In this document: positions 1 through 64,000 of the stretch, piece after piece
Layout of the letters: every line of letters starts with the position of its first letter
Position numbering within the stretch: the stretch's first letter is position 1
NCBI GenBank assembly: GCA_001816655.1
Contig: MHCP01000015.1
Coordinates: 96,049 to 160,048, forward strand
Direction of reading: 5' to 3'
Origin: Candidatus Woykebacteria bacterium RBG_13_40_15
GTDB taxonomy: Bacteria > Patescibacteriota > Microgenomatia > Woykebacterales > RBG-16-39-9b
Length of the DNA stretch: 64,000 bases
Translations under genes and position numbers: made by a program
The notes under the pieces: generated by a model
Seen by the model: only the letters and a program-made list of their open reading frames with translations
What the model was told of the DNA's origin: nothing
The model's database searches: none

Positions 1-607
1 GACAGTCCGTAATGAAATGGTTTCTTTGATCGAAAAAGGCTATTTAAAACAGCCACACACTAGTGCTGGTCGAATTCCATCTCCTCAAGGCATTAAGTTT
101 TACATAAACGAGTTGATGAAAGAACAAGCGGTTCCGGTTAAAGATGAAGTTTCTATTAAAGAAAATCTTTGGGATTATCGCTTTCACTTACACCGACTTT
201 TGAAGCAGGCAACTAGGGAACTCTCAGAACAATCAGGAACATTAGCCCTAGCCGTTACGGAAGAGGGGGACGTCTTCCATTCAGGTTCTCACATGATCCT
301 CGATATGCCTGAATTTTTTGATATTGATTTGACTAAAACAGTTCTCATGTTATTGGATCACCAAGATCTTTTGAACCAAATTCTAGAAAAAGCAGTTGGG
401 AATGAGCCAACCCATATTTTAGTCGGCAGTGAGCTTGGAAATGATTATTTAGAATCTTGCGGTTTGATCTTTGCCCCGTTTGGCTCTGGAAAGAAAAACG
501 TTGGCATTATCGGAGTAATTGGGCCAACACGCATGGCTTACCCCAGGGTAATTCCCACTGTGAGGTATTTTGGTGATCTTCTCACCGAACTTGTAGGTGG
601 CTGGTAA
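1..607 (+). CDS. hrcA: Heat-inducible transcription repressor HrcA (5'-partial, continues upstream of the window)
   Basis: ORF 17..607. N-terminal GYL..PHTSAGRIPS..G winged-helix motif and C-terminal domain typical of HrcA. Directly precedes grpE-dnaK. Confidence 0.85.
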   Translation, partial: TVRNEMVSLIEKGYLKQPHTSAGRIPSPQGIKFYINELMKEQAVPVKDEVSIKENLWDYRFHLHRLLKQATRELSEQSGTLALAVTEEGDVFHSGSHMILDMPEFFDIDLTKTVLMLLDHQDLLNQILEKAVGNEPTHILVGSELGNDYLESCGLIFAPFGSGKKNVGIIGVIGPTRMAYPRVIPTVRYFGDLLTELVGGW

Positions 608-609
608 CT

Positions 610-1056
610 ATGGCTAAAAAAGCGGATAAGAGTACAGAAAGAATACGGGAATTGGAAAATCAGTTGAAGCGAGCTCTTGCCGATTACGACAATTTACAAA
701 AAAGAATAGAAGCCGACAAAGATCAGATTATAAAATTTTCTAAAATAATAATTTTAAGCAAGTTCTTGGATGTTTTAGACACGTTTGAAAATATTGAAGA
801 GGAATGCAAAGAAGCAAACCCGGGACTGCGAAGTGGAATAGAGCTAACATTGGATCAATTTAAGAAAGTTTTGGCGAGCGCAGGAGTTGAAGAAATTAAA
901 ACCGACGCTGATTTCGATCCGAGATTTCACGAGGCAGTCGACGTAGTAGCCGGAGAAGCCAATAACAAAATCGTTGAAGTCGTCGAAAAAGGCTATAAAA
1001 TAGAAGACAAAATTATCCGCCCAGCAAAGGTGAGAGTAAGCAAAAAGGATTTATAA
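610..1056 (+). CDS. grpE: Nucleotide exchange factor GrpE
   Basis: 148 aa with a coiled-coil N-terminus and a GrpE-like C-terminus. Sits at the grpE position of the hrcA-grpE-dnaK order. Confidence 0.85.
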   Translation: MAKKADKSTERIRELENQLKRALADYDNLQKRIEADKDQIIKFSKIIILSKFLDVLDTFENIEEECKEANPGLRSGIELTLDQFKKVLASAGVEEIKTDADFDPRFHEAVDVVAGEANNKIVEVVEKGYKIEDKIIRPAKVRVSKKDL

Positions 1057-1299
1057 ATGATACGAGTTTTTTCTTTAGTTTGGACCTTAATAATATCACT
1101 TGCCGTTGTCGGGTTAAGCTTCTTTTATATCAGGGGAGATGCTAGAGGTTTTCCTTTTTCTTTTGCGCGGGAAATTGTAACTGAAGGAAATACAGGATTC
1201 CATCTAAACGGCTATCTTTTGGCTTTTGATATAATTTTTTGGTGGCTGCTATTTAGTATACTTTGGATAGTTTTAAAAAACTACGTATTTGAAAATTGA
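1057..1299 (+). CDS. Small hydrophobic hypothetical protein
   Basis: 80-aa ORF with two predicted TM segments, packed between grpE and dnaK. No recognisable family. Confidence 0.3.
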   Translation: MIRVFSLVWTLIISLAVVGLSFFYIRGDARGFPFSFAREIVTEGNTGFHLNGYLLAFDIIFWWLLFSILWIVLKNYVFEN

Positions 1300-1313
1300 G
1301 GAGGATAAATTAA

Positions 1314-3266
1314 ATGGGTAAAACAATTGGTATAGATCTTGGAACTACAAATTCGGCTGTTGCTGTGGTTGAAGGCGGTCAGCCAAAAGTAATTCACAGC
1401 GCTGAAGGAGAAAACATTATCCCAAGCGTTGTGGACCCGGTAAAGCACATTGCTGGGAGAGTAGCAAAACGCCAGCAAATTGTAAATCCAAAAGACACAA
1501 TTTTTTCGATCAAAAGGCTGATGGGCCGCCGTTTCAAGGACGAGTCAGTCCAGTATGATATTAGATGGCTTCCATACACGATAAAAGAAGGTAAAGACAG
1601 CGTGGCCGTAGTTGAAGTGCAGGGTAAAGAATATATCCCGCAAGAAATTTCGGCAATGGTCTTGCAAAAAATAAAAGCCGATGCCGAAAGTTACCTCGGT
1701 GAAAAAGTAACTGAAGCAGTAATTACCGTTCCAGCATATTTTGATGATTCACAGCGCCAAGCAACAAAACAAGCCGGTGAAATTGCTGGCCTAGAAGTTA
1801 AAAGAATTATTAACGAGCCGACGGCTGCCGCCCTTGCTTACGGACTAGATAAAGAAAAAGCCCACACTATCGCGGTCTATGATCTTGGTGGCGGGACTTT
1901 TGACATTACGATTTTGGAAATCGGTGAGGGAGTTTTTGAAGTTAAATCAACTGCCGGGGACACACATCTTGGCGGAGACGACTTTGACCAGAAAGTTCTA
2001 AGCTACTTAATTGACGAATTCAAAAAAGAACAGGGAATTGATCTATCCGGTGACAAACAGGCTCTGCAGAGACTGCGCGATGCCGCCGAAAAAGCAAAGG
2101 TCGAGCTTTCCTCTACTGCCGAAGCAGAAATAAATATCCCGTTTATTACCGCCGATTCTTCCGGGCCAAAACACCTGGTTACGAAGTTAACACGCGCGAA
2201 ACTGGAAAGCTTAACAGGTGATCTTGTCGAAAAGAGTTTTGATGCGGTAAAACAGGCGCTTAAAGACGCGAAACTCGAACCTTCAAAAATAGACGAAATC
2301 GTTTTAGTCGGTGGGCAAACCAGAATGCCCGCAGTTGCCGAAAAAGTAAAAAGTTTCTTTGGCAAAGAAGCGCACAAAGGAATAAATCCGGACGAAGTGG
2401 TGGCAGTTGGTGCGGCGATCCAGGGAGCAGTGCTCGCGGGAGAAATGAAGGAGATGGTTTTGCTGGATGTGACTCCCCTTTCCTTAGGAGTTGAAACACT
2501 TGGTGGGGTGATGACCACGTTGATAGCAAGAAACACAACTGTTCCGACAGCAAAAACAGACGTCTTTTCTACTGCGGCGGATAATCAAACCAGTGTTGAA
2601 ATTCACGTGTTGCAAGGTGAGCGGCCAATGGCAGCGGATAATAAGTCACTCGGGCGGTTTATCCTTGAAGGAATTCCGCCCGCGCCAAGAGGTATACCAC
2701 AAGTTGAAGTGACATACGATATTGATGCAAATGGGATTTTGAATGTTACGGCAAAAGACAAAGCAACCGGCAAAGAGCAATCAATAAAAATTACTGGTAG
2801 CACTGGTCTTTCCAAAGACGAAATAGACAAAATGCAAAAAGAAGCAGAAAGCAACGCGGCTGAAGATGCAAAGAGAAAAGAGCTGATAGAAGCGCGAAAT
2901 ATCGCCGACTCTCTCGTGTACACAGCTGAAAAATCAATCAAAGATGCAGGAGATAAATTGCCCGCTGATGTGAAAACAGAAGTTGAGGAAAAAGTAAAAG
3001 CTGCGAAAGAAGCAATTGCCGGCGATGATTTGGAAAAAATCAAAAAAGCAACTGACGAGCTAGGAGCTTCCCTACAAAAAATTGGCTCTTCAATGTACCA
3101 GACCCCTCCGGGCTCCGACAAAACCGAGTCTTCTCCTCAAGACGAAATAAAAGCCGAAGGTGCAACCACTGAGGACACGGAAAAAGAAACCGGAAGCACT
3201 GAGGAGAAAAAAGACGGACCAGTCGAAGGCGAAGTCGTGGACGAAGATAAAGATAAGAAAGAATAA
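1314..3266 (+). CDS. dnaK: Chaperone DnaK (Hsp70)
   Basis: 650 aa with [17 protein letters not shown] and the full Hsp70 ATPase and substrate-binding domains. RBS GGAGG upstream. Confidence 0.97.
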
Positions 3267-3270
3267 AGAT

Positions 3271-3969
3271 ATGAAAAGTTGGTGGGAATTGGGCGAAGGC
3301 GCTGGTTTCAGTGGCAACAAACTATCAACCTATCAAATTGATTGCCCTTTTTGTGAGGAAAGAGACAATTTTGAAGAAGCGGCTCATTTCGAAAAGAAGA
3401 AACCAAACTCATCCAAAGTACTAAATTTTGACACCTTAAAGTGTGGTAACTGCGCAGGCTATGTTATGGTTCTTTGGTCGTCTAGTGACTATGACTTTCA
3501 TTCCGGAATCCACGATTTTCGAGTGTTACCCTGGTCACTTACAATAAATAAAGCCCCTACTCATTGGCCTCAAGCAATACAAAGATATTGGGTGCAAGCA
3601 AATAAATCTTTACAAGTCGAAAACTGGGATGCCGCGGCTGAAATGGCTAGAAGTACATTACAAATTGCTTTAAGAGACCACGGGGCTGTTGGTAAGGATT
3701 TATTTGAGGAAATAAATAATCTTGCAGAGAAAGGAGTGTTGCCACCTCTTATGAAAGAATGGTCTCATGAAGTGAGAGAGCTTGGCAACGACTCAGCCCA
3801 TCCCAGACCAGAGCAAAAAGAAACAAGCCTAGGAGATGCCCGAGATATTGTAGAATTTTTGGACTTTCTTCTCGAATATCTTTACGACTTGCCAAAACGA
3901 ATAGAAGATTATAGAGGAAGAAGGAAAGCCGAAAAAGCAACCACTCAGATCAAAAAGAAAACAAACTAG
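3271..3969 (+). CDS. Zn-ribbon (CPFC..CGNC) plus DUF4145-like C-terminal domain protein
   Basis: Real start is ATG 3271, not the ORF-track start 3160 that overlaps dnaK. Two CxxC pairs N-terminally. C-terminal RELGNDSAH motif resembles the DUF4145 signature. Begins 5 nt after the dnaK stop. Confidence 0.6.
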   Translation: MKSWWELGEGAGFSGNKLSTYQIDCPFCEERDNFEEAAHFEKKKPNSSKVLNFDTLKCGNCAGYVMVLWSSSDYDFHSGIHDFRVLPWSLTINKAPTHWPQAIQRYWVQANKSLQVENWDAAAEMARSTLQIALRDHGAVGKDLFEEINNLAEKGVLPPLMKEWSHEVRELGNDSAHPRPEQKETSLGDARDIVEFLDFLLEYLYDLPKRIEDYRGRRKAEKATTQIKKKTN

Positions 3970-3987
3970 TTGTAACAGTATTCCAAA

Positions 3988-4030
3988 CTCCCAAAAACTT
4001 GAAATTTCTATAAGTCAGATATATAATCGC
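3988..4030 (+). promoter_or_regulatory. Promoter repeat copy A (TTGAAA-17-TATAAT)
   Basis: -35 TTGAAA 3999..4004, 17-nt spacer, -10 TATAAT 4022..4027. First of five copies of CCAAAAACTTGAAATTTCTATAAGTCA...TATAAT. Confidence 0.6.
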
Positions 4031-4128
4031 GAAGATTACATCTAGCCCGTTTCTATGCGGGATTTAATCCCGTCAGTGAATAATGTCGGTACCACTGCAT
4101 TAGTACAGTCCGAAAGGAGAGTCGTCTG

Positions 4129-4539
4129 ATGGCTGACAGGAAAAGATCGACTTCTTGGAGAGCCGATCCAGAGTTCCGGAGAATGGTGGAGGAAAAGAAG
4201 CAAGAGCTGGATTACCTCTTCGGTCTTATCGGTCCGTTCGAGGATTGGGAGGACTGGGATGAGTCTATCCCAGACGAGGACGTGGTCCGCTTAGAGCTGC
4301 ACGTAGGAGACGGCATTGAAAGAGGTCATCTGGAGCTAACCATGGGCGAGCTTCGAAGGGTCAAAGAGCTCGCCGAACTGCTCAAAGTGCTGAAAGAGCA
4401 GAAGATCATGATCGAAGAGCCAGACACGATCGCTAGACTCACCAGCGAGCTAGGATCCGAAAGTGCAAAGAGGGCTCTCGAGGTAGTACTCGGAAGCTTG
4501 ATAATCGAAGGCTGTCCTTGCGACGAACTGTCGGACTAA
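4129..4539 (+). CDS. Hypothetical acidic protein (GC-rich cassette gene 1)
   Basis: 136 aa, GC-rich codon usage unlike the flanks. GGAGAG RBS. No recognisable domain. Ends in CPCDELSD. Confidence 0.5.
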   Translation: MADRKRSTSWRADPEFRRMVEEKKQELDYLFGLIGPFEDWEDWDESIPDEDVVRLELHVGDGIERGHLELTMGELRRVKELAELLKVLKEQKIMIEEPDTIARLTSELGSESAKRALEVVLGSLIIEGCPCDELSD

Positions 4540-4562
4540 TCACGGAAGCGAGGAGGCTTAAA

Positions 4563-4913
4563 ATGCTGACAATAAAAATGACCGGCGACAACGGCCATCT
4601 GCTAACCATAAGCAGAGAAGAAGGCAGAATCCTTATGGAAATGCGATCGCCTGGGGATATGATCCGGGGCTATGAGTTCCGAAAGCATCCCATTAGCCTG
4701 GCTCGGGCGCTCCACTACGTCCTGGCAGTCCCCGAATGTGATGACCTCGCCTTCGTCGAGGAGGATTTCAGAGGCAGGGTTTCCGTCAAGGAGGAGGAGT
4801 ACACCTTGACCTTTGACACCTTGGGCGAGTCAAAAGGCGTTACAGTCAAGGCCCGGCGGGATGACTTTTCCGACGTGGTCGGCCTTTTGGAAAATCTCCC
4901 CAGAGGCTCATGA
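4563..4913 (+). CDS. Hypothetical protein (GC-rich cassette gene 2)
   Basis: GGAGG RBS then ATG 4563 (the ORF track starts earlier at 4518, overlapping gene 1). 116 aa with no recognisable domain. Confidence 0.45.
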   Translation: MLTIKMTGDNGHLLTISREEGRILMEMRSPGDMIRGYEFRKHPISLARALHYVLAVPECDDLAFVEEDFRGRVSVKEEEYTLTFDTLGESKGVTVKARRDDFSDVVGLLENLPRGS

Positions 4914-4989
4914 TCGATCGTCGCCACCAGCGCCTGCCGACAGAGCTCGACTTTAACCGGTCGGGCTCTTCCATCTCTAATAATTTTCC

Positions 4990-5065
4990 AAAAAAAACTT
5001 GAAATTTCTAAAGCGGCTTCTTGTGTGTTGACAGTCGATACACTAAAGGGGTACACTAGCGGTGT
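4990..5065 (+). promoter_or_regulatory. Promoter repeat copy B (truncated) fused to a TTGACA-18-TACACT promoter with TACACT/GTGTA operator-like repeats
   Basis: TTGAAATTTCTA 4999..5010, then TTGACA 5028..5033 and TACACT 5052..5057. TACACT occurs at 5039 and 5052, with inverted GTGTA at 5062. The ATG at 5066 leaves almost no leader. Confidence 0.5.
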
Positions 5066-5329
5066 ATGGTAAAAAGGGTAAATATTTCTTTTCCAGAAAA
5101 AACCTTAAATGATCTGAAAGAGCTTGTACCACCTCGAGAAAGAAGCAAACTGGTGAGTGAGGCCGTCGAAGAAAAGTTAAATGATTTTAAAAGGGCTGTA
5201 GCGTTTGAGAAGCTCGAGAAAGCCCGTGAGAAATTCTCTTCCTTTGAGACTATTAAAAGCAAGGAAGACACTGTTGCTTGGGTAAAAAATATGAGAAAAG
5301 GTTGGAATCGCAGAGAAACCTCGAAGTAA
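5066..5329 (+). CDS. vapB: Ribbon-helix-helix (CopG/VapB-like) antitoxin
   Basis: 87 aa with an N-terminal RHH pattern (RVNISFPEKTLNDLKEL..RERSKLVSEAVEEKL). Immediately upstream of a PIN gene. Confidence 0.7.
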   Translation: MVKRVNISFPEKTLNDLKELVPPRERSKLVSEAVEEKLNDFKRAVAFEKLEKAREKFSSFETIKSKEDTVAWVKNMRKGWNRRETSK

Positions 5330-5334
5330 TCAGA

Positions 5335-5709
5335 ATGAAATTATTGGTTGATACAAACGTTTTTATTGCTTACGGTAAAAAAAGAGATGGCGGTTTGGTT
5401 GATAGAATAAAATCTGAGAACCACGATCTTTACACCTCGGTGGTGTCGCTAGCAGAACTTCGGAGCGGAATCCACAAACGAGACCTAAATTTTTATCAAG
5501 CGATTAAAGAAACCTTTAGGCCGCTGCCTGTCGATTTGGAGATTGCGGATTTGGCTGGCGAATTTAGATACGAATTTTTGAGAAAGGGTTTGGATATAGA
5601 TTTGGCCGACCATATCATAGCTGCGACTGCTTTATTAAATAATTTGGCGCTGGTTACTTTCAACAAAAAAGATTTTCCCCACAAAAATCTCGAGCTGTAT
5701 CCAATTTGA
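5335..5709 (+). CDS. vapC: PIN-domain toxin (VapC-like)
   Basis: Start at ATG 5335 (MKLLVDTNVFI). Conserved D in the LVDTN motif. About 125 aa, 5 nt after the RHH stop. Confidence 0.75.
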   Translation: MKLLVDTNVFIAYGKKRDGGLVDRIKSENHDLYTSVVSLAELRSGIHKRDLNFYQAIKETFRPLPVDLEIADLAGEFRYEFLRKGLDIDLADHIIAATALLNNLALVTFNKKDFPHKNLELYPI

Positions 5710-5722
5710 TAAAATTAGCAAA

Positions 5723-5842
5723 ATGGAAATAAAGGAAACACAGGCGAAAAGTATTTTAACCCCTTCCAAATTCACAACTGCTTATGCAGGAAAGAGAACA
5801 CTTCAATCTATTGATAAATTAAAGTGTTTCCCAAAAACTTGA
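5723..5842 (+). pseudogene. Diverged duplicate of the 5' end of the radical-SAM SplB-like gene (remnant)
   Basis: Encodes MEIKETQAKSILTPSK..., versus MEIKEIAAKSVLTPSK at 7693. About 80% nt identity over the first ~48 nt, then divergence. The stop falls inside promoter repeat C. Confidence 0.55.
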
Positions 5843-5870
5843 AATTTCTATAAGTCAAAGATATAATTCC
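5829..5870 (+). promoter_or_regulatory. Promoter repeat copy C (TTGAAA-17-TATAAT)
   Basis: -35 at 5839..5844 and -10 at 5862..5867. Near-identical to copies A and E. Confidence 0.6.
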
Positions 5871-5964
5871 ACCAACAACAGAAAAGACTCAACCAAGCCA
5901 GCCACTTACCTAAGAAGGGATTTCAAGTGTAGTTTCGGAGGAATACGAAAGGAGCACGGCGGAA

Positions 5965-6702
5965 ATGAGTGAGGGACGAGTTGCTTTGGTCACTGGTTCA
6001 TCTCGTGGAATCGGCCAGGCCATCGCAGTCAAGCTGGCTTCTCAAGGAGCAAGAGTGGCCATCAACTGTTTCCGAGACTTAGATGGTGCAGCTGAAACGC
6101 TGCGCTTAATCGAATCATCTGGAGGCCAGGCCGTCATAATCAGAGCGGATCTCGGTAGTGCCGAAGGAGTTGCCGACCTGCTTGGAAGAACTCAGCAGGC
6201 TCTGGGAGATATCGATATCCTCGTCCACAATGCCGGGTATTTCTATGCCACTCTCCTGCCTCGCTTCAAGAGGGAAGAGTGGGATAAACTGATACAGATT
6301 AACCTGACAGCGGCTTTCGAGCTCGCTAGCGGTGTATATCTGCAAATGGCGAGGAGGAGATGGGGCCGCATTGTCTTCATTTCTTCAGTCATTGCCCTGG
6401 CTGGCAACACCGGTCAGAGTGGTTACGGAGCTGCAAAGGCAGGGCTGATTGGGCTTGCCAAGTCAGTTGCTGTTGAATATGGTGCTAGGGAAATCACCTG
6501 TAACGTCGTTGCGCCAGGATACATCAGAACCAGGATGACCGAGGATGTTCACGAAGAGACCATCGGCGAAGCTTTAGAACGGCAAGCAATCAAACGGCCT
6601 GGAACACCAGAAGACGTAGCTGCCTTGGTCGGTTTTCTAGCTAGCGACGAGGCTAGTTGGATTACTAGGCAGGTATTCCAGGTCGACGGGGGCCTCCTAT
6701 GA
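5965..6702 (+). CDS. Short-chain dehydrogenase/reductase, 3-oxoacyl-ACP reductase (FabG)-like
   Basis: TGSSRGIGQAIA glycine-rich motif and a conserved YGAAK catalytic motif. GC-rich, with a GGAGG RBS. Confidence 0.8.
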   Translation: MSEGRVALVTGSSRGIGQAIAVKLASQGARVAINCFRDLDGAAETLRLIESSGGQAVIIRADLGSAEGVADLLGRTQQALGDIDILVHNAGYFYATLLPRFKREEWDKLIQINLTAAFELASGVYLQMARRRWGRIVFISSVIALAGNTGQSGYGAAKAGLIGLAKSVAVEYGAREITCNVVAPGYIRTRMTEDVHEETIGEALERQAIKRPGTPEDVAALVGFLASDEASWITRQVFQVDGGLL

Positions 6703-6737
6703 TGCGGGGTTCCCCAAACAGGCCGTAACTTGAGCGA

Positions 6738-7175
6738 GTGCTTGGCGCACTTTTGGAAGGAGGAACGGATTTGGCTGGAATAAACGTCGCCCAATTAACG
6801 AAGGGCTACAAATTTCCCCCGATTACCTTTGCCGTCTCAGCCGAGCAGGCAGAGGCATACCGGAAGGTGACCGAGGGTGTCGAGGGATCAAGCTATATCC
6901 CTCCGCTCGGGGCGATCGCATTCGCCCTTCAGTCCCTGCTCGAGCAGGTGGAGTTGCCGGAAGGCTCGGTTCATGGCGGAGAGGGTTACGAGTGCCATAG
7001 CCCAATTGCGGTTGGTAGCGAGCTAATTGCGAATGGCTCTGTCGTTGACCGAGCTGACCGCGGAAGCTTCGCCCTCCTCGAAGTGGAGATCCAACTGACA
7101 GTGGCAGGTTCTTTGGAACCGGCCTTGGTAAGTGGAGCAACACTCGTGACGCCGCTGCTCAAAGGAGGCTACTGA
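6738..7175 (+). CDS. Hotdog-fold protein, MaoC N-terminal-like (HadA-like non-catalytic partner)
   Basis: 145 aa, GC-rich, directly followed and overlapped by a MaoC dehydratase gene. This is the HadA-HadB-like pair arrangement (inference). Confidence 0.45.
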   Translation: MLGALLEGGTDLAGINVAQLTKGYKFPPITFAVSAEQAEAYRKVTEGVEGSSYIPPLGAIAFALQSLLEQVELPEGSVHGGEGYECHSPIAVGSELIANGSVVDRADRGSFALLEVEIQLTVAGSLEPALVSGATLVTPLLKGGY

Positions 7176-7576
7176 TGACTGTTCTAACTGCTCCGGCTGA
7201 GCTTCGTGCCACCCGCCAGTTCGATCAGGAAACCATCAACCGCTACGCCGATCTGGTCGGGGATCACAACCCCATTCATGTCGACGAGGAGTTTGCGAGG
7301 AGCACTCCTTTCGGCGGGACAATTGCCCATGGCATGCTCGTCTTGTCGCTAGCCTCTAACATGCTGGAGAAGCAATTCGGCGACCGGTGGCGAGCGTCGG
7401 GCAAGTTGAAGGTTCGGTTCAAGGCGCCGACCAAAAGCGGAGCTACCGTTACTGCTCAAGCCAGTTTGAAGGAGGGGGAGCAGCCGGCCGACAACAAGAT
7501 CGCGACCTACCGAGTCGAATGCCGGAACGAGCAGAGAGAGGTAGTCATAGTGGGCACTGCGCAGGTTACTCTGTAA
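7175..7576 (+). CDS. MaoC-like (R)-specific dehydratase, hotdog fold (HadB/PhaJ-like)
   Basis: DLVGDHNPIHVD..GGTIAHGM matches the MaoC dehydratase active-site motif. ATGA start overlaps the upstream stop. Confidence 0.75.
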   Translation: MTVLTAPAELRATRQFDQETINRYADLVGDHNPIHVDEEFARSTPFGGTIAHGMLVLSLASNMLEKQFGDRWRASGKLKVRFKAPTKSGATVTAQASLKEGEQPADNKIATYRVECRNEQREVVIVGTAQVTL

Positions 7577-7595
7577 CCCAGTGCCCAAGTTCGGT

Positions 7596-7642
7596 CCCCG
7601 GGGCCTTGCTGTTCCAGCAAAGGTCCCGGGATAGCCTCTTTT
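7596..7642 (+). terminator. Possible intrinsic terminator after the FabG/hotdog cassette
   Basis: Imperfect GC-rich hairpin (CCTTGCTG-ttc-CAGCAAAGG, flanked by CCCCGGGG and TCCCGGGA), then CTCTTTTA. Confidence 0.3.
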
Positions 7643-7692
7643 ATCAGACATTAAGTTCCCAATAAATTCCTATCTTCTGCTAAAATGACTCT

Positions 7693-8541
7693 GTGGAAAT
7701 AAAAGAAATAGCAGCGAAAAGTGTTTTAACTCCCTCCAAACTCCCCGGAGTTGATTTTGTGGTTAATCCTTACATTAGTTGCGGTTTTGCGTGCACTTAT
7801 TGCTACGCAACTTTTATGGCAAGATATGTCGGCAAGACAGCGAACGATTGGGGAAAATTTGTTTTTGTAAAAGAAAACGCTCCCGAAGTTTTAAAAGAGG
7901 AACTAGCAAAACTAAAAAATAAAGGAGCTGGAAAAAGTATCCTTTTTAGTTCTGTCACCGATCCCTATCAAGGTGCAGAATCAAAATATAAAATTACCCA
8001 AAAGTGTCTGGAAGTTTTAGCAGATTTTGGTTTCAGTGGACAAGTTGGAATTTTAACAAAATCCAATTTAGTTTTAAGAGATGCGGATACATTTAAAAAA
8101 CTAAAAGATGTTGAGGTGGGACTGACTATTATAACAACTGATGATAAAATTTCTCGCTATTTTGAAAAATATGCACCAGCTGCAAGTTTAAGACTAGAAG
8201 CCTTGAAGAAACTAAATGAAGAGGGTATAAAAACTTACGTGTTTGTCGGACCTCTTTTGCCTCATTTTGTTGCCGAAGAAGAAAAGCTGGAAAAGCTTTT
8301 TAAAGAGATTTCCGAAACAGGAAACAAGGGGCTTTTTGTGGAACACATAAATTTGAGTAAATATATTTTGGAAAGACTGGAGAGGGAAACAAAAGATTTG
8401 GATAAAAGTACAACAGCCAAGTTTTATGAGTCAAAACAAAAACCTTACAGAGACAGACTGGATGAAATCGTTGTAAAGTTAGTTAAAAAATACAATTTGA
8501 AACTTCGATCCGGCTCCACAATCTACCATCGCGGGTCTTAA
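7693..8541 (+). CDS. Radical SAM protein, SplB-like (DNA-repair photolyase family, COG1533-like)
   Basis: CGFACTYC (CxxxCxxC) near the N-terminus. GTG start. AT-rich, host-like composition. 282 aa. Confidence 0.8.
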   Translation: MEIKEIAAKSVLTPSKLPGVDFVVNPYISCGFACTYCYATFMARYVGKTANDWGKFVFVKENAPEVLKEELAKLKNKGAGKSILFSSVTDPYQGAESKYKITQKCLEVLADFGFSGQVGILTKSNLVLRDADTFKKLKDVEVGLTIITTDDKISRYFEKYAPAASLRLEALKKLNEEGIKTYVFVGPLLPHFVAEEEKLEKLFKEISETGNKGLFVEHINLSKYILERLERETKDLDKSTTAKFYESKQKPYRDRLDEIVVKLVKKYNLKLRSGSTIYHRGS

Positions 8542-8547
8542 ATTTTC

Positions 8548-8585
8548 CCCACTAAACTTGAAGATTTATCTATTTGTAGTATAAT
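8548..8585 (+). promoter_or_regulatory. Promoter repeat copy D (diverged, TTGAAG-16-TATAAT)
   Basis: CCCCACTAAACTTGAAGATTTATCTATTTGTAGTATAAT. -35 at 8558..8563 and -10 at 8580..8585. Confidence 0.5.
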
Positions 8586-8641
8586 CTGCGCACAATCGAA
8601 TATATTGGAGAGTGCTTCGAAAAACCTTCGAGAAAGGAGGG

Positions 8642-9388
8642 ATGGTTGCCATGTTGCGCTTTCTTCAGCAGCTAACAAGGCGACTCCGAGGAAGAAGTCT
8701 AACCAAGGCCAAGCTTTGGTTGGCGCTTTTGTCCTTGGTGTTCTTGCCTCTTTTTGTGAGTGCCGAGCCTGCCTGTGAGGCGCAGAAGATCCGCGAGCGG
8801 TATGGAGTGGAGATTGTGCTCGTGGGTCAGAGCTGGAGCGAGACCAGCCTGGGCGCGGTTGACGACGCTTTGAGTCGACTTCCACCGCATGTCGTCAGCC
8901 AATTGGGTAGCCGGTTCAACGGCAGTCTGTACATACTGTGCAACACTGAGTCGCGTACCCTATCCGGTACCAGCGTCTTCTCGCACGGCGCGAACTTCTA
9001 CTCCAATAGTGACGGCCGCAACGAGCTCGTCCTCTACCCCGACCAGAGTACACCCACTGTCCTGCACGAACTAGCCCATGCCTATCAACTCCGCTTAGTT
9101 CCAGCGGGAAAGTACGCTCTGGTCTTTCGAGACGAGAAGATGAAGGACTTCATGCAAGCCACCGGTTGGCGTCTACTTAGCTCCGATGCGCAGGTGGAAA
9201 CTGCTCTTGATCAGACACAGCTAAGCTTCGCCTATGATGGTCCGACGGTCTGGCATTTCATGTCCAACAACGACCCGCTGGAGGACTACGCGAACTCGTT
9301 CGCCCTGTTCTTCTACGACCTGGAGCGTCTTCGCCAACTCTCGCCAGTGCGCTACGACTGGATCCTAGAGCACGTGGCCAGCGAGTGA
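8642..9388 (+). CDS. Secreted putative Zn-metallopeptidase-like protein (HELAH motif)
   Basis: Start is ATG 8642, after an AAAGGAGGG RBS. N-terminal hydrophobic signal-like segment. HEXXH motif (VLHELAHAYQ). GC-rich. Confidence 0.55.
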   Translation: MVAMLRFLQQLTRRLRGRSLTKAKLWLALLSLVFLPLFVSAEPACEAQKIRERYGVEIVLVGQSWSETSLGAVDDALSRLPPHVVSQLGSRFNGSLYILCNTESRTLSGTSVFSHGANFYSNSDGRNELVLYPDQSTPTVLHELAHAYQLRLVPAGKYALVFRDEKMKDFMQATGWRLLSSDAQVETALDQTQLSFAYDGPTVWHFMSNNDPLEDYANSFALFFYDLERLRQLSPVRYDWILEHVASE

Positions 9389-9427
9389 AGTTGATGACGA
9401 CGAAGTGCCGAGAATCAGTGAACAGTC

Positions 9428-9457
9428 AAAGGCCCTTGCAGCCAGCGAGGGCCCTTT
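9428..9457 (+). terminator. Possible terminator hairpin after the HEXXH gene
   Basis: AAAGGCCC-ttgcagccagcga-GGGCCCTTT, followed by a short T-run. Confidence 0.35.
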
Positions 9458-9465
9458 CTAATTCC

Positions 9466-9502
9466 CCAAAACTTGAAATTTCTATAAGTCATACATTATA
9501 AT
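9466..9502 (+). promoter_or_regulatory. Promoter repeat copy E (TTGAAA-18-TATAAT)
   Basis: -35 at 9473..9478 and -10 at 9497..9502. Its downstream leader shares GAAAGGAGGGATGG with copy D's leader. Confidence 0.6.
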
Positions 9503-9569
9503 TCCACCACAATTGAATATCGCGGACGGTGTCCTCCGAGAAATCGAAGGGCTTTCAAAGAAAGGAGGG

Positions 9570-10562
9570 ATGGCCGAGATGGCTACCCGACTGCCTCAAA
9601 AAGGGATGGCACCTGGTGCTACCCGAGGCAAACCTGTTACCCTTGAGCAGGTTCTCGATCTGTTGGAACGATTGAAGGGGAAGAAGTTCGGGTTAAGGGA
9701 GTTTCAGAGACTCATTGAGTCGTTCGATGTCCTCGCTCTTATTGGGAGCGGAGAACTGACGAGGGAGACGTTGCGCCTTATCCTTACCCCTAATGAGGGC
9801 TGGGCCGCTGGCGAACTTCAAAGGATGCTGAGTTCCTACTTCCCTTTCTGGAATGAGGAAATTGAGTCCTCACAAGGCTATCCCGATGGTTACCGATTCA
9901 AGTCTGCAGCCGGGAAGCTGCTAGCCTTGCAGAGTCTTCACCTTCTCGGTACCGATGACTATGGCAGCCACGTAAAAGAGCTAGCCACCCACTACGCTCG
10001 CAACATGCCTAAGGGAGCCGAGGAGCTTTTAGTTTGCCCGAAACCCTCAAGGGCGAAGGAGTGGGGGTTAACTTACTCCTACAACCTACCCTTAAGTAGT
10101 GCGTTGATAATCCTAGACAGGGCCATAAAGCCAAGGTTCCAAAACTGGTGGAAAGATGAGCAGCTTGGCGACACCGAGATGCTAAGACTCACCGACAAAA
10201 CTGCAGCAGCGCTCGACAAGCTGGAGGCGGAAACACCAGGAGACTACCTAGTCATTCCTGTCCAGATGGGGATGAGGCACCGTGGCAGAAGCGCTCGTAG
10301 AGCTGTAGCCTGCTTCGCCGAAAACGAGTTCGGTCTCGGTCCTCTCGAAGTCGCCTACTACCTTGCTAGCTGTCCCGAGCGGTTCGTCATGTGGTACGAT
10401 CTAGGGATTATCTGCGCAGGTGCCGAATGCAAAGATAGTCCTAAGGGGGAGTTCGACGGTTGCCCAGCCTTCAACGAGCACCAGGATAGGATCAATCTTC
10501 GCTACCGCCGAGCTGACGAGTACAGTGATTTGTATGGGGTGGCGACCGGCTTCCTGTCGTAG
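9570..10562 (+). CDS. Hypothetical protein (GC-rich orphan, 330 aa)
   Basis: Start is ATG 9570 after an AAAGGAGGG RBS. No recognisable domain. Cys-rich C-terminus. Confidence 0.5.
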   Translation: MAEMATRLPQKGMAPGATRGKPVTLEQVLDLLERLKGKKFGLREFQRLIESFDVLALIGSGELTRETLRLILTPNEGWAAGELQRMLSSYFPFWNEEIESSQGYPDGYRFKSAAGKLLALQSLHLLGTDDYGSHVKELATHYARNMPKGAEELLVCPKPSRAKEWGLTYSYNLPLSSALIILDRAIKPRFQNWWKDEQLGDTEMLRLTDKTAAALDKLEAETPGDYLVIPVQMGMRHRGRSARRAVACFAENEFGLGPLEVAYYLASCPERFVMWYDLGIICAGAECKDSPKGEFDGCPAFNEHQDRINLRYRRADEYSDLYGVATGFLS

Positions 10563-10594
10563 CTCATCCACCTTCTAACCACAGTTGTTAACAA

Positions 10595-10632
10595 GGCGCC
10601 CGACTCTAACCCAGTCGGGCGCTACCATTTCT
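10595..10632 (+). terminator. Intrinsic terminator at the right end of the island
   Basis: Perfect 9-10 bp stem GGCGCCCGAC / GTCGGGCGC with a 9-nt loop, then TACCATTTCT. Confidence 0.5.
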
Positions 10633-10681
10633 AATACTATTAGCAAATTTTGGTTGAATCTGCTAAAATTCATCACTAGTT

Positions 10682-10834
10682 ATGGCTGAAAAACGTGATT
10701 ACTACCAAATCTTAGGCGTAGGAAAAACAGCCTCCGCCGATGAAATAGCATCCTTTGTATGCGAAAAAGACATTCGTATTTTTCGCGTACTCCCGGATGC
10801 TGCGATTAAGCATAGGCTACGCCTATTAGCTTAA
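10682..10834 (+). pseudogene. Diverged duplicate of the dnaJ 5' end (J-domain start), remnant ORF
   Basis: Encodes MAEKRDYYQILGVGKTASADEI, then unrelated sequence. Compare dnaJ MAKRDYYEVLGVSKTASADDI 190 nt downstream. Confidence 0.5.
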
Positions 10835-10869
10835 TCTTTAAAAAAGCTTATTATTTTGATTAACTATTT

Positions 10870-11964
10870 ATGGCAAAAAGAGATTACTACGAAGTGCTAG
10901 GGGTTTCGAAAACCGCTAGTGCTGACGACATAAAGAAAGCATACAGAGGTATGGCACGGAAGCATCATCCGGATGTGGATAAAACAGCTGGTGCAGAAGG
11001 ACGGTTTAAAGAAATAAACGAAGCCTACCAAGTTTTGTCTGACGCCCAAAAGCGGGAGGCTTATGACCGCTTTGGCCACGCTGCTTTTCAAGCGGGTGGC
11101 GCTCAAGGACAGCCGGGTGGCGGTTTTCAATATCAGTACGGACCTGGAGTTTCTTTTGATTTTGATTTCGGGGGTTTCCGAGACCCATTTGATATTTTTG
11201 AAGAATTTTTTGGATCGAGATCTCCTTTTGGTAGACAAAGTAGGCGAGGCCCGGCACGTGGGCAAGATCTTCATTTTGAAATTACCCTACCTTTTGAAAA
11301 CGCTGCTTTTGGGGTGACACGAAATATAGAAATTCCCCGACGCGAAACTTGTTCGGAATGCAGCGGTAGCGGCGCAGCAAAAGGAAGTAAGCCAGTTACT
11401 TGCCCAGCCTGCAGAGGTTCGGGACGAGTGAGCAACCAGACACAGTCTATTTTCGGCGCTTTTATGACGATGTCTCCTTGCCCAACCTGTAGGGGTGAGG
11501 GGACAGTAATCCTCAAGAAATGCCCAAAATGCAAAGGTAGTGGAATAGTGCGCGGAATCAAAGAAACCCAAATTAAAATCCCGGCTGGTGTCGATGACGG
11601 CGACACTATCCGTTTCCAGAGGCTTGGTGAAGCCGGCGAAAAAGGCGGTGAGTACGGAGACCTTTATTTAACTATCAGAGTTCTCCCTCACAAATTTTTG
11701 AAAAGAGCCGGTTTCGATGTTTATTACGAACAACCAATTTCTTTTACTCAAGCAGCACTTGGTGATGTAATAGAAGTACCGACGCTGGACGGAAAAGTAA
11801 ATTTGAAAATCCCAGAAGGAATTCAGACTGGAACGGAACTGCGGTTAAAAGAAAGAGGAATTGTGCATGGACAGTCCCGCGGCGATCAATACGTTAGAGT
11901 AAAAGTGGTAACCCCTAAACACCTTTCCGCTCGGCAGAAGGAAGCTTTAGAAGAGTTGAAATAG
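10870..11964 (+). CDS. dnaJ: Chaperone DnaJ
   Basis: J-domain with HPD. G/F-rich region. Four CxxCxGxG zinc-finger repeats. C-terminal domains. Confidence 0.95.
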   Translation: MAKRDYYEVLGVSKTASADDIKKAYRGMARKHHPDVDKTAGAEGRFKEINEAYQVLSDAQKREAYDRFGHAAFQAGGAQGQPGGGFQYQYGPGVSFDFDFGGFRDPFDIFEEFFGSRSPFGRQSRRGPARGQDLHFEITLPFENAAFGVTRNIEIPRRETCSECSGSGAAKGSKPVTCPACRGSGRVSNQTQSIFGAFMTMSPCPTCRGEGTVILKKCPKCKGSGIVRGIKETQIKIPAGVDDGDTIRFQRLGEAGEKGGEYGDLYLTIRVLPHKFLKRAGFDVYYEQPISFTQAALGDVIEVPTLDGKVNLKIPEGIQTGTELRLKERGIVHGQSRGDQYVRVKVVTPKHLSARQKEALEELK

Positions 11965-12510
11965 GATTCTTCGAATCCTGCGCTATTTCTAGCTAAGGAT
12001 TTTCCATACTTTTGAAATTTTTGAGCTTCTCAATTCCTCAAGTATTCCCAAATCCTGCGCTAGACATCTTATGCTTAGCTAAAAGTGAACAAATAGAACA
12101 GGGGCGAGCTCTCGTCGTGATTCACCGCGGACATCACAACTAAAGAGACTCGCCCCCTGACCAACTGGTCGTACTCCTCGGCCGAGATGCCTTATAAGCA
12201 CGACTAGTTGATCTCTTGTGCGGCGCCGATCATGGCCACGCGAAGACCTCGCTAGCTATTAGGAGGAGGCTAGCCCCAAACCAGCGCCGCCCTCTATTCC
12301 GATTTCTTCCGGGGTGGGGGTGGTGCCAGCAAAAGGAGGTTCTTAGCTGACCGTTCCCCTTTTTCTACCGGGTGAGGTCTTCCATGCGGTTGTAAGCTGG
12401 AAGGAGGTAAGGCCTAAGAGCTCGTAGCCGCGGGAAGTGCCAGCACCACCCCATACCCCAATCGGGATTGCTCGCTTTTATTCCAAAACAGACCAAAAGG
12501 CCTGGGTCTC
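11965..12510. other. GC-rich ORF-free structured region (candidate ncRNA of unknown identity, or decayed foreign DNA)
   Basis: About 550 bp, much more GC-rich than the flanks. No ORF of 60 aa or more. Nested inverted repeats such as GGGGCGAG..CTCGCCCC, and direct repeats of AATCCTGCGCTA. Confidence 0.3.
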
Positions 12511-12513
12511 TCC

Positions 12514-12589
12514 GGTTTCTCGGGAGGGACTCGAACCCCAACCTAAGTGGCTAACAGCCACTGGCTCTTCCAATTGAGCTACCCGAGAA
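12514..12589 (-). tRNA. tRNA-Asn (anticodon GTT)
   Basis: Minus-strand cloverleaf TCTCGGG-TA-GCTC..GAGC-C-AGTGG-CTGTTAG-CCACT..TTCGAGT..CCCGAGA. The T-stem and acceptor junction is one nt off canonical. Confidence 0.6.
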
Positions 12590-12715
12590 TCCCTTCCGGT
12601 TTTTATTTTATTTACTACTCGGTTTATTGTCAACTTTAGCGGGACTTAAAGTGGAGCAGGGTTGACCAGAAAATACTTTAGTGCTACTATTGGCGTATAA
12701 TTTTAGAGACTTACC

Positions 12716-12748
12716 AAAAGTGGGAATAAAATCCCACTTTTACTTTAG
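12716..12748. terminator. Bidirectional intrinsic terminator upstream of nusA
   Basis: Perfect 10-bp stem AAAAGTGGGA-ataaaa-TCCCACTTTT, flanked by A and T runs. Confidence 0.5.
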
Positions 12749-12807
12749 TAGGAAGGTGACAAGTAACAGGTAACAAGTTGCCAAGAGATTTTTAAAAATA
12801 ACTTGTT

Positions 12808-13905
12808 ATGCGACTGAAAGGAGCTAATTTGGCACCAAGAACAGAGTTTGCTTCTGCCTTAAATCAAGCCGCAGCTGAACGCGGGGTAGAACCCGAAGAC
12901 GTCTTAAACATAATTAAAGACGCGATAAAAGCTGCTTACAGAAAAGATTACGGTGGCAAAGAAGAAGACGAAATCGAAGTAGAACTGGATGCGGAATCTG
13001 GTGGAGCAAAGATCCATATTGATAAAAAAGATGTTACCCCTCCTGGTTTTGGCCGAATTGCCGCACAAACAGCAAAACAAGTGATTTTGCAAAGAATCCG
13101 CGAAGCTGAAAAAAGTGCAATTTTTTCCGAATACGAAAAAAGAATCGGCAGTGTTGTAAATGGCATGGTCCAAAGACTAGAAGGGCCAAATCTTGTTGTC
13201 GACATAGGTAAAACCGAAGCTATACTGCCCGCAACAGAAAAATCCTCAGGTGAAGATTATCGTCTAACCCAAAGATTGAAACTTTATATTCTTGGAATTC
13301 GCGAGGGAGCGAGGGGCCAAGAAATCATCGTCTCACGTGCCCACAGGGGATTGGTTGAAGGCCTCTTCAAATTAGAAGTTCCAGAAATTGGTAGTGGTGT
13401 TGTCGAAATAAAAGGAATTGCCAGGGAGGCTGGGAGCAGGAGCAAAGTTGCAGTAAGTAGCCGCCAGGCGGGAGTAGATCCAGTTGGTAGCTGTGTTGGG
13501 CAAAAAGGAGTAAGGGTGCAGGCTGTTATTGCGGAACTTGGGGCGGAAAAAATAGATGTAATTGCTTACAGCGATGAACCAGCAAAATTTGTTGCTGCTG
13601 CGCTTTCTCCCGCTAAAGTTGAAAAAGTAAGTGTGGACGAAGAAACAAAAACGGCTTATGTCGAGGTACCCGAAGATCAACTTTCCCTAGCAATTGGAAA
13701 AGATGGGCAAAATGTTCGCTTATCTGCAAAGCTTACTGGTTGGCGGATAGACATTAAGGGAGCAGACAAAATTCAAGAGCCCGAGGAAGAAGAAAAGACC
13801 AAAGATAAAAAGCCTAAAACTAAGGAAAAAAAGCAAGTTAAGAAAGCAATTAAAAAAACAAAGAGAGTAACAAAGAAAAAGGCAAAGAAAGAAGAAAGTA
13901 CTTAA
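12808..13905 (+). CDS. nusA: Transcription termination/antitermination factor NusA
   Basis: NusA N-terminal domain, S1 and two KH domains, lysine-rich tail. The true start may be TTG 12829, after the GGAGC RBS. Confidence 0.85.
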   Translation: MRLKGANLAPRTEFASALNQAAAERGVEPEDVLNIIKDAIKAAYRKDYGGKEEDEIEVELDAESGGAKIHIDKKDVTPPGFGRIAAQTAKQVILQRIREAEKSAIFSEYEKRIGSVVNGMVQRLEGPNLVVDIGKTEAILPATEKSSGEDYRLTQRLKLYILGIREGARGQEIIVSRAHRGLVEGLFKLEVPEIGSGVVEIKGIAREAGSRSKVAVSSRQAGVDPVGSCVGQKGVRVQAVIAELGAEKIDVIAYSDEPAKFVAAALSPAKVEKVSVDEETKTAYVEVPEDQLSLAIGKDGQNVRLSAKLTGWRIDIKGADKIQEPEEEEKTKDKKPKTKEKKQVKKAIKKTKRVTKKKAKKEEST

Positions 13906-13944
13906 AGCTTACCCAATGGTAATTTTTAAAGCGTCAATTTATTT

Positions 13945-15423
13945 ATGGCAAAAAATGAAAAACGAGTTACCCAAATTAAGACCAACACAAGACCACCGGT
14001 GGTGGCAATTCTTGGCCATGTAGACCACGGCAAAACTACTCTCCTTGATTACATTCGCAAAACTCACGTCGCTGAAAAAGAAGAAGGCGGCATTACCCAA
14101 CACATTGGTGCTTACCAAATAGAGTACAAAGGAAGAAAAATTACTTTTATTGATACTCCAGGGCACGAGGCTTTTTCCGCAATGCGAGCTCGGGGGGGTC
14201 AGGTTTCAGATCTAGCAGTTTTGATAGTTGCTGCAGATGATGGTGTGATGCCCCAAACGAAAGAAAGTATAGCCCATATAAAGGCTGCAAATATTCCTTT
14301 TATCGTGGCAATAAATAAGATGGATATGCCGGGGGCAAATGTTGAAAGAGTAAAAAAAGAGCTTAGCAAAGAAGAGGTTTTTGTAGAAGGATACGGCGGA
14401 GATGTTGTTATTGTCCCAATTTCAGCAAAGACTGGGCAAGGTGTGGATGAACTTTTAGAAATGATTGATTTGGTTGCCGATTTAGCCGAATTAAAAAAAG
14501 AGGAAGGAAAACCTTTTGAAGGGGTCGTCATCGAGTCAAGATTGGATAAATCTCGTGGGCCAATCGCATCAATATTGGTGAAAAAGGGAGTTTTAAAATA
14601 TGGAGATACTGTTTTTACTAAAACTGCGAGTGGAAAGGTTAAGAGCCTTACTGATTCGCTAGGGTCTCGTTTGATAGCCGTGGAAATCTCCACACCAATT
14701 GAAGTTTTGGGCTTTACAAAGGTACCAAAAGTAGGAGAAATCGTTAAAAGTTTTCCCGAAGAATATAAAGAGGAAGGTAAAGAAACAAAACAAGTTTTAA
14801 GTAAAACAAACTTACCACAACTTTCGGAAGATGAAATCCGTTTGATAATTAAAGCTGATGTGATGGGGTCTCTAGAGGCAATCACCAATTCATTAGAGTC
14901 CTTAAAAGACGAGGATCAAAAAATTAAGATTTTCTACGCTGAGACAGGGGACATTTCCGAAAGTGATGTTCTTTTGGCGGCAGCAATAAAAGCAATAATC
15001 ATCGGTTTCAATGTTGGAATTAATTCTTCGGCCGAAAGGCTGGCGAGTGAAGAGAAAGTGTTGATAAGAAATTACAAACTAATTTATGAACTACTCGAGG
15101 AGTTAAAGGAAGGCCTTCACGCTTTGAGCGAGAAGAAGGTGGAGGAGGAAGTGTTTGGAAAAGCAGAAATCATTGCTCTTTTCAAAATCGATTCAACTCG
15201 TATAGCTGGCTGCAGGGTGGTTGAAGGAAGAATAAACCGCGACGATACAATAGTTTTAAAGCGGGGAGAAAAAGAATTAGGGAGAGCTAAAATAGTTTCA
15301 ATGAAGCATCGGGAAAGCGATATAAACGAGGCTAATGTCGGTGACGAATTTGGGTTGGTGCTTGAAAAAGACCTACCATTTGCAAAAGGTGATATAATTT
15401 TCGCTACTATAAGCTCCTCGTGA
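13945..15423 (+). CDS. infB: Translation initiation factor IF-2 (compact form, 492 aa)
   Basis: GTPase motifs [13 protein letters not shown] and NKMD. IF-2 domains II and C1/C2. Lacks the long N-terminal region. Confidence 0.9.
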   Translation: MAKNEKRVTQIKTNTRPPVVAILGHVDHGKTTLLDYIRKTHVAEKEEGGITQHIGAYQIEYKGRKITFIDTPGHEAFSAMRARGGQVSDLAVLIVAADDGVMPQTKESIAHIKAANIPFIVAINKMDMPGANVERVKKELSKEEVFVEGYGGDVVIVPISAKTGQGVDELLEMIDLVADLAELKKEEGKPFEGVVIESRLDKSRGPIASILVKKGVLKYGDTVFTKTASGKVKSLTDSLGSRLIAVEISTPIEVLGFTKVPKVGEIVKSFPEEYKEEGKETKQVLSKTNLPQLSEDEIRLIIKADVMGSLEAITNSLESLKDEDQKIKIFYAETGDISESDVLLAAAIKAIIIGFNVGINSSAERLASEEKVLIRNYKLIYELLEELKEGLHALSEKKVEEEVFGKAEIIALFKIDSTRIAGCRVVEGRINRDDTIVLKRGEKELGRAKIVSMKHRESDINEANVGDEFGLVLEKDLPFAKGDIIFATISSS

Positions 15424-15515
15424 TTAATATCTTCTACTGAAGATTACTCACTGCGGAGATTGCGTTCAAGAATAGCTTAACAGCTATCGACTTGAGCTAG
15501 AGTTAATTTATAAAT

Positions 15516-16328
15516 ATGCAAATAACAGCGGAAAATTTTACATTGCTAGCCAATTTAATACAGACTTCAAAAAAGATTTTGATTTTTGTTGGGGAAAATC
15601 CTAGTATTGATTGCCTAGCCGCTGCTATATTTCTCGAAGAAAATCTCTCGGGTGAAAATAAAAGCCTTGAAGTCGTTGCTTCAGGGAATATACCAGATAG
15701 TTTCAAATCTTTTTCAGAAAAGATTTCAAATAAGGCAAGTGCTAAAAAACTAGTTATATCTTTTAATTGGAAGGAATTAGCTGTGGAAAAAGTTTCTTAC
15801 AATTTGGAAGGTGATAATTTTAACTTTATTGTCACTCCAAGAAACAGAAAAATTAGCGGCGAGGAAGTAAAAATTTCTTACCAGGGACAGGAAGAAGATT
15901 TAATTATCGTTTTAGGTGTTTCCGCTTTGTCGGAGCTTGAGTATTTTTCAGGAAGTAGTAGTGATAAGCCAATGATCAATATCGATAAAAGTAACAAAAA
16001 CGAGCTTTTTGGGACTTTGAATTTCGTAAACTCTCAGGCAGATAGCATATCAGCAATTGTTGCGTCTATTTTTGAGAAAGCAAATTTACCAGTAAAACTA
16101 GCTACTAGTGGAGACTTACTAATTTTGGGAATTCGATCAGCAACAAATAATTTCAACAATGTTTTAGATCCGGCAACTTTTGAGGCGGCCGCTTTTGGCG
16201 CCCGATTAAAAGAGAGAGTAGAAGAAAGGGATAATTTAAAACCAAAGGAGGAGCTAAAGGAAGAAACAAATATACCGGCTGATTGGCTTGCCCCGAAAGT
16301 TTTGCATTCGAAAGAAATTCATAACTAG
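15516..16328 (+). CDS. Hypothetical protein, weak and degenerate DHH-phosphoesterase-like (NrnA-like) fold
   Basis: 270 aa. The N-terminus resembles DHH motif I, but the DHH triad is replaced. Occupies the rbfA/truB slot between infB and rpsO. Confidence 0.3.
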   Translation: MQITAENFTLLANLIQTSKKILIFVGENPSIDCLAAAIFLEENLSGENKSLEVVASGNIPDSFKSFSEKISNKASAKKLVISFNWKELAVEKVSYNLEGDNFNFIVTPRNRKISGEEVKISYQGQEEDLIIVLGVSALSELEYFSGSSSDKPMINIDKSNKNELFGTLNFVNSQADSISAIVASIFEKANLPVKLATSGDLLILGIRSATNNFNNVLDPATFEAAAFGARLKERVEERDNLKPKEELKEETNIPADWLAPKVLHSKEIHN

Positions 16329-16376
16329 CTTCCATCTTGAAGCTACATTTGTTATACTGAAATTGAATTAAAAATT

Positions 16377-16646
16377 ATGTCGCTTGAAAAAGAAGAAAAA
16401 AAGAAAATATTGGAGGAATTTGCCCAGCACCAAGGTGATACAGGAAGCCCAGAGGTGCAAATTGCTCTTTTGACCGAAAGAATAAAAAGACTAACGGAAC
16501 ATTTGAAGGGTCATAAAGGGGATGTTCATTCCCGAAGGGGCCTACTTCAAATGGTTAATAAGAGGCGTAGGATCCTCATGTATCTAACAAGAAAAGACCC
16601 AGACCGATATAAGGGTATAGTTGAAAAAGTTGGCCTTCATAAGTAA
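16377..16646 (+). CDS. rpsO: 30S ribosomal protein S15
   Basis: 89 aa with S15 signature [31 protein letters not shown]. Confidence 0.95.
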
Positions 16647-16680
16647 GTCACTTGCACATATATAGTAAAATAGTTAAACC

Positions 16681-16772
16681 GAGAATCAAGGCAACTTGAT
16701 AGGGGAGAAGTGATCTATAATCAATCTAAGTTGGTTGTAGGTCATGGCTCCCCGTATCTCTTCTTGATTCTC
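16681..16772 (+). promoter_or_regulatory. Structured pnp leader (nested long-range stem-loops)
   Basis: GAGAATCAAG (16681..16690) pairs with CTTGATTCTC (16763..16772). Inner GGGGAG / CTCCCC pair. Immediately upstream of the pnp ATG. Confidence 0.4.
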
Positions 16773-16788
16773 CAAGATAAAAAATTTC

Positions 16789-18864
16789 ATGGATAGAAGA
16801 AAATTAATAAAAAAAGAAATAACTTGGGCAGGCAAAACCCTGTCGCTGCAGTATGGAAAAATTGCGGAACAAGCGGATAGCGCTATTTTGGCCCGTTATG
16901 GCGACACTATGGTTTTGGCTACTGTGGTTTCAGCGCCGCCGCGTGAGGACGTGGACTTCTTCCCTTTAAGCGTTGACTATGAAGAGAAGCTTTATGCAGC
17001 GGGTCGAATTTCTACATCCCGGTTTATAAAAAGGGAGGGGCGCCCAACAGACGAAGCAATTTTGAACGGTAGATTAATTGACCGTTCAATAAGACCTCTT
17101 TTCCCTAAGGATTATTCGAATGAGGTGCAGGTAATAGTAACTGTTTTATCGTACGATCAAGAGAATGATCCAGATATTCCTTCGCTACTTGCTACGAGCG
17201 CTGTTTTGCAAACCTCCCCTATTCCTTGGGACGGCGAACTTGTTGGGGTTAGAGTTGGTTTTGGCAATGGGGGCTTTCTTTTAAACCCAACAAAAAACGA
17301 AGAGTCATTTTCAGACATGTCTCTAACTGTTTCTTTCAACAAGGAAAAAGTCGTAATGATTGAGTGTGGGGCCAATGAGATAGCCGAAGATGTTATTTTG
17401 GAGGCTTTAAAGTTTGGTAGAGAACAAGCAAAGCCGGCGCTCGAGATGATTAGTGAACTAGTAACCGAGGTTGGAGCTGAAAAAGCAAAAGTCGAAAAAG
17501 AAAAAATAGATGAAAAACTCGAAGCAGAAATTGTCTCTTTTATTAAAGAGAATTTCAAAAAAGACCTCTTTGATCCTGATAAAAGTGGCAAGGAAAGCGT
17601 CTTCGAGGACATGAAAGAGAATTTGTACGAAAAATTTGAGGGGAAGCTGACAAAGACTGAAATGAGTAAGATTTTCGATACGACAGTTAAAAAAATGGTT
17701 CGTGAAAATATTGTTCAGGACGAGAAAAGACCCGATAACCGCCCTCTAACGGAGGTAAGACCAATAGAAATTGAGGTTGGGGTTTTGCCCCGCACACATG
17801 GGTCGGCTATTTTTAGACGAGGGGACACTCAGGTTTTGAGTGTAGCGACGCTGGGTTCGACCTCCTTGGAACAATTAATAGAGGGAATGGAAGGGGAAGC
17901 GAAAAAGCGATTCATGCATCACTATACTTTTCCTCCCTTTTCCACCGGAGAGGTTCGCCGCTTAGGGTCTCCAGGAAGGAGAGAAATTGGGCACGGGGTT
18001 TTAGCAGAAAAATCCCTAGTCCCTGTAATTCCTGAGGATGACAAATTTCCATATACTATCAGAGTAGTATCCGAAGTCTTGTCTTCCTCTGGTTCGACAT
18101 CTATGGGAAGTATTTGCGGTTCAGTTCTTGCCCTGATGGACGCTGGGGTTCCAATTGCAGCACCTGTTTCTGGTATAGCCATGGGGTTGGTAATTGAAGG
18201 AGAGAAATACAAAATCTTAACAGATCTACAAGCGTTGGAAGATTTTTATGGGGATATGGATTTTAAAATTGCTGGGACTACCAAAGGGGTTACAGGAATT
18301 CAGCTTGACGTAAAAATCGATGGCTTAAACGATAAAATTATATCAGAAACCCTTTCAAGGGCAAAAGAAGGAAGAGCCTTTATACTCGACCAGATGTTAA
18401 AAGCTTTGCCAAAATCAAGAGAAGATATCTCAAAATACGCACCAAAAGTAATGGTTGTTAACATTCCTCAGAAAAAGATAGGCGAGGTTATTGGTAGTGG
18501 TGGTAAAACAATTAATAGAATAATTGACGAAACAGGTGCAGCAATTGATATTGATGATGACGGGACAGTCCACATAACAAGCACGACAGAGGAGGGCTTG
18601 AACAAAGCAGCGGATTGGATAAAAGGACTCACTCATGAAGTTCGCCCCGGCGAAATCTATGAGGGAACCGTAAAGAGAATAATGCCGTTTGGGGCAATGG
18701 TCGAAATTTTACCTGGAAAAGAAGGGTTGGTACATATTTCTCAGCTGGCTACATACCGGGTTGAAGACATTAACAAAGAAGTGGAAGCTGGCCAGAAATT
18801 TAAAGTAAAAGTACTTGAGATTGATCATCAAGGACGAGTAAACCTCACCCGCAAAGGGGTATAA
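16789..18864 (+). CDS. pnp: Polynucleotide phosphorylase
   Basis: Two RNase PH domains, then KH and S1 domains. 691 aa. Confidence 0.95.
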   Translation: MDRRKLIKKEITWAGKTLSLQYGKIAEQADSAILARYGDTMVLATVVSAPPREDVDFFPLSVDYEEKLYAAGRISTSRFIKREGRPTDEAILNGRLIDRSIRPLFPKDYSNEVQVIVTVLSYDQENDPDIPSLLATSAVLQTSPIPWDGELVGVRVGFGNGGFLLNPTKNEESFSDMSLTVSFNKEKVVMIECGANEIAEDVILEALKFGREQAKPALEMISELVTEVGAEKAKVEKEKIDEKLEAEIVSFIKENFKKDLFDPDKSGKESVFEDMKENLYEKFEGKLTKTEMSKIFDTTVKKMVRENIVQDEKRPDNRPLTEVRPIEIEVGVLPRTHGSAIFRRGDTQVLSVATLGSTSLEQLIEGMEGEAKKRFMHHYTFPPFSTGEVRRLGSPGRREIGHGVLAEKSLVPVIPEDDKFPYTIRVVSEVLSSSGSTSMGSICGSVLALMDAGVPIAAPVSGIAMGLVIEGEKYKILTDLQALEDFYGDMDFKIAGTTKGVTGIQLDVKIDGLNDKIISETLSRAKEGRAFILDQMLKALPKSREDISKYAPKVMVVNIPQKKIGEVIGSGGKTINRIIDETGAAIDIDDDGTVHITSTTEEGLNKAADWIKGLTHEVRPGEIYEGTVKRIMPFGAMVEILPGKEGLVHISQLATYRVEDINKEVEAGQKFKVKVLEIDHQGRVNLTRKGV

Positions 18865-18874
18865 GTTTTCTTTA

Positions 18875-19486
18875 ATGGAAAAAAGCAGACTTTTACAGCT
18901 AGCCAAACAAATTGAAGTTTGCCGCCGTTGCGATTTATATAAAGGTGCAAAAAACGCAGTTCCCGGCGAAGGAAATCCCAAAACAGGCATTTTATTTATA
19001 GGGGAAGCCCCTGGTTTTAATGAAGATATCCAGGGTTTACCATTTGTCGGCAATGCTGGTAAATACTTAGATAATTTGCTAACAAAGATAGGTTTAAGTC
19101 GAGGGGATGTTTTTATAACAAACATGGTGAAGCACCGACCACCTGAGAATCGGGATCCTAGTTTTGGTGAAATTGCAGCTTGTAATGCATGGTTGGAGGA
19201 GCAACTGACAATAATAGAGCCAAAGGTTATTGTTACATTGGGTAGGCTAAGTTTAAATTATTTTTTGCCAAACGCAAAAATATCAGATGTTCATGGGCAT
19301 CCGTATCGTGTCCGAAATTATATTGTTTTACCGATGTATCATCCAGCAGCTGCTTTAAGGAGTATGCAGATAACAACAGAATTAGAGAGCGATTTTCAAA
19401 AAAACCTAGAATTACTAAATAATCCAGATCTTAGCAAGCATATTACGGAATCGTATCAGGACAGCGGGCAGGCCAGCCTTTTTTAA
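18875..19486 (+). CDS. Uracil-DNA glycosylase, family 4 (Fe-S type)
   Basis: CRRCDLY...GEGNP...ILFIGEAPG..ED..G.PFVG.AG motifs typical of family 4 UDG. Confidence 0.85.
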   Translation: MEKSRLLQLAKQIEVCRRCDLYKGAKNAVPGEGNPKTGILFIGEAPGFNEDIQGLPFVGNAGKYLDNLLTKIGLSRGDVFITNMVKHRPPENRDPSFGEIAACNAWLEEQLTIIEPKVIVTLGRLSLNYFLPNAKISDVHGHPYRVRNYIVLPMYHPAAALRSMQITTELESDFQKNLELLNNPDLSKHITESYQDSGQASLF

Positions 19487-19488
19487 AT

Positions 19489-21186
19489 ATGAGTAAAAAA
19501 TTTAAATTAAATGAAAATAGAAGCTATTACGGTAGAGGAAAGTTGAAATTTTTGCCGCTTGGAGGTAATGGTCAAGTGACAAAAAACATGTTCGTTTACG
19601 AATATGGCAGTGATATTTTATTAATTGATTGCGGTATGGGTTTCCCAAGTGAAATGCTCTACGGTGTTGATATGGTTATCCCAGATATTTCTTACCTTGC
19701 TGATAAACGTAATAAAATAAGAGCATTCCTAATTACCCATGGACACGAAGACCATATTGGGGCTCTGCCGTATATTATTGATAAAATTTCTGTTCCAATT
19801 TATGCCACGAAGCTAACAATTGGGTTAATAAAAGCCAGATTAAAAGAAGCAGGAAAACTTAATTTTGCTAATTTTGTTCAAGTAGAGCCTGGAAAAAGAT
19901 ATCAAATCGGCTCCTTTTCAGTAGAACCTTTCCAAGTAAGCCATTCGATTCCCGATTCGGTTGGCTACTACTTAAGTACACCCTTAGGTAGCTTCGTTCA
20001 TACGGGGGATTACAAATTTGACTGGAGCCCGATTGATGGAAGAACCACTGATGTTGAGCGGTTAACAGAGTACGGTAAAAAAGGAGTGCTGGCGCTGATG
20101 AGCGATTGTTTAAGAAGTGAGAAACCAGGAACTACATTGTCGGAGGCGGATATTGGAAAAAATTTTGAAGAGGCAATGAGGGAAACAAGCGGGAGAGTAA
20201 TCATCACAACCTTTTCCTCCAATGTTTCAAGAATACAGCAAGGTATAGATGCCAGTATAAAAAACAATCGCAAGGTATCAATTGCCGGAAGAAGTATGGA
20301 ACAAAACGTAAAAGTTGCAATAGATTTGGGTTATTTGAAAATTCCAAAAGATGTAGTAGTAGGCTTAAATCAAATAGACAAAATCCCCGACAGAAACCTA
20401 ACTTTAATTGTCGCTGGAAGTCAGGGTCAACCAGGAAGTAGCTTATCGAGGATTGCAGCTAGCGAACACAAATTTATCAATATAAAAAAAGGGGACTTAA
20501 TTATTTTTTCTGCTGACCCGATTCCTGGAAATCAAGACTCTGTATATGAGATGATTGACAATCTTTCAAAACTCGGGGCAATAATAAAATACTCTGATAT
20601 AACTTCTGATTTTCACGTATCTGGGCATGCGTCACAAAGTGAACTGATGCTTATGCTTTCACTGGTTAGACCAAAATACTTGGTCCCAATTTCAGGCATG
20701 CACCGGCAGATGCAACAGTATGCACTGCTTGCAAGAGGAAACGGAATACCTTCTCAAAATATATTTGTTGTTGACGAAGGTGGCCTAATAGAATTTGACG
20801 AACATGGTGCAAGAACCTGTGGTGAAGTAGAAACAACCAATGTTTTTGTGGACGGAATTGGCGTTGGGGACGTTGGCTCAATAGTTCTTAGAGACAGGAA
20901 AACTTTAGCTGAAGAGGGAATTGTAGTAGTGATAATTACGATCCATAAAAAAACAAGCCAATTGATTGAGGAGCCGGAGATTGTTTCACGAGGCTTCGTT
21001 TATATGAGAGAAAGCGAGGATCTTATGAAAGAAGCAGTAAAAGTAGTAAAAAAGAGCATAGGAAACAATGGAAGAATTAAAAATTGGATGGTTATCCGCG
21101 AAAGAGTAACAGAGGACCTTGAAAAATTTCTTTTCCAAAAAACCGCCCGCCGCCCAATGGTCCTGCCAGTGATTATTGATGTTTAA
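19489..21186 (+). CDS. rnj: Ribonuclease J (metallo-beta-lactamase/beta-CASP)
   Basis: HGHEDHIG motif, beta-CASP region and RNase J C-terminal domain. 565 aa. Confidence 0.9.
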   Translation: MSKKFKLNENRSYYGRGKLKFLPLGGNGQVTKNMFVYEYGSDILLIDCGMGFPSEMLYGVDMVIPDISYLADKRNKIRAFLITHGHEDHIGALPYIIDKISVPIYATKLTIGLIKARLKEAGKLNFANFVQVEPGKRYQIGSFSVEPFQVSHSIPDSVGYYLSTPLGSFVHTGDYKFDWSPIDGRTTDVERLTEYGKKGVLALMSDCLRSEKPGTTLSEADIGKNFEEAMRETSGRVIITTFSSNVSRIQQGIDASIKNNRKVSIAGRSMEQNVKVAIDLGYLKIPKDVVVGLNQIDKIPDRNLTLIVAGSQGQPGSSLSRIAASEHKFINIKKGDLIIFSADPIPGNQDSVYEMIDNLSKLGAIIKYSDITSDFHVSGHASQSELMLMLSLVRPKYLVPISGMHRQMQQYALLARGNGIPSQNIFVVDEGGLIEFDEHGARTCGEVETTNVFVDGIGVGDVGSIVLRDRKTLAEEGIVVVIITIHKKTSQLIEEPEIVSRGFVYMRESEDLMKEAVKVVKKSIGNNGRIKNWMVIRERVTEDLEKFLFQKTARRPMVLPVIIDV

Positions 21187-21219
21187 CCTGACGTATCCTC
21201 TATCGTTTCACTTACTTTC

Positions 21220-21819
21220 CTAAAGTGCTCCGCACTTAAATAAAATAACCCCCCCTTCCTGATCATAGTAATACTCATCTGTAAAAGATTCTGGAGCAAC
21301 TTCTTCGTCGGCACCAAACCCGTATATTTCCTTTAACTGGGGGAGGGTGTACCTGGGAGCCCAAGTCATGGGCTGTTTTTTGAATCGATGGGCGATTTCT
21401 TCTGCCTGCTTTTGGATTTCTGAAACCCAAGCTGTACCGTTTTTAATTATGATTTTAACATCCAATTCCCGACTGTCCGCTCGTTCAACAACTTCGCCCA
21501 ATTGCCTTCCGAGTTCTTGATTTTCAGGTGAAAGAGTATCGTAATCAATCATTATATATGCAAATCCCGTTTGGACGCTTTCTTTATTTGCTGAGGTAGA
21601 TCGTGTATGGACATTTTTATCGTATAATTCTTCGCACGCTGTTACTAGAGGAGTCTCAACTATGTCTCTTATATCTTCTCTCTTTCGGATTGGCCGGTAA
21701 CTTTGTTTAATAGGCGCGACTTCATCTAATCTGACTGGTGTTTCTTCAGGCCTCTCAAGGTCAGGATTTTGTGTTTGCGGGCCGATTTCCTCTGGTGAAG
21801 GGCCGGGTATTTCGCTCAT
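21220..21819 (-). CDS. Hypothetical protein (orphan, minus strand)
   Basis: 199-aa ORF, the only minus-strand gene in a long plus-strand block. No recognisable domain. Confidence 0.45.
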   Translation of the reverse strand: MSEIPGPSPEEIGPQTQNPDLERPEETPVRLDEVAPIKQSYRPIRKREDIRDIVETPLVTACEELYDKNVHTRSTSANKESVQTGFAYIMIDYDTLSPENQELGRQLGEVVERADSRELDVKIIIKNGTAWVSEIQKQAEEIAHRFKKQPMTWAPRYTLPQLKEIYGFGADEEVAPESFTDEYYYDQEGGVILFKCGAL

Positions 21820-21889
21820 GATTTAATTATTGCTGCAGGAGAAGAAGTAAGTCAAATTAATAAACGATGGTCTTGAAGCAGTCATTAGC

Positions 21890-21918
21890 TTGAACCCCAG
21901 AGTAATTGAGGGTATAAT
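21890..21918 (+). promoter_or_regulatory. Putative sigma70 promoter of ftsK (TTGAAC-17-TATAAT)
   Basis: -35 at 21890..21895, 17-nt spacer, -10 at 21913..21918. Confidence 0.5.
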
Positions 21919-21927
21919 TACCTCACA

Positions 21928-24024
21928 ATGCCCTATCGTCGAAGAAAGTACTCAACAGGTTTTTCAAAGATCAAGCTAAAGAAAAAGACTTTCCAAGCAC
22001 TGGCGGGATTGGTTTTTATTTTGGCTGCGGGTATTACTTTGCTTTCACTTTTCAGTGTTTCATATCCAGCAGTTCTGCTACACGAACAACTTGTAAAATA
22101 TTTCGGGTTTATTACGCCACTTCTGCCAATTGCCCTAACAGTAGCTGGACTCTTCCTTTTGAAAGTAAAGCTACCAATCACTGGGGCGAACAGTGTGGCT
22201 GGGCTATATCTATTCCTGCTTTCGATCCTTTCGTTGGTGGCCACCTTTTCCCCAGCAAAAGGGGGAGTTGTTGGTCAGTCTATCGCTGATATCTTAAGTC
22301 AAACACTTTCCAAGCCAGGGGCCTTTTTTACCTTTTTTATTTTGATGCTTGTTTCGATTGTGGTCTTTTTCAACACATCTCTCGAGACGCTAATAAACGT
22401 TCTTGGGCTTGCCGGTTCTGCTACCCTTTCTTTTCTTAAAGCCGTATTTGCCGGAAAAGAAGGAGAGGAAGAAGAAAAAGAACCAACATTTACTACGAGA
22501 GGTTTAGATAATCAAGCGAAGGCCGAAAAAGAAGAGGAACTTCCTAGTATGAAAGCTCCGATAACTAATTTGCCTGGAAGCGAAGACGTTTGGGAATACC
22601 CCCCCATTGATTTGTTGACAGATAGTCTTGGTGCGAAAGCAACCCGTGGGGATATAAAACAAAGTGCAGCAATTATTGAGAAAACTTTAGAATCGTTTGG
22701 TATTCAAGCAAAAGTTGTTGAGGTAAATATGGGTCCGGCTGTTACCCAATACGCACTCGAAATTGCACTCGGAACAAAACTAACAAAAATTACCTCTTTA
22801 GCCAATGATATTGCCTTGGCGCTAGCCGCTCCTACGGGGACAGTTCGTATAGAAGCGCCAATTCCTGGAAAATCATTAGTTGGTATAGAAGTACCAAACC
22901 TGACATTAGAAATAGTACCGCTTAAAAACGTCTTAACCTCCGCACAAATGCAAAAAGCGAAATCAAAGGTAGAACTTGCGCTGGGCTTAGATGTTTCTGG
23001 CCAATCAGTGGTTGATGACTTAGCTCGAATGCCTCATATGCTTATAGCAGGTAGTACTGGTTCTGGTAAAAGTGTAGCGATCAATGCCTTTATCGCAACA
23101 ATTTTGTTCCGGGCCTCTCCCAACGAAGTAAAATTTATTTTAGTCGATCCAAAAATAGTCGAGCTTTCAAATTGGACGGGCATTCCCCATCTCCTAACCC
23201 CCGTTATTAATGAGCCGGAAAAGGTACTCTCGGCACTTCGTTGGGCAATTGGGGAAATGGAAAAAAGATACAAATTATTTGCGGAAATAGGGGCACGCAA
23301 CATAAATATGTATAACGAGATGAGCGGCTTCCAAGCCTTGCCCTATATAGTTATTATTATCGACGAGTTGGCAGATATCATGCTGTTTGCTCCAGTCGAG
23401 GTTGAAGATGCTATCACTAGACTTGCCCAAATGTCCCGAGCTGTCGGGATCCATATGATTTTGGCAACACAACGCCCAAGTGTCGATGTTTTGACAGGAT
23501 TGATAAAAGCCAATATTCCCTGCCGGGTTTCATTTAATGTCACAAGTCAGATTGACAGCCGGGTAATTATTGACCAGGTTGGTTCCGAAAAATTACTGGG
23601 AAGGGGAGATATGCTTTATGTTCCGCCAGACGCATCGAAGCCATCAAGAATCCAGGGAGTTTTTGTCTCGGAGCCGGAAATAAACAGGTTGATTGGCTTC
23701 TTAAAGAAATCCGGAATAGAACCTCAATATACCGAAGAGGTAACGACAACCCCGGTTTCAAAATTAGCCGGTAAGAAAGGGACAGAAGATGAACTTTTTG
23801 AAGAAGCGGTAAAAGCTGTTGTTCAATACGACCGTGCAAGCGCGTCATTATTGCAGAGACGTTTACGTATCGGTTACGCAAGGGCAGCAAGGCTTTTAGA
23901 CGAGTTAGAAGGTGCTGGTGTTGTGGGAGTAGCCGATGGTAGTAAGGCGCGAGACGTTTTGGTAAAAGATGCGGAAAGAGTAATAGGTAGCGCGTCCAAG
24001 GAGGGATCTGAAGAAAAAGGCTAA
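21928..24024 (+). CDS. ftsK: DNA translocase FtsK/SpoIIIE
   Basis: N-terminal TM helices. Walker A (GSTGSGKS) and Walker B motifs. C-terminal winged-helix gamma domain. Confidence 0.9.
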   Translation: MPYRRRKYSTGFSKIKLKKKTFQALAGLVFILAAGITLLSLFSVSYPAVLLHEQLVKYFGFITPLLPIALTVAGLFLLKVKLPITGANSVAGLYLFLLSILSLVATFSPAKGGVVGQSIADILSQTLSKPGAFFTFFILMLVSIVVFFNTSLETLINVLGLAGSATLSFLKAVFAGKEGEEEEKEPTFTTRGLDNQAKAEKEEELPSMKAPITNLPGSEDVWEYPPIDLLTDSLGAKATRGDIKQSAAIIEKTLESFGIQAKVVEVNMGPAVTQYALEIALGTKLTKITSLANDIALALAAPTGTVRIEAPIPGKSLVGIEVPNLTLEIVPLKNVLTSAQMQKAKSKVELALGLDVSGQSVVDDLARMPHMLIAGSTGSGKSVAINAFIATILFRASPNEVKFILVDPKIVELSNWTGIPHLLTPVINEPEKVLSALRWAIGEMEKRYKLFAEIGARNINMYNEMSGFQALPYIVIIIDELADIMLFAPVEVEDAITRLAQMSRAVGIHMILATQRPSVDVLTGLIKANIPCRVSFNVTSQIDSRVIIDQVGSEKLLGRGDMLYVPPDASKPSRIQGVFVSEPEINRLIGFLKKSGIEPQYTEEVTTTPVSKLAGKKGTEDELFEEAVKAVVQYDRASASLLQRRLRIGYARAARLLDELEGAGVVGVADGSKARDVLVKDAERVIGSASKEGSEEKG

Positions 24025-24040
24025 AAATTGGTAGGTTTTT

Positions 24041-24934
24041 ATGAGGACAGTAGGTGAAATTTTAAGTGAGGCCAGGAATAAAAGAAACCTAAGCTATGAG
24101 CAGGTTGAAAAAGAAACAAAGATCCGGAAAAAAATAATTAAGATTCTGGAAGAAAGTGACTGGAGTAGCCTCCCCCCAACTTACATCAAAGGGCTCTTAA
24201 AAAACTATTCAAGTTATTTAGGATTGGAAGAAAAAAGAATTCTAGCTTTTTTCAGAAGGGAATACGATGAGAAAAAATCCCTATCGGGAGTAAAACCTGT
24301 GGCAAAATTACGTACTGGTTTTCGATTTACCCCTGGTGTTGTTACAGCCTTTTTGTTTGGCCTGGTCACACTGGCAGTAGTTTGGTATTTATTTTCCCAG
24401 TACCAGTCTTTTACAGCGCCCCCGAAATTGGAGATTTTAGAACCCAAAGACAATATAAAAATTTCTTCCATGGAGGTCAATGTCGTTGGGCGTACTTGGA
24501 GCGATTCAATTTTAAAAATTAACGGCGAAACAGTGCAAGTTTCTCCCGGAGGTACTTTTTCAGTTGCTGTTGGACTAAAAGAAGGTAATAACACCTTGAC
24601 GATTACCGCGGCTAATAGATTTGGAAAAATTAGTAAAGTTACAAGGACTATTTTGGTCGAATTAACAAAACAAAAAACAAGCACATCTTCAAGCGAGAAA
24701 AATCTGAGCCTTACCCTACAAATTCTGAATAAATCTACCTTCGTAACAGTTGAGGGGGATGGAAAAGTATTTTTCGAAGGGCTAATGTTAGCGAATACAA
24801 AAAAGGAATTTACAGCAAAAGAAAAAATCAAAATCAAGACCGAAAATGGAGCCACAACAAAAGTGGTAATCGATGGGCAAGAATTAATTTTAGGAAAAGA
24901 GGGAGAAAAGGTGGAAAAAGACTTTACCCTATAG
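24041..24934 (+). CDS. RodZ-like protein (N-terminal XRE-type HTH, one TM, periplasmic beta-rich domain)
   Basis: N-terminal HTH (EILSEARNKRNLSYEQVEKETKIR). TM at about residues 100-120. Confidence 0.55.
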   Translation: MRTVGEILSEARNKRNLSYEQVEKETKIRKKIIKILEESDWSSLPPTYIKGLLKNYSSYLGLEEKRILAFFRREYDEKKSLSGVKPVAKLRTGFRFTPGVVTAFLFGLVTLAVVWYLFSQYQSFTAPPKLEILEPKDNIKISSMEVNVVGRTWSDSILKINGETVQVSPGGTFSVAVGLKEGNNTLTITAANRFGKISKVTRTILVELTKQKTSTSSSEKNLSLTLQILNKSTFVTVEGDGKVFFEGLMLANTKKEFTAKEKIKIKTENGATTKVVIDGQELILGKEGEKVEKDFTL

Positions 24935-25004
24935 GTAAAAATAACTCTTGCTAACAATATAGAAACTTGCTATTCTTGCTCTACTTTAAAAATAAACTGC
25001 TCTA

Positions 25005-25289
25005 ATGGACGCAACAACTTTTCTTCTTGTAATTATATTTTTAGTCGCGGTCGTTTTAATAGCGGTTGGAGTTTATCTAATCATTGTTCTAACTGAATTC
25101 CGAGCCACAATACGTCACACGAATAAAATCTTAGCTCACGTGGATTCCCTTCTTGAAATCGTAGATAATAAAATTGCCCGGCCAGCAAGTTCATTGGTTG
25201 GAATTTTGGGAGTAGTAAAGGACGTAGCCGATTTATTTAAAGATTTCCAAAATAAAGTGCATAAACATGGAGAATCACACGAGCGATAA
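25005..25289 (+). CDS. Small membrane protein, hypothetical
   Basis: 94 aa with an N-terminal TM helix and coiled-coil-like remainder. Confidence 0.4.
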   Translation: MDATTFLLVIIFLVAVVLIAVGVYLIIVLTEFRATIRHTNKILAHVDSLLEIVDNKIARPASSLVGILGVVKDVADLFKDFQNKVHKHGESHER

Positions 25290-25581
25290 TAAAAATGAAG
25301 AGGGCCTTTTTAAAGGGTTGTTTTTTGGCGTACTTGTTGGGGTTGGTTTAGTTTTATTTCTAAACAGCAAAACTGGAAAAGAATTTGTAGAAAAAGCTAA
25401 AGAAAAAATTGACGAAGTTCTCTCCGAAGATTTAGAGGAAGGTGATTACGAGGAAACGGTGGATGAAAATGTAGTACCAGCACCAGTTGAATCAAGCGCG
25501 CCAGCAGTAACTGAAACAAATGAGGAAACAGCAGAACCAGTAGAACCCCCACACAGATTTTTTGAGAAAAAGGAAGAATAA
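25267..25581 (+). CDS. YtxH-like (DUF948-like) small membrane protein
   Basis: N-terminal TM helix followed by a GKEF..KAKE helical region. Acidic tail. Confidence 0.4.
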   Translation: MENHTSDNKNEEGLFKGLFFGVLVGVGLVLFLNSKTGKEFVEKAKEKIDEVLSEDLEEGDYEETVDENVVPAPVESSAPAVTETNEETAEPVEPPHRFFEKKEE

Positions 25582-25647
25582 GCTTTTCTTTGCAATCTAC
25601 CCACAGTTCACATATAATTTGAGCTAATCTGCCTTTACCTAAATAAA

Positions 25648-27603
25648 ATGAAAGCCAAAGAATTGAAAGAAAAATATTTGAAGTTTTTTGAAAGTAGGAG
25701 ACACAAAGTAATTCCTTCAGCTTCACTTATTCCTTCAACAGAAGTTGAAATTACCGGCACTCAAAAAGTACTTTTTACTACAGCTGGTATGCATCCTCTC
25801 ATCCCGTATTTATTAGGTCAGGAACACGTAGCTGGAAAGCGATTATCCAATGTTCAAAAATGTTTTAGAACCGATGATATAGATGAAATTGGGGACGCTT
25901 GGCATCTAACTTTTTTTGAGATGCTTGGAAACTGGTCCCTTGGAGATCCTGCCTCACCTAACGGTATCGGGCAAGGTGGGTATTGGAAAAAAGAGGCAAT
26001 TCCCTGGTCGATGGAATTTTTAACCAGAGAGTTGGGATTGGAGAAAGAAAAAATTTACGTAAGTGTTTTTGGCGGAGATCCGGAAATCCCTGGTGTGGGG
26101 GCTGATGAAGAAAGTGTTTCAATATGGAAAGACGTCGGAATACCAGAGGAGAGAATTCTCCGCCTGGGTAAGACAGATAATTGGTGGGGGCCGGTCGGGG
26201 AGACAGGACCTTGCGGACCGGATACGGAAATGTTTTACGATACAGGAAAACCGGCTCATGGTTCAGATTGTAAACCGGGTGATAATTGCGGTAAATATGC
26301 GGAAATTTGGAACGATGTTTTCATGGAATTTAATAAAACTGCGGATGGAAAATACGAACCCCTAAAACAAAAAAACGTGGATACTGGAATGGGGGTTGAG
26401 CGAACAACTGCAATTTTGCAGGGAAAAGATAATGTTTATGACACGGAACTCTTTTCACCAATTATAAACGAGATTAAAAATTTAGCTAAAGATTGGGATG
26501 ATCGATCAGGAAGAATTATTGCCGACCATTTGCGTGGATCTACATTCCTTATTAGTGACGGTGTAACTCCAAGTAACGTTGAGACTGGTTATATTTTACG
26601 CCGTCTGATTCGACGTGCCATCCGTTATGGTAAACAACTAGGGATAAATCAGAAGTTTGCTTCTAGAATTGCCGAAGTAACTATTGATACAGATAGAGAT
26701 TCTTATCCGGAACTCGTTCAAAAAAAGGATATTATTAAAAAGGAACTTAGTTTGGAGGAAGACCGCTTTGAAACTGCGATAAGAGAAGGCTTGAAAAAAT
26801 CGCACCGAATCTTCGATTTAAAAGTTCCGATTAGCAATGAAAAATATACAAAGATAATGCAAGCTGTTGGAAAGAGGGAAATGTTTAGAGAAATGTACCG
26901 CGGTGAAGTAGAAAGCAAAGATAAGGATTTAAGTTCAGAATTCGGTGTTAAAATTTCCCAAGAAGAAATTAATAAGGCTACAATTTCCGGTAAAGAAGCC
27001 TTCGATTTATACCAAACACACGGATTTCCTATTGAAATGATTGTTGAATTAGCTCAGGCAAGAAATTTACTAGTTGATATAGAGGATTTCAGGAAAGAAG
27101 TTAAAAATCACCAAGAAGTTTCTCGTGCGGGGTCGGAGAAAAAATTTGCCGGTGGGCTTGCCGATCAATCAGAAATTACGACGAAGGGGCATACAGCCAC
27201 TCATTTGTTACATCAAGCATTGAGAACTGTTCTTGGCGAACATGTCGAACAGAGAGGAAGCAATATTACACCAGAGAGAATTCGTTTTGACTTTTCTCAC
27301 GGGGAAAAATTGACAGATGAGGAAATTAAGAAAGTAGAAGAGCTCGTTAATCAAAAAATAAAAGAAGATCTTCCTGTCAAAAAAGAAATAATGAGTCCCG
27401 GAGAGGCCAAAAAAGCAGGAGCGATTGGTTTGTTTGAAGAAAAGTACAGCGATAAAGTTTCAGTTTACTCAGTAGGTAATTTTTCTAAAGAAATCTGTGG
27501 TGGGCCGCATGTAGAATACACAGGCCAACTTGGAAAATTCAAAATAATAAAGGAAGAAGCTTTGGGTTCTGGACAGAGGCGTATCAGAGCTGTGTTAGAA
27601 TAA
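25648..27603 (+). CDS. alaS: Alanyl-tRNA synthetase (compact, lacks C-Ala domain)
   Basis: Catalytic motifs FTTAGM and WHLTFFEMLGNWSLGD. Editing domain with HTATHLLH...CGGPHV. 651 aa. Confidence 0.9.
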   Translation: MKAKELKEKYLKFFESRRHKVIPSASLIPSTEVEITGTQKVLFTTAGMHPLIPYLLGQEHVAGKRLSNVQKCFRTDDIDEIGDAWHLTFFEMLGNWSLGDPASPNGIGQGGYWKKEAIPWSMEFLTRELGLEKEKIYVSVFGGDPEIPGVGADEESVSIWKDVGIPEERILRLGKTDNWWGPVGETGPCGPDTEMFYDTGKPAHGSDCKPGDNCGKYAEIWNDVFMEFNKTADGKYEPLKQKNVDTGMGVERTTAILQGKDNVYDTELFSPIINEIKNLAKDWDDRSGRIIADHLRGSTFLISDGVTPSNVETGYILRRLIRRAIRYGKQLGINQKFASRIAEVTIDTDRDSYPELVQKKDIIKKELSLEEDRFETAIREGLKKSHRIFDLKVPISNEKYTKIMQAVGKREMFREMYRGEVESKDKDLSSEFGVKISQEEINKATISGKEAFDLYQTHGFPIEMIVELAQARNLLVDIEDFRKEVKNHQEVSRAGSEKKFAGGLADQSEITTKGHTATHLLHQALRTVLGEHVEQRGSNITPERIRFDFSHGEKLTDEEIKKVEELVNQKIKEDLPVKKEIMSPGEAKKAGAIGLFEEKYSDKVSVYSVGNFSKEICGGPHVEYTGQLGKFKIIKEEALGSGQRRIRAVLE

Positions 27604-27630
27604 GATATAATAAAGAGGGTAAACCTGACC

Positions 27631-28596
27631 ATGCCTTTTAATATCCTGCAAAGAAAACCAAAGAATCAAAATTTTTTTGTTTTAGAGATAGGGTTGGAAA
27701 GAGTAACCTGCGCTATTTTTAACAAGGAAGATTCTCAACTCAAATTGGCAGGAGTAGGACGGAAGAAATTTTCCTCTCATGAAGACATCTTTAACTCCAG
27801 CATTGAAGCTCTCGACGCTTTATCCGCAATTGTCCCGGACATTCCAGAAAAAGGGATTTTAGGTATCTCTGGAGGTTCTCTAGAAACGATAACCACAATT
27901 GCTAGATACGAGCGGCCAAAGGCGACAAAACCCATTGATCACAAAGAAACAGAACAAGTCTTAAATCAAGTTATCGAAAATCTTGATAAAACAAACAAAA
28001 AAATATTTTTTTCCACAATCTCAGGTGCAAAAATTGATGGTGTCTCGGTAACAAACCCACTTGGCCTAAGGGGGCAAAAAGTAGAGCTATCGTGTTTTGT
28101 CGCTTTTCAATCCGAGGTGGAAGTTGAGCTTCTCAATAGGCTGGTTGGAGAAATCGAAATCGATGTTAAGAAAATGCTTCCAACAAGCTTTTCCGTTTGC
28201 AAAATTCTAGAGCAAAAAGAAGTAAAGAATGCACTCCTTTTTAGAGTAGGTTTGGCCAAAAGCGAAATTACTATTTTGGAGGAGGGGCACGTTTCAGATA
28301 TATATCCTTTCGACTTAGGCATGAATAACCTTTCTTATATTCAATTTGCCTGGGAGGCAGCACTTAAAGATATCGAAAAAGAACATGCCCCGTCACTAAT
28401 CTGGTTATTAGCTGATAACGATGAGGCCGAGTTGGAAAAGCTTAAAGAAGAGTTAAAGTCATACGATTGGCAATCAAAAATAAATATTCCAATTAACCCA
28501 AAGGTAGAAATTGTATCAAGTGTGCATCACTTTTCAGTTTCGGACATAACTCTTTACGCTTTGGCGCAAGAAGGAACTACAAATGAAGATTCTTAG
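27631..28596 (+). CDS. Hypothetical protein, weak FtsA/PilM-like actin-fold resemblance
   Basis: 321 aa. The N-terminal FVLEIGLERVTCAIF pattern resembles the phosphate-1 loop of actin-like ATPases. Weak evidence. Confidence 0.35.
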   Translation: MPFNILQRKPKNQNFFVLEIGLERVTCAIFNKEDSQLKLAGVGRKKFSSHEDIFNSSIEALDALSAIVPDIPEKGILGISGGSLETITTIARYERPKATKPIDHKETEQVLNQVIENLDKTNKKIFFSTISGAKIDGVSVTNPLGLRGQKVELSCFVAFQSEVEVELLNRLVGEIEIDVKKMLPTSFSVCKILEQKEVKNALLFRVGLAKSEITILEEGHVSDIYPFDLGMNNLSYIQFAWEAALKDIEKEHAPSLIWLLADNDEAELEKLKEELKSYDWQSKINIPINPKVEIVSSVHHFSVSDITLYALAQEGTTNEDS

Positions 28597-30091
28597 GTTT
28601 GAAGAGACGAACAATTTAATAGATTGCTTGGAAGCTATAAAAGCCGAGGAAGATACCGAAATTAAAATTTTCACAGCAGAAAGCGAGTTTCTCAAAAAAA
28701 ATCTCAATAGAGAAATTATCCAACTAGTAGCCAAGAATTCGAAAAAAACTGTAAGTTTTGAAGAAACTGCCCCAAAGATAAGCGAGGCCCAAGCAGAAAT
28801 TACAGAAAGAACTGAACAAGCAGAGGCTCCAAAAGAAAATTTGGGTTTTGTGGAAGGAAGGGATGTAGCTGCCCCAACCGCACAAGAAGAGCCTTTGGTG
28901 CCCGAATCTAAAAAAGGATTTAAGCTACCCTCCTTCAAGTTTCCAAAGGGGAAGAAGCTTTATATCATAGCAGGTACTTGCCTTGCAATTTTTTTGATTG
29001 CTGCCTTAACATTTGTGTTTTTACCAAGCGCAAACGTTATTATTTCTACAGAAGCTAATTTCAAAGAAAGCGAGCTAACCCTGACTGCTTCTAAATCTGC
29101 AAGTTCTCCCGATTCTGCTAAAGGTATAATCCCACTTAAAATATTAGATGTAAATGAAGAGGATAATATTGAAGAGAATTCTAGTGGGACAAAAACGACT
29201 GGAACCACCGCCAAGGGAAGAGTGAAAATTGTGAATCGTGATACAGCAAATGGGAAAACTTTCTTTCAAGGTACAGTTATCACAAGTTTGTCAAATCAAT
29301 CTTTGGCATTCAGTTTAGATAGAACGGCGACGATTTCTGCTGCTCCCGCTGGTTGCGAGGCCGATTGTCCGCAAGTTGGAGTTGATGTTACAGCAAAAAC
29401 TATTGGAGAACAAAGTAATTTAAGTTCAGGTACTGTTTTCAAGATAGGGGATGCGAATATTAACTTCGTTTTTGCCAAAAATGATACCAATTTTACCGGC
29501 GGTACTAGTAGGAAAATTACAGTCGTTTCCGCTAATGATCAGAAAAACGCCAAAGAGGATTTATTGAAAAAATTAGAAACAAAGGCCAAAGAAGATTTTC
29601 AGGAGAAAAACCCGGACTTTATAATTCCGGAAGGAGGATTAACGTTTAGTGTAATTAACGAGGTTTATAGCAAGGCTATTGGTGAAGAAGCGCAAAACTT
29701 TCGTTTAAGTATGCAGGTAAAATTTACTGCAAACGCCTTTTCAGAAGATACGTTGAAAGAATTGCTAATAGGTTCTATATCTTCAAATATACCTAGTGGC
29801 TACGGGGTAGATGAGAAAGATTCTAAAATAACTAGCGAAGTCTTGGAAAAAACCGGCGAAGATCTTAAGATCTTAGGGAAAATTAAAGCGAGCTTAATAC
29901 CATCTCTAAATTCAAATGAAATAAAGGCAAAGATATCTGGTAAAAGTTTCTCCAGGGTGGATAGTTACCTACGATCCTTAAATAGCGTCTCAGGTTTTGA
30001 GATTAAGATATCCCCTTCTCTGTTCCGGTTTTTTGGTATACTACCAGTCGTAAAAGATAGAATTAAAATTGAAATAGCGCAAGGAAATTAA
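28583..30091 (+). CDS. Membrane-anchored hypothetical protein (single TM, large extracytoplasmic domain)
   Basis: 502 aa with a TM at about residues 125-150. No recognisable domain. Confidence 0.4.
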   Translation: MKILRFEETNNLIDCLEAIKAEEDTEIKIFTAESEFLKKNLNREIIQLVAKNSKKTVSFEETAPKISEAQAEITERTEQAEAPKENLGFVEGRDVAAPTAQEEPLVPESKKGFKLPSFKFPKGKKLYIIAGTCLAIFLIAALTFVFLPSANVIISTEANFKESELTLTASKSASSPDSAKGIIPLKILDVNEEDNIEENSSGTKTTGTTAKGRVKIVNRDTANGKTFFQGTVITSLSNQSLAFSLDRTATISAAPAGCEADCPQVGVDVTAKTIGEQSNLSSGTVFKIGDANINFVFAKNDTNFTGGTSRKITVVSANDQKNAKEDLLKKLETKAKEDFQEKNPDFIIPEGGLTFSVINEVYSKAIGEEAQNFRLSMQVKFTANAFSEDTLKELLIGSISSNIPSGYGVDEKDSKITSEVLEKTGEDLKILGKIKASLIPSLNSNEIKAKISGKSFSRVDSYLRSLNSVSGFEIKISPSLFRFFGILPVVKDRIKIEIAQGN

Positions 30092-30092
30092 G

Positions 30093-31094
30093 ATGCAATC
30101 AGCCTGGATCGAAAAACCGCAGTTTGGCAAAGCCTTCAAATTATTAATTAGTCTTTTTATAATTTCAGTAATTTCTGTCGGGAGTTTGACGATTTGGGTT
30201 AACTGGTCGCTTTCAGCGCCAAGCAGCGATGGTAGCAAAAAGATATTTGTTATAAAAAGCGAGGAGTCTGTCAGTTCTTTCTCAAAAAGATTGGGAGAGG
30301 AAAATTTAATAAGGAACGCGTTTATGTTCAACCTATATTTAAAATTAAGTGGGTTGGACCGTAAAATTCAAGCCGGTAGTTTTTCCTTGCCAAAAAATTT
30401 AGCCGCTGAAGAACTAGCGAAAGAGTTAACTGAAGGCAGACTCGATAAATGGATAACCTTTGTTGAAGGTTTGAGAAAAGAACAGGTGGCAGAAATTTTA
30501 TCCCAGAATTTTGATATCGACAAACAGAATTTTTTAGAAAGTGTTAAAGAAGGATATCTTTTCCCAGATACATACCTGATACCTATTAAAGCTAGCGAGA
30601 AGCAGATTATTTCTATTTTTGACAAAACATTTAGCGAAAAGGTCACGCCCGACATTATTTTAGAAGCCGAAAAAAAAGGTTTGAATAAAGACCAAATGAT
30701 AAATTTGGCTTCTATTGTGGAAAGAGAAACAAGGAATCAACAGGAACGCCCGATAGTTGCGGGCATTTTGATAAAAAGATGGAAAGAGGGTATGCTTCTT
30801 GCGGCAGACGCAACTGTGCAATACGCTTTAGGTTATAGTAGTGAAGAAAAAAATTGGTGGAGGAAGAATATAACTGCGCAGGACCTGGAATTTTCAAGCC
30901 CTTATAATACAAGATTGAATGTGGGTTTACCTCCGGGGCCGATTTGTAGCCCAAGTCTCGCATCAATAAAAGCGGTTGTAGAAGCCACAGAAAGCCCGTA
31001 TTATTTCTATCTTCATAATAAAAATGGCAATATTTATTACTCAAAAACTTACGAGGAGCATCTGCAAAAAGTAAACCAATACTTAGGGGACTAG
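30093..31094 (+). CDS. mltG: Endolytic murein transglycosylase MltG (YceG-like)
   Basis: N-terminal TM helix. YceG motifs LASIVERE, DATVQYAL and YNTRLNVGLPPGPICSP. Confidence 0.85.
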   Translation: MQSAWIEKPQFGKAFKLLISLFIISVISVGSLTIWVNWSLSAPSSDGSKKIFVIKSEESVSSFSKRLGEENLIRNAFMFNLYLKLSGLDRKIQAGSFSLPKNLAAEELAKELTEGRLDKWITFVEGLRKEQVAEILSQNFDIDKQNFLESVKEGYLFPDTYLIPIKASEKQIISIFDKTFSEKVTPDIILEAEKKGLNKDQMINLASIVERETRNQQERPIVAGILIKRWKEGMLLAADATVQYALGYSSEEKNWWRKNITAQDLEFSSPYNTRLNVGLPPGPICSPSLASIKAVVEATESPYYFYLHNKNGNIYYSKTYEEHLQKVNQYLGD

Positions 31095-31217
31095 TTACCT
31101 ATTGACAAAGCCTAAAGAAACAGTTATCTTTAGTTAGTAATTGAATAAAGATTACGAACGTACGTTGTACGCGCGTTATTTTTTTGTAAAAAAAGGGATT
31201 TATTTCAAAGTTATCAG

Positions 31218-34200
31218 ATGACTAATCGTAAAGTTTTTGGGACAATTGGAAAAGGATTTCCCTTAATAAATTTAATTCAACCACAAAAAGATTCTTATCA
31301 ATGGCTTTTGGACGAGGGAATAAATCAACTACTTGAAGAAATTTCTCCAATTGAAGATTTCACTGGAAAAAATTTTGCTCTTTATTTCCTTGATTACTCT
31401 CTTGGGGAGCCGAAATATTCTCCAAAGCTGGCTTTAGAAAAAGGAGTGACTTATGCCGCTCCGATAAAGGTTAAAAGCAGACTCCTAAACAAACAGACAG
31501 GGGAAAGTCTGGAACAAGAAGTGTTTTTAGGTGACATTCCATTGATGACAGACTCTGGCACCTTTATTATTAACGGAGTCGAAAGAGTAATAGTAAACCA
31601 ACTAACCCGAAGCCCCGGGATTTTTTATACCTCCGGGCTGGATCCTACTACTGGAAGGGACTTATTTAGAGCGGAGCTCCGAGCTATGCGAGGTAGTTGG
31701 TTGGAATTCGAAACTGCTAAAAATGATTTAATTTCGGTGCGTATTGACAGAAAAAGAAGAATTCCCGCGACCACATTTTTGAGGACGATTGGTTATGGGG
31801 TCACAGAAAAAATCAAAGAGACATTCGATGATGTTGACACCAATCCAGACCACAGATACATAGAAACTACACTTGTCAAGGACTCAACAGAGACAGCCGA
31901 AGAGGCCTTTCTAGAAATTTACCGTAGAATGAGGCCTGGAGACCCTCCTATATTAGAAAACGCAAAATCATTTTTGGAAAATCTTTTCTTCAATCGTCAG
32001 CGCTATTCTCTAAGCAAAGTTGGTCGTTATAAGTTGAACAAACGCCTTGGACTTTCGATACAGAACGATTCTGATCACTGGATACTTTCACCAGAGGATA
32101 TTGTTGGCGCAATAAAAATTCTAATTAAATTAAATAATGGTGAAGGGGAAGCGGATGATATTGATCATCTTGGAAACCGGAGAGTTAGAGCGGTTGGAGA
32201 ATTGATACAAAATACTTTACGGATCGGCCTTCTCCAAATGGAAAGAGTAGTCAAGGAAAGAATGAGTCTATCAGCAGATCTTACAGCGGTAACCCCTACT
32301 ACTTTGATTAATGCAAGGCCAATTGTGGCTCGTTTAAACGAATTTTTTGCTGGTAGTCAGCTGTCACAGTTTATGGATCAGATAAATTCCCTTTCAGAAC
32401 TTGAGCACCTAAGGCGTTTATCAGTTTTGGGTCCGGGTGGTTTGACTAGAGAAAGAGCGAGCTTCTCTGTCCACGACATTAATAACTCACAATTCGGTAG
32501 AGTGGATCCTATTAAATCTCCTGAAGGCCCAAGCATTGGTTTAATTACTCATTTAGCATTGATGACTAAAATTAACGAGTATGGCTTCTTAGAAACCCCC
32601 TACCGAAGAGTAAAAAAGGAAAATGGGAAAGTAAAACTAACTGACGAAATTGTTTGGCTCATGGCCGATGATGAAGAGGATTTCTATATTACTCACGCCA
32701 ATCTTGAAGTTGATAAAAGTGGATTTATTTTGGATAAAAGAGTACCTTTCCGGCACAAAGGCGGTTTCACTAGTGGGCCAGCATCTCAGATCGACTACGT
32801 TTGTACGACATCATGGCAAATGTTAGGGGCGAGCTCCTCTGTTATACCTTTTTTGGCTCATGACGACGCTAACAGAGCTCTTATGGGCGCCAATATGCAG
32901 AATCAAGCGGTTCCTCTAGTTAAGCCGCAATCTCCAGTTGTTGGTACAGGTATGGAGGGAGTAGTCGCCGAAAATATTGGCAGAACAGTAAGAAGCCCAG
33001 TGGATGGTGTTGTAGTTTTTGCAGATGCAAACGAAATTATTTTAAAGGGGAAGGACAAGAAAGGGTATAAGTTTCCTCTTACTAAATTTGAAAAATCAAA
33101 TCAAAATACATGCTATTCCCAAAGGCCCCTAGTTTTAGAGGGTCAAAAGGTTAAGCAGGGCGATTTGTTAGTGGATGGGCCAGTTACAGAAAATGGCGAG
33201 TTATCTCTTGGCCAGAATCTATTAATTGCATATATGAGCTGGGAGGGTTATGGGTATGAGGATGCAATAATAATTTCCGATAGATTGGTTCGTGACGACA
33301 CTTTAACTTCGATTCATATTGAGGAATATGAGAGCTCAGTTAATGAAACAAAATTAGGACCCGAAGAAACTACTAGAGATATTCCTAATGTTGGAGAGGA
33401 AGCGTTAGCAAATTTGGAGGAGCAAGGAATTGTTTATGTAGGAGCAGAGGTAGGACCGAATGATATTTTGGTGGGTAAGATTACCCCTAAAGGTGAAACT
33501 GAGTTGACGGCAGAAGAAAGACTGCTACGGGCAATTTTTGGTGAGAAAGCCCGAGAAGTAAGAGATACTTCTTTGCGTATGCCAAACGGCGAGCGGGGAA
33601 CTGTCGTCGGTGTACAAATTCTTTCTAAAGAAGCTGGCGATGAATTGGAGCCAGGAGTAATACGCTTGATAAAAGTGAAAGTTGCTCAAACAAGGAAAAT
33701 TACAGTAGGAGATAAATTAGCGGGCCGTCACGGTAATAAAGGAGTTATTTCACGAGTAGTGCCGGTTGAAGATATGCCATATCTTGAGGATGGTACTCCG
33801 ATTGATATTATTATTTCCCCCCTTTCAGTTATCTCAAGAATGAATCTTGGACAACTTTTGGAAACCCATTTAGGGTGGGCGGCTTCTAAACTCGGACACA
33901 AAGTAGCTATACCCCCATTTGGGGGTTTTACTGAGGGTGAATTGGAAGAAGAGTTGGAAAAAGCAGGCCTTCCAATAAGCGGAAAAACAACCCTGTTCGA
34001 CGGAAAGAGCGGCGAGGCTTTCGAGAATCCCATTACTGTAGGTATAGCTTATATTATGAAATTAGTGCACATGGTTGATGAGAAAGTTCATGCAAGAAGC
34101 ACAGGCCCCTATTCATTAGTTACTCAACAGCCATTAGGCGGTAAGGCTCAGATGGGAGGGCAACGGCTAGGCGAGATGGAGGTTTGGGCGCTCGAGGCAT

Positions 34201-34577
34201 ATGGAGCCGCCCATAGTCTTCAGGAAATGTTAACAATAAAAAGCGATGATGTAGTTGGAAGAGCAAAAGCCTTTGAGGCAATAGTTAAGGGTACAGATAT
34301 TCCTGAAGCTACAGTTCCTGAATCATTCAAAGTTCTTGTGAAAGAATTAAACGGACTTGGGTTAAAGATAGAACTCCTTTGGGCTAAAGTCGAAGAAGAG
34401 AAAAAACCCAGTGAGGCAGAGGCTGAAGTTGAAGAAAAAATAGAAGAAGAAGCAAAAGAACTAGCTAGTGTTTCTGGCGAAGAAGAAGTTGTAAAGGAAA
34501 ATGAAGTCGAGGAAGTGCTATCTTTAGAGCAAGTTCCTGGGGCAGAAACTTTTAGCAGAGAGGAGAAACCATCATAG
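31218..34577 (+). CDS. rpoB: DNA-directed RNA polymerase subunit beta
   Basis: 1119 aa with conserved RpoB regions throughout. Confidence 0.97.
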   Translation: MTNRKVFGTIGKGFPLINLIQPQKDSYQWLLDEGINQLLEEISPIEDFTGKNFALYFLDYSLGEPKYSPKLALEKGVTYAAPIKVKSRLLNKQTGESLEQEVFLGDIPLMTDSGTFIINGVERVIVNQLTRSPGIFYTSGLDPTTGRDLFRAELRAMRGSWLEFETAKNDLISVRIDRKRRIPATTFLRTIGYGVTEKIKETFDDVDTNPDHRYIETTLVKDSTETAEEAFLEIYRRMRPGDPPILENAKSFLENLFFNRQRYSLSKVGRYKLNKRLGLSIQNDSDHWILSPEDIVGAIKILIKLNNGEGEADDIDHLGNRRVRAVGELIQNTLRIGLLQMERVVKERMSLSADLTAVTPTTLINARPIVARLNEFFAGSQLSQFMDQINSLSELEHLRRLSVLGPGGLTRERASFSVHDINNSQFGRVDPIKSPEGPSIGLITHLALMTKINEYGFLETPYRRVKKENGKVKLTDEIVWLMADDEEDFYITHANLEVDKSGFILDKRVPFRHKGGFTSGPASQIDYVCTTSWQMLGASSSVIPFLAHDDANRALMGANMQNQAVPLVKPQSPVVGTGMEGVVAENIGRTVRSPVDGVVVFADANEIILKGKDKKGYKFPLTKFEKSNQNTCYSQRPLVLEGQKVKQGDLLVDGPVTENGELSLGQNLLIAYMSWEGYGYEDAIIISDRLVRDDTLTSIHIEEYESSVNETKLGPEETTRDIPNVGEEALANLEEQGIVYVGAEVGPNDILVGKITPKGETELTAEERLLRAIFGEKAREVRDTSLRMPNGERGTVVGVQILSKEAGDELEPGVIRLIKVKVAQTRKITVGDKLAGRHGNKGVISRVVPVEDMPYLEDGTPIDIIISPLSVISRMNLGQLLETHLGWAASKLGHKVAIPPFGGFTEGELEEELEKAGLPISGKTTLFDGKSGEAFENPITVGIAYIMKLVHMVDEKVHARSTGPYSLVTQQPLGGKAQMGGQRLGEMEVWALEAYGAAHSLQEMLTIKSDDVVGRAKAFEAIVKGTDIPEATVPESFKVLVKELNGLGLKIELLWAKVEEEKKPSEAEAEVEEKIEEEAKELASVSGEEEVVKENEVEEVLSLEQVPGAETFSREEKPS

Positions 34578-37500
34578 ATGAACGAAATAAGAGACTTTGA
34601 AGCGTTAAGAATGATATTGGCGTCATCGGAAGATATTCTTTCGTGGTCACACGGTGAGGTTACAAAACCGGAAACAATAAACTACCGAACTTTTAAACCC
34701 GAAAAAGATGGTTTGTTCGACGAAAAAATTTTTGGGCCAACAAAAGATTGGGAGTGTTATTGTGGGAAATACAAACGAATAAGATATCGGGGAGTTATTT
34801 GTGATAAATGTGGAGTCGAAGTGACTCAATCTAAAGTTAGGCGCGAAAGAATGGGCCATATAAAATTAGCCGCGCCAGTTGCTCACGTTTGGTTTTTCAA
34901 AGGAACCCCTTCAAAGCTCTCCCAACTTTTAGACATAACCCCCCGTTACTTAGAAGCCGTTGTTTATTTTGCAAACTATTTAGTGATTGAGACTGACGAG
35001 GAAAAGAGAAAACGTGTTTTGGATGAAATAGGAAAATTCTTTAAAAACCAGGCCGAACTTATTCAAAAAGATTTTAGCGATCGTGCGAAAGAGACCGATA
35101 AAGATCTAAAAGAGGAACTGAAAAAACTCAACGTTAAGAATAAAGAACAAAGGGAAATAATAGCCGAAGAACTCGAACTTAAAGCAAAAGCAAGACGCAA
35201 TGCCCTGAGGGAAGAAGAAGCCGCGGAGTTAGCAAAGAATGAAGAGCTACGTAATTCAACGAGTGAAAAGGTAAAATTTATCAAGAAACTTTCAGTAATT
35301 TCTGAAGAAGAGTATCATAGGTTGAAAAATTACGGCGCAGAAGATTTTATGAAAGTTGGAATGGGGGCAGAAGCAATTTTGGAACTGCTAAAATCACTAG
35401 ACCTGGATAAGCTTTCCAATACCCTACGAGAAGAAGTTAAAAATTCCTCAGGGCAGAAGTTGTTGAAAGCCACAAAGAGATTGCGTGTGGTTGAGGGGTT
35501 TCGTCAAGCAGGAATAAAACCAGATTTCATGATCATGGCCGTTTTACCGGTTATTCCCCCAGATCTTCGTCCGATGGTTCAATTATCTGGTGGGCGGTTC
35601 GCAACTAGTGATTTAAATGATCTTTACAGAAGGGTTCTAAATCGGAACAATCGGCTGAAGCGGTTAACTGACCTAGGTGCACCAGAAATTATTTTGCGAA
35701 ATGAGAAGAGAATGCTCCAAGAGGCTGTTGATGCACTAATCGACTCAGCACAGCGAACTACTCCCACAAGGGCTGGTGTTCAAGTACTCCGTTCATTATC
35801 CGATATGCTAAAAGGAAAACAAGGAAGATTTCGACAAAATCTTCTTGGAAAACGGGTTGATTATTCTGGAAGAAGTGTAATAGTTGTTGCCCCAGATATT
35901 AAATTAAATGAGTGCCGAGTTCCAAAGGAAATGGCCTTGGAGCTATTTAAGCCTTACGTCCTTCGAGAACTGATTTTCCAAGGTTATGCACCGAATGTAA
36001 AAAGCGCAAAACACGTTTTTGAAAGAAGAGGACCGGAGGTTTGGGATATTCTCGAGTCTATTACAAAAGAGCACCCAGTTTTGTTAAATAGAGCTCCTAC
36101 TTTGCATAGACTTGGTATGCAATCCTTTTATCCGATTCTGACAGAAGGTAATGCCATTGGTATCCACCCCTCTGTATGTGCGGGTTACGGTGCCGATTTT
36201 GATGGCGATCAGATGGCAATTCATGTTCCACTAGCTTCTGCTGCGCAAGAAGAGGCGCTCAATTTAATGATGTCAACCAACAATCTTTTAAGGCCTGCTG
36301 ACGGGGAACCAATAATGACTCCAAACCACGATGTATTTTTAGGTATTTACTATATTACCCTTTTGGACGATGGGGAAGCAAAACACGTTTTTGATGAGGA
36401 AGAAGCAGTAAGGGCGTATTATTTGGGAAATATAGGTTTACGAGAAAAAATAAAAATTATTCGGGAAGGAAAGTCTATCGAAACTTCCGCTGGAAGGATT
36501 TTTTTCAACTTAGCACTACCCATCGAGATGAGATTTATAAACGATGTAATAAAAGGGCCAGATGTTAAAAAGCTACTGGTTGAGTGTCAAAGTCGTTTTG
36601 GGAAGAAGGCCACCGTAGATTTAATTGATGCTTTGAAAGACTTAGGTTTTCATTTTGCTACTACCTCTGGTATTTCAATAGCAATATCCGATGCTGAAAT
36701 AATTTCAGAAAAGAAAAAACTTATCGATGAAGCAGACTCTAAGGTGGAAGAAATTGAGAAGAACTTTAACAGAGGATTAATCACGGAGGCTGAGAAGACG
36801 AGATTATCTCAAGAAGTTTGGGCTACTTTGACAACCAAGATAGATGAACTAACTTGGGAGTCAATGGATGAAGAGAATTCATTAAAAATGATTCAAGGCT
36901 CTGGGGCTCGTGGAAGTAGAGACCAAATAAAGCAACTTGCTGGGATGCGTGGTTTGGTCGCAGACCCAATGGGGAGAATTGTTGAACTTCCAAGTAAGAG
37001 TAACTTCCGTGAGGGTCTTGAGGTATTCGAATACTTTACATCGACCAGAGGTGCCAGAAAAGGGTTGGTAGATAAAGCATTGAAGACTGCCGATGCAGGC
37101 TATCTTACAAGAAGACTGGTCGACGTCGCCCATGATGTAATAGTTCGTGAAGAGAATTGTGGCGCAAAAGACGGAATAACCTTAGAAAGAGTAGGTGAAA
37201 ATAATTTTGCTCAAAGACTTTTAGGTCGAGTAGTCGCAGAAGATATTAAAGATAAGAACAAAGTAATTGTGAAAAGGAACGAGATAGTTACAGAGGCACA
37301 TTTGGACTTAATCGAAAAAGCAAATGTACCACAGGCAGTTATTAGGTCCACTCTCACCTGTGAATCAAAATATGGTATTTGTCAATTATGCTACGGCAGA
37401 GATTTGGCTACTAAGGAGCCAGTAAAAATCGGTACGCCTGTTGGTGTGATAGCCGCTCAATCTATTGGTGAGCCAGGAACACAGTTAACGATGCGTACAT

Positions 37501-38324
37501 TCCATTTGGGGGGTATTGTTGGCTTGGATATTACTCAAGGATTGCCCCGGGTCGATGAAATTTTTGAAGCTAGGGTTCCAAAGACGAAAGCCCTGATGTC
37601 TGAAATTCCTGGAAAAATCGATATAATCGAAGGGGATGAAGAGAGAAAAATCCGCATTACTGCTAAAGACAAAAAAACAATCTTGGAAAAAGAATATATA
37701 GTTCCAGCGACAAGTGAGATTTTAGTCGATACAGGAAATTACGTGGAAGCCGGCACCGGTCTTACAAGCGGGCATTTGGATCTGAAAACTTTATTAGAGA
37801 CTAAAGGACAGCGGGCTGTTCAACAATACATCATTTCAGAATTGCAAAAAGTATATGAATCGCAGGGAGCCCAGATTAATGACAAACATTTTGAAGTAAT
37901 TGTAAGGAAAATGAGCGAAAAGGTTAGGGTTGAAACAGCTGGCGATACTAACCTCCTCCCAGGTGAAATGGTAGACAAAATGCGATTTAGTGAAGAGAAC
38001 GCAAAGGTTTTAGCCGAAGGAGGAGAACCGGCAACTGCTTCAATTGTGATTTTGGGTATTACTAGAGCAGCTTTATACACGGAGTCAGTCCTGTCAGCAG
38101 CCTCATTTCAAGAGACAACTTCTGTCCTGACTGATGCCGCAACGTCAGGAAAAATCGATTATCTAAGAGGACTTAAAGAAAACGTTATTATTGGTCGCCT
38201 GATCCCTACCGGAGAACGTGCTAGACTTAATGGAAAGGCTAGCGAAAAAGAGAAGCGGGCCACTATAATAGCAGCAGAAGATATAAGTATTAAACAGCCT
38301 CAAGTAAAAGAATCCACCTTCTAA
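34578..38324 (+). CDS. rpoC: DNA-directed RNA polymerase subunit beta'
   Basis: 1248 aa with the NADFDGD catalytic motif and a Zn-binding N-terminus. Confidence 0.97.
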   Translation: MNEIRDFEALRMILASSEDILSWSHGEVTKPETINYRTFKPEKDGLFDEKIFGPTKDWECYCGKYKRIRYRGVICDKCGVEVTQSKVRRERMGHIKLAAPVAHVWFFKGTPSKLSQLLDITPRYLEAVVYFANYLVIETDEEKRKRVLDEIGKFFKNQAELIQKDFSDRAKETDKDLKEELKKLNVKNKEQREIIAEELELKAKARRNALREEEAAELAKNEELRNSTSEKVKFIKKLSVISEEEYHRLKNYGAEDFMKVGMGAEAILELLKSLDLDKLSNTLREEVKNSSGQKLLKATKRLRVVEGFRQAGIKPDFMIMAVLPVIPPDLRPMVQLSGGRFATSDLNDLYRRVLNRNNRLKRLTDLGAPEIILRNEKRMLQEAVDALIDSAQRTTPTRAGVQVLRSLSDMLKGKQGRFRQNLLGKRVDYSGRSVIVVAPDIKLNECRVPKEMALELFKPYVLRELIFQGYAPNVKSAKHVFERRGPEVWDILESITKEHPVLLNRAPTLHRLGMQSFYPILTEGNAIGIHPSVCAGYGADFDGDQMAIHVPLASAAQEEALNLMMSTNNLLRPADGEPIMTPNHDVFLGIYYITLLDDGEAKHVFDEEEAVRAYYLGNIGLREKIKIIREGKSIETSAGRIFFNLALPIEMRFINDVIKGPDVKKLLVECQSRFGKKATVDLIDALKDLGFHFATTSGISIAISDAEIISEKKKLIDEADSKVEEIEKNFNRGLITEAEKTRLSQEVWATLTTKIDELTWESMDEENSLKMIQGSGARGSRDQIKQLAGMRGLVADPMGRIVELPSKSNFREGLEVFEYFTSTRGARKGLVDKALKTADAGYLTRRLVDVAHDVIVREENCGAKDGITLERVGENNFAQRLLGRVVAEDIKDKNKVIVKRNEIVTEAHLDLIEKANVPQAVIRSTLTCESKYGICQLCYGRDLATKEPVKIGTPVGVIAAQSIGEPGTQLTMRTFHLGGIVGLDITQGLPRVDEIFEARVPKTKALMSEIPGKIDIIEGDEERKIRITAKDKKTILEKEYIVPATSEILVDTGNYVEAGTGLTSGHLDLKTLLETKGQRAVQQYIISELQKVYESQGAQINDKHFEVIVRKMSEKVRVETAGDTNLLPGEMVDKMRFSEENAKVLAEGGEPATASIVILGITRAALYTESVLSAASFQETTSVLTDAATSGKIDYLRGLKENVIIGRLIPTGERARLNGKASEKEKRATIIAAEDISIKQPQVKESTF

Positions 38325-38378
38325 CTTTAAAGAAAGATCCCATTGTAAAAGGCCGAAATTTATTAAATAATATATTTA

Positions 38379-39293
38379 ATGAGGACCTTTTTGGCCTTTT
38401 TAATGGCCTTTATATTTTTATTTACGTTTCCGTTGGCAGTTATTTCGTTTTCCTTAGAGCATATACTTACCCCTACATATCTCAAGTCCTCCTTGTATAA
38501 GAGCGGGGTTTACAAGGCAGCTACTTCTGCTTTGATTTCCGTAGTTGATGAAATTAAGAACGAAGAAAACCAAATATCGATCGAGGATCAGCAAGAGTTA
38601 AAAAATTTTATAAAAAATGAAGTTACGCCGACGTATGTTAGAAATAAAGTAGAACTGTTTCTAGATCAAACTTTTTTATATCTCGGCAGTAAAAGCGAAA
38701 ACCCGCCAGGTGTAATGTTTTCGGACCTAAAACCTAAAGCTAAAGAAATATTTGGTGGCGAGCCGGTGCCAAAAGAAATAGATGATCTTCTGTCTAAACC
38801 ATTAGCGTTGCCACAAAATGAAGCAAAAAAATTCAGAAATGTGTATCAAATTTTTCAAAAAGCAACGATTCCTTTCATTATCATCAACCTTTCCTTACTG
38901 CTTGTAATATTTCTTTTAGTAAAAGGTTTAAAGTCAAAGTTGCGTTGGGTCTCTGCAACTTTGCTAATTCCAACAATTTTTGGATTAGTTAGCGCCGCGG
39001 CAACGTATGGTTTTGGAGAAGTGATAACATCACTGGCAACAAGTAGACTTGCCGATTCAGAAATAACACAATTTACAGAGCCGATTAGAAATCTTATCAA
39101 GCCGATTACAGCCGATTTGGCTAGCACAATGCTTATTATTTACGGTAGTGTTTTTGTTATCTCAATTGCGCTTTTTATAATATCGCTTCTTATTAGACCA
39201 CCAAAAGAACAAAAGCAAGAGGTCGTTACGCAAAATAAAACTCCAGAAGTACCTATGTCAGAAATAACTTACCCAGGACAAACCCCAGTCTGA
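38379..39293 (+). CDS. Hypothetical membrane protein
   Basis: 304 aa with several TM helices. No recognisable family. Confidence 0.45.
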   Translation: MRTFLAFLMAFIFLFTFPLAVISFSLEHILTPTYLKSSLYKSGVYKAATSALISVVDEIKNEENQISIEDQQELKNFIKNEVTPTYVRNKVELFLDQTFLYLGSKSENPPGVMFSDLKPKAKEIFGGEPVPKEIDDLLSKPLALPQNEAKKFRNVYQIFQKATIPFIIINLSLLLVIFLLVKGLKSKLRWVSATLLIPTIFGLVSAAATYGFGEVITSLATSRLADSEITQFTEPIRNLIKPITADLASTMLIIYGSVFVISIALFIISLLIRPPKEQKQEVVTQNKTPEVPMSEITYPGQTPV

Positions 39294-39316
39294 GATATCA
39301 ATTTTTTATTTGGCTA

Positions 39317-39346
39317 TTGACAAACGTGTCTAATACGGTGTATAAA
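39317..39346 (+). promoter_or_regulatory. Putative promoter P1 of the str operon (TTGACA-18-TATAAA)
   Basis: -35 at 39317..39322 and -10 at 39341..39346. Confidence 0.45.
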
Positions 39347-39374
39347 TGTTCGGTTATTTTTCACCTCCTTTTAG

Positions 39375-39434
39375 CCGGGTAAAAGTTGCTGATTAGATCC
39401 ATTGGGCCTAACAGCAACCCCCGGCTGTTTTATT
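39375..39434 (+). terminator. Terminator/attenuator-like hairpin in the rpsL leader
   Basis: CCGGG..GTTGCTG-(20-nt loop)-CAGCAAC..CCCGG, followed by CTGTTTTATTC. Confidence 0.4.
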
Positions 39435-39452
39435 CTCTGGTGCTAAAGTTAT

Positions 39453-39481
39453 TTGACAGCTGTTTGATCTAAGACTATAAT
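39453..39481 (+). promoter_or_regulatory. Putative promoter P2 of the str operon (TTGACA-17-TATAAT)
   Basis: Consensus -35 at 39453..39458 and -10 at 39476..39481, 28 nt before the rpsL ATG. Confidence 0.55.
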
Positions 39482-39509
39482 CTAGCGAGTAAATTAAGGG
39501 TTAAAAATT

Positions 39510-39923
39510 ATGCCAACAATTAATCAACTTGTTCGAAAAGGCAGAAAAAAAGTAACTACAAAAGTCAAAGCCACTGCTTTGCGTGGTTCTTTTAATTCTC
39601 CGAAAAGAAAATTAGTTCCAACAACTAATCCTCAGAAAAGAGGGGTGGCTATTGCTGTAAAAACAATGACGCCTAAGAAACCAAATTCTGCATTGAGAAA
39701 AATAGCTAGAGTACGTCTTTCTAACCGAAAAGAAATAACTGCTTACATTCCCGGTATTGGCCATAGTTTACAAGAACACTCCATCGTACTGGTGAGAGGT
39801 GGGAGGGTTAAAGATTTACCAGGTGTGAAGTACCATGTTATAAGAGGGCATTACGATACATCTGGGGTGGAGAATCGAAAGCAAGGCCGTAGTTTATACG
39901 GCAGCAAGAAATCTAAAGAGTAA
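39510..39923 (+). CDS. rpsL: 30S ribosomal protein S12
   Basis: [12 protein letters not shown]... with the conserved [10 protein letters not shown] motif. Confidence 0.97.
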
Positions 39924-39925
39924 TT

Positions 39926-39962
39926 ATATCTCGCTAGAAAAACGCGAGATGTAATCTTACGA
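39926..39962. repeat. Hairpin plus AGATGTAATCT palindromic element (copy 1)
   Basis: ATATCTCGC-tagaaaaac-GCGAGAT-GTAATCTTACG, immediately upstream of the rpsG ATG. Confidence 0.5.
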
Positions 39963-39964
39963 TT

Positions 39965-40438
39965 ATGAGAGGTAAAAGAGCTGAAAAAAGAAAACTTGTG
40001 CCGGACCCAGTTTATAATAGCCGTTTAGTTGTAAGGCTTGTAAATCGTATTATGGAACAAGGTAAGAAAAAGGTTGCAGAAGGGGTTGTTTACGATTCGT
40101 TTGAAAAAATAAAGCAGGGGGGAAAAGACCCACTTGAGGTATTTGAAACGGCAGTAAGAAATGTTAGCCCAAAAATGGAAGTAAAATCTCGCCGAATTGG
40201 TGGGGCTTCTTATCAAGTACCGATGGAAGTAAGAGGCGATCGAAAAGAATCATTAGCGCTTCGCTGGATTGTTTCTTTTGCAAAACAGCGGCCTAATTCA
40301 GAATATAAAACAATGATCGATAAATTGGCAGCGGAATTAACTGATGCGGCATCAGGAACAGGTGCGGCAATTAAAAAGAGAGACGACACACATCGTATGG
40401 CTGAGGCGAATAAAGCCTTCTCGCATTTCCGTTGGTAG
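39965..40438 (+). CDS. rpsG: 30S ribosomal protein S7
   Basis: 157 aa with an S7 signature. Ends in [10 protein letters not shown]. Confidence 0.97.
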
Positions 40439-40548
40439 GGCGCTCGGCCTTGCCTTTTGGCTTCGCCAAAACGTAAAGCATTTGCACATTTTCGCTGGTA
40501 ATTAAGCAAGCTCAAACAATTTAATGCCACTGCTTAAAACAGTTCTTA

Positions 40549-40577
40549 TTGACAGGCTGACTGCCTTCTGATATCAT
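40549..40577 (+). promoter_or_regulatory. Possible promoter upstream of fusA (TTGACA-17-TATCAT)
   Basis: -35 at 40549..40554 and a weak -10 at 40572..40577. Confidence 0.35.
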
Positions 40578-40646
40578 TTTCCATTTGAAGAAACCAAGGA
40601 TGTCTTTTCCCAACCAGAATTGATATAATTTAGGCTCAAGCTAAAA

Positions 40647-42755
40647 ATGGCAAAAGAAGTCGCGTTAGAAAACATTCGTAATATTGGTATTATTGCTCAT
40701 ATTGACGCCGGGAAGACGACGGTTACTGAGCGTGTGCTTTTTTATACGGGAAAGACTTACAAAATTGGAGAGGTTCATGAAGGCACTGCCGTCATGGATT
40801 GGATGGCCCAAGAACGCGAGCGAGGAATTACAATTACCTCCGCCGCAACTACCGCTTTTTGGGAAACAAAAGAGGGCCCCTTTAAAGACACAAAACACAG
40901 AGTCAACATCATCGATACTCCAGGCCATGTAGATTTTACAGCCGAAGTTGAAAGATCTCTTCGTGTTTTGGATGGTGGAGTAGTCGTTTTTGATGGAAAA
41001 ATGGGGGTAGAGCCTCAGAGTGAAACTGTGTGGCGCCAAGCTGATAAATACAATGTCCCGAGGATTTGTTTTATCAACAAATTGGATGCAACTGGGAGCG
41101 ATTTTTACAAAAGCTATAAATCAATTAAAGAGAGACTTGGCTCAAATGCTCACCCAATTCAGCTGCCAATTGGTGAGGAAAGCAATTTCAAAGGCGTTGT
41201 TGATCTAATCAGTAGGAAAGCCGCCATTTATACTGATGAACTTGGTGCGCATCCCGCTGAAGCCGAAATTCCAGCCGAATTAAATGATAAAGTCGAAGAA
41301 TACCGCGAGAAGCTGGTGGAGCAAATCGCAGAGCATTCCACTGACGATCTTCTAGAAAAATATCTTGGAGGACAAGAATTAACTGAGGAAGAACTAAGAA
41401 GGGGGCTTCGAGTCGCTACTATTGCAGGAAAAATAACCCCAGTCATGGCTGGTAGTGCCCTTAAGAATAAAGCGATTCAACCTCTTTTAGATGCTGTTGT
41501 GGATTACCTACCATCTCCTCTAGATTTGCCGGCGGTTAGGGGAATTAATCCGAATACAAATGAAGAGGAAGAACGAAAAACTTCAGACAGTGAGCCTTTT
41601 TCAGCTCTCGCTTTTAAAGTAATGTCTGATCCTTTTGTTGGTCGACTAACATATTTCCGAGTTTATTCCGGAAAGCTTACAGCTGGTAGCTATATTTATA
41701 ACTCAAGCAAACAGATTAAAGAGAGAGTCGGCCGAATATTATTAATGCACGCAAATGCTAGGCAAGAACTTACTGATATTTCAGCCGGTGAGATAGGGGC
41801 TGCCGTTGGATTGAAAGATACGTTCACCGGGGATACTCTTTCCGATGAAAGTAAATCGATCGTTTTTGAGACTATCAAGTTTCCCGAACCGGTTATTTCC
41901 TTAGCAATTGAACCAAAGACAAAGGTGGACCAAGAAAAAATGAGCCTGGCTTTGGCAAAACTATCTGAAGAAGATCCCACTTTCCGAATGAAGACAGATT
42001 TAGAAACGGGCCAAGCTATAATTTCTGGTATGGGAGAACTACATCTCGAAATTATAGTTGACCGAATGAAAAGAGAATTTAATGTCGAAGCTAATGTTGG
42101 CCGCCCACAGGTTGCTTATAAAGAAACGATTAGAAAGACCGCTAATGGCGAAGGGAAGTATATCAGACAAACTGGGGGGAGAGGTCAATATGGACACTGT
42201 CTGATTAGACTTGATCCCAAAGGCCGAGGCGAGGGGGGTGAATTTGTTTCCGAAATTGTCGGCGGTGCCATACCACGTGAATTTATTCCCGCAGTTGAAA
42301 AAGGGGTAAAAGAGGCATTCGACAACGGTATGTTAGCAGGCTATCCAGTAGTTGATGTAAAAGCCGCTGTTTACGATGGAAGTTACCATGAGGTTGACTC
42401 GTCTGAAGTTGCCTTTAAAATCGCTGCTTCTATGGCCGTAAAAGAGGCGGCTAAAAAAGGAAACCCGGTGTTACTTGAGCCTATTATGAAAATAGAAGTT
42501 ACTGCTCCTGAGGAATTTATGGGGGAAGTGATTGGAGATTTATCGTCAAAACGAGCAAGAATTGAATCTACTGAAAGTAAAGGAAATACTAGAATAATAA
42601 AAGCCTTAGTACCTCTGGCCGAAATGTTTGGTTATGCCACTACCCTTCGAAGCCTTACTAGTGGTAGAGCAGGTTTTAACATGGAGCCCTCACATTACGA
42701 AGAAGTGCCAGCAAACATCGCGACGACAATAACTGAAAAAGCAGGAAAAAGTTAA
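40647..42755 (+). CDS. fusA: Elongation factor G
   Basis: 702 aa with AHIDAGKTT and DTPGHVDF motifs and EF-G domains II-V. Confidence 0.97.
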
Positions 42756-42769
42756 ATACAAAAAAGGTG

Positions 42770-42798
42770 TTGACTTCTTGCTTATAAATCATTAAAAT
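42770..42798 (+). promoter_or_regulatory. Putative promoter of tuf (TTGACT-17-TAAAAT)
   Basis: -35 at 42770..42775 and -10 at 42793..42798. Confidence 0.45.
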
Positions 42799-42854
42799 CT
42801 CAAGGCTAGCGTTTATTAGAATTTGAGAAGCTTAAAAAATCAAGGAGGATTATT

Positions 42855-44045
42855 ATGGCTGAAGGAAAAAAATTTGAAAGAACAAAACCTCATATAAATG
42901 TGGGGACCATAGGACATGTTGACCATGGTAAAACTACCCTCACGTCCGCTATTACAAAATATTTATCAAAAAAAGGTGGGTCCGAATACGTCCCATTCGA
43001 TTCAATTGATAAAGCCCCCGAAGAGAAACAGCGGGGAATTACAATTGCTTTAGCACACGTTGAATATGAAACTGACAAACGACACTATGCCCATATTGAT
43101 GCTCCAGGACACGCAGATTATATTAAAAACATGATTACTGGAGCGGCCCAAATGGATGGAGCTATTCTAGTAGTTTCCGCTGCTGATGGCCCTATGCCCC
43201 AGACTAGAGAGCACATATTGCTGGCATACCAAGTTGGAGTCCCAGCAATTGTTGTTTATATGAATAAAGTTGATACCGTTGACGATAAAGATTTATTGGA
43301 TTTGGTTGAAGAAGAGATACGGGAATTACTTACCAAGTACGAATATCCTGGTAAGGATGTCCCGATCATTCGTGGCAGTGCCTTGAAGGCTTTGGAGGGT
43401 GACGCTGAAGCTGAGAAGAGTATTGAAGAACTACTTAAGGCTGTTGATGATTATATCCCAACGCCGCCTCGTGAGTTGGATAAGCCATTTTTAATGCCTG
43501 TCGAAGATGTGTTTTCAATCAAGGGTCGAGGCACAGTTGTTACTGGGAGAGTGGAGCGTGGCAAGATAAAGGTGAATGATGCAGTGGAAATAGTTGGTAT
43601 TAGACCAAAGACGACTCAAACAGTCGTTACTGGAGTTGAGATGTTCCGAAAACAACTCGACGAAGGACAAGCAGGAGATAACATTGGGCTCCTTCTTAGA
43701 GGTATAGAAAAAGACGATGTCGAGAGAGGTCAAGTCGTTGCTATTCCAGGTAGTGTTAAGCCCCACACAGAATTCGAAGCTGAAGTTTATGTTTTGACAA
43801 AAGAAGAAGGCGGTCGACACACCCCTTTCTTCTCTGGGTACAAACCACAATTTTATTTTAGAACTACAGATGTGACCGGAGAGTCTACCTTAGCAGAGGG
43901 GACCGAGATGGTAATGCCTGGTGATAACGCTAAACTTAAAGTTAAATTAATTGGACCGGTTGCACTAGAAGAAGGCCTAAGATTTGCTATCAGAGAAGGG
44001 GGCAAAACAGTTGGTGCTGGTGTCGTAACAAAAATCATAGCTTAA
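42855..44045 (+). CDS. tuf: Elongation factor Tu
   Basis: 396 aa with [15 protein letters not shown] and NKVD motifs. Confidence 0.97.
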
Positions 44046-44073
44046 TTAAGTTACAGGATAACAAATAATTAGT

Positions 44074-44382
44074 ATGCCAAAAGGAAGGTTAAGAGTACGT
44101 TTAAAATCATACGATGCACGGGTGCTGGATGACTCGGCGGAGGAAATATTAGATACTGCGATTCGGACTGGCGCAAAAGTTGCCGGTCCAGTCCCGCTTC
44201 CAACAGAAAAAGAAAGTTTTACTGTAACTACCTCGCCACATGTCGATAAGGATGCCCGAGAGCAATTTGAAATCAGGACTCATAAGAGAGTAATTGATAT
44301 AATTGAGCCAACACCAAAAACGTTAGATGCTCTTATGCATCTAGAATTGCCCGCCGGAGTAGATATTGAGGTCAAGATGTAA
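44074..44382 (+). CDS. rpsJ: 30S ribosomal protein S10
   Basis: 102 aa, an S10 family member. Confidence 0.95.
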
Positions 44383-44464
44383 ATTATTTTGCATTTGATT
44401 AATTAATATAAAGTAAATCTTTGGGCCGCAAGGCCCAAGTTTAGTAAAAAATATGGTGAATGGA

Positions 44465-45271
44465 ATGATTGGTAGAAAAATTTTAATGAGCCAGATCTTT
44501 AATAAGTACAACAAAATGATTCCCGTGACAAAAATTAAGGTAGAGCCAAACTTTGTTGTGCAGATGAAGAACTTAGAAAAAGATGGCTATAAATCCGTCC
44601 AACTTGGTGTTGGCGAAAAAAGAAAAGCCAAAAAGCCCCAGCTAGAAAATAGTAAGAAGGTAGGCCTGAGCTTTAGCCCGACTATTTTACATGAATTTAA
44701 ATTCGATGGCGATTTAAAACCTGGAGAAAAGCTAGAAGTGGATCAAGTTTTTCGAAAAGGATCACTGGTTAATGTTTCGGGGGTTTCAAAAGGAAAAGGG
44801 TTTGCTGGGGTTGTAAAACGCTGGGGTTTTGCAGGAGGCCCTAGAACACACGGACAATCAGATCGTGAGCGTGCAGCCGGATCAATTGGCGCGACAACTA
44901 CCCCGGGACGAGTTTATAAAGGTATGAAGATGGCAGGGCATATGGGTAATAAGCAGGTAACAGTGGAAGGGCTGGAAATTGTTGAACTAAACAAAGACGA
45001 AAACGAGATTTTAGTAGCAGGTTCTGTGCCTGGAGCGGTTGGGAGTGTGGTATTTATACAAAAATCAGAAAAGAAAAAGAAGGCGTATCAGGAGCCTGAA
45101 ATACCGCGAACACCTGTAATTTCAGGAAAGGAAGAAAAAGAGACGGAAGGGCCAAAGGAAAGTCTCGCAGAGGGAATTACCGAAGAGCCAAAATCTGATC
45201 ATAGTGCTCCGCAACCCGCTTTAGGCGAAGAAGAAACTACCTTAGAAAGTGAAGGCGATAGTGGAAAATAA
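44465..45271 (+). CDS. rplC: 50S ribosomal protein L3 (with acidic C-terminal extension)
   Basis: L3 core (GKGFAGVVKRWGF.GGP.THG). Likely start is MIGRK at 44465 (the ORF track starts at 44453). About 60-aa acidic tail. Confidence 0.9.
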   Translation: MIGRKILMSQIFNKYNKMIPVTKIKVEPNFVVQMKNLEKDGYKSVQLGVGEKRKAKKPQLENSKKVGLSFSPTILHEFKFDGDLKPGEKLEVDQVFRKGSLVNVSGVSKGKGFAGVVKRWGFAGGPRTHGQSDRERAAGSIGATTTPGRVYKGMKMAGHMGNKQVTVEGLEIVELNKDENEILVAGSVPGAVGSVVFIQKSEKKKKAYQEPEIPRTPVISGKEEKETEGPKESLAEGITEEPKSDHSAPQPALGEEETTLESEGDSGK

Positions 45272-45977
45272 AAAGAAAACAACTAATACTAAAAAGGTAA
45301 AAAAAGAAACAAAACAGATCGATAAAGGATTAAAAACTCCTATTTTTAACAGAGAAGGGGAGGCGGTTAAAAGTATTTTATTACCAAAAGAAATTTTTGG
45401 TCAAAAAACCAATAAAGCTCTACTTGCCCAAGTGATTAGGATTTACCTAGCGAATCAAAGGCCCCCAACAGCTTCAACAAAAACCAGATCTGAGGTGGCA
45501 GGAGGCGGGCGAAAACCACATAGACAAAAGGGAACTGGACGGGCTAGAGCAGGAAGTATTAGAGCGCCGGGGCGGCGTGGTGGTGGCATTGTTTTTGGTC
45601 CTCAACCGACCGCTACGTTATTAAAAGCACCTAAAAAAATGCGTCAAAAAGCTTTTTCAATTGCTCTTTCGGATAAATACACAGAAGGTAATATACTTTT
45701 TGTCGATAGTTTAGAGTTTAAACAACCAAAGACTAAGACAGCAGCCAAGATTTTAACTAAACTACCTCTTAAAAAAAGAGGTAAAATATTACTTGTTTTA
45801 TATGGTGATAGCTCTACTTCATCAAAATCATTTAGGAATTTGGAAAATATTAAAATTAAAAAAATAGATGATTTAAATATCTTGGATTTACTAAAAGCAG
45901 ACAGTTCAATTTTCACACTTGACGCATTGGAAAAATTGAAGGAACGTTTTAATTATGGAAATAAACAGAGTGATTAA
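45249..45977 (+). CDS. rplD: 50S ribosomal protein L4 (with K-rich N-terminal extension)
   Basis: RQKGTGRARAGSIRAP.RRGGG..FGP motif. Confidence 0.9.
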   Translation: MKAIVENKKKTTNTKKVKKETKQIDKGLKTPIFNREGEAVKSILLPKEIFGQKTNKALLAQVIRIYLANQRPPTASTKTRSEVAGGGRKPHRQKGTGRARAGSIRAPGRRGGGIVFGPQPTATLLKAPKKMRQKAFSIALSDKYTEGNILFVDSLEFKQPKTKTAAKILTKLPLKKRGKILLVLYGDSSTSSKSFRNLENIKIKKIDDLNILDLLKADSSIFTLDALEKLKERFNYGNKQSD

Positions 45978-46245
45978 AAAACCACTACTTAGTGAAAAAA
46001 GCTTTCAAGATGCCGCTTCTGGTAAGTTCTCCTTCGTAGTTGATTTGAAAGCAAATAAAAAGGAGATTGGTAAAGCTGTCGGAAAAAATTTTAAAGTTGA
46101 TGTTTTAAGCGTTGCTACAAGGATTTCAAAAGGTAAGCGTGTCAAACTGCGCGGAAGGAATCAAGAAAGAAAAGGATCAAAAGTAAAAATAGCGACTGTT
46201 AGACTTGGTAAAGACCAAAAGATACAGATTTTTGAGGGTGGTTAA
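45955..46245 (+). CDS. rplW: 50S ribosomal protein L23
   Basis: 96 aa, L23 family. Confidence 0.9.
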
Positions 46246-46247
46246 AA

Positions 46248-47048
46248 ATGGTTAAAAAAATAAAAGAAGCAGAAGAGCAAATTAAAAGGAAATTAGCTAC
46301 AAAACCCGTAAAAAGTTTGCGTGAGATTTTGGTTAAGACAGGCGGCCGCGATTTTAGTGGTCAGGTTTCTGTCCGTCATATAGGTGGTCGGCAAAAAAGA
46401 TTTTATAGAATAATTGATTTTAAACGAGATAAATTCAATATTGAAGGAAGTGTGGCCGCAATCGAATATGATCCAAATAGGAACGTAAAAGTTGCCCTAA
46501 TTAATTATGTTGATGGCGAAAAAAGATATATAATTGCCCCTGAAGGTTTGGAGATTGGAGATAAAATAATTTCTGCTGAGAAGGCAGAAATAAAAGCTGG
46601 TAATGCACTACCTCTAAAAAATATTCCGATTGGGGTACAGGTTAATTGCATTGAACTGGTACCAGGAAAAGGTGCAATTCTTGCTAGAACAGCAGGTTCT
46701 TATGCTACTGTTTCAGCTAAAGAAGGATCATTCGCCCACTTAAGACTCCCCTCGGGGGAGTTGCGTAAGCTTGTTAGCGAAAATATAGCAACAGTTGGCC
46801 AGCTAAGCAATATTGATTGGAAAAATAGAAGTTTGGGAAAAGCAGGTAGGACTAGACATATCGGAGTTAGGCCAACAGTTCGGGGTGTAGCAATGAGCCC
46901 CCGAGACCATCCTCATGGTGGTGGTGAGGGTAGAAGTGGTATTGGTATGAGTTCACCGAAAAGCCCAACAGGAAAGAAAACACTCGGCAAAAAAACTAGG
47001 AAATCAAAGTATTCCGATAAGTTTATTTTGGAAAGGAGAAAAAAGTAA
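46248..47048 (+). CDS. rplB: 50S ribosomal protein L2
   Basis: 266 aa with an L2 signature (HPHGGGEG). Confidence 0.97.
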
Positions 47049-47333
47049 ATGGCTAGATCGAGTAAAAAAGGCCCGTATGTTGATGAAAAATTACTGAAAA
47101 AAGTAAATTTTTCTAAAGAAAAGGGTGAACGGACTCCAATTAAAACCTGGGCTAGAAGTAGCCAGATTTCTCCTAACATGGTTGGGGTAACTATCGCTAT
47201 CCATAATGGAAAAACATTTAATCCAGTCTTTATTACAGAAGCAATGGTAGGGCATAGACTTGGTGAATTTGCTCCAACGAGAAGATTTACTGGTCATGGT
47301 TCAGTAACTAAGAGGACAATTACAGCAACTTAA
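47049..47333 (+). CDS. rpsS: 30S ribosomal protein S19
   Basis: 94 aa with an S19 signature. Confidence 0.95.
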
Positions 47334-47342
47334 AGGATTTTT

Positions 47343-47681
47343 ATGTCAGAAGTTACGGCAGTTAGTAAAAATTTAAGAGTATCACCGAAAAAAGTACGGC
47401 TTATTGCGTATAATTTGCGTGGTAAAAACGCAGAAAGCGCTCTTGAATCATTACGTTTCGTACCGAGAAAAGCAGCGACACCCCTATACAAAGTTTTGAA
47501 GTCTGCTATTGCTAATGCTAAGAATAACTTTAAATTGGAAATAGCCCATTTAAAAATCAAAGAACTTTTGGTCGATGAGGGAAAAACTATGAAAAGATAT
47601 CGCCCAGTTTCTCGCGGAGCTGCTCATCAAATTTTGAAAAGAACAACACATATAAAAGTGGTTTTGGAAGGAGAAAACTAA
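47343..47681 (+). CDS. rplV: 50S ribosomal protein L22
   Basis: 112 aa, L22 family. Confidence 0.93.
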   Translation: MSEVTAVSKNLRVSPKKVRLIAYNLRGKNAESALESLRFVPRKAATPLYKVLKSAIANAKNNFKLEIAHLKIKELLVDEGKTMKRYRPVSRGAAHQILKRTTHIKVVLEGEN

Positions 47682-47682
47682 T

Positions 47683-48321
47683 ATGGGACAAAAAGTAGAC
47701 CCAAGAGCAGCGAGACTGACTCTAACACACAACTGGTCATCAAAATGGTTCGCAAAAGATGATAAAAGGTATCGGGAGTTCCTAATAGAGGATTTTCAAA
47801 TCCGAGAGTTAATAATGGGAAAACTACGTAGCTCTGGAGTAAGCCGTGTCTTAATTGAGCGTCCTGTGGGTAAAATAAAAATTACAATTCAAGTTTCCCG
47901 GCCTGGTATGGTTATTGGTCGGGGTGGTAGTGGGGTTGAGGAATTGAGAAAAGCTATAGAAGAAAAAATTGGGAAAAAGGTTTCTTTAGATATCCAAGAG
48001 ATAAAACAATTTGATTTAGATGCCTATTTGGTTGCTCGGGGGATAGCCGATCAAATAGAAAAACGCTACTCAGTAAAAAGGGCAATGATTCAAACTTCAG
48101 AGCGTGTTAAGAGGGTAGGAGCTTTGGGGGTAAAGATTATTTGTTCTGGTAGACTTGGTGGTTCAGAAATTGCCCGCAGAGAAAAAGTAGTTGTGGGTAG
48201 TATTCCAGCATCAACATTGAGAGCAAATATTGATTATGCAAGAGTAGATGCCAAGACGCCAACAGCTGGGGTAGTAGGAGTGAAAGTTTGGATCCATAAA
48301 AAAGAGGAGTCTAAGGAGTAA
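47683..48321 (+). CDS. rpsC: 30S ribosomal protein S3
   Basis: 212 aa with an S3 KH domain. Confidence 0.95.
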   Translation: MGQKVDPRAARLTLTHNWSSKWFAKDDKRYREFLIEDFQIRELIMGKLRSSGVSRVLIERPVGKIKITIQVSRPGMVIGRGGSGVEELRKAIEEKIGKKVSLDIQEIKQFDLDAYLVARGIADQIEKRYSVKRAMIQTSERVKRVGALGVKIICSGRLGGSEIARREKVVVGSIPASTLRANIDYARVDAKTPTAGVVGVKVWIHKKEESKE

Positions 48322-48324
48322 TTT

Positions 48325-48735
48325 ATGCTTCAACCAAAAAGAGTAAAATACAGAATGGCTTTTCGGGGTAATCGAGGTGGGATTGCTACAAAGGGAAGTT
48401 TAATTGAGTTTGGCGAATTTGCCTTGAAATCAATGGATAGCGCTTGGGTTTCCGCCCGTCAAATAGAAGCGGCTAGAAGAGCTATGACTCACTATACGAA
48501 GCGAGGAGGGCGGATTTGGATACGAGTTTTTCCTGATAAACCAGTTAGCAAAAAACCGCCAGAAACAAGAATGGGTTCTGGAAAGGGAGCGGTTGACCAC
48601 TACGTTGCAGTGATAAAGCCGGGGACAATACTTTTTGAGATGGGTGGAGTTTCTTTGGAAATTGCTTCTGAAGCGATGAGGCGAGCAGCGGCAAAATTAC
48701 CAGTTGAAGTTAAATTTATTAAAAAAGAGGAGTAA
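48325..48735 (+). CDS. rplP: 50S ribosomal protein L16
   Basis: 136 aa, L16 family. Confidence 0.95.
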
Positions 48736-48742
48736 TTTTTGA

Positions 48743-48943
48743 ATGACTAAAAAAGATACCGATTACAATCAAAAAGAAATTGGAGAATTAAATAAAATGT
48801 TAGAAGAAAAAGACAAAGAGCTTTTAGAATCAAGGCAGTCTTTAGCCCAAAGAAAGTTAAAGAACGTTCATGAACCGACAAAAATACGTTGCGAGATCGC
48901 TAGAATAAAAACCGCTTTAACTAGAAAGGAATTGGGGGTATAA
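48743..48943 (+). CDS. rpmC: 50S ribosomal protein L29
   Basis: 66 aa, helical, in the L29 position. Confidence 0.85.
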   Translation: MTKKDTDYNQKEIGELNKMLEEKDKELLESRQSLAQRKLKNVHEPTKIRCEIARIKTALTRKELGV

Positions 48944-49168
48944 ATGGATTTTATTGGCAGAGTAACTAGTATCAATATGCAAAAAACAGCAATGGTCGAA
49001 ATAGAGCGTTTTGTTACACACCCCCTATATAAGAAGAGGATACGACGCAGCTCAAAGTTTAAAGTACATGATGAAATTGGAGTAAAGCCTGGCGATAAAG
49101 TTAAAATTGCTACGACTAGGCCAATTTCTAAAGATAAGCATTTTAGAATTGTTGAGGTAATTAAGTAA
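48944..49168 (+). CDS. rpsQ: 30S ribosomal protein S17
   Basis: 74 aa, S17 family. Confidence 0.93.
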
Positions 49169-49536
49169 TGATACAGCATAGAAGTATTTTAAATATCGCG
49201 GATAATAGTGGTGCAAAGAAAGTAATGATGATTGGGATGTCTGGTAGAAGTAAACAACGTTTTGCACGTCTTGGGGATATTATCACCGGTGTTGTTAAAA
49301 AATCGGATCCTCAAGGAAGTGTTAAAGAGTCGGAAGTAGTTAAAACGATAATCGTTAGGACAAAAAAAGAAACCCGAAGAAGCGATGGTTCTTACGTTCG
49401 TTTTGATGAAAATGCGGCTGTGGTAATTGATGACAGCGGAAATCCTCGTGGCAGCAGAATTTTTGGGCCAGTAGCAAGGGAGGTTCGCGAGAAAGGATTT
49501 ATAAAAATAGCATCCCTAGCACCGGAGGTAATTTAG
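49168..49536 (+). CDS. rplN: 50S ribosomal protein L14
   Basis: 122 aa ([13 protein letters not shown]). Confidence 0.97.
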
Positions 49537-49839
49537 ATGAAAATAAAAGTCGGAGATGAAGTAGTAATACTACAAGGTAAAGATAAAGGTAGAACCGGAA
49601 AAGTGGAAAAAAGCTTTTTTAGGAAAGAAGAAATTCTCGTTTCTGGAATAAATATTTTTAAAAAACATTCTAAGAAGCGGGGGAATGTAAGAGGGGGCAT
49701 TATTGATATTACTGTGCCGTTGCCAATATCAAAAGTGGCATTAGTATGCCCAAAATGCAAGCTGCCAACAAAGGTCGCCTTTTCACTTGTTGATAAACAA
49801 AAAGTAAGGGTGTGCAAAAAATGCAAACAGCTAATTTGA
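49537..49839 (+). CDS. rplX: 50S ribosomal protein L24 (with C-terminal 4-Cys Zn-ribbon-like tail)
   Basis: KOW motif (MKIKVGDEVVILQGKDKGRTGKV). C-terminal CPKC...CKKC tail. Confidence 0.9.
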   Translation: MKIKVGDEVVILQGKDKGRTGKVEKSFFRKEEILVSGINIFKKHSKKRGNVRGGIIDITVPLPISKVALVCPKCKLPTKVAFSLVDKQKVRVCKKCKQLI

Positions 49840-50399
49840 AAGAAAAATATATAAAGGAAGTTAGACCAAAGTTAAAAGATACCTTAGGGCTTAAAAACAC
49901 CTATTCTGTACCGGCAATAGAAAAAATAGTTGTAAATACTGGTTTTGGAAAGCTTTCCCCAGATCAAAAAGCTATGGAACAAATTGCATCAGAGATTGAA
50001 AAAATAACAGGTCAAAAGGTAATTTTCACCCGGGCCCGCAAAGCAATCGCAAGTTTTAAGACTAGAAAAGGACAAATAATTGGTGCCAAAGTTACATTGA
50101 GAGGAGAAAAAATGTACCATTTCCTTGAAAAATTAATTGCAATCGTTTTACCGAGAATAAGGGATTTTAAAGGGGTGGATATTAAATCCTTTGACAAGCA
50201 GGGGAATTATACTTTAGGATTTAGAGAAATTAATGTTTTTCCAGAAGTAGAATATACTGCTCGGGCCGAGAAAAAAATTGGATTAGAAATAGTAATTTGC
50301 ACAACGGCTAAAAACGATGATGACGCAAAAGCGCTTTTATCTGAATATGGAGTTCCTTTTAAAAACCTGAAGTCGAAAAGAGATAAAATTAATGGCTAA
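49821..50399 (+). CDS. rplE: 50S ribosomal protein L5
   Basis: Likely start is [10 protein letters not shown] at 49821. L5 family. Confidence 0.93.
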
Positions 50400-50577
50400 G
50401 AAATCAAAGATTGTAAAAGCTAATAGAAAACAAAAATTTAATGTTAGAGATAAAAACCGATGCAACCTTTGTGGTCGCCCACGGGCTTATATGAGAAAAT
50501 TTGGGGTTTGCAGAATTTGTTTTAGACAACTTGCTCACAAGGGAGAAATTCCTGGCCTGGTTAAAGCTAGTTGGTAA
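50392..50577 (+). CDS. rpsN: 30S ribosomal protein S14 (type Z, zinc-binding)
   Basis: 61 aa with CNLCGR...CRIC. Confidence 0.93.
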
Positions 50578-50585
50578 AGGATATT

Positions 50586-50963
50586 ATGAATAGTATTGCT
50601 GACATGACCACAATTATTAGAAATGGGTATCTTGCACGAAAAAGAAGTGTCGATTTACCATACTCAAAATCAAAAAATGATATTGCTAAAAAACTACTTG
50701 AGATTGGTTTTTTGGAAGCACTTGAATCAAAAGATAAAAAGACCTTGAAAATTTTACTTCGCTATAATAATAATGAACCAGCAATCAAAGGCATAGAACT
50801 AATCTCGAAACCATCTCTACGGGTGTACGCTTCCTCTAAAGCGATACCAAAAGTATTAAGCGGCCTTGGTGAGGTAGTTATTTCTACCAACAAGGGTATC
50901 TTGACCGGAGCGGAGGCTAGAAAAATGAAAAGTGGTGGGGAGTTAATTTTGAAAGTGTGGTAA
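50586..50963 (+). CDS. rpsH: 30S ribosomal protein S8
   Basis: Likely start is MNSIADM (the ORF track starts at 50571). S8 family. Confidence 0.93.
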   Translation: MNSIADMTTIIRNGYLARKRSVDLPYSKSKNDIAKKLLEIGFLEALESKDKKTLKILLRYNNNEPAIKGIELISKPSLRVYASSKAIPKVLSGLGEVVISTNKGILTGAEARKMKSGGELILKVW

Positions 50964-50966
50964 TTT

Positions 50967-51524
50967 ATGAGCAGAATCGGTAGAAAACCAATATCAATAC
51001 CAGAAACTGTAAACGTTGAAATCAATCATAAGGTATTGGTAAAGGGGCCACTGGGGGAGCTAAATCAAAAAATTCCAAGGGGTATTAAGGTTGAACAAAA
51101 TGATAATATGTTGGTAGTTTCAGCCCAAAAAGAAGATAAGCAGACTAAAGCTTTCCATGGTCTAATAAGAAAGTTGATTGCTAATATGATAGAAGGTGTT
51201 ACAGTAGGGTTCAAGAAACGCTTGGAATTGATAGGAATTGGGTATCGAGCAAACTTGTCCGGGGACAAACTAGTACTATCCCTAGGTTTTTCCCACCCCG
51301 TTGAGATAAAACCAGTAGAGGGTATAGATTTTTCTGTTTCTGATAACAAAATTACAGTCTCTGGAATTAATAAAGAATTAGTAGGTAGAATAGCGGCGGA
51401 AATCAGAACTACACGGCCCCCGGACGCCTATAAAGGTAAAGGCATTCGTTATGAGGGGGAAATTGTTAAGTTAAAACCAGGAAAGGCAGCTAAGACTAGC
51501 GTAGGATCTGTAGCCGAGGCGTAA
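50967..51524 (+). CDS. rplF: 50S ribosomal protein L6
   Basis: 185 aa (MSRIGRKPI). Confidence 0.95.
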   Translation: MSRIGRKPISIPETVNVEINHKVLVKGPLGELNQKIPRGIKVEQNDNMLVVSAQKEDKQTKAFHGLIRKLIANMIEGVTVGFKKRLELIGIGYRANLSGDKLVLSLGFSHPVEIKPVEGIDFSVSDNKITVSGINKELVGRIAAEIRTTRPPDAYKGKGIRYEGEIVKLKPGKAAKTSVGSVAEA

Positions 51525-51526
51525 AT

Positions 51527-51871
51527 ATGCAAGAAAAAGCACGTGAACGAAGAAAAAAATCTGTTAGAAATATAATAATCGGTACTAAAGAGCGACCTCG
51601 TCTTAATGTTTTTAGATCGAGCAAACACATTTACGCTTCGTTGATAGATGATGGTTCTAGGAACACTATTTTTACCGTTGGTGAGTCAAATATTAAGACT
51701 AAAGAAAAAATAACGAAATCAGAGAAAGCCTTTCTGGTAGGTAAGCAGATTGCTAATATAGCTTTGAAAAAAGGTATAAAAAAGGTCGTTTTTGACCGCA
51801 GTGGTTATCTTTATCATGGGCGGGTACAAAAAATTGCTGAAGGAGCAAGAGAAGGGGGCTTAAAGTTTTAA
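51527..51871 (+). CDS. rplR: 50S ribosomal protein L18
   Basis: 114 aa, L18 family. Confidence 0.93.
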   Translation: MQEKARERRKKSVRNIIIGTKERPRLNVFRSSKHIYASLIDDGSRNTIFTVGESNIKTKEKITKSEKAFLVGKQIANIALKKGIKKVVFDRSGYLYHGRVQKIAEGAREGGLKF

Positions 51872-51883
51872 TAAGGTATTTTT

Positions 51884-52495
51884 ATGGCAGAATATAATAC
51901 TGAAAACGAGTTTGAAGAGAAAATAGTTCAAGTGAATAGGGTTTCGAAAAAAACTGCGGGGGGAAACAAAATTGGATTTTCCGTATTGGTGGTTGTTGGT
52001 GACAGAGACGGGCGTGTAGGGGTCGGTTTAGGCAAGGCACCTGGTGTGCAAGACGCAATTAAAAAAGGAGCTACGTATGCTAAAAAACACCTACTTATTG
52101 TGCCTATGGTAGAGACAACGATTCCCCATGAAGTTTTTATAAAGCGCGGCGCAGCAAAAGTTTTGCTAAAGCCAGCGGCCAAAGGCACTGGGGTAATAGC
52201 TGGTGGGGCTGTTAGAGCTGTGGTTGAAGCCGCTGGAATCAGAGATATTTTGTCAAAAGTTTTAGGGACTTCCAATCAAGCCTCGAACGTCTACGCTACC
52301 TTAGAAGCTCTTAGAGAGTTGAGACCGTTAGCTAGTAAAGAAAAAGTTTTAGGTAAAGAGGATCGTAAAGGCGAAAAAGAGGCCAGTAAATTAATGGAAA
52401 AAGACAGGCAGAGTGTGAATAAATCCCAAAAAAATAAAACCAAACCAAAAAACCAGCCAAAGACCAAGAAGGAAAGCAAAAATGGACCTAAATAA
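51884..52495 (+). CDS. rpsE: 30S ribosomal protein S5 (with K-rich C-terminal extension)
   Basis: S5 dsRBD and C-terminal domain, followed directly by rplO with no rpmD (L30) in between. Confidence 0.95.
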   Translation: MAEYNTENEFEEKIVQVNRVSKKTAGGNKIGFSVLVVVGDRDGRVGVGLGKAPGVQDAIKKGATYAKKHLLIVPMVETTIPHEVFIKRGAAKVLLKPAAKGTGVIAGGAVRAVVEAAGIRDILSKVLGTSNQASNVYATLEALRELRPLASKEKVLGKEDRKGEKEASKLMEKDRQSVNKSQKNKTKPKNQPKTKKESKNGPK

Positions 52496-52919
52496 ACTGC
52501 CAAAAATCAAACAGAGAGCAAAAAAAAGACTCGGTAGAGGTGAATCTTCTGGAAAAGGCAAAACCAGTGGTCGTGGAGCAAAAGGGCAGAAAAAACGGGA
52601 GAATGTAAAAGTAGGTTTTGAGGGAGGCCAGCTGCCCCTACAAAAAAGACTCCCGCAAAAAAGAGGCGTAGGTAATAGAATAAAATTTCCAGTAATTGCG
52701 ATTACTACAGCACAATTGAATAAACTGTTAGCAAAATCTATTGTGGACGAAAAAACCTTGAGGAAAGAAGGCCTCATTCCAAAAAGCCGTCGGAAAATAA
52801 AAATTATTGCAGGAGGTAAATTAGAAAAAGTCTTGAAGGTTACACTACCAACGACCAAATCAGCCAAAAATATTATTGAAAAGGCTGGAGGCACAACTAC
52901 TTATGAGAGTTCTGATTAA
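52482..52919 (+). CDS. rplO: 50S ribosomal protein L15
   Basis: 145 aa with a GRG-rich N-terminus. Confidence 0.93.
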   Translation: MDLNKLPKIKQRAKKRLGRGESSGKGKTSGRGAKGQKKRENVKVGFEGGQLPLQKRLPQKRGVGNRIKFPVIAITTAQLNKLLAKSIVDEKTLRKEGLIPKSRRKIKIIAGGKLEKVLKVTLPTTKSAKNIIEKAGGTTTYESSD

Positions 52920-54180
52920 TATTTGGAACGCACCGGATCTGCGAAAAAAAATTCTTTTCACGGTTTTCATCATTATCGTCTTTAGATTAATTACGTACAT
53001 CCCACTTCCAGGTGTGGATGTACTAGCTCTAAGGAGCCTTTTTTCAGGCAGTCAAATCTTTCAATTATTGGATCTTTTTTCCGGCGGTACCCTTTTTAAT
53101 TTTTCAATAGTTACTTTAGGGTTAAATCCCTACATAAACGCCTCGATTATCTTTTCGTTATTGACGAATGTTGTACCAAAACTTGAAGAACTACAAAAAG
53201 AGGGGGAATACGGGCGAGCAAAAATAAATCAATATACTAGATATTTAACGGTACCGTTGGCTTTTACTCAATCTTGGGGTGTTTTGATTTTCTTTCAACG
53301 TAGCGGAACAGGACTTTTAACCCACTTATCACCCCTAGAACTCGCCACTATAATAATCGCTATGACTTGTGGGTCAGTCGTTTTAATGTGGTTTGGGGAG
53401 TTAATTACAGAATATGGGATTGGTAATGGAATCTCCATTTTGATTTTCGCAGGAATATTGGCTAGACTTCCGGTTTCGCTAGTGCGCACCACAACTATAT
53501 TCACTGCGGAAAATGCACTTAATATTTTGCTTATTTTGGTATTAGCGTTGGTGGTAATTGGAGCGATTGTAGTGATAAATGAAGCCCACCGTCGAGTTCT
53601 AGTACAGTACGCAAGAAGGGTGAGGGGAGATCGGTCTTATGGCGGAGGTTCTACTCACCTACCGATCCGTATTAACCAAGCAGGCGTTATTCCAATCATA
53701 TTTGCAATTTCGATTATTTTATTTCCTGGGATGTTAGCTACATTTTTTGCAACCTCTGCAAACCCAGCAGTTGCTAACGCTGCCAAGGCGGTAAGCGATT
53801 TTTTCAATAATACTACATACTACTCTATTATTTATTTCTTCCTCGTTTTGATTTTTACGTATTTTTACACCGCTATTACTTTCCAACCAACTAAAATTGC
53901 AGATGATCTGCGAAAATACGGGGGTTTCATTCCAGGTATCCGGCCGGGCCATGCAACAAGTGATTATCTGTCGTATATTATCAATAGAATTACTCTTATT
54001 GGTGGGATTTTCTTAGGAGTTGTTGCGGTTCTACCCTTTGTAGTTACAGGTGTAACGAATGTTTCCACATTGGCAATTGGTGGTACGGGTTTATTAATTG
54101 TTGTTTCAGTTGTTTTAGAGACCGCTAAACAGTTGGAAAGTCAACTCGTAATGAGAAGCTACGAAGGATTTTTACATTAA
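52903..54180 (+). CDS. secY: Preprotein translocase SecY
   Basis: 10 TM helices. Likely start is MRVLINIW at 52903 (the ORF track starts at 52876). Confidence 0.95.
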   Translation: MRVLINIWNAPDLRKKILFTVFIIIVFRLITYIPLPGVDVLALRSLFSGSQIFQLLDLFSGGTLFNFSIVTLGLNPYINASIIFSLLTNVVPKLEELQKEGEYGRAKINQYTRYLTVPLAFTQSWGVLIFFQRSGTGLLTHLSPLELATIIIAMTCGSVVLMWFGELITEYGIGNGISILIFAGILARLPVSLVRTTTIFTAENALNILLILVLALVVIGAIVVINEAHRRVLVQYARRVRGDRSYGGGSTHLPIRINQAGVIPIIFAISIILFPGMLATFFATSANPAVANAAKAVSDFFNNTTYYSIIYFFLVLIFTYFYTAITFQPTKIADDLRKYGGFIPGIRPGHATSDYLSYIINRITLIGGIFLGVVAVLPFVVTGVTNVSTLAIGGTGLLIVVSVVLETAKQLESQLVMRSYEGFLH

Positions 54181-54184
54181 AACT

Positions 54185-54718
54185 ATGAATATAATTGTAT
54201 TTGGAGCCCAAGGAACAGGAAAAAGCACCTACGCGAGGTATATAGCGGAGAAGCTATGTGTACCATATGTGTATTCCGGTGATTTGTTTCGCCAAATGAG
54301 CAGTGGGAATACTCCCCTTGGGAAAAAAATTAGAGATTATGTTTCACAGGGTCTTTTGGTGCCGGATGAGATTGTAATTTCAGCGGTTATAGATTGCTTA
54401 AAAAAAAGTGATTTATCAAATGGAATTGTTTTCGATGGGTTTCCTAGAAATCTAAAGCAGGCGAAAGCTTTGCCTACCGATATTGATTTAGTCATTCATA
54501 TAACGCTTCCAGAAAAAATAATTTTAGAGAGGTTGTTGAAGAGAGGCAGGTCTGATGACACCATCGAGACAATAAGAAAGAGGCTGGAGATTTATTCAAA
54601 TGAAACAGCGCCTCTACTAAAGTTTTACCAAGAGAACGGAGTAAAGATAATTGAGATTGATAATACTCCTCCAATTGGAGTTGTAAAAAGACAAATAGAT
54701 GATCTACTTAAAAAATAG
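54185..54718 (+). CDS. adk: Adenylate kinase (short form)
   Basis: P-loop GAQGTGKST. The LID region appears reduced. In the canonical position after secY. Confidence 0.8.
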   Translation: MNIIVFGAQGTGKSTYARYIAEKLCVPYVYSGDLFRQMSSGNTPLGKKIRDYVSQGLLVPDEIVISAVIDCLKKSDLSNGIVFDGFPRNLKQAKALPTDIDLVIHITLPEKIILERLLKRGRSDDTIETIRKRLEIYSNETAPLLKFYQENGVKIIEIDNTPPIGVVKRQIDDLLKK

Positions 54719-55451
54719 AAAAGAGTTGGAAATAATGAAGAAAGCTGGGCAGATTGCGAAATTTGCTATGGATGAGGTATCAAAGAATATTATTCCTGGA
54801 GAGAAAACAGCATCTCTGGATAGAATAGCCGAAAGATTAATAGAAAGTTATGGAGCAGAGAGCTCTTTTAAAAAAGTCGAAAATTATAATTATACGACTT
54901 GTATAACACCAAACGAATTAATCGTTCACGGTGTACCGGGAGATTATATTTTGAAAGAAGGCAATATTTTAGGGGTAGATCTTGGAGCTTACTACAACGG
55001 TTTTCACTCTGATATGTCCACCACATTTCCCGTAGGTAAAATAGCTAAGGAAACCGAGAGATTTTTGATGGTAGGTAGGAAGGCATTAAAAAGGGCGATA
55101 AAAAAAGTCAAGGTGGGAAATTCCATAGGGGACATTAGCGAAACCATCCAAAACGAAGTTGAAAGCGCTGGTTATTTTATCGTTAGGGAATTTTCTGGTC
55201 ATGGTATAGGGAAGGATTTACACGAAGACCCTCTTATCCCAGGTTTTGGGAAATCAGGGACTGGTGAAAAGATCCAAGAGGGAATGGTTTTTGCTATTGA
55301 GGTAATTTATAGCCAAAGAAGATCGACAATAAAATTACTTCCTGATGGGTGGTCGGTATCTACTTCCGATAGTTCTTTGGCAGGTCTATTCGAACACACA
55401 GTAGCGGCGACCAAAAAAGGACCCTTGGTGTTGACGGAGAGGTTAAATTAA
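54699..55451 (+). CDS. map: Methionine aminopeptidase type I
   Basis: 250 aa with MetAP metal-ligand motifs (FSGHGIG..H). Confidence 0.9.
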   Translation: MIYLKNRKELEIMKKAGQIAKFAMDEVSKNIIPGEKTASLDRIAERLIESYGAESSFKKVENYNYTTCITPNELIVHGVPGDYILKEGNILGVDLGAYYNGFHSDMSTTFPVGKIAKETERFLMVGRKALKRAIKKVKVGNSIGDISETIQNEVESAGYFIVREFSGHGIGKDLHEDPLIPGFGKSGTGEKIQEGMVFAIEVIYSQRRSTIKLLPDGWSVSTSDSSLAGLFEHTVAATKKGPLVLTERLN

Positions 55452-55463
55452 TGATAAAATCCG

Positions 55464-55730
55464 TTGGGCGCAAAAGGCGCTAGTTTTGTTATGGAAAAAG
55501 ATATTTTTTTGATATCTGGCAAAGTGCTGGAAAGCTTACCTAATACGATGTTCAAGGTCGAAATAGACGGAGGTGAGCTACCCAAATTAAAAGGCACGAC
55601 AATCCTTTGCCACATAGCAGGGAAAATGAGAATGCATTATATTAAAATTTTGCCGGGGGATAAAGTAAGAATTCAAGTATCACCTTATGATTTAAGTAAG
55701 GGTAGGATAATTTATAGAGATAATAATTAA
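55464..55730 (+). CDS. infA: Translation initiation factor IF-1
   Basis: S1-like OB fold. The likely true start is the internal MEKD at 55494. Confidence 0.88.
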
Positions 55731-55734
55731 ATTT

Positions 55735-55848
55735 ATGAAAGTACAAGCTTCAATCAAAAAAAGGTGCTCAAAATGTCAAATTGTAAAGCGTAGGCGGTGC
55801 CTTTATGTGATTTGTGAGAACCCAAGGCACAAACAGAGGCAAGGTTAA
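55735..55848 (+). CDS. rpmJ: 50S ribosomal protein L36
   Basis: 37-aa [37 protein letters not shown]. Below the ORF-track length cutoff, so found by eye. Confidence 0.9.
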
Positions 55849-55851
55849 TTC

Positions 55852-56268
55852 ATGGCAAGAATTTCTGGTGTAGAGCTACCGAGCAATCAAAAAGTATTAT
55901 ACGCACTTCCTGTAATTTATGGGGTGGGGTTTACTTTGGCAAAGAAAATAATTGAAGCTGCCAAAATACCAATTGATAAAAAAACAAATGATTTAAAGGA
56001 AGAAGAGGTATTAAGATTGCAAAAAGAAGTCGAGAAATATCCAGTTGAAGGGGAATTAAGACGGCTCGTTAGCCAAAATATAAGAAGATTAGAGGATATA
56101 AGTTCATATAGAGGTTTGAGGCATAGAAGGGGACTTCCTGTGAGAGGGCAGCGGACTAGGAGTAATGCCAGGACAAAAAGAGGAAATAGGCAAACGGTTG
56201 GTGCGATAAAGAAGGATATGAAAGCAGTAGCAGCAAAATCAGAAAGTAACGAGAAAGGAGCTAGCTAA
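55852..56268 (+). CDS. rpsM: 30S ribosomal protein S13
   Basis: 138 aa (MARISGV.LP). Confidence 0.95.
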   Translation: MARISGVELPSNQKVLYALPVIYGVGFTLAKKIIEAAKIPIDKKTNDLKEEEVLRLQKEVEKYPVEGELRRLVSQNIRRLEDISSYRGLRHRRGLPVRGQRTRSNARTKRGNRQTVGAIKKDMKAVAAKSESNEKGAS

Positions 56269-56276
56269 TTTAAACC

Positions 56277-56654
56277 ATGGCTAAAAGTCTGAAAAAAGCA
56301 AGTAAAGATCTATCTTTAGCGAAAATATTTATAAATGCGACTTTTAATAACACAATGGTTACTGTAACCGATGCAAAAGGTAATACTATTGCTTGGGGTA
56401 GTGGAGGAACAATGGGGTTTAAAGGAGCTCGTAAATCTACACCTTACGCTGCGACAACTGCAGTTGAAGCTATTGCCAAAAAAGCCTTGGCTGCTGGTGT
56501 TCGTGATGCCGAAGTTTATATAAAAGGCCCTGGATCGGGTAGAGAGGCCGCCGTAAGAGCCTTACGAAACAGCGGCTTTAATATAAGAGTAATCGCAGAC
56601 ATCACACCCATCCCTCATAATGGACCAAGAGCGAGAAAGCGAAGGCGCGTTTAA
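56277..56654 (+). CDS. rpsK: 30S ribosomal protein S11
   Basis: 125 aa, S11 family. Confidence 0.95.
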
Positions 56655-56657
56655 AAT

Positions 56658-57284
56658 ATGGCTAGGTATTTAGGACCAAAATTTAGGTTAGATAGGCGAG
56701 AAGGAACGAACCTTTTTCTAAAGGGAAAGAGGAGCACTTCTCCAAAGCATCCAATTGAAAAAAAAGGCGCAGTACCTCCTGGTCAACACGGGACATCTAA
56801 GTTAAGAAGAAAAGTTTCAGATTTTGGGCTGCAACTTCGGGAAAAACAAAAAGTTAAAAGGATATATGGATTACTTGAGCGCCAGTTTAAACGTTGTTTT
56901 ACCGAAGCATCGAAAGAGGTTGGCAATACTGGAGAGGCACTTTTTAGGTTGCTAGAAACAAGGCTTGATAATGTAGTATACAGACTCGCGTTTGCCCCCT
57001 CTAGGGCAGCGGCTCGTCAGCTTGTTACCCATGGTCATGTGTTAGTAAACGGTAAGAAAACTAGTATACCATCTTACAATTTGAAAGTTGGGGATGTAAT
57101 TGCCCTTTCGGAGAAAGGGCAAGGATTGCCAGGTACGAAAGAAAGCCTGGAACTTAGAGGCGACCAGCTCCCATCTTGGTTGAGTAGGCAGGCTTTAGTT
57201 GGTAAGATTAAGTCCATACCAAGCAGCGAAGATTTAGATACAACTATCGATAAACAGCTAATTATTGAATGGTACTCTCGTTAA
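56658..57284 (+). CDS. rpsD: 30S ribosomal protein S4
   Basis: 208 aa (MARYLGPK). Confidence 0.95.
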   Translation: MARYLGPKFRLDRREGTNLFLKGKRSTSPKHPIEKKGAVPPGQHGTSKLRRKVSDFGLQLREKQKVKRIYGLLERQFKRCFTEASKEVGNTGEALFRLLETRLDNVVYRLAFAPSRAAARQLVTHGHVLVNGKKTSIPSYNLKVGDVIALSEKGQGLPGTKESLELRGDQLPSWLSRQALVGKIKSIPSSEDLDTTIDKQLIIEWYSR

Positions 57285-57290
57285 AGTTAT

Positions 57291-57325
57291 ATCTCGCTAA
57301 GAGATATATACGCGAGATTTAATCT
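57291..57325. repeat. Hairpin plus AGATTTAATCT palindromic element (copy 2)
   Basis: ATCTCGC-(14-nt loop)-GCGAGAT-TTAATCTTGCG, between rpsD and rpoA. Confidence 0.5.
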
Positions 57326-57367
57326 TGCGTAGGAGTGTTGCGACGCAGAAAGCTTTAGCTTTCTCTT

Positions 57368-57408
57368 ATATCTTGCAGAGAAACAAGCGCAAGATGTAAT
57401 CTTGTGAT
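57368..57408. repeat. Hairpin plus AGATGTAATCT palindromic element (copy 3)
   Basis: ATATCTTGC-(12-nt loop)-GCAAGAT-GTAATCTTGTGATTAT, about 25 nt before the rpoA ATG. Confidence 0.5.
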
Positions 57409-57433
57409 TATTAAAAACTTTTAAGGAGGTTTT

Positions 57434-58333
57434 ATGATAGATTTAGTAAAAGTTAGTCAGTCTGGAGACTCCAGGCAATCATCAATAGTAGTTGAACCAC
57501 TTCCTCAAGGGTTTGGTTTAACCTTGGGGAATTCTCTGCGAAGAGTTTTACTCTCTTCTTTGACGGGGGCTGCAATCACCCAAGCGAAAATTGACGGTGT
57601 GCAGCATGAATACAGCACTATAAAAGGAGTAAAGGAAGATGTTGTGGAACTTCTATTGAACCTAAAAAAGATTAGGTTGACTATTGAGGGAGAAAAGAGT
57701 GCAAAACTAGAACTTGACGCAAAAGGGCTGGGAGAAGTTAAAGCAAAAGACATTAAGTTACCCGCGGGTGTTCAAATAGCAAACCCCGATCTACACATAG
57801 CCTCTTTAGCGGAAAAGTCTAAGTTGTCTATAGAAATGACTGCAGAAAAAGGACAAGGCTTTTTGCCGGTTGAATCTCGCAGGTCTTTAGGGATTGGAAG
57901 AATTCCACTTGATGCGACTTTTTCTCCTATTGTAAAAGTAAATTATAAAGTTGAGCCGATTCGTGTTGGGCAAATGACCAATTTTGATAAGTTGACACTC
58001 TTTGTTACTACCGACGGTACGATTACACCAGCAGAAGCGGTAAAAAACGCCTCAAAAATATTGCAGGATTACTTCGCGATTTTGGTTGAGCAAAGAAAGC
58101 AACCAATACGAGTTCAAGAGCCACCGGTAAGTGCTGCAAAAATCAGTAAGAACGCTTCCGTAGAAGAACTAGAGCTTTCTACTAGGGTCACTAATGCATT
58201 GAAGAACGCAAATATTGATACGGTTGAGAAATTGATTGAAACCCCGAAGGAAGAACTTGTCAAGTTAAAGAATATGGGTGCAAAGTCTATTAGTGATATT
58301 GAGGAAAAATTGAAGGAAAAAGGGCTAATTTAA
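57434..58333 (+). CDS. rpoA: DNA-directed RNA polymerase subunit alpha (compact, 299 aa)
   Basis: N-terminal dimerisation domain and C-terminal alpha-CTD (HhH). Confidence 0.93.
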   Translation: MIDLVKVSQSGDSRQSSIVVEPLPQGFGLTLGNSLRRVLLSSLTGAAITQAKIDGVQHEYSTIKGVKEDVVELLLNLKKIRLTIEGEKSAKLELDAKGLGEVKAKDIKLPAGVQIANPDLHIASLAEKSKLSIEMTAEKGQGFLPVESRRSLGIGRIPLDATFSPIVKVNYKVEPIRVGQMTNFDKLTLFVTTDGTITPAEAVKNASKILQDYFAILVEQRKQPIRVQEPPVSAAKISKNASVEELELSTRVTNALKNANIDTVEKLIETPKEELVKLKNMGAKSISDIEEKLKEKGLI

Positions 58334-58337
58334 GTTT

Positions 58338-58835
58338 ATGATTCATAGAGTATCCAAAAGAAAATTTTCGCGTGATACAAATGCCAGAAAAGCGTTGCTA
58401 AAAAATCTAGCCAACGAACTTATTCTACACGAGCGTATTACTACCACGCAGGCCCGTGCTAAGAGCCTGCGACCATTTTTAGAAAAGCTGGTAACAAAAT
58501 CTAAAAATAATACGCTATCAACTCGTAGATTATTGATATCTAGATTGGGTTTGCAAAATGCTGTCGGCAAACTGCTAGATGTGATAGGGCCAATTTTTAA
58601 AGAACGTCCTGGGGGTTACACAAGAATAATCAAACTTCCATCACGAACCGGGGATAATGCAGAAATGGCAGTTATTGAGTTTGTGGAAAATGTTTCGGAA
58701 ATTGCGGCAAAAAAGAAACTTGAAAAGCCAACAAAAGAAGAGAAGACAAAAATAGAAGTTAAGGAAAAACCAAAAACCAAAAAGATAGTTCAAAAAAAGA
58801 AAGAAGTTAAACCAAAAGAAAAAACTAAAAAATAA
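58338..58835 (+). CDS. rplQ: 50S ribosomal protein L17 (with K-rich tail)
   Basis: L17 core plus a lysine-rich C-terminal extension. Confidence 0.92.
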   Translation: MIHRVSKRKFSRDTNARKALLKNLANELILHERITTTQARAKSLRPFLEKLVTKSKNNTLSTRRLLISRLGLQNAVGKLLDVIGPIFKERPGGYTRIIKLPSRTGDNAEMAVIEFVENVSEIAAKKKLEKPTKEEKTKIEVKEKPKTKKIVQKKKEVKPKEKTKK

Positions 58836-58837
58836 TT

Positions 58838-59290
58838 ATGGAGAAGAAAATTGCAAGTACAACCAGACAAAGAACGCCAAAAAAATTAGAACCAGAAAGA
58901 AATTGGTTTTTATTCGATGCGGAGGACGAGATACTTGGTCGTCTAGCAGCAAAAATAGCACCAATTTTAATGGGAAAAAATAAAGTCTCTTGGCTGCCTT
59001 ATTTGGATAAAGGCGACTTCGTTGTGGTAGTTAACGCCTCGAAAGTAGCAATCAGCGGCAATAAAGAAGAAGATAAAAAATACTACCGATACTCTGGTTA
59101 TCCAGGAGGGTTAAAAACTGAAAACCTAAAAGTTAAGAGAGCTACTAAACCACAAGATATCATTTATCATGCAGTAGCCGGAATGTTGCCAAAAACTAAA
59201 TTAGGTAGACAAATGATTAAAAAACTTTTTGTTTACCCTTGCGATAAACATCCACACGAGGCTCAAAAACCAGTGAAGATGGGAGGTTAA
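58838..59290 (+). CDS. rplM: 50S ribosomal protein L13
   Basis: 150 aa, L13 family. Confidence 0.93.
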   Translation: MEKKIASTTRQRTPKKLEPERNWFLFDAEDEILGRLAAKIAPILMGKNKVSWLPYLDKGDFVVVVNASKVAISGNKEEDKKYYRYSGYPGGLKTENLKVKRATKPQDIIYHAVAGMLPKTKLGRQMIKKLFVYPCDKHPHEAQKPVKMGG

Positions 59291-59291
59291 A

Positions 59292-59756
59292 ATGCCAAGA
59301 AAAAAGAAAGAAGAAATTAAAACCAGCGAAAAAGAAGTAAAAGAAAAAAAAGCAAAGAAAGTGCCCGTTGAAACTCTAATGGGTACAGGAAGAAGAAAAA
59401 CATCAATTGCCACAGCTTGGTTAAAGCGAGAAAAAGGAGTCTTTACCGTAAACGAAAAACCGATGGAAGAATATTTCCCTGGTGAGGCAGCAAAGAAAAT
59501 TTATGAAGAGCCCTTGAGGGTGGTAAACCGAGTCGGCCAAATATCAGGGACAATCAAAGTTTCCGGTGGTGGTACTGCTTCTCAGTTGGGTGCAGTGGTT
59601 CATGCCCTTTCTCATGCATTAGCGAAGGCAGACCAATCATATAGAGAGATTCTTTCAAAAAAGAAATTTCTGACTCGTGATTCTCGGATGAAAGAGCGTC
59701 GTAAATATGGACACGCAGGAAAAGCCCGTAAGAAAAAGCAAAGCCCGAAGCGATAA
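59292..59756 (+). CDS. rpsI: 30S ribosomal protein S9
   Basis: 154 aa (GTGRRK...), basic C-terminus ending in KR. Confidence 0.93.
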   Translation: MPRKKKEEIKTSEKEVKEKKAKKVPVETLMGTGRRKTSIATAWLKREKGVFTVNEKPMEEYFPGEAAKKIYEEPLRVVNRVGQISGTIKVSGGGTASQLGAVVHALSHALAKADQSYREILSKKKFLTRDSRMKERRKYGHAGKARKKKQSPKR

Positions 59757-59801
59757 TCCTAAGATTTTCGAAGGACAGAGTCCGAAACGATAAATAGAGG
59801 A

Positions 59802-59835
59802 GTCGAGGCCAACCAGTAAACCAGCTGACCTCGAC
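59802..59835. terminator. Bidirectional hairpin between rpsI and the convergent 3D-domain gene
   Basis: GTCGAGG-(20-nt loop)-CCTCGAC. Confidence 0.4.
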
Positions 59836-59907
59836 CCAAAGGTTCCAATCAGGAAAAGACCACCCCTAGACCGCCAAGGATTTCCCTATATGCTGCAGGG
59901 AGACAGC

Positions 59908-60495
59908 CTAGTCTCGCCAGATGATGAACCCGTTTCCCCTAAAAGGGAAATTGTAGCCCTTACCGTTTTCTGCAACCCAGATATCCACCTTGTTTCCAGT
60001 TACAGCTCCTCCGGTGTCTTCGCAGGTGTAGACTTGATCCGAGTTGTCACCAACGATGGTGAACTCTCGCCCCAACCATTCAATAGGGCAAGCAGCCACA
60101 CCAGGGCGAACAGGGGTGCCGGACTTAGTGTTACCACAATAACCGCCACCATCATCACCTAGCACTTCTACTGTCTTACGGCAGTAGTAGAAGGCGATCC
60201 AGACTTCGGTGCCTAGATTTGCCTTGGAGGTTGGGGGGTTTGGTTGTGGTTGTTCCTCAGCCACAGGGGGTGAACTTGCGGCCCGCATCTCTGGTTGCGG
60301 TATACCCGGGGTTGGTGTTGGTGTTACCATCGTGGGGGTTGGAGTGACTAGAGACGTTTCTTGAGAGAGCTTGACTTGGGTCTGTTCTCGAGGGTTTTGC
60401 CCAGCAGATCTTTGATTGTGTTGGTGCATGTTGGTACGAATCCCAGGTATCAGTGCCACTAGTAGAACTAGGATTAGCACCAGCCAGACGCGCAA
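59908..60495 (-). CDS. Secreted 3D-domain protein (MltA/YuiC-like cell-wall-binding/lytic domain), Pro/Thr-rich linker
   Basis: N-terminal signal-like helix. PTPT linker. C-terminal YTCEDTGGAVTGNKVDIWV 3D-domain motif. GC-rich. Confidence 0.6.
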   Translation of the reverse strand: MRVWLVLILVLLVALIPGIRTNMHQHNQRSAGQNPREQTQVKLSQETSLVTPTPTMVTPTPTPGIPQPEMRAASSPPVAEEQPQPNPPTSKANLGTEVWIAFYYCRKTVEVLGDDGGGYCGNTKSGTPVRPGVAACPIEWLGREFTIVGDNSDQVYTCEDTGGAVTGNKVDIWVAENGKGYNFPFRGNGFIIWRD

Positions 60496-60584
60496 TCTCC
60501 CTTTCTCCTTGAGCAGCCTTTCCCGTCACACCGGAACCAACCTGAGGATAACAGTTTAAAGTGAGATTGTAAACAGGCAAGTGA

Positions 60585-60785
60585 CTAATACATTTTTCCG
60601 CGGAAGATGGCTTGGTAGAATAAAAGAAGACTAATTGCTCCGGGTAAAATTGCAAACTTTTTTGCTAAATCCCAAGGCAATTGGACTAAGAGGAAAGCGG
60701 CCACAAGCAATATTATTGCCCAAGCAATTATTGGCATTCTCGTTAATTTCCAAATAATATCTTTCCAACGGTTTTGCGTTTCCAT
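60585..60785 (-). CDS. Small membrane protein, hypothetical
   Basis: 66 aa with one TM helix. Between the 3D-domain gene and tRNA-Pro. Confidence 0.3.
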   Translation of the reverse strand: METQNRWKDIIWKLTRMPIIAWAIILLVAAFLLVQLPWDLAKKFAILPGAISLLLFYQAIFRGKMY

Positions 60786-60821
60786 ACTTTCCTAAATCAA
60801 TTATAATACAGATTGCGCTAA

Positions 60822-60896
60822 CGGGGTGTAGCTCAGTGGTAGAGCACAGGGCTGGGGGTCCTGGTGCCGGAGGTTCGATTCCTCTCACCCCGACCA
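60822..60896 (+). tRNA. tRNA-Pro (anticodon GGG)
   Basis: Canonical cloverleaf CGGGGTG-TA-GCTC..GAGC-A-CAGGG-CTGGGGG-TCCTG..GGAGG-TTCGATT-CCTCT-CACCCCG-A-CCA. Confidence 0.9.
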
Positions 60897-60932
60897 ATTC
60901 TCGACAAATAATTTTGGTAGTATAATCTAAGT

Positions 60933-61340
60933 ATGTATATCGCATATGCTATTCTTGCTGCTTTTACAGCTGGTTTGGTCGCAATATTTGGAAAAATTGG
61001 TCTTGAAAAAGTTGACACCACTTTGGCCACAACCATCCGCGCAATAATAATGGCCGCTATTTTGCTTCTGACAAGTCTCGCACTCCGAAAGTGGAATCTC
61101 TCGCAAATAGATAGTAGAGCATTCCTTTACATTTTTCTGGCCGGTCTTGCTGGAGCAGTCTCTTGGCTCTTCTACTTTTTGGCTTTGAAAAGCGGCCCAG
61201 CTACAGCGGTTGCTGCACTTGATCGATTGAGTGTTGTTTTTGTGCTTGTTTTGGCGGCTATATTTTTGAATGAAAGTCTGACAGTTAAAACTGTAATTGG
61301 TGGGGTCTTAGTAGTAGTAGGCGCACTTCTTTTTATCTAA
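60933..61340 (+). CDS. EamA-domain (DMT superfamily) small membrane protein
   Basis: 135 aa with four TM helices in a single EamA repeat. Confidence 0.6.
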   Translation: MYIAYAILAAFTAGLVAIFGKIGLEKVDTTLATTIRAIIMAAILLLTSLALRKWNLSQIDSRAFLYIFLAGLAGAVSWLFYFLALKSGPATAVAALDRLSVVFVLVLAAIFLNESLTVKTVIGGVLVVVGALLFI

Positions 61341-61942
61341 TTTACTCCAACCTTCTCCATCACATCCCCTATCTTTATTTTGTCAACCACATCTATGCCA
61401 GAGATTACTTTTCCAAAGATCGTATATTTTTTCGGTAAGTCATTGGTTGCCAGCATTATGAAAAATTGACTGCCGTTTGTATTTGGGCCGGAATTTGCCA
61501 TGGCTACTATTCCTCGATCGTAATTACGTGTAACCGTTTCATCTTCGAATTCATACCCTGGGCTACCGGTTCCGTCTCCATTTGGATCCCCGCCTTGGAT
61601 AACAAAACCCTCCTCTCGGCGATGGAATGTTAACCTATCATAAAATCCTTGTTTTGAAAGAAATATGAAATTACTAACTGCTTTTGGAGCTTCCTCACCA
61701 AATAGCTCGATTTGTATATCTCCTTTAGCAGTTTTAATTAATGCTACTTTATTTTTCAATTCTTCAGCGGAAAAAACACCGGGAAATTTATCGAATTTTT
61801 TACTTTTCTCCCCCAAAGCATTTGTTGTAGATTGATTAGGCACGATAGAACCCTCCTTTTTTGTTTTGTTATTAATAGAAAAAGCTACTAAGATAATTAT
61901 AATCAAAGCAGCTACTCCGACAAAAATACTAGTTGATTTCAT
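61337..61942 (-). CDS. Cyclophilin-type peptidyl-prolyl cis-trans isomerase (membrane-anchored/secreted)
   Basis: N-terminal TM helix. Cyclophilin motifs FHR...GFVIQGGDP.G.GTG..GY.F.DE and NSGPNTNGSQFFI. Confidence 0.85.
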   Translation of the reverse strand: MKSTSIFVGVAALIIIILVAFSINNKTKKEGSIVPNQSTTNALGEKSKKFDKFPGVFSAEELKNKVALIKTAKGDIQIELFGEEAPKAVSNFIFLSKQGFYDRLTFHRREEGFVIQGGDPNGDGTGSPGYEFEDETVTRNYDRGIVAMANSGPNTNGSQFFIMLATNDLPKKYTIFGKVISGIDVVDKIKIGDVMEKVGVN

Positions 61943-62087
61943 AGAAAAATTATTCTAACACATTTTTCAAAATCAGAACAATCGTAAGGTTACCTGTCCG
62001 TCGGCAGGCGGACATCTCGCCACCCCTTCTATGGTGAGATATAGTCCGCTTTGCGTACTGTTTCTCTAGGGATATATAATTAGTTTA

Positions 62088-63329
62088 ATGAGTGAGACTT
62101 CTGAAATTCCCCAAAGCCCGCCCGAAGGTGGAATAGCTACAGAAAAACCTGTTCCTACAGCCGCAGAACAGAAAAAGCAAGAACCAGAAGAAAAAGACCC
62201 ATTTAAATTGGAAATAGAGGGAGCTGGGGATGAGATTCGCGAGTTACTGAAAAGAGAAAACTTTATAGCACATGATAATGACGATTTAATTAGACAACTA
62301 GAAGACCCAAATCGTCGGTTTGCAACCTTAGTTGGGTTTAGGAGAGAAGAAGGAAGAGAGCTTCCGGTTAAAAGATTTTTCAAAGGCCCCCTGCCGCAAC
62401 AAGATCCAGAAAGAGACGAAAAAACAAGGCTTGCTTTCCAACGCCAAACCCTCGCACATTATTATTTGGATATGCATACAGAAGTCCCGCTTGCAGAAAT
62501 ATTTGAATTTAACGCCGATCCTTCAAAGGGACCGATGTATGCTGTTATGGCGACTTACGAGGAAGGATCTGGTATTGGGTTTTTAAGAGGTTACGAGGAC
62601 ATTGGTAAGCTAACACCAAAGCACGCTAGACTTGCAGTCCGGGCAATAAGAGGTTTAGCCCATCAAGAAAATGGAATTACGCCTGAGTTAGCAGAGGTTT
62701 TAGATAAAAGACCCGCCTACCAAGACTTCGAAGGTTTTGAAGGAAATATGACTGCTATTTTGGATAAGCCGGTAATTGGAGCAGGCAAGCCTCACTCCGA
62801 GGATAAAAGACCTTTGCATAAGATTTTGGAAGAAAGAACTAGAATAGGCGGTTTTAGGGAAAAGGCTTTAAGTCTGGTCGCCTGCTTGAAAACAACTATT
62901 GAAGAAGGACAAAAAGGTATTCATTTGGTTCACGGTGATTTGGCACCAAACAATCTTTTTCTTGGAGACGGAATAAAGGCCGAAGAACTAATGTTCTTAG
63001 ATTTCGAGTGGGCGGGTATAAGTGGTAATCAAATACTTGCCGAGGCTTATGATTTTGGAAATTTGCGGGCACGGTCATGGACAAACGAAGAATTTAGAGA
63101 TTCTTTGGATAAAGAAATGATTGAAAGTTACGCGTCAGAAGGCCGTGAAGATATTGGTAGGGCAATTGTTACCCTTGGAATTTTAAGATCGCATATGAAT
63201 CTCGCTGGTTTTTTTGAAAATTACCCACCCGAAAAATCTGAACAACAAATACAAATTGAACGTCGCGAAGCAACAGAAAAAGATATTGCTAAAGCATGGG
63301 AAGTTTTAGGACTTAATCCTAAAGCTTAA
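62088..63329 (+). CDS. Hypothetical protein with kinase-like (APH/choline-kinase family) catalytic motif
   Basis: 413 aa. HLVHGDLAPNNLFL resembles the HGDxxxxN catalytic loop of phosphotransferase-family kinases. The N-terminus is low-complexity. Confidence 0.55.
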   Translation: MSETSEIPQSPPEGGIATEKPVPTAAEQKKQEPEEKDPFKLEIEGAGDEIRELLKRENFIAHDNDDLIRQLEDPNRRFATLVGFRREEGRELPVKRFFKGPLPQQDPERDEKTRLAFQRQTLAHYYLDMHTEVPLAEIFEFNADPSKGPMYAVMATYEEGSGIGFLRGYEDIGKLTPKHARLAVRAIRGLAHQENGITPELAEVLDKRPAYQDFEGFEGNMTAILDKPVIGAGKPHSEDKRPLHKILEERTRIGGFREKALSLVACLKTTIEEGQKGIHLVHGDLAPNNLFLGDGIKAEELMFLDFEWAGISGNQILAEAYDFGNLRARSWTNEEFRDSLDKEMIESYASEGREDIGRAIVTLGILRSHMNLAGFFENYPPEKSEQQIQIERREATEKDIAKAWEVLGLNPKA

Positions 63330-63372
63330 ACTTGTTTACAAGTATTAAAAGTTTGGTTTATACTTAAATTAA

Positions 63373-64000
63373 TGGATTTTTCTGCCCTGATAAAAAAATC
63401 ATTCGATATTGCCTGGCACAATAGAGTGCTTTGGCTTTTTGGCTTTTTATCCGGTGGCGTAACAGGCATTGGTTCCTTAAATCCGAATAGTTTCAATATC
63501 GGGCTACCAAGCTCTGAAAAATCAACGGAGCACACAAGTAATGTACTTGGAGCTATGGACCCTTCAGCAATTTCCTCGCAGACCTGGTTAATAATACTTT
63601 TAGTAGCGGCTTTGGTTATATTGGTTCTTGTATTAATTGCGATTTTTGTCAGTAATTGGGCTGCTGGGGCATTGGTTTTTTCAATTCTTGAGCGGGACAA
63701 ACAAAGACCCTCATTTAGTGTGGGGGCGCGTGCCGGATTTAAGTATTGGTGGAAGTTTTGGCTGCTTACACTTACTTTAGGACTTTTAATTTTAGCCTTT
63801 ATGTTAATGCTAGCTTTACCGGCCATCCTACTTTTTATTAGTAGGCTGCAGGTGTTGGCGATAATTTATATAGTTTTAGCGGTTATTATATTTGTGCTGG
63901 CAATTTTTGTGATTTCCACAATTGGATCACTAATCATTACTATTTCTCAAAGAATTATTATTCAAAAAGAAGTTGGGGTGTTGGAATCAATTAGACTTTC
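63373..64000 (+). CDS. Multi-pass membrane protein (3'-partial, runs off the window)
   Basis: Open frame from ATG 63373 to the window end with several strongly hydrophobic segments. It reaches no stop, so it is absent from the ORF track. Confidence 0.45.

Follow-up and report, generated by a model that had tools for sequence, protein, structure and literature searches.

Repeated promoter and terminator modules in a GC-mosaic accessory island between dnaK and dnaJ of Candidatus Woykebacteria RBG_13_40_15

What separates dnaK from dnaJ in Candidatus Woykebacteria RBG_13_40_15, an uncultured ultra-small (CPR) bacterium with a metagenome-assembled genome, and how may it have got there? We analysed a 64-kb stretch of this genome (the window), to which all coordinates refer; all features located below lie on the forward strand. 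Pfam identified dnaK at 1314-3266 (HSP70, E 1e-252) and the functional dnaJ at 10870-11964 (DnaJ and DnaJ_C, with CXXCXGXG). The 7.6 kb between positions 3266 and 10870 that an earlier note had described from the sequence was thus confirmed. The same gap measures about 700 bp in locus L001 and about 620 bp in L107, the only close relative of the locus that was found, and the region is an insertion when compared with either. Of the flanks, dnaK is 75-84% identical to L001 and L107 at the nucleotide level, and identity between L107 and the window is 81-84% in dnaK, dnaJ, nusA and infB.

The gap is a sharp GC mosaic. Cargo ORFs have an overall GC content of 0.53-0.58 and a GC3 of 0.50-0.69 as compared to 0.33 ± 0.04 for 47 host ORFs, and the contrast that the earlier note had judged by eye was upheld by computation; the GC-rich genes are compositionally foreign. 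They form four transcription units interleaved with AT-rich mobile-element debris. This debris makes up about one third of the array and consists of a gene resembling PD-T7-4, of vapBC, and of a radical-SAM gene in one full and one half copy. All units of the island are co-oriented, each with a leader, a Shine-Dalgarno sequence and a terminator. The earlier view of a pure array of promoter-headed cassettes had to be given up. Its cargo list was correct for vapBC, a FabG/hotdog trio, an HEXXH protein and a 330-aa protein, but omitted two AT-rich genes (3271-3969 and 7693-8541); it also overlooked a terminator module that recurs and 5' stubs of two genes.

The repeat that heads most of the GC-rich genes, here called P, contains a 24-nt core, AAAACTTGAAATTTCTATAAGTCA, which occurs exactly three times (3994, 5834 and 9468), while none is expected by chance. 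Three of the five P copies claimed earlier are near-identical (starting at 3988, 5828 and 9462), one is diverged yet still promoter-like (8545) and one is truncated (4984). P(A) (3981-4027; TTGAAA-17-TATAAT), P(C) (5827-5875) and P(E) (9462-9509; TTGAAA-18-TATAAT) match the sigma70 consensus at 11 of 12 positions with spacings of 17 or 18 nt, and are identical across 24-29 nt including the spacer; the 3' extent of P varies between copies. P(D) (8545-8585; TTGAAG-16-TATAAT) directly follows the radical-SAM stop codon. P(B) (4984-5013) is the left half of P only, an 18-nt exact match, AAAAACTTGAAATTTCTA, without a -10 box, and no promoter was called there. The five copies are not equivalent. Judged by its sequence P belongs to the top tier of sigma70-like promoters and would be expected to fire. 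As proposed, a gene end or hairpin precedes every copy, and D and E share a leader block, AGAAAGGAGGGATGG (15/15); the leader homology extends beyond this block, and the D leader is also homologous to that of another locus, L116.

The island opens with an AT-rich defence-type gene at 3271-3969 (Pfam DUF4145, 1.4e-17; PADLOC PD-T7-4, 1.1e-11; phrog_1305, 3e-32; GC3 0.34), which is absent from L107. Cassette A (4129-4913) carries A1 (4129-4539) and A2 (4563-4913) with GC3 values of 0.61 and 0.66; neither had a match in Pfam, PHROG, PADLOC or NCBIfam. The AT-rich vapBC unit follows (5028-5709; vapB 5066-5329, weak RHH_5 match; vapC 5335-5709, PIN, 4.5e-15). It had been regarded as cargo of P(B), yet its GC3 is 0.38-0.40 and it has its own promoter at 5028-5057 (TTGACA-18-TACACT). 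Cassette C (5965-7576; GC3 0.50-0.69) encodes, by Pfam, a FabG-type SDR (5965-6702) whose best non-self relatives are only about 55% identical, a hotdog protein (6738-7175) and a MaoC dehydratase (7175-7576); NCBIfam gave HadA/HadB-like matches below cut-off. It ends at 7590-7650 with a hairpin (7593-7605) and a GC-to-AT transition, a junction confirmed by contigs L086 and L087. The AT-rich, SPL-like radical-SAM gene lies at 7693-8541 (Pfam Radical_SAM; GC3 0.28). Cassette D (8651-9388, alternative start 8642) encodes a secreted-type, zincin-like HEXXH metallopeptidase, assigned by its family motif and weak profile matches to Zmp1/Pro-Pro endopeptidase (E 0.004) and M90/M12. Its N-terminus resembles a signal peptide, and H139, E140, H143 and E211 are invariant in the family, which comprises 65 clusters in 1.84e9 proteins. 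The 330-aa protein of cassette E (9570-10562), an orphan without a Pfam match, adopts a C-type-lectin fold of the kind that retroelement-diversified (DGR) proteins typically have; elsewhere its family is targeted by a DGR.

Some cassette ends carry a second repeated module, T. T(A) (4943-4982) consists of a hairpin followed by TTCCATCTCTAATA, and its homolog T(E) (10596-10637) forms the right edge of the island; both are identical to the terminator module of L107 at 22 of 24 positions. T(D) (9428-9461), a hairpin with a 9-bp stem and 7 GC pairs followed by CTTTCTAAT, abuts P(E). Termination by T is predicted from its sequence; under the stricter terminator rule of the scan T(D) alone was accepted among the cassette ends. 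Two further joints are marked by gene stubs. At 5711-5775 the promoter and first 17 or so codons of a radical-SAM gene are 83% identical to 7694-7740 and 81% identical to L084 9984-10051, and this stub was confirmed in the independent contig L088, in which P(C) is also present. At 10640-10747 the dnaJ promoter (called at 10640-10669) with a CIRCE-like motif, TTAGCA-N15-TGCTAA, also found upstream of dnaJ in L001 and L107, is followed by a 66-nt dnaJ 5' stub whose ORF runs to 10834. The stub is identical to the L107 dnaJ start at 65 of 66 positions, as compared to about 81% for the functional dnaJ. A hairpin-rich spacer of 122 nt (10748-10869) leads from the stub to the functional gene and had no blastn match in L107. 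Both stubs, that of dnaJ and that of the radical-SAM gene, probably record joints made by illegitimate recombination.

L107 comes from a related species. At the dnaK-dnaJ site it has exactly one P-cargo-T unit in the order dnaK, P, one GC-rich ORF of 130 aa, T and dnaJ promoter. Its P is 86-90% identical to the window modules: P(A) is the positional ortholog (86% to L107 466-514), and P(C) is 90% identical. L107 949-1100 matches 10593-10747 of the window at 87%. On the other hand, the cargo ORF is only 25% identical to A2 (E 5e-8). Because this species has just one such unit there, P and T appear to be resident boundaries of an expression site in which the cargo is exchanged. The divergence of P and T in L107 about equals that of the flanking housekeeping genes, which again argues for a resident site.

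Could the P copies simply be a generic strong promoter of the organism, alike by convergence on the consensus? Both of their boxes (-35 and -10) come close to the consensus, and other strong promoters of this class exist in the window, where 11 of 12 positions or better are reached at just seven sites. Three of these are P copies, and the remaining four, upstream of rpsL (two sites), fusA and tRNA-Asn, lack the sequence of P. Furthermore, identity among the P copies runs through the spacer and, on the other side of the -35 box, 10 nt further upstream, and no further copy is present in the other 56 kb of the window, which are housekeeping DNA, so that convergence is highly improbable. Two large sequence collections gave no exact match to the repeat. 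This absence, the coincidence of composition switches with the repeat and the metagenomic origin of the genome would fit an assembly artefact, in which AT-rich CPR and GC-rich foreign sequence were stitched together at a short repeat. Yet independent ENA assemblies match 7210-8691 (99.9-100% identity) and 5706-6588 (97%), spanning copies C and D, and three independent contigs, two of them labelled k141, cross the junctions at 5.8, 7.6 and 8.6 kb. With these three junctions confirmed, the island is not a chimera, a risk the earlier note had raised; the co-orientation of complete units and the recurrence of the architecture in unrelated samples (L107, L081, L084/L085 and L116) leave an artefact scarcely credible.

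The island could also be what is left of one or two integrated elements of the L084 type (ICE/IME or prophage) that lost their backbone, with small operons of an accessory or 'early' region each headed by the element's own promoter copy and possibly co-regulated by a repressor binding a palindrome. The radical-SAM gene is 89% identical (amino acids; 90% nucleotides) to a gene of an integrative element in L084 and L085, where its neighbours are a Replic_Relax gene, a VirD4/TraG-like gene and a gene for a large serine recombinase, and there, too, a P-like sequence (23/28; L084 10853, the positional homolog of P(D)) directly follows the stop codon. L084 has in addition a separate array of GC-rich, promoter-headed small-ORF cassettes next to its transfer genes, with repeated terminator-promoter junctions of its own; three of the cassette ends share a 32-nt repeat. 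An internally deleted second radical-SAM copy 5' of P(C) would suit such an origin, and both vapBC and the defence-type gene are of the kind that elements typically carry. Still, we regard it as unlikely: in L107 this chromosomal site holds P, cargo and T but not a single element gene, the 7.6 kb lacks flanking att repeats, the recombinase, coupling protein and relaxase of the L084-type element have no homolog anywhere in the window, and the homology of the stub tail to the radical-SAM 3' end is statistically not significant. Somewhat more doubtful is an integron-like system in which P, with its core palindrome GAAATTTC, and/or the T end TTTCTAAT serve as recombination sites for a recombinase from elsewhere (an L084/L085-type large serine recombinase, Xer or an IS transposase), and cassettes are excised and inserted as units including their promoter. 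Site-specific recombination would account for a spacer that is identical in three copies although sigma70 does not require its sequence, for the 0-3 nt between T and P at two junctions, and for P(B) breaking off right after ATTTCTA, the heptamer found at the end of the T modules as well; the P-like sequence in the serine-recombinase element and the repeated junctions of the L084 array are in line with it. The inverted repeats of one IS family contain CCTGAAATTTCT as a subterminal repeat, but about eight other unrelated families came up in the same scan, i.e. the resemblance is at chance level. In line with the earlier note, neither island nor window contains a recombinase, an integrase, a transposase or an attC-like structure; the hairpins are terminator-type stems of 9-10 bp. 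Boundaries are ragged, with half copies, gene stubs and variable P ends, and one palindrome arm is broken in L107.

Thus we lean, with somewhat more confidence than doubt, towards a lineage-specific accessory island that grew by accretion of moron-like, self-expressing cassettes at a hot spot via recombination between P and T modules. The conserved hot spot would lie just upstream of the CIRCE-type promoter of dnaJ. A cassette comprises a P module of about 50 bp, a leader of 60-100 nt that carries a strong Shine-Dalgarno sequence, between one and three GC-rich genes presumably derived from GC-richer genomes, and a hairpin terminator. Two of the cassettes have one common T module of about 40 bp as their terminator. 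P may have multiplied in this genome to give the near-identical, diverged and truncated copies, and T may have been duplicated. New units would enter, or take the place of others, through homologous recombination between the short modules combined with illegitimate joins, the latter leaving behind the 5' stubs of genes and the half P copy. A point against this growth by accretion is that P and T, with only 40-50 bp, are hardly longer than the minimum for RecA-type recombination. No dedicated recombinase is encoded in cis. Natural transformation or integrative elements probably brought in the DNA. In Patescibacteria genomic islands and transfers, mostly among Patescibacteria, have been reported to be common, and competence is a proposed route (PMC12455944).

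The cassettes resemble morons as self-contained expression units, with P and T copies seen here and their activity predicted. The HrcA-controlled read-through from dnaK considered by the earlier note is not needed to account for expression because dnaJ retains a CIRCE-like promoter of its own and every cassette ends in a hairpin terminator. To call the promoter native to this locus can be defended, since P is resident there in L107. Yet P is not simply a host module that captures foreign genes, since a P-like sequence is present on the element and the D/E-type promoter-leader accompanies cargo in L116, where GC-rich genes of the orphan family come with an AT-rich spacer that has a -10 box, leader and Shine-Dalgarno sequence homologous to those of D and E. 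With one such unit present in L107, the island appears to be an unusual, though not unprecedented, means by which accessory genes that express themselves are gathered. GC-rich cargo is uniform across several independent AT-rich CPR genomes, and a 49%-identical homolog of the orphan family resides in L114 and L115 in DNA with a uniform GC content of 52-63%.

The 7.6 kb between dnaK, which ends at 3266, and dnaJ, which starts at 10870, contain a repeated promoter-like module, P, whose 24-nt core AAAACTTGAAATTTCTATAAGTCA occurs in exact form at 3994, 5834 and 9468 (copies A, C and E) against a chance expectation of none, and there is no further copy in the remainder of the 64-kb window. Including their flanks the three copies have 39-48 nt in common at 92-97% identity, with boxes TTGAAA-17/18-TATAAT, a spacer that is perfectly identical in all three, and an 8-bp palindrome, GAAATTTC, at the core of P. 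A match of 11/12 to the sigma70 consensus was reached by seven sites in the window only, three of which are P copies; the other four lie upstream of rpsL (two), fusA and tRNA-Asn. The earlier note had described five copies of the repeat, each in front of a different, mostly GC-rich cargo. This was right in substance but overstated, because the copy at 8545 (D) is diverged (TTGAAG-16-TATAAT) and the copy at 4984 (B) is half a copy of P, in which the left 25-30 nt are kept and the -10 box is absent, while vapBC, which follows copy B, is AT-rich and has a promoter of its own, TTGACA-18-TACACT. A consensus scan placed a sigma70-like site of 10-11/12 in each of the four cassettes, i.e. A (genes A1 and A2), C (FabG and two hotdog proteins), D (a HEXXH protein) and E (a 330-aa protein).

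The window, part of a metagenome-assembled CPR/Patescibacteria genome, has a mean GC content of 41%. GC3 was 0.50-0.69 in A1, A2, FabG, the two hotdog genes and the genes of the HEXXH and the 330-aa protein, compared with 0.33 ± 0.04 in 47 host ORFs; thus the GC mosaic, formerly claimed by eye, is sharp when computed. Host-like GC3 values of 0.28-0.40 were obtained for the DUF4145, vapBC and radical-SAM genes of the island. The switch in GC lies no more than a few nucleotides from the -10 box and from the terminator. The three exact copies of P, the sharp mosaic and the coordinates of dnaK and dnaJ therefore bear out the first observation. Genes outside the island serve core functions only (hrcA-grpE-dnaK, dnaJ, nusA, infB, pnp, ftsK, rpoBC, the ribosomal-protein operons, secY and rpoA).

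The stretch 7210-8691 was reproduced at 99.9-100% identity by two contigs of other assemblies, which extend across the GC-to-AT switch behind MaoC, through the radical-SAM gene and copy D, and past the AT-to-GC switch that follows. A third contig corresponds to 5706-6588 at 97% identity and carries a radical-SAM stub, copy C and FabG. In addition, similar architecture was found again in unrelated samples. A chimeric assembly, considered in the earlier note, is contradicted by these independent contigs spanning the composition junctions, and at the junctions that they cover the island is no assembly artefact.

The closest species representative (L001), whose DnaJ is 70% identical to that of the window, has the order hrcA-grpE-orf80-dnaK, about 700 bp, dnaJ and nusA-infB. 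In its spacer there is a single ORF, GC-richer and encoded on the opposite strand, that resembles a receiver domain by reading of its sequence. An 80-aa ORF between grpE and dnaK of the window (1057-1299), which gave no Pfam match, has a counterpart of the same length at the same place in L001 (7025-7267). A second relative, L107, is 81-84% identical to the window at the nucleotide level in dnaK, dnaJ, nusA and infB. Its spacer of about 620 bp consists of one P with 86-90% identity to those of the window, one GC-rich ORF of 130 aa, a hairpin terminator followed by TTCCATTTCTAATA, and the dnaJ promoter. A2 is homologous to the 130-aa ORF (25% identity, E 5e-8). The terminator module of L107, T, matched the terminators after A2 (4943-4982) and after the 330-aa gene (10596-10637) at 22/24 positions each; therefore P is a 5' module shared by cassettes and T a 3' module found in two of them. 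Judged by this comparison, the simplest state of the site is a single P-cargo-T unit. The cargo is far less conserved between the window and L107 than the flanks are, and P and T persist at the locus across species while cargo is replaced or added.

A hairpin follows each cassette; the 3' ends have GC-rich stems of 9-10 bp and loops of 3-8 nt, followed by TTTCTAAT. T abuts P directly at island junctions, and the heptamer ATTTCTA is shared. At the right end, 10640-10747 comprise the native dnaJ promoter and then 66 nt from the start of a dnaJ gene. In the promoter (10640-10669) a CIRCE-like repeat overlaps an extended -10 box, TGCTAAAAT. Compared with CIRCE, i.e. the inverted repeat TTAGCACTC-N9-GAGTGCTAA at a promoter, it has the outer hexamers TTAGCA-N15-TGCTAA only, which are conserved upstream of dnaJ in the window, L001 (about 9958-9986) and L107 (about 990-1018). 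This suggests a separate control of dnaJ by HrcA. Because dnaJ keeps its own CIRCE-like promoter, the heat-shock read-through from dnaK that had been put forward is not required for cassette expression. Between the dnaJ stub and the functional gene lies a spacer of 122 nt (10748-10869), which has no match in L107 and contains two hairpins, GCGAAAAA...TTTTTCGC and TTAAGCATAGGC...GCCTATTAGCTTAA. As the stub is identical to L107 at 65/66 positions versus about 81% identity for the functional dnaJ, this end of the island appears to have come in from an L107-like lineage, with an illegitimate joint within dnaJ. A similar remnant lies upstream of copy C, where 5711-5775 contain a promoter and the first 17 or so radical-SAM codons, 83% identical to 7694-7740; an alignment of the tail after this stub with the 3' end of the gene hinted at a possible internal deletion but scored no better than shuffles.

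The DUF4145 gene, which comes first after dnaK, matched the PADLOC profile for PD-T7-4 anti-phage defence (E 1.1e-11, profile positions 10-192 of 211), its function being predicted; this and the radical-SAM gene were the only island genes with PHROG matches. The vapBC genes, 5 nt apart, constitute a type II toxin-antitoxin system with a PIN match of 4.5e-15 and a weak RHH_5 match (0.0049, below cut-off). The products of cassette C are a FabG-type reductase plus two hotdog proteins, MaoC or HadA/B in type. The FabG search gave relatives of about 55% identity at best, with Anaerolineae, Acidobacteria and Dehalococcoidia among the named sources, and yielded no close donor. The HEXXH family is rare, with 65 clusters among 1.84 billion proteins; HExxH and a distal Glu are invariant, and profile comparison gave weak similarity to Zmp1/Pro-Pro endopeptidase and M90/M12 peptidases. 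By its sequence, the N-terminus of the window protein reads as signal-peptide-like.

For the 330-aa protein 17 homologs were found, and the two with a named source are from CPR bacteria, the Woykebacteria of the window itself and one Parcubacteria. Foldseek and sequence searches against the PDB returned nothing for this family. Its genes form GC-rich islands in the AT-rich contigs L081 and L116, and they also occur in the uniformly GC-rich contigs L114 and L115. In L081 a homolog with 54% identity is the target of a complete DGR, with VR at 4687-4818, TR at 5210-5341 (132 nt) and the reverse-transcriptase gene (RVT_1) at 5718-6776. VR and TR differ by 22 mismatches, 17 of which are at TR adenines, and the GC content is 52-58% in the target gene and 30-38% in the reverse-transcriptase gene. 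A DGR in the window was dismissed, since neither a template repeat nor a reverse-transcriptase gene is present there.

The complete radical-SAM gene of the island connects it to mobile DNA, being 89% identical in amino acids and 90% in nucleotides to a gene on two contigs with a serine-recombinase element (L084 and L085). The element order is large serine recombinase, Xre-type regulator, radical-SAM, VirD4/TraG-like ATPase and Replic_Relax protein, and by eye two tRNA-like sequences lie beside the radical-SAM gene. Directly after the stop codon of that gene there is a P-like sequence (23/28 to P) in the position of copy D in the window. The radical-SAM gene and this sequence are all that is shared, and the recombinase, the ATPase and the relaxase had no tblastn match in the window. 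Radical-SAM homologs at 68% identity are located in other accessory regions without P. L084 has, at 16340-20530, at least five GC-rich (50-55%) small-ORF cassettes, each with promoter, leader, strong SD and terminator. The junctions of this array differ from those of the window in having the hairpin CCCTAAG...CTTAGG, the terminator ACGACTCGGAAACGGGTCGT and the promoter CCCTATAGnnTTGACTT, and three cassette ends carry a 32-nt repeat, TTAAATATAyGCACAAAAGATTCTAACATCGT. Upstream of a gene of the 330-aa family in L116 lies an AT-rich spacer whose -10 box, leader and SD are homologous to those of D and E and whose -35 side resembles the promoters of the L084 array. P-type promoter-leader modules also go with GC-rich cargo in other CPR genomes and on an integrative element. 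L116 also contains tandem genes of the 330-aa family (1-400 and 1280-1501), each of which has a run of CTTGR repeats behind it and, after that, a hairpin, GAAATTTCGCCCGCGAATTT, which includes the GAAATTTC core as P does.

Searches for P elsewhere used an exact 23-mer of the repeat, which had no match in GTDB species genomes or JGI metagenomes, and a degenerate 21-mer, which gave 20 loci in JGI metagenomes with L107 as the only true relative. Exact look-ups with DnaJ and A2 returned no match. The matches in L104 and L105 lie within an ORF of a contig that is archaeal-looking by its ORFs, and those in L089, L093, L095-L098, L100, L102, L103, L106 and L108 look like chance, as does the single match of a gapped-pattern scan of IMG/VR, from a giant-virus bin. 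An IS family (L090-L092, L094, L099 and L101) with the motif in its inverted repeats was rejected as a relative because the resemblance is no better than in the chance matches. It encodes transposases of 427-431 aa and has two CCTGAAATTTCT motifs in each inverted repeat; about 24 nt of these repeats are like P, which may be chance. Its right tip is an outward-facing TTGACAG, and duplications of about 13 bp lie just upstream of a host TTGACA. P as a MITE or as the outward promoter of an IS was discarded for lack of an inverted partner, a flanking duplication or a transposase, and a dif/Xer site was rejected on sequence grounds.

Among known systems, phage morons are genes with their own promoter and factor-independent terminator between the genes of an element, with deviant nucleotide composition. 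Like these, the GC-rich units of the island would have their own sigma70-type promoter, leader, SD and hairpin terminator, and their composition differs sharply from that of their neighbours. Unlike morons, they are inserted in a chromosomal housekeeping operon between dnaK and dnaJ, where no phage structural or replication genes were found in the island, and they form a tandem array in which P is common to several units and T to two, with a single unit in the related species. Phage early and plasmid leading regions contain arrays of near-identical early promoters before small genes. The island resembles them in its many short operons, each with one strong promoter copy, and in cargo of mostly unknown function, but it has no phage or plasmid backbone and includes metabolic enzymes and a putative secreted peptidase. 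With integron arrays it shares co-oriented tandem accessory genes, a recurring short element, an interspersed toxin-antitoxin pair and cassettes without a mobility gene. Integrons are defined by an adjacent tyrosine recombinase, IntI, by attC sites that are imperfect inverted repeats of 57-141 bp with R''/R' cores, and by promoterless cassettes served by one Pc. The island was not classed as such because it has no IntI, attI or attC, no GTTRRRY/RYYYAAC cores and ragged boundaries, and because each of the four cassettes has a promoter-like site; the recurring element stands at the 5' end of cassettes and reads as a promoter, so that each cassette would be self-expressed. The absence of a visible integrase, attC-like site or transposase, first noted by eye, was confirmed by the cassette-end sequence and by Pfam scans of all island ORFs and the ambiguous ORFs of the window, which revealed no recombinase; the other window ORFs read as housekeeping genes. 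Compared with the L084/L085 elements, which have the radical-SAM gene at 90% identity with a P-like sequence behind it and, in L084, a promoter-headed GC-rich array, the window lacks recombinase, coupling protein, relaxase and att repeats, and the junction repeat of L084 is different. Chromosomal hot spots and the islands of Patescibacteria (PMC12455944) likewise have variable accessory content between the same core genes, including defence and toxin-antitoxin genes, with other CPR bacteria as the apparent main source of the acquired genes. The window island differs by a cassette grammar of repeated P and T; the term 'promoter' is absent from the main text of that paper, and our literature searches found no description of the P/T cassette architecture.

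Taken together the island is a real feature and a variant of morons, cassette arrays and integration hot spots. We favor the view that moron-like cassettes (P, leader, GC-rich cargo, terminator) accreted at a hot spot and became mixed with AT-rich element debris. P would be an active strong promoter and the hairpins would end transcription. Units would be added by recombination across the short P/T modules and by illegitimate end-joining of incoming DNA, which may arrive via transformation or integrative elements; competence, conjugation and transduction have all been proposed as routes in Patescibacteria (PMC12455944). The ragged joints, i.e. the gene stubs and the half copy of P, would be typical of homologous plus illegitimate recombination and not of precise site-specific insertion. 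On the other hand, the invariant spacer of P, the palindrome at its core, the direct T-to-P abutments and the shared heptamer would also be compatible with a recombinase or regulator acting in trans. We regard it as unlikely that P and T are the boundary sites of an undescribed promoter-carrying cassette system of CPR bacteria, functionally an 'integron without an integrase in cis'. In such a system P-to-T units would carry GC-rich genes of distant donors from one genome to another, insertion and excision at the modules would depend on either a recombinase acting in trans or recombination over short homology, and each captured gene would be expressed at once in the AT-rich host. The cargo is uniformly GC-rich in several independent AT-rich genomes.

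With their tiny genomes, CPR/Patescibacteria are believed to rely strongly on gene exchange, and to our knowledge the expression of foreign genes in them is poorly understood. The locus presents a concrete grammar in which compositionally foreign genes stand between recurring modules with the appearance of strong promoters and terminators at a site conserved between species, and comparable promoter-headed GC-rich arrays exist on an integrative element and on other CPR contigs. If general, this grammar would explain the immediate use of GC-rich foreign genes by AT-rich streamlined genomes and would provide a simple sequence signature for accessory genes in uncultured lineages. If the mechanism were site-specific, it would represent a new class of cassette platform.

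Two further GC-rich stretches were seen in the window. Another isolated GC-rich gene (53%) is located at 59908-60495 on the minus strand between rpsI and tRNA-Pro (60822-60896), with no P copy upstream. By eye its product seems to be membrane-anchored, with a Pro/Thr-rich linker, and there are weak PHROG matches at the C-terminus. The stretch after rpsI is likewise a site of accessory genes in the more distant relatives L111-L113. The other, 12080-12513, is a noncoding stretch of 55-59% GC next to tRNA-Asn (12514-12589, minus strand). Rfam detected no RNA family in it, even at E<=1, or in the island. The minus strand of 12080-12513 folds with -196 kcal/mol (z = -6.9 versus shuffles), 12060-12225 is about 81% conserved in L107 with indels in mid-stretch, and the 11/12 promoter at 12633-12605 (minus strand) could co-transcribe 12080-12513 with tRNA-Asn. 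We consider this stretch a candidate for a novel structured RNA.

What the first reader, a model, noticed from the sequence alone, without database searches (positions are those of the whole stretch)
3271..3969. Zn-ribbon plus DUF4145-like protein translationally coupled to dnaK
The gene starts 5 nt after the dnaK stop. It has two CxxC pairs (CPFC...CGNC) and a C-terminal RELGNDSAH motif resembling the DUF4145 signature, a domain known mainly from abortive-infection, restriction and defence contexts. Its attachment to the heat-shock chaperone transcript makes it stress-induced, and it is followed by a cassette of unknown small ORFs. It is a candidate sensor or effector of a small defence or stress module.
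Basis: partly seen in the sequence, partly recalled or inferred. Interest (0 to 1): 0.55.

Follow-up and report, generated by a model that had tools for sequence, protein, structure and literature searches.

The report
RAZR-type antiphage RNase behind dnaK
The gene right after dnaK is a distant relative of RAZR (PD-T7-4), a known one-protein antiphage RNase, and it sits next to the chaperone gene because that spot is an insertion hotspot in this bacterial lineage, so it is a new member of a known defence family rather than a new kind of stress module.

Summary
A 232-aa ORF (3271-3969, +) starts 4 nt after the dnaK stop. It has two CxxC pairs and an R-x7-H motif inside a clear DUF4145 domain (Pfam E 1.4e-17).

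The dnaK link looks incidental. The closest Woykebacteria have dnaK followed directly by dnaJ. Here a 7.6-kb mosaic island fills that spacer, and other relatives carry different cargo at the same spot. None of 80 homologous loci has dnaK or the downstream ORFs nearby, and no neighbouring gene is conserved. The downstream "cassette" has its own promoter copy and a different GC content.

Co-transcription with the hrcA-grpE-dnaK operon is likely but unproven.

Two differences from E. coli RAZR stand out. The zinc-finger domain is the most conserved region in this clade, and the known oligomer-interface residues are not kept.

Verdict: new member of a known kind, modest interest.

The parts
3271..3969 (+). 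RAZR-like (PD-T7-4 family) gene, 232 aa: zinc-finger sensor domain plus DUF4145/HEPN RNase domain
   Evidence: ORF and sequence. Pfam DUF4145 E 1.4e-17. PADLOC PD-T7-4 E 1.1e-11, residues 19-215. PHROG_1305 E 3.3e-32. hhalign to the RAZR-Ec clade: 97.1%, E 7.5e-11.
3271..3336 (+). N-terminal 22-residue extension with invariant S3-W4-W5, G8, G12, G15. Absent from E. coli RAZR.
   Evidence: Alignment A1 invariants. The PADLOC and hhalign matches start at residues 19 and 23.
3337..3483 (+). Cys4 zinc-ribbon domain (residues 23-71). CxxC pairs at nt 3343-3354 and 3442-3453.
   Evidence: C25/C28/C58/C61 are invariant. They align with C16/C19/C49/C52 of the RAZR-Ec clade. The AF2 model has beta strands 34-43, 50-58, 64-71 and 80-87.
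3484..3570 (+). Clade-specific insert plus proline/tryptophan-rich linker (residues 72-100) between the two domains
   Evidence: Invariant P87, P96, W99, P100. Aligns with the RAZR linker, residues 64-80.
3571..3915 (+). HEPN (DUF4145) RNase domain, residues 101-215. Predicted catalytic R169 (3775-3777), N173, H177 (3799-3801).
1314..3266 (+). dnaK, upstream gene. Last native gene of the hrcA-grpE-orf80-dnaK block before the insertion.
   Evidence: Identical to DnaK of Candidatus Woykebacteria RBG_13_40_15. Synteny with relatives.
3267..3270 (+). 4-nt spacer AGAT between the dnaK stop and the start codon. Left edge of the insertion.
   Evidence: Sequence. Relatives diverge right after the TAA.
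3981..4043 (+). Copy of the native dnaK-dnaJ intergenic promoter element (TTCCAAACTCCCAAAAACTTGAAATTTCTA...TATAAT), 11 nt after the stop. Right edge of the insertion and promoter of the next module.
   Evidence: 93% match to L083 11990-12019. Promoter-like 11/12 match. Repeat family D1/D2.
3267..10869 (+). 7.6-kb mosaic island between dnaK and dnaJ. Contents: RAZR-like gene, two unknown ORFs, RHH+PIN (VapBC-like), SDR, two MaoC-like, radical SAM, two unknown ORFs, dnaJ 5' remnant.
   Evidence: Relatives have 135-200 nt at this position. Pfam/NCBIfam of the cargo. GC per module 0.36-0.58.
10870..11964 (+). dnaJ, the native right-hand neighbour of dnaK in relatives
   Evidence: Pfam DnaJ, DnaJ_C, DnaJ_CXXCXGXG. 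Synteny.

Best explanation
The ORF encodes a divergent RAZR-type (PD-T7-4 family) single-protein abortive-infection system.

**Proposed mechanism.** The N-terminal Cys4 zinc-ribbon domain senses a phage protein. The C-terminal DUF4145/HEPN domain dimerises to form a composite R-x7-H RNase site (R169, H177). Once activated, it cleaves cellular and phage RNA non-specifically, shuts down translation and aborts the infection.

**How it got here.** The gene arrived by horizontal transfer as a bare ORF. It was dropped between the dnaK stop codon and the dnaJ promoter, a spacer that serves as a cargo hotspot in Woykebacteria. It therefore probably rides on the hrcA-grpE-dnaK transcript and is translated by re-initiation or from the A-rich leader.

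**Shown here:** architecture, homology to RAZR over both domains, conserved catalytic and zinc-binding residues, HEPN fold, single-gene status, patchy cross-phylum distribution, insertion into a hotspot.

**Inferred:** RNase activity, antiphage role, activation by ring-shaped phage proteins, co-transcription with dnaK.
For: **Family assignment**
- Pfam DUF4145 E 1.4e-17.
- PADLOC PD-T7-4 E 1.1e-11 over residues 19-215. All 30 clade members hit that model and no other. As a control, the same model scores 339 bits on E. coli RAZR-clade proteins.
- The only PDB sequence hit is 9y9c, whose 24 chains are named 'DUF4145 domain-containing protein'. I take it to be the RAZR-Gp77 complex. Profile E 1.8e-6, with R169/H177 on R146/H154.
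- hhalign between the clade profile and the RAZR-Ec clade profile: probability 97.1%, E 7.5e-11, 176 columns covering both CxxC pairs, the linker and the HEPN domain.

**Published function**
- RAZR biology and mechanism: PMC13017515.
- PD-T7-4 discovery, and its frequent overlap with an integrase gene: PMC9519451.

**Single gene, mobile**
- No neighbour family is shared by more than 3 of 56 loci.
- Homologues are 55-68% identical across more than 10 phyla.
- Neighbours include Mrr, HinfI restriction-modification, integrase, PIN toxin-antitoxin, transposase, Cas3, DrmD and AriA.
- Temperate phages carry homologues in moron-type positions.

**Insertion**
- Relatives with 91-94% identical DnaK have dnaK-dnaJ adjacent.
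- Native sequence resumes 11 nt after the stop codon.
Against: - Only about 20% identity to the characterised RAZR. It scores 42.6 bits on the family model against 339 for close members.
- The residues shown to mediate higher-order oligomerisation in RAZR-Ec are not conserved. D179, D180, R184 and V21 correspond to E202, Y203, L207 and E30 here. Ring-activated assembly cannot be assumed.
- In this clade the zinc-finger domain is the most conserved part (mean pairwise identity 0.71, HEPN 0.67). In RAZR it is the most variable part and sets phage specificity. The trigger logic may differ.
- Many homologues sit among housekeeping genes rather than in defence islands.
- There is no experimental or expression evidence for this organism.
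Confidence: 0.72

Rival explanations
1. Stress-gated defence module. The gene was selected to sit on the HrcA-controlled dnaK transcript, so that proteotoxic stress or phage-induced stress raises the level of the sentinel RNase. This may work together with the downstream ORFs.
For: - A 4-nt spacer, no promoter-like site on the + strand between 1420 and 3999, and no Shine-Dalgarno sequence.
- Relatives carry a TTGACA promoter overlapping a CIRCE-like palindrome upstream of hrcA, and a TTAGCA-N15-TGCTAA operator upstream of dnaJ. Heat-shock control of the operon is therefore plausible.
Against: - The arrangement is unique. 0 of 80 homologous loci have dnaK, grpE, hrcA or the downstream ORFs within 6 kb.
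- The closest relatives lack the gene at this site.
- The same spacer holds unrelated cargo in other Woykebacteria.
- 18 of 53 homologues sit within 60 nt behind some unrelated same-strand ORF, so riding on a neighbour's transcript is a general habit of the family.
- The downstream ORFs have their own promoter copy and a different GC content.
Confidence: 0.1
2. HEPN toxin of a toxin-antitoxin pair, with one of the downstream unknown ORFs (4129-4539 or 4518-4913) acting as its antitoxin.
For: - HEPN domains are common toxins of type II and type VII toxin-antitoxin systems (PMC3710099).
- Two small ORFs of unknown function follow the gene.
Against: - There is no MNT or other nucleotidyltransferase nearby.
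- The downstream ORFs are absent from all 80 homologous loci, and no partner is conserved.
- They lie 159 nt away, behind their own promoter-like element, and have 53% GC.
- RAZR works as a single gene.
Confidence: 0.04
3. Housekeeping zinc-finger co-factor of the DnaK chaperone system, or an RNA-quality-control factor that belongs to the heat-shock operon.
For: - Position directly after dnaK.
- CGNCAG loosely resembles the DnaJ CxxCxGxG repeat (sequence).
Against: - No DnaJ-type Pfam hit.
- Absent from the operon in eight related loci.
- Patchy distribution across phyla at 55-68% identity, which fits horizontal transfer.
- Homologues occur in prophages and defence islands.
Confidence: 0.02
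4. Functionless passenger. An intact but unexpressed or inert ORF carried along in a mosaic, recombination-prone spacer.
For: - The island is a patchwork of GC-discordant modules and gene remnants: a dnaJ 5' remnant and a radical-SAM 5' remnant.
- The ORF has no promoter or Shine-Dalgarno sequence of its own.
Against: - The ORF is full-length and every family-invariant residue is intact.
- Its GC (0.41) matches the genome (0.41).
- About half of the genes in this window also lack a clear Shine-Dalgarno sequence.
- The tight placement behind a highly expressed gene favours expression.
Confidence: 0.08

Closest known systems
RAZR (ring-activated zinc-finger RNase; PD-T7-4) of E. coli and Klebsiella. 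Zhang et al., Nature 2026 (PMC13017515); Vassallo et al. 2022 (PMC9519451); PDB 9y9c.
   Same: - Same two-domain architecture and similar size (232 aa here, 219 aa in RAZR).
- The four zinc-binding cysteines, the Pro-rich linker and the catalytic R-x7-H align: C25/28/58/61 with C16/19/49/52, and R169/H177 with R146/H154.
- Single-gene system with no conserved partner.
- Found on mobile elements, in prophages and in defence islands.
   Different: - About 20% identity. The family HMM gives 43 bits, against 339 for the E. coli clade.
- An extra N-terminal 22 residues with an invariant SWW/G motif, and a roughly 10-residue insert after the second CxxC.
- The oligomer-interface residues D179/D180/R184/V21 are not kept.
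- The zinc-finger domain is the best-conserved region here (0.71). In RAZR it is the most variable (0.46 in my sample).
- The host is a Patescibacteria (CPR) bacterium, and the gene is fused onto the dnaK operon.
DUF4145-type HEPN domains in general (Pfam PF13643; Anantharaman et al. 2013, PMC3710099)
   Same: - The 2013 survey already lists zinc-ribbon fusions among DUF4145 architectures, and notes links to restriction-modification and abortive-infection systems.
   Different: Most DUF4145 proteins described there are fused to restriction-endonuclease, helicase, TIR, AbiJ-NTD or transmembrane modules, or sit in restriction-modification, TerD or McrBC operons. None of those partners is present here.
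Prophage-encoded homologues (PHROG_1305, annotated 'DNA binding protein'), e.g. Shigella Stx phage 75/02 gp19, Burkholderia phage phi644-2, Streptococcus phage SM1 gp7
   Same: - Full-length profile match (E 3.3e-32, residues 19-223).
- 25-31% identity by tblastn.
- The Stx-phage copy lies beside a Ren-like exclusion gene and a RelE/ParE toxin gene, a typical accessory or defence slot.
   Different: - The 'DNA binding protein' name is an untested annotation.
- The Stx-phage protein gives no PDB sequence hit by itself.
- The window gene is chromosomal, with no phage genes around it.
HEPN toxins of HEPN-MNT toxin-antitoxin systems, and other HEPN abortive-infection proteins (AbiV, LsoA/RnlA, Csm6)
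   Different: - No MNT antitoxin and no CARF or other sensor domain.
- The spacing is R-x7-H rather than the canonical R-x4-6-H (sequence).
- The sensor is a zinc ribbon in the same polypeptide.

Membership tests
RAZR / PD-T7-4 | N-terminal Cys4 zinc-ribbon domain | tested here: met
   C25, C28, C58 and C61 are invariant in 30/30 homologues. They align column for column with C16/C19/C49/C52 of the E. coli clade. The region is a beta-strand domain in the AF2 model. Zinc binding itself was not tested.
RAZR / PD-T7-4 | C-terminal DUF4145 domain with a HEPN fold | tested here: met
   [not shown]
RAZR / PD-T7-4 | Catalytic arginine and histidine, R146 and H154, spaced R-x7-H | tested here: met
   R169-x7-H177 aligns with R146/H154 of 9y9c and the RAZR-Ec clade. 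H177 is invariant and R169 is kept in at least 90%.
RAZR / PD-T7-4 | Significant match to the family profile over both domains | tested here: met
   PADLOC PDLC04109 E 1.1e-11, residues 19-215 against profile positions 10-192 of 211. hhalign 97.1%. The score is low (42.6 bits, against 339 for the E. coli clade), so this is a distant branch.
RAZR / PD-T7-4 | Conserved interdomain linker that packs on the HEPN domain | tested here: inconclusive
   A Pro-rich linker is present and aligns (P87, P96, W99, P100 against P66, P74, P76, P79). The residues differ, and a 10-residue insert precedes it.
RAZR / PD-T7-4 | Dimer-dimer interface residues needed for higher-order oligomers (D179, D180, R184, V21) | tested here: not met
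   The aligned residues are E202, Y203, L207 and E30 (roles). Only the acidic character at position 179 is kept. A different interface is possible.
RAZR / PD-T7-4 | Works as a single gene with no conserved partner | tested here: met
   The largest cluster of homologous neighbours covers 3 of 56 loci. The window's own neighbours are absent from all 80 loci.
RAZR / PD-T7-4 | The zinc-finger domain is the most variable region (specificity determinant) | tested here: not met
   In this clade: zinc-finger domain mean pairwise identity 0.71, HEPN 0.67. In my sample of the E. coli clade: 0.46 and 0.87 (paper statement). Caveat: the E. coli sample was collected with a HEPN-only query.
RAZR / PD-T7-4 | Abortive-infection phage defence; activation by 12- or 24-mer phage rings (portal, Gp77); non-specific ssRNA cleavage | not testable with these tools
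   Needs phage assays, biochemistry and cryo-EM. The properties are known only for the E. coli and Klebsiella proteins.
HEPN-MNT toxin-antitoxin | Adjacent minimal nucleotidyltransferase (MNT) antitoxin gene | tested here: not met
   No nucleotidyltransferase among the neighbours. No conserved partner in homologous loci.
Restriction-modification- or McrBC/TerD-linked DUF4145 | Fusion to, or an operon with, restriction, helicase or methylase genes | tested here: not met
   None in the window within 7 kb. Such neighbours occur in only some homologous loci, e.g. L001 with Mrr and HinfI restriction-modification.
DnaK chaperone operon component | Conserved presence and position in the operon of related genomes | tested here: not met
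   Absent between dnaK and dnaJ in L081-L085 and L088-L090.

The most novel reading that the evidence does not exclude
This widely transferred clade may not be a phage-specific RAZR copy. Its features are a strongly conserved zinc-finger domain, an invariant N-terminal SWW motif and an altered oligomer interface. It could sense a conserved, perhaps non-variable, signal: a universal feature of phage rings, or a host complex disturbed by infection. In this CPR bacterium its fusion to the HrcA-controlled dnaK transcript would then make it a stress-gated suicide RNase, tying the heat-shock response to abortive infection.
Probability: 0.08. Interest if true: 0.55.

Novelty: new member of a known kind. 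Interest (0 to 1): 0.3.

Why it matters
- It turns a 'hypothetical protein' in a Candidate Phyla Radiation genome into a specific, testable assignment: a RAZR-type abortive-infection RNase.
- The RAZR architecture extends, at about 20% identity, into a large clade that spreads horizontally across more than ten phyla, including Patescibacteria.
- The clade reverses the conservation pattern reported for RAZR: the sensor domain is conserved and the known oligomer contacts are not. That makes it a useful comparison for asking what the zinc-finger domain recognises, and whether ring-templated activation is general.
- The locus also documents a small insertion hotspot between dnaK and dnaJ in Woykebacteria, where incoming genes can borrow chaperone-operon transcription.

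Tried and rejected
- **NCBIfam.** Nothing significant.
- **Pfam Lar_restr_allev.** E 0.011, below the cut-off. I treat it only as a generic CxxC...CxxC resemblance.
- **Conserved partner gene.** All-against-all BLAST of 213 neighbour ORFs found none. Pooled Pfam and PADLOC scans of 110 immediate neighbours gave a heterogeneous mix, with no family in more than 2 loci. This is qualitative only, not an enrichment statistic.
- **dnaK, grpE, hrcA and the downstream ORFs near homologues.** None found.
- **Canonical CIRCE (TTAGCACTC-N9-GAGTGCTAA) in the window.** None with up to 3 mismatches. Only a degenerate TTAGCA-N15-TGCTAA, in front of a dnaJ remnant.
- **The window protein in the contig index.** Not on record.
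- **Stx-phage homologue against the PDB.** No hit, so it could not serve as a bridge. I rebuilt the E. coli RAZR clade from the 9y9c fragment instead.
- **Integron-cassette reading of the repeated junctions.** Considered but not pursued. No integrase is present, and the cassettes carry promoters.
- **DnaJ-like zinc finger.** Rejected.

Full report
**1. What is there**

The window comes from Candidatus Woykebacteria bacterium RBG_13_40_15, a Patescibacteria/CPR metagenome bin. The ORF product is 100% identical to 'hypothetical protein A2172_01175', and the upstream protein is identical to that bin's DnaK.

The ORF runs from ATG 3271 to TAG 3969 (232 aa). The dnaK stop TAA is at 3264-3266, so four bases (AGAT) separate the genes.

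The two CxxC pairs (C25PFC28, C58GNC61) and RELGNDSAH (R169...H177) are present. They are not chance features. In an alignment with 29 homologues the four cysteines, N173 and H177 are invariant, and R169 is kept in at least 90%. Pfam gives DUF4145 at E 1.4e-17 for residues 110-197.

**2. What it is**

PADLOC's only hit is PD-T7-4 (E 1.1e-11, residues 19-215 against profile positions 10-192 of 211). PHROGs gives a full-length match to phrog_1305 (E 3.3e-32).

PD-T7-4 was found in a functional screen of E. coli (PMC9519451). In 2026 it was characterised and renamed RAZR, ring-activated zinc-finger RNase (PMC13017515):
- an N-terminal Cys4 zinc ribbon senses phage proteins that form large rings (portal, Gp77);
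- the C-terminal DUF4145 domain is a divergent HEPN RNase with catalytic R146 and H154;
- the activated protein cleaves ssRNA non-specifically and aborts the infection.

The evidence that ties the window protein to this family:
- The only PDB sequence hit is 9y9c, a 24-chain entry named 'DUF4145 domain-containing protein', which I take to be the RAZR-Gp77 complex. E is 0.046 with the single sequence and 1.8e-6 with a profile. R169/H177 fall exactly on R146/H154.
- I rebuilt the E. coli RAZR clade from the aligned 9y9c fragment and compared profiles. hhalign gives 97.1% probability and E 7.5e-11 over 176 columns, window residues 23-214 against RAZR 14-191. The match covers both CxxC pairs, the linker and the HEPN domain.
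- The AlphaFold2 model (pLDDT 85.7) has a four-stranded N-terminal domain and a helical C-terminal domain.

As a control, the PD-T7-4 model scores 339 bits on E. coli-clade proteins and 43-55 bits on the window's clade. All 30 clade members hit that model and nothing else.

The protein is therefore a genuine but distant RAZR-family member, at about 20% identity.

**3. Distribution and neighbours**

- 786 clusters (90% identity) match at E <= 1e-3.
- A full scan of 50%-identity representatives gives 3,059 hits at E <= 1e-3 and 37 at E <= 1e-30.
- In species-representative genomes the clade appears in Gamma- and Betaproteobacteria, Desulfobacterota, Acidobacteriota, Gemmatimonadota, Planctomycetota, Verrucomicrobiota, Nitrospirota, Poribacteria, Omnitrophota and several Patescibacteria. 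Identity is 55-66% throughout. That pattern points to horizontal spread.

Neighbours are not conserved. Among 213 flanking ORFs from 56 loci, the largest homologous group has three members. The neighbours are a mix:
- defence and mobile genes, including Mrr, HinfI restriction-modification, integrase, resolvase, PIN/MazE, a DDE transposase, Cas3, DrmD, AriA, AbiEii-like ATPases and SLATT;
- plain housekeeping genes, including tRNA synthetases, greA and pyruvate kinase.

Temperate phages carry 25-31% identical homologues. In Shigella Stx phage 75/02 the gene sits beside a Ren-like exclusion gene and a RelE/ParE toxin gene.

All of this fits a self-contained single-gene defence system. I did not compute a formal defence-island enrichment.

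**4. Why it is next to dnaK**

None of the 80 related loci has dnaK, grpE, hrcA or the window's downstream ORFs within 6 kb.

Woykebacteria with 91-94% identical DnaK have the order hrcA-grpE-orf80-dnaK-(135-200 nt)-dnaJ-nusA-infB-rpsO-pnp-udg-rnj. In the window dnaJ is at 10870, so 7.6 kb has been inserted in that spacer.

More distant relatives show different cargo at the same place:
- L088: 760 nt with no called gene.
- L089: a 90-aa ORF plus a PIN-domain gene, a 101-aa ORF and NUDIX.
- L090: a 292-aa ORF, a 90-aa ORF plus a PIN-domain gene, and NUDIX.

The spacer is therefore a lineage-specific hotspot.

Within the island the RAZR-like ORF is framed by native sequence on both sides. The dnaK stop lies 4 nt upstream. 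Eleven nt after its stop codon comes the native intergenic element TTCCAAACTCCCAAAAACTTGAAATTTCTA (93% to L083). It was inserted as a bare ORF.

Being tucked closely behind an unrelated same-strand gene is common in the family: 18 of 53 loci have a gap of at most 60 nt, by crude ORF calling.

**5. Expression (inferred)**

- No sigma-70-like site lies on the + strand between 1420 and 3999, and there is no room for a terminator.
- There is no Shine-Dalgarno sequence, only an A-rich leader. About half the genes in this window also lack a clear one.
- Relatives have a TTGACA promoter overlapping a TTAGCAC-TC-GTGCTAA palindrome upstream of hrcA, which suggests HrcA control.

Co-transcription with dnaK and translation by re-initiation are likely, so heat-shock inducibility is plausible. 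Nothing suggests it was selected for.

**6. The downstream 'cassette'**

ORFs 4129-4539 and 4518-4913 have no family match. They have 53.5% GC against 40.8% for the RAZR-like gene. They sit behind an 11/12 promoter-like site at 3999-4027 and never accompany homologues. They are independent cargo.

**7. Differences from characterised RAZR**

- An N-terminal 22-residue extension with invariant S3 W4 W5 G8 G12 G15, and a roughly 10-residue insert after the second CxxC.
- The residues whose mutation breaks higher-order oligomerisation and defence in RAZR-Ec (D179, D180, R184, V21) correspond to E202, Y203, L207 and E30.
- The zinc-finger domain is the most conserved segment in this clade (0.71, HEPN 0.67). 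In RAZR it is the most variable and sets phage specificity (0.46 against 0.87 in my sample). My E. coli sample was gathered with a HEPN-only query, which exaggerates the contrast. The paper reports the same trend independently.

These points lower confidence that the ring-templated activation mechanism transfers unchanged. They do not weaken the family assignment.

**8. Verdict**

- Homology to RAZR/PD-T7-4: about 0.95.
- Antiphage abortive-infection RNase function in this organism: about 0.7.
- Ring-activated mechanism specifically: about 0.4.

The zinc-ribbon plus DUF4145 architecture was listed in 2013 (PMC3710099). The defence phenotype was shown in 2022 and the mechanism in 2026. This is a new, divergent member of a known kind.

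The 'stress module with dnaK and the downstream cassette' idea is not supported.

Noticed in passing
window 3267-10869; loci L081-L085, L088-L090: The dnaK-dnaJ spacer is a recurrent cargo hotspot in Woykebacteria. It is empty (135-200 nt) in five loci from the closest relatives. It is 760 nt without genes in L088, 1.9 kb in L089, 2.4 kb in L090 and 7.6 kb in the window. L089 and L090 share a 90-aa ORF plus a PIN-domain gene (71% and 64% identical to each other, unrelated to the window's) and a NUDIX gene.
   Followed up: partly
window 3988-4043, 4993-5010, 5828-5883, 9462-9517: A promoter-like element (AAAACTTGAAATTTCTATAAGTCA ... TATAAT) occurs three times exactly and once partially. Each copy sits at the head of an island module, and there is no copy elsewhere in the 64 kb. 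It derives from the native dnaJ promoter region of relatives. The copy at 3981-4010 resembles the L083-type spacer and the one at 5800-5851 the L084-type spacer. That suggests serial recombination with different Woykebacteria lineages.
   Followed up: partly
window 10640-10747: A CIRCE-like operator (TTAGCA-N15-TGCTAA, 10640-10666) is followed by a roughly 65-nt remnant of a dnaJ 5' end (10683-10747, 87% identical to the L084 dnaJ). Both lie 120 nt upstream of the real dnaJ start at 10870. The real dnaJ has therefore lost its native operator and promoter arrangement.
   Followed up: partly
window 4948-4985 and 10600-10635; also 9430-9460: The high-GC modules end in GC-rich hairpins followed by (CCAT)TTCTAAT. 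The two at about 4950 and about 10600 are clearly related to each other (CGACT[T/C]TAACC..GTCGGGC + CCAT[C/T]TCTAATA). They could be shared terminators from one donor or a junction signature of the insertion process. This is unexplained.
   Followed up: no
window 4129-10562: GC content alternates sharply between modules:
- 0.535 for ORFs 4129-4913
- 0.39 for vapBC-like genes
- 0.53 to 0.58 for SDR and MaoC-like genes
- 0.36 for the radical SAM gene
- 0.54 to 0.56 for ORFs 8612 and 9513

The whole window is 0.41. The island looks assembled from several donors.
   Followed up: partly
window 5724-5773 vs 7694-7743: A 50-nt stretch just after the PIN gene is 82% identical to the 5' end of the radical-SAM ORF (7693-8541). 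It is another gene-start remnant inside the island.
   Followed up: no
window 5066-5709: A ribbon-helix-helix plus PIN (VapBC-like) toxin-antitoxin pair: PIN Pfam E 7e-15 and NCBIfam VapC E 3.5e-14 (below the curated cut-off). Apart from the RAZR-like gene, it is the only other conflict-type module in the island.
   Followed up: partly
L055 5256-5945 and 6001-6651: A Pseudomonadales genome carries two RAZR-like genes in tandem. The upstream one is only 27% identical to the window protein.
   Followed up: no
protein P0070 (314 aa): One clade member has a C-terminal extension of about 90 residues with further CxxC pairs, a possible second zinc-binding module fused to the RAZR-like core.
   Followed up: no
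L081 8500-8566: Upstream of hrcA in a close relative, a TTGACA -35 box overlaps a short palindrome, TTAGCAC-TC-GTGCTAA. This looks like CIRCE half-sites with a collapsed spacer and may be a variant HrcA operator in this lineage. The window starts inside hrcA, so its own copy is not visible.
   Followed up: no

Follow-up and report, generated by a model that had tools for sequence, protein, structure and literature searches.

The dnaK–dnaJ spacer of Candidatus Woykebacteria RBG_13_40_15 raises the question of how the start of a radical-SAM gene came to lie 2 kb upstream of an intact copy of that gene, with a cassette of GC-rich genes between the two. The stretch of DNA analysed here, 64,000 nucleotides in length and referred to below as the window, contains this spacer, which was compared with the orthologous loci of relatives; all features described lie on the forward (+) strand. 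An earlier reading of the sequence, the original prediction, had proposed that the cassettes arrived by recombination through homologous flanks of a related, diverged genome, or by insertion at gene 5′ ends with partial duplication. The reading favoured here, with a probability of about 0.58, is that the fragment is a clade-wide dead relic in a conserved left spacer module, stranded behind VapC by the joining of two versions of the spacer.

The fragment and the intact radical-SAM gene

The relic comprises a start codon and 16 further codons at 5723–5773. It is identical at 41 of 51 positions to the first 51 nucleotides of the intact gene (7693–7743), start codon included, and a repeat finder reports a 50-nucleotide direct repeat at 5724–5773 and 7694–7743 (82%, 41/50). 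Local alignment of 5706–5800 against 7577–8600 gives a score of 33, about 13 standard deviations over the mean of the shuffles (mean 11.5, sd 1.6, maximum 19). Homology is established by these alignments, and the diverged second copy announced by the original prediction is real: the two copies agree at 82% over 50 nucleotides, which is no low-complexity or chance resemblance. The translations are MEIKETQAKSILTPSKF for the fragment and M(GTG)EIKEIAAKSVLTPSKL for the intact gene. Three of the ten nucleotide differences are synonymous, one is the start codon itself (ATG/GTG) and six fall within four codons, three of whose amino-acid changes are conservative (T/I, I/V and F/L). No significant match to the body or the 3′ end of the radical-SAM gene is found at 5774–5834, and the homology is confined to the first 51 nucleotides.

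The fragment frame runs for 39 codons (5723–5842) and closes, as had been predicted, inside a promoter repeat, its TGA at 5840–5842 lying within the −35 hexamer. This open reading frame is probably not a gene, since it is not conserved in relatives. In L021 it reads MEIKEK-stop; in the corresponding relics of L046 and L044 the start codon is gone and in-frame stops are present. Partial, significant homology to a functional gene and a frame unconserved in relatives, the two marks of a gene relic, are thus both present.

Upstream, an extended −10-like element, TGATAAAAT, occupies 5707–5715, overlapping the VapC stop codon (TGA 5707–5709) and lying 7 nucleotides ahead of the fragment ATG, a spacing of the leaderless type. 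The motif TGnTAAAAT also occurs 6–7 nucleotides before the start codons of the intact gene (7679–7686) and of its relative in contig L003. The ATG is directly adjoined by the octamer TTAGCAAA (5715–5722), the left half of the CIRCE-like dnaJ operator/promoter (TTAGCA-N15-TGCTAA), of which a full copy lies at 10640–10666. In L022 and L023 the same octamer follows VapC by 12–14 nucleotides, and there it opens the dnaJ promoter. The boundary between octamer and ATG is therefore a probable novel joint, where the end of one spacer version meets the start of another. The 17 nucleotides preceding the ATG nevertheless resemble the region upstream of the L003 gene (16/21), perhaps because the promoter is shared or because the two regions are truly homologous, and the exact left junction is ambiguous. 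Downstream of the relic, a filler at 5774–5800 matches only the same-organism contig L053 among the loci retrieved. It is followed at 5801–5850 by a segment of about 48/51 identity to L049 (4645–4694), native dnaK–dnaJ intergenic DNA in that genome, which closes in the promoter core CCCAAAAACTTGAAATTTCTA.

Two other derivations of this DNA were tried and set aside. The first was that 5774–5837 is the 3′ end of a radical-SAM gene, left by an internal deletion; aligned locally and globally with the body and 3′ end of both the window gene and the L003 gene, this segment did no better than shuffles, and the apparent CAATCTA and TTAAAGT matches were unsupported. The second, a derivation of the promoter core from radical-SAM codons 18–25, yielded about 12/20 by hand count, with one gap, and this extension was equally unsupported.

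The intact gene (7676–8541) carries a PF04055 domain, starts at GTG 7693 and has its own −10 box, TAAAAT, at 7681–7686. The original prediction placed this SplB-like gene correctly, though with ATG in place of GTG as its start codon, and with the SplB model TIGR04070, whose cut-off is 400 bits, it scores only 19. The other NCBIfam hits (PA0069, 'radical SAM mobile pair B' and Rv2578c) all fall under their cut-offs. By its sequence the product belongs with the SPL/COG1533-like radical-SAM proteins and is no spore photoproduct lyase in the strict sense. Its closest relative is the L003 gene, from another organism and another genomic context (a putative mobile element). Among more distant homologues, the next in line (66–68% identity; L016, L017–L020) show no synteny with dnaK–dnaJ, a search of a genome contig collection with the protein returned only relatives of ≤61% identity in unrelated contexts, and, as a point against the reading favoured here, no genome came to light in which dnaK is immediately followed by an intact radical-SAM gene.

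The intact gene and the L003 gene share 90% nucleotide identity with a uniform profile from −15 to the stop codon. Over the first 51 nucleotides the figure is 47/51 and in later windows it is 40–51/51, so that no step appears at +51 in the comparison with this one close relative. The fragment is more distant from both, matching the gene at 41/51 and L003 at 43/51. Furthermore, the gene and L003 have the derived residues A7 and V11 in common, where the fragment retains the family consensus Q7 and I11. Because these derived sites are absent from the fragment, it takes the position of the outgroup allele relative to the other two, and the two copies in the window read as diverged alleles, not as a fresh duplication.

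The spacer in related genomes

The spacer measures 7.6 kb in the window, compared with 134 nucleotides and no cassette in L046, and 200 nucleotides in L049. The L044 spacer holds one GC-rich cassette, different from that in the window, and a lipase pseudogene occupies the L054 spacer. In L022 there is a 111-aa ORF (50% GC) along with VapBC, and in L023 VapBC is accompanied by a second toxin–antitoxin pair. Such variability marks the spacer as a hotspot of repeated foreign-gene gain and loss in related bacteria.

The comparison of orthologous loci envisaged in the original prediction located the relic in the spacers of relatives. L046 contains a decayed radical-SAM 5′ end with 37/50 identity (74%) to the window gene and a local score of 24, compared with a maximum of 16–17 in 1000 dinucleotide shuffles. 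The L044 spacer also contains a relic (p<0.001), and in L049 the resemblance to the relic part is weak (p=0.017); in these shuffle-tested alignments the spacer targets stop before the promoter core, reaching only about +55. Both the L046 and the L044 relics directly adjoin that core, (T)CCCAAAACTTGAAATTTCTA, and neither genome has the FabG/MaoC cassette of the window or an intact radical-SAM gene at the locus. The idea that the fragment was a by-product of cassette arrival is not supported by this result, as decayed homologues stand beside the same core where that cassette is missing. A second, more decayed relic occurs within the window itself at about 3940–3985, ending in TTCCAAACTCCC; together with an L046-type promoter repeat it makes up a unit at 3940–4027, ahead of cassette A, that matches L046 at 28/30 by Blast. 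The fragment at 5723 is better preserved (80–82%, ORF start intact, changes mostly synonymous or conservative) than the relics of L046 (74%) and L044, and so could be younger than proposed.

The arrangement of fragment, cassette and gene is no assembly artefact of the window contig. Positions 5706–6588 are reproduced at 98.2% by the independent 883-nucleotide contig L053, whose first 259 nucleotides, fragment included, agree with the window at every position of the segments compared, and 7210–8691 are reproduced by two further contigs, L001 and L002. The relative L021, about 90% identical over VapBC, has the same junction, VapC-TTAGCAGA-ATGGAAATAAAGGAAA, with the ORF broken, which points to decay and not to function; this contig ends in ...ATGGAAATAAAGGAAAAGTGACAAAA.

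As predicted, a FabG/HadAB-like cassette lies between the fragment and the full gene (5965–7576). It consists of a FabG-like SDR (5965–6702), a hot-dog/MaoC-like ORF (6738–7175) and a MaoC/HadB-like ORF (7175–7576), assigned with Pfam and NCBIfam. These ORFs have a GC content of 53–58%, compared with 36–39% for the radical-SAM and VapBC genes, and the nearest FabG homologues outside the source organism are only about 56% identical. Its sigma-70-type promoter (TTGAAA-17-TATAAT, 5839–5867) is composite: the −35 half is native spacer and the −10 half (TAAGTCA..TATAAT) is common to other cassettes. Another copy of the promoter core (8541–8585) lies directly 3′ of the stop codon of the intact gene, the position it also takes after the L003 gene, and is predicted to drive the next GC-rich cassette. 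Cassettes begin with ATTCCCCAAAACTTG.. and end with ..CCATTTCTA; a hairpin followed by CCATTTCTAATA is common to cassettes A and D and to that of L044. These 3′ ends (hairpin plus TTTCTAATA) look like intrinsic terminators, not attC sites.

Searches with the cassettes returned little. PHROGs and PADLOC gave nothing for cassette proteins A1, A2, C and D, nor did NCBIfam for C and D. Clusters of the island proteins were singletons or contained only re-assemblies of the same organism. Pfam and PHROGs placed no recombinase domain, IntI-like or other, in any ORF between dnaK and dnaJ, and an Rfam search over 1–16000 returned nothing except tRNA-Asn. An exact search for the promoter repeat in genome, metagenome and viral contig collections, evidently without the source genome, had no match.

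The right end of the island carries the similar remnant that had been predicted there. Positions 10640–10747 hold the native operator/promoter, which is CIRCE-like, and the first 66 nucleotides of the native dnaJ, now displaced, which match L044 at 65/66 and L049 at 60/66. They are followed at 10748–10932 by a 185-nucleotide insertion at +66 of dnaJ, made up of a long leader and a surrogate first 63 nucleotides. The leader is homologous to that of dnaJ in L054, both having AGCATCCTTTGTAT..., and the surrogate segment produces an identity step against L044, from 43/63 over nucleotides 1–63 of the window dnaJ to 203/234 over nucleotides 67–300. This demonstrates a true 5′-end replacement, in which the native 66 nucleotides were pushed aside by an insertion bringing a surrogate start. 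A nearest-neighbour mosaic test on the window dnaK detected no switch toward a donor-type 3′ end.

Origin of the relic

The favoured reading, of a relic stranded by the joining of two spacer versions, would run as follows. The relic would be the dead start of an SPL-like radical-SAM gene, retaining its −10 box, leaderless start codon and first 17 codons. Relic and promoter core together would form a module occupying the dnaK-proximal side of the spacer in the Woykebacteria clade. Since this module is conserved in the clade, the relic would be older than the FabG/MaoC cassette and would not have been made by it. The spacer would act as a recombination hotspot in which GC-rich cassettes with a common promoter end, and mostly a common terminator end, are placed after the promoter core, and in which related genomes also acquire, lose and exchange toxin–antitoxin and defence genes. 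Two spacer versions, one ending in VapBC and half a dnaJ operator and the other starting with the relic, would then have been joined head to tail, presumably by illegitimate recombination, and as a consequence the relic would now follow VapC instead of dnaK. The intact gene 2 kb downstream would be a separate, undeleted allele of the same module, with the core right after its stop codon. The relic itself may have arisen by internal deletion of an ancestral dnaK-proximal gene or by an ancient insertion into its 5′ end.

Of the two routes offered by the original prediction, each stands in part. Pieces of related genomes do flank the cassettes, namely the L049-type segment and the L044-type dnaJ remnant, and yet the junctions give the impression of illegitimate joining or of concatenated modules, not of crossovers through homologous flanks. 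Insertion at a gene 5′ end with partial duplication fits dnaJ, where the first 63 nucleotides are foreign and the native 66 are displaced; it is not supported for the radical-SAM gene, which shows no 5′ chimerism relative to L003, its only close relative.

The radical-SAM form of that second route is a rather unlikely alternative, although one with several points to recommend it. The FabG/MaoC cassette, or its ancestor, would have entered a resident gene at about +51, its right end bringing a surrogate promoter and first 51 nucleotides, so that the fragment is the displaced native start and the intact gene a chimera. Islands with dusA-specific integrases behave in this manner: they target the gene 5′ end, replace it with a surrogate and leave a remnant (PMC4482086). 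As in those islands, imperfect direct repeats of the gene start (5706/5723–5773 and 7678/7693–7743) flank the insert, with the remnant upstream and the intact gene downstream. Similarity between the two copies sets in at one and the same point on the left (−15 to −17) and breaks off sharply on the right (+51); dnaJ, 3 kb away, is a demonstrated chimera of just this architecture. The divergence of the fragment from L003 (8/51) is also not significantly greater than that of the gene body (P=0.16), and loss of cassette and gene through recombination between promoter-core repeats could also yield the spacers of L044 and L046. Against this, collinearity of the intact gene with L003 extends from −15 as far as the stop codon, with no step at +51 and with shared derived sites in its 5′ part, and relics occur in relatives that have neither the cassette nor the intact gene, in other words in genomes without the insertion. 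Nor does this island, confined between dnaK and dnaJ, have an integrase, which dusA islands carry beside their target, and no identical core longer than 9 nucleotides is found at the repeat ends. It may be added that the dnaJ replacement in the same island makes an equivalent event at the radical-SAM gene plausible, and that a single close relative was available for comparison.

A function for the fragment, as a leader peptide or upstream ORF or as a decoy promoter feeding the FabG cassette, is improbable. The extended −10 at leaderless spacing, the intact ATG, the ORF reaching the cassette promoter and the identity of the fragment in a second sample, L053, would all agree with it; the ORF, however, stops after 6 codons in L021 and has lost its start in L046 and L044, its 22 codons past the homology have no counterpart anywhere, and the cassette has a near-consensus promoter of its own. 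Still less credit can be given to a local tandem duplication of the resident gene start, for example as a long target-site duplication whose upstream copy decayed neutrally. It would account for an insertion flanked by two direct repeats of like orientation. Yet the intact copy resembles L003 more closely than it resembles the fragment, the derived states lie with the gene and L003 while the fragment is at the family consensus, homologous relics exist in other genomes, and the pattern of the ten nucleotide differences does not suggest random decay. Finally, chance or low-complexity similarity in AT-rich sequence, or misassembly of a metagenome-assembled genome, can be dismissed in view of the alignment score, the frame and start position shared by the copies, and the reproduction of the junctions in independent assemblies.

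Comparison with known arrays

A relic gene start and a spacer hotspot are ordinary in kind, and the favoured reading, of joined spacer versions, has a possible parallel. T6SS effector–immunity arrays and the orphan modules of Rhs/CDI systems have been proposed to originate by homology-facilitated illegitimate recombination (PMC5361080). In these sequential-displacement arrays, as here, modules stand in tandem at one locus, remnants mark old junctions, and incoming DNA derives from related strains with a conserved anchor on one side; the spacer has its remnants, the anchors dnaK and promoter core, and the join of the operator half TTAGCAAA to the relic ATG. There are differences, however. What remains of displaced genes in the spacer is their 5′ ends, where those arrays leave 3′ ends; in place of toxin–immunity pairs the modules consist of unrelated GC-rich genes, each with its own promoter; and the host is an uncultivated CPR bacterium.

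Integron arrays resemble the locus in their tandem, unrelated foreign ORFs at a fixed site and their short conserved cassette-boundary sequences. In contrast to integrons, the island contains no IntI-like recombinase and is bounded by dnaK and dnaJ. Each cassette has a copy of the promoter, whilst integron cassettes are usually promoterless; the 3′ ends are terminator-like, and host DNA (dnaJ start, spacer pieces) has been carried along with the cassettes. Phage morons are autonomous promoter–ORF–terminator units of deviant composition placed between resident genes, and in this respect the cassettes are similar; the present locus, however, belongs to the chromosome, with chaperone genes on both sides and no phage genes in its surroundings.

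It is attractive to consider, if only tentatively, that the spacer is an integrase-less 'expression slot' array. The fixed core beside the relic would receive unrelated foreign genes of high GC content, each cassette closing in a common terminator motif (..GTCGGGCTCTTCCATTTCTAATA), and these would spread from one related genome to another together with short flanking spacer pieces; now and then the 5′ end of dnaJ, an essential chaperone gene, would be overwritten by a surrogate in the same process. The genomes of CPR bacteria (Patescibacteria) are small and usually called streamlined, and such a slot would represent a form of cassette capture in a streamlined genome distinct from integrons. 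Should the common cassette ends reflect dedicated capture, they would point to a new route of gene acquisition in the phylum; if no capture mechanism exists, the locus would still provide a clean natural case of illegitimate or short-homology recombination between diverged relatives. In either case a single spacer within a heat-shock operon ranges from 134 nucleotides to 7.6 kb among close relatives, gathering foreign high-GC genes, toxin–antitoxin pairs and one defence-like gene. The relic and the displaced dnaJ start may be regarded as scars from which the order and type of recombination events can be reconstructed in unculturable organisms.

The repeat and the island that holds it

The fragment at 5723-5773 repeats the start of the intact radical-SAM gene (7693-8541). 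Comparison of 5724-5773 with 7694-7743 gives 41 identical positions out of 50 (41/51 with the start codon) and a local alignment score of 33, far above chance (shuffled sequences average 11.5 and peak at 19). The start codons, ATG in the fragment and GTG in the gene, are in the same frame, and similarity ends beyond +51, much as the original prediction had it (about 80% identity over about 48 nt, then lost). The fragment–FabG junction is reproduced in an independent assembly, L053 (98.2% over 5706-6588), whose first 259 nt, fragment included, equal the window in the segments compared; the MaoC–radical-SAM–cassette C junctions recur in two further independent assemblies, L001 and L002. The finding is real: the fragment is a gene relic, an ordinary type of scar, within a hotspot that is unusually active and well structured.

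The radical-SAM protein is 100% identical to one from the CPR/Microgenomates member Candidatus Woykebacteria bacterium RBG_13_40_15. At the window's left end lie hrcA (17-607) and grpE (610-1056); dnaK (1314-3266) and dnaJ (10870-11964) border the island, and tRNA-Asn, nusA and infB lie downstream of dnaJ. AT-rich and GC-rich modules alternate across the 7.6-kb dnaK–dnaJ interval: a DUF4145 gene (3271-3969), GC-rich cassette A (4129-4913), VapB/VapC (5066-5709), the fragment, FabG/MaoC cassette B (5965-7576), the intact radical-SAM gene, GC-rich cassettes C (about 8642-9388) and D (about 9570-10562), and a dnaJ 5' fragment (10682-10747). The DUF4145 gene is inserted directly 3' of dnaK and its 3' end is overlapped by a decayed relic copy; its product matches the PADLOC anti-phage candidate PD-T7-4 (E 1e-11) and phrog_1305.

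Cassettes A, B and D and the cassette of a related locus, L044, have a common 5' module (promoter core, TAAGTCA..TATAAT and CCACC leader), and A, D and the L044 cassette also a 3' hairpin followed by CCATTTCTAATA; the ORFs between these end modules are unrelated to each other. Cassettes with shared boundary modules occupy 3986-10640 of the window and 495-1035 of L044. TTTCTA occurs at both cassette boundaries, as expected of a recombination core or target duplication. No recombinase domain was found in any island ORF. The nearest FabG homologues outside the host organism, for example in Anaerolineae and Acidobacteria, reach only about 56% identity. The cassette C protein (8642-9388) has no match in Pfam, PHROGs, PADLOC or NCBIfam; its N-terminal hydrophobic segment and HELAH (HExxH) motif suggest a secreted zinc metallopeptidase.

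The relic in orthologous spacers

The same locus was recovered from relatives by a VapC search followed by a DnaJ search. The dnaK–dnaJ spacer is only 134 nt in L046 (DnaJ 89% aa) and 200 nt in L049 (79% aa). It holds one GC-rich 126-aa cassette in L044/L045 (91% aa), a GDSL-lipase pseudogene in L054 (74% aa), a 111-aa ORF (50% GC) with VapBC in L022 (dnaJ 70% nt), and other ORFs, VapBC and a second RHH/PIN pair in L023 (DnaJ 75% aa). Since its content differs among these loci, the spacer is a hotspot for gene gain and loss.

The 'empty' L046 spacer reads GGTAAATAAAGAAAATACAATCAAAGAGTGTTATTAATTCTTCCAAACTTCCC, then AAAACTTGAAATTTCTA. The former matches the radical-SAM gene start at 37/50 (local score 24, where the best of 1000 dinucleotide shuffles reached 16-17), and the L044 spacer likewise aligns to it (p<0.001). 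Because the -35 half of the window's promoter repeat directly abuts the relic in both spacers, the repeat core is native spacer sequence. Its four copies in the window all fall within the island, with none elsewhere in the 64 kb; one lies immediately 3' of the intact gene's stop codon (8541-8585), as it does in L003, a locus with the closest relative of that gene. The promoter repeat at 3986 also has a relic ahead of it, the second in the window and the more decayed of the two. Relative to L044/L046, the window's fragment unit has about 52 extra nt between relic and core, most of which (5801-5850) matches native L049 spacer sequence almost exactly.

The joint behind VapC and the 5' end of dnaJ

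Directly upstream of dnaJ in every relative lies TTAGCA-N15-TGCTAA, overlapping the -10 box, presumably, judging by the CIRCE consensus, a CIRCE-like HrcA operator (window 10640-10666, 5715-5722 and about 10823-10850; L022 3215-3245; L046 about 9958-9990). Partial and full operator copies flank the inserted second toxin-antitoxin pair of L023; the dnaJ operator itself is therefore a recurrent insertion point.

In L022 and L023, TTAGCAAA, the start of this operator, follows VapC by 12-14 nt. In the window it lies 5 nt after VapC (5715-5722), with the relic ATG directly after. The order VapC–TTAGCAAA–relic thus points to a junction of two spacer versions, the tail of one running straight into the head of the other: the left part would comprise VapBC and the operator half, and the right part the relic, promoter core, cassettes, operator and dnaJ. 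This joint recurs in L021, a contig from another sample with 90.4% identity over VapBC, where the relic is broken differently (MEIKEK-stop) and the left context is not the same. We infer that two spacer alleles were concatenated head-to-tail by illegitimate recombination; a mosaic test on the window dnaK added no support for this. The closest described process is the homology-facilitated illegitimate recombination proposed for T6SS and Rhs arrays (PMC5361080).

At the right end, the predicted dnaJ start remnant is confirmed. The window dnaJ matches L044 at only 43/63 over nt 1-63 and at 203/234 over nt 67-300, whilst the displaced native first 66 nt (10682-10747), behind the native operator, match L044 at 65/66 and L049 at 60/66. 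The identity break and the displaced start therefore define 10748-10932 as a precise 185-nt insertion at +66, in which a long leader, homologous to that of dnaJ in L054, precedes a surrogate first 63 nt. Judged by these sequence comparisons, the window dnaJ is chimeric, through a genuine replacement of its 5' end. The left junction has AAATA in common with the -10 end of the donor-type promoter. The architecture is that of dusA islands (PMC4482086), albeit with no integrase and almost no element body left.

Between dnaJ and tRNA-Asn, a GC-rich stretch (12000-12500, about 50-57% GC) gave no hit in Rfam; L044, L045 and L046 keep its beginning, as far as about 12223, and a 90-aa minus-strand ORF is called in the L045 counterpart. 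The stretch may represent a small gene or else an RNA that lacks annotation. Upstream of nusA, a 65-nt segment (12677-12741) is 98.5% identical to L044/L045, far above the 81-84% for surrounding genes, and the adjacent 12753-12778 (26 nt) has an inverted match to an L021 site between acylphosphatase and PAP2 genes.

Origin and function of the relic

The intact gene has a single close relative, P0002 (89% aa, 90% nt), which L003 and L004 carry in a putative integrative element adjoining yidC (L003 7463-14533; L004 1706-8506). L004 encodes a large serine recombinase where a same-size interval of L003 has no called gene; there follow a 59-aa gene, HTH, radical-SAM, the promoter core, a DUF87/TraG-like ATPase and Replic_Relax. 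The radical-SAM protein has a sub-threshold NCBIfam match to 'radical SAM mobile pair protein B'.

In the opening 51 nt, the match is 47/51 between window gene and L003, 41/51 between fragment and gene, and 43/51 between fragment and L003; other family members match the fragment at only 28-35/51, far below its match to the window-gene/L003 subclade. The gene and L003 have in common the derived residues A7 and V11, where the fragment retains Q7 and I11, the consensus among 120 family members. On this pattern of substitutions the fragment is an allele in its own right rather than a duplicate made locally and recently.

Two routes to the relic are compatible with the data. A deletion may have removed the body of an ancestral radical-SAM gene that stood, with its promoter core, beside dnaK; the window lineage would then have an extra intact module of the L003 type. 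Alternatively, an ancient cassette insertion at +51 may have brought a surrogate start, with L044, L046 and L049 subsequently losing the downstream gene through recombination between promoter-core repeats; the dnaJ 5'-end replacement keeps this second route alive. Gene–L003 identity is flat over the full gene length, without a step at +51, and this uniform profile, together with the derived sites common to both, favours the deletion route. The original prediction, which tied remnant gene starts at cassette junctions to the arrival of the cassettes, is not upheld for this fragment and the FabG cassette: comparison of orthologous loci finds the relic already in the L044 and L046 spacers, which lack both the cassette and the intact gene, and that arrival therefore cannot have made it.

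The fragment most likely has no function of its own. Relatives do not preserve its ORF; the fragment does retain an extended -10 box at leaderless spacing, from which transcription might possibly read through into the cassette. A TAAAAT -10 box lies only 6-7 nt before the radical-SAM start codon, without a Shine-Dalgarno sequence (window 7681-7695 and 5710-5725; L003 9986-10003), and this spacing suggests that native genes may have leaderless mRNAs. All of the GC-rich cassettes, in contrast to the radical-SAM starts, have strong GGAGG-type ribosome-binding sites.

Follow-up and report, generated by a model that had tools for sequence, protein, structure and literature searches.

The folded DNA between dnaJ and nusA in a 64-kb window (the whole 64,000-nt stretch analysed here) is probably the non-coding 3' part of a tRNA-Asn transcription unit read from the minus strand (12085-12513), in which a conserved 3' module would both terminate and stabilise the transcript. 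We consider the element to be a real, lineage-restricted and unclassified structured RNA unit whose expression is predicted; it belongs to no Rfam 15 family, and no description of it was found in the literature searched. The kind is familiar, a bacterial structured ncRNA attached to a tRNA unit, and this is a new example of it with a narrow distribution. The window NusA is 82% identical to Candidatus Woykebacteria NusA in a comparison with GTDB species, and the closest relatives of the window DnaJ are also Woykebacteria; judged by these proteins, the host is a Candidatus Woykebacteria bacterium of the CPR. Genomes of the CPR are ~1 Mb in size with very little non-coding DNA and, to our knowledge, few ncRNAs specific to this group have been described. 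A folded RNA of 400 nt with a near-consensus promoter is costly for such a small genome, which makes it a reasonable candidate for a new RNA function, tRNA expression or translation being the candidate field.

Architecture of the proposed minus-strand unit

The initial annotation had described 11965-12510, irrespective of strand, as a GC-rich, ORF-free region rich in complementary segments. The GC richness holds for 12095-12513 (GC 0.57, compared to 0.41 for the window) but not for 11965-12094 (GC 0.36), and the GC-rich folded part spans 12085-12513 (~420-430 nt); 419-nt windows taken outside the dnaK-dnaJ island have a mean GC of 0.40 (sd 0.036) and a maximum of 0.54. The claim that no ORF reaches 60 aa proved correct, the longest being 58 aa and overlapping the tRNA. 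The complementary segments are likewise present: GGGGCGAG at 12101-12108 pairs with CTCGCCCC at 12149-12156, a nested GTGAT/ATCAC stem surrounds CCGCGG, the GGATTC-ttc-GAATCC hairpin occupies 11962-11980, and the direct repeat AATCCTGCGCTA occurs at 11974 and 12051. The minus strand of 12090-12513 folds at -189.8 kcal/mol (z = -5.0), a value equalled by none of 100 dinucleotide shuffles, and the plus strand at -165.4 kcal/mol (z = -3.1). Taken with the comparative data below, the evidence points to the minus strand and to a single unit with tRNA-Asn, the parts of which are listed in Table 1.

Table 1. Features of the dnaJ-nusA region, in window coordinates.
Feature	Position	Strand	Remarks
Gene order in window			hrcA, grpE, dnaK, ~7.5-kb GC-rich insertion, dnaJ, folded region, tRNA-Asn, nusA, infB
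dnaJ	10870-11964		
AT-rich spacer	11965-12094 (~130 nt)		GC 0.36; outside the folded RNA; common to L081/L082 only
H4 with U-rich tail	12085..12157 (H4: 12100-12157)	-	Hairpin; RNAalifold; conserved in L081, L083 and L086
H3	12159..12213	-	Hairpin, 15-pair stem; RNAalifold; conserved in L081, L083 and L086
Domain D2	12218..12292	-	13-pair closing helix, 12280-12292 with 12218-12230
Domain D1	12299..12466	-	168 nt; unique to the window genome; from folding and inverted repeat
Short hairpin directly 3' of tRNA	12485..12504	-	CAGGCC-UUUU-GGUCUG, then UUUU; read from the sequence
tRNA-Asn (GTT)	12514..12589	-	Intact, CCA not encoded; ARAGORN; Rfam tRNA 48.9 bits
Sigma-70-type promoter	12605..12633	-	TTGACA-17-TAAAAT; upstream of tRNA-Asn; 11/12 consensus matches

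The AT-rich spacer next to dnaJ carries the hairpin at 11962-11980, which is terminator-like for dnaJ on the plus strand, and, besides the 12-nt direct repeat AATCCTGCGCTA, an 18-nt inverted repeat (11985-12002 / 12050-12067); the spacer may be a small insertion or the relic of an att site. One segment within it, TTCGAATCCTGC, looks like the 3' half of a tRNA T-arm.

Relatives of the locus were located through DnaJ (91%, 89% and 79% identity) and keep the order dnaK-dnaJ, a spacer of 520-665 bp, and nusA; three related lineages, L081, L083 and L086, carry recognisable parts of the unit. Promoters of sequence TTGACA-17-TAGAAT (11/12 consensus) lie at the same minus-strand place in L081 and L086, and in the latter, from which the tRNA is absent, the promoter directly precedes the unit. 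In the window, transcription would start at 12633..12605, run through tRNA-Asn and the weak hairpin behind it, proceed over ~400 nt of GC-rich RNA comprising D1, D2 and H3, and end at H4 and its U-rich tail, facing the end of dnaJ.

The first domain of this predicted RNA, D1, is closed by a long predicted helix (15-nt arms at 12317-12331 and 12438-12452, extended outward) that encloses a three-way junction; both mismatches of the inverted repeat are G.U pairs on the minus strand. Folded in isolation, D1 has no strand preference. In D2, the minus strand folds with z = -3.1 and the plus strand with z = -0.7. The apical hairpin of D2 has a perfect 9-nt complementarity to the interior of D1 (12242-12250 / 12374-12382; GAAGACCTC / GAGGTCTTC), from which a pseudoknot could arise; in L083, GAAGACCTC and GAGGTCTTC pair inside D2, in reversed order. 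H3 is strongly folded (z = -6.5) and its apex is self-complementary, reading UCGGCCGA (12178-12185) in the window and UGGCCA in L086.

H4 contains an invariant 12-nt segment, UUAGUUGUGAUG, and is a GC-rich stem-loop with a U-rich tract immediately behind it (UGUUCUAU, 5/8 U), an arrangement found in every homologue (L081, L083 and L086). We presume from this that H4 is the intrinsic terminator of the minus-strand unit, near the dnaJ stop; the terminator scanner omits it because its loop exceeds the 8-nt limit of the scanner. It resembles intrinsic terminators between convergent genes in that a GC-rich stem and a U-rich tail stand where the tRNA unit meets dnaJ. Unlike them, it is 58 nt long with an invariant segment and is preceded by a conserved 55-nt hairpin, and a sequence conservation of ~75% at 79-91% DnaJ identity is more than a plain terminator needs.

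The short hairpin behind the tRNA may serve as a processing site or as a weak terminator that leaks; terminator prediction flags its counterparts in L081 and L083 as terminator-like on either strand. Since a terminator-like hairpin follows the tRNA and a scan predicted no promoter between this hairpin and D1, transcription of the folded body requires read-through. This requirement is the weakest link of the model, and the body may be transcribed only weakly. In the model, RNA polymerase would read through the small hairpin and tRNA 3' processing would then free the trailer as a separate RNA; this processing would be of the RNase Z type, because CCA is not encoded in tRNA-Asn. The stems of D2, H3 and H4 would stabilise the released RNA, which might act through its exposed loops, and D1 and the D2 interior would be lineage-specific additions to the conserved 3' module. 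The H3 GGCC apex and the C-rich loops of ACCUCC type, the latter by pairing with Shine-Dalgarno sequences, are the candidate functional sites suggested by the predicted fold.

The unit was compared with 3'ETS-leuZ of E. coli, an sRNA of ~50 nt derived from the 3' external transcribed spacer of a tRNA operon. Like such sRNAs, the element lies directly 3' of a tRNA, apparently in one unit with it (a promoter is predicted upstream of the tRNA and none between the tRNA and D1), is non-coding, and would be freed by tRNA 3' processing. It differs from them in its size (~400 nt), its high degree of structure, the putative nature of its release and of any sponge activity, the terminator-like hairpin that intervenes between tRNA and body, and the fact that the L086 module follows a small ORF and no tRNA. 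A general habit of folded trailers behind tRNAs in the window genome was rejected, as the tRNA-Pro at 60822 is without one.

Conserved pairing and strand

The start of the spacer in the relatives found through DnaJ is clearly homologous to window positions 12095-12292. By pairwise blastn, L081 and L083 are related to each other over their whole length, and the window has in common with them only the dnaJ-proximal ~143 nt and the 13-nt 5' strand of one helix. What the three related lineages retain is either the D2 closing helix, the H3-H4 pair, or the whole set. We aligned the helices of the window, L081, L083 and L086; RNAalifold recovers H3 and H4 from this alignment, to which the D2 closing helix was added with an artificial GAAA linker between its strands. 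Standard pairs occupy 92.1% of the 191 pair cells, and a shift of the 3' partners by 1-3 columns lowers this share to 35-51%. Covariance analysis with homologous regions, a check proposed by the initial annotation, thus found the pairs maintained in the window and the three lineages, with eight pairs altered on both sides, a number reached by one of 500 shuffles; these statistics rest on few sequences because only four lineages carry a recognisable module. The D2 closing helix, kept in L081 and L083, has three pairs changed on both sides, and the 49 nt that it encloses are not conserved. Judged by these comparisons, selection maintains the minus-strand RNA pairing of the D2 stem, H3 and H4. 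For D1 and the D2 interior (~235 of 430 nt), no homologue was found in any set searched, and the structure given is the predicted fold of a single genome.

The assignment to the minus strand bears directly on another reading, in which the folded region is a structured 3' untranslated region of dnaJ on the plus strand. In its favour, 8 nt part the dnaJ stop from the element in L083 and L086, without an intervening terminator; the hairpin beside the tRNA also looks like a plus-strand terminator; and D1 alone folds slightly better on the plus strand. Against this, G.U cells of the alignment number 22 on the minus strand, compared to 2 A.C cells, which the plus strand would read as G.U, and the minus strand outperforms the plus strand by 5-29 kcal/mol in all six dnaJ-side spacers examined; its z-score is -2.1 in L086 and between -4.7 and -6.8 in the other five. 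D2 on the plus strand has the z-score of -0.7 given above. A terminator-like hairpin and 130 nt of AT-rich spacer also part dnaJ from the element in the window and L081, and in L086 the minus-strand promoter and ORF end at H3-H4. Finally, H3 and H4 are missing wherever a relative has no minus-strand unit, and the hairpins therefore belong to the unit and not to dnaJ. We consequently regard a dnaJ 3' untranslated region as very improbable.

The same homologues speak on coding potential. The initial annotation had offered as a fallback that the region could be a decayed, GC-rich foreign fragment, and its GC is indeed similar to that of the cargo of the dnaK-dnaJ island; gene callers even place a 90-aa ORF over the homologous region in the relative L082. 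A decayed or frameshifted foreign gene is nevertheless hardly credible. No stop-free stretch exceeds 61 codons, Pfam has no match in any of the six frames of the region, and translated searches for a frameshifted remnant, made with the stop-free translations against viral contigs, JGI metagenomes and 5.8 billion proteins, found no relative. The substitutions between homologues keep base pairs, not frame, and indels of 1, 2, 5 and 8 nt separate them, so that no reading frame is kept. Phage and plasmid records, searched by blastn with the region, contained no meaningful match. Of the fallback there remains a non-coding variant that concerns the genome-unique part: D1 and the D2 interior (~12231-12466) may be an insertion of non-coding foreign DNA.

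Comparison with known RNA families

What stands of the suggestion of a structured RNA is that the region is non-coding, strongly folded and retains its helices with compensatory changes in three lineages; the housekeeping identities proposed for it do not stand. Rfam 15 at gathering score, applied to the whole window, reports tRNAs but no match for the element, so that the covariance-model search suggested in the initial annotation leaves the region without a hit; at E<=10 on a 1-kb slice and four relatives, only tRNAs and chance-level matches appear. ARAGORN finds no tmRNA in the window or relatives, and SRP RNA and 6S RNA are unmatched by their covariance models at E<=10. Separately, sub-threshold matches to the S15 leader lie upstream of rpsO in L083 (13028-13137, 30.7 bits) and L081 (6321-6430, 27.6 bits), the gathering score being 39.5.

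RNase P RNA has a P1 helix formed by its 5' and 3' ends and conserved P4 strands, GGAAAGUCC.. and ..ACAGAA... Its models (RF00010/RF00011) have no match in the window or relatives; the 3' end of the element is a local hairpin, its 5' and 3' ends form no helix together, and the P4 motifs GGAAAGUCC and ACAGAA are absent. We weighed the idea that the element is nonetheless a very divergent RNase P RNA, tmRNA, SRP RNA or 6S RNA missed by the Rfam models, given that CPR sequences are divergent and that the size, the GC richness in an AT-rich genome and the strong promoter would fit. It is extremely unlikely: to the failure of Rfam even at E<=10 and of ARAGORN are added the local 3' hairpin in place of a helix with the 5' end, the 5' half that is not conserved even at 91% DnaJ identity, and the lack of the unit at this locus in several relatives, with a copy elsewhere in those genomes being possible.

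Other families were rejected on similar grounds. Group I introns are common in tRNA genes of Patescibacteria, where they sit in the anticodon loop (PMC13011429). Here the tRNA-Asn is intact, the element lies 3' of it, and the Rfam model RF00028 is unmatched at E<=10. Covariance models of ROOL, GOLLD, HEARO, OLE and raiA are likewise unmatched at E<=10. D1 bears the sequence GGUAG..GGGGAAC..ACCUCCUUU, which we take to resemble 16S helix 45 and the anti-Shine-Dalgarno tail; a relic of the 16S 3' end was rejected, the helix 45-like helix not being formed. D1 has terminal inverted repeats of the MITE type (15-nt arms, 87% complementary, extendable to ~28 nt), but the multiple copies expected of a MITE-like element were not found: there is no second copy of D1 in the 64-kb window, the related loci, the JGI metagenomes or the viral contigs, and a looser D1 pattern gave chance matches only (viral contigs included).

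Two kinds of RNA offer instructive comparisons. ROOL (RF03087) and GOLLD (RF01998) are large ornate bacterial ncRNAs often found near tRNA genes. The element shares with them a length of several hundred nt, GC richness, many helices, adjacency to a tRNA and a self-complementary apical loop, through which contacts between RNAs could be made; it differs in being shorter, unmatched by the models, restricted to four lineages and not conserved over half of its length. RsaE is an sRNA whose C-rich seed motifs base-pair with Shine-Dalgarno regions. The minus strand of the element similarly has four CCUCC motifs (P ~0.01 by shuffling), one of them in a predicted hairpin loop and two being exact copies of the anti-Shine-Dalgarno-like ACCUCCUU; the latter are located in D1, as exact AAGGAGGT 8-mers at 12333 and 12401. 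Unlike the case of RsaE-type sRNAs, the positions of the motifs vary among homologues.

These resemblances allow the tentative, and in our estimate unlikely, proposal that the window holds the first known representative of a new RNA family in Woykebacteria, modular in build, structured and ~300-420 nt long. Such RNAs would have strong promoters, usually accompany tRNA genes, and combine a conserved D2-H3-H4 core with GC-rich expansion domains of fast turnover. They would act via dimerisation through the self-complementary GGCC loop and/or via anti-Shine-Dalgarno-like loops that bind the ribosome-binding sites of mRNAs. RNA dimerisation is seen in other ornate RNAs. Three GC-rich minus-strand units beside dnaJ in more remote relatives (L091, L092 and L104, described below) would then be distant members.

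Turnover of the dnaJ-nusA slot

Rather than a universal RNA gene, the unit is an accessory cassette restricted to certain lineages. At 74-75% DnaJ identity (L089, L094 and L100-L103), dnaJ and nusA are 113-186 bp apart, and the tRNA, H3-H4 and the folded RNA are all missing there. Where the slot is filled, its content differs: tRNA-Asn, D1 and D2 in the window, a tRNA-Thr (GGT; 2605-2680) and D2 in L081, a tRNA and D2 in L083, and a 68-aa ORF in L086. The tRNA of L083 (9409-9481) is a homologue of the window tRNA-Asn with an altered anticodon arm, accepted by Rfam (46.5 bits) and not called by ARAGORN. The ORF of L086 (5973-6176, minus strand) is Cys-rich (CxxC...CxxC), has an AAGGAG ribosome-binding site, lies between the promoter and H3-H4, and has no Pfam match. 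As it takes the place of D1 and D2, the conserved part could be only a 3' end and terminator module.

Searches outside these lineages were consistent with a narrow distribution, which limits what can be claimed for the element. A DNA pattern made from the invariant H4 segment retrieved from the JGI metagenomes the three lineages already known and one chance match, and had no match in the viral contigs. In 0.5 Mb of related loci, a covariance model of H3 and H4 (R1) found only its four training lineages (window, L081, L083 and L086). On small search spaces it scores L092 at 17.9 bits and L104 at 11.2 bits, both adjoining the dnaJ stop on the minus strand; we do not count these as established members because opposite-strand hairpins score similarly (19.7 bits). 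L091, L092 and L104 (DnaJ 70-73%) have other GC-rich, strongly folding minus-strand units beside dnaJ, some with tRNAs and all ended by a terminator, for which Rfam returns no family match; the slot of L104 includes a 76-nt tRNA with a UCA anticodon (3924-3999). The loci of GTDB species found through NusA are not syntenic, nor does their sequence resemble the region. In a related Woykebacteria genome, a 369-kb contig ends exactly at the tRNA-Asn gene (L003, 1-74); the DNA 3' of this tRNA may be repeated or variable between strains.

This variability is the main ground for a more restrictive reading, possible though we think it unlikely, in which H3 and H4 alone have a function: they would terminate a variable minus-strand cassette inserted between dnaJ and nusA and stabilise its 3' end. 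D1 and the D2 interior would be an inert insertion, which could be a small MITE-like inverted-repeat element or recombination debris at an insertion hotspot. The differing slot contents and the relatives without the unit agree with it, as do the mere ~143 nt shared with L081/L083 despite 89-91% DnaJ identity, the long imperfect inverted repeat flanking D1, and the 7.5-kb GC-rich insertion carried by the neighbouring dnaK-dnaJ spacer. However, the D2 closing helix is kept with its three double-sided changes, and inert DNA would lose such a helix; a mobile element should have other copies, and D1 has none in the window, the JGI metagenomes or the viral contigs; and the mismatches of the D1 inverted repeat are both G.U on the minus strand. 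We therefore retain as the better account a folded trailer of the tRNA-Asn unit that includes D1 and D2. Turnover is fast, the tRNA identity and half of the RNA being already replaced at 89-91% DnaJ identity, and the dnaK-dnaJ-nusA region thus stands out as a hotspot where these organisms exchange cassettes.

The flanks of the locus show further peculiarities. The ~7.5-kb GC-rich insertion in the dnaK-dnaJ spacer (window 3160-10869) has ORFs that include PIN-like, SDR, MaoC-like and radical-SAM-like ones, a 56-nt promoter-like repeat present three times (3988, 5828 and 9462) and a duplicated dnaJ 5' fragment (10682-10834). The dnaK-dnaJ gap is only 135-200 bp in L083 and L086, and different small insertions in this spacer of other relatives mark it as an insertion hotspot. 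On the other side, in the nusA leader (window 12662-12750), a promoter (TTGACC-17-TACTAT) precedes the hairpin AAAGTGGGAATAAAATCCCACTTTT, behind which lies a T tract. All relatives, even those without the RNA unit, have this hairpin in nearly invariant form. It resembles a transcription attenuator, and autoregulation by NusA would be possible.
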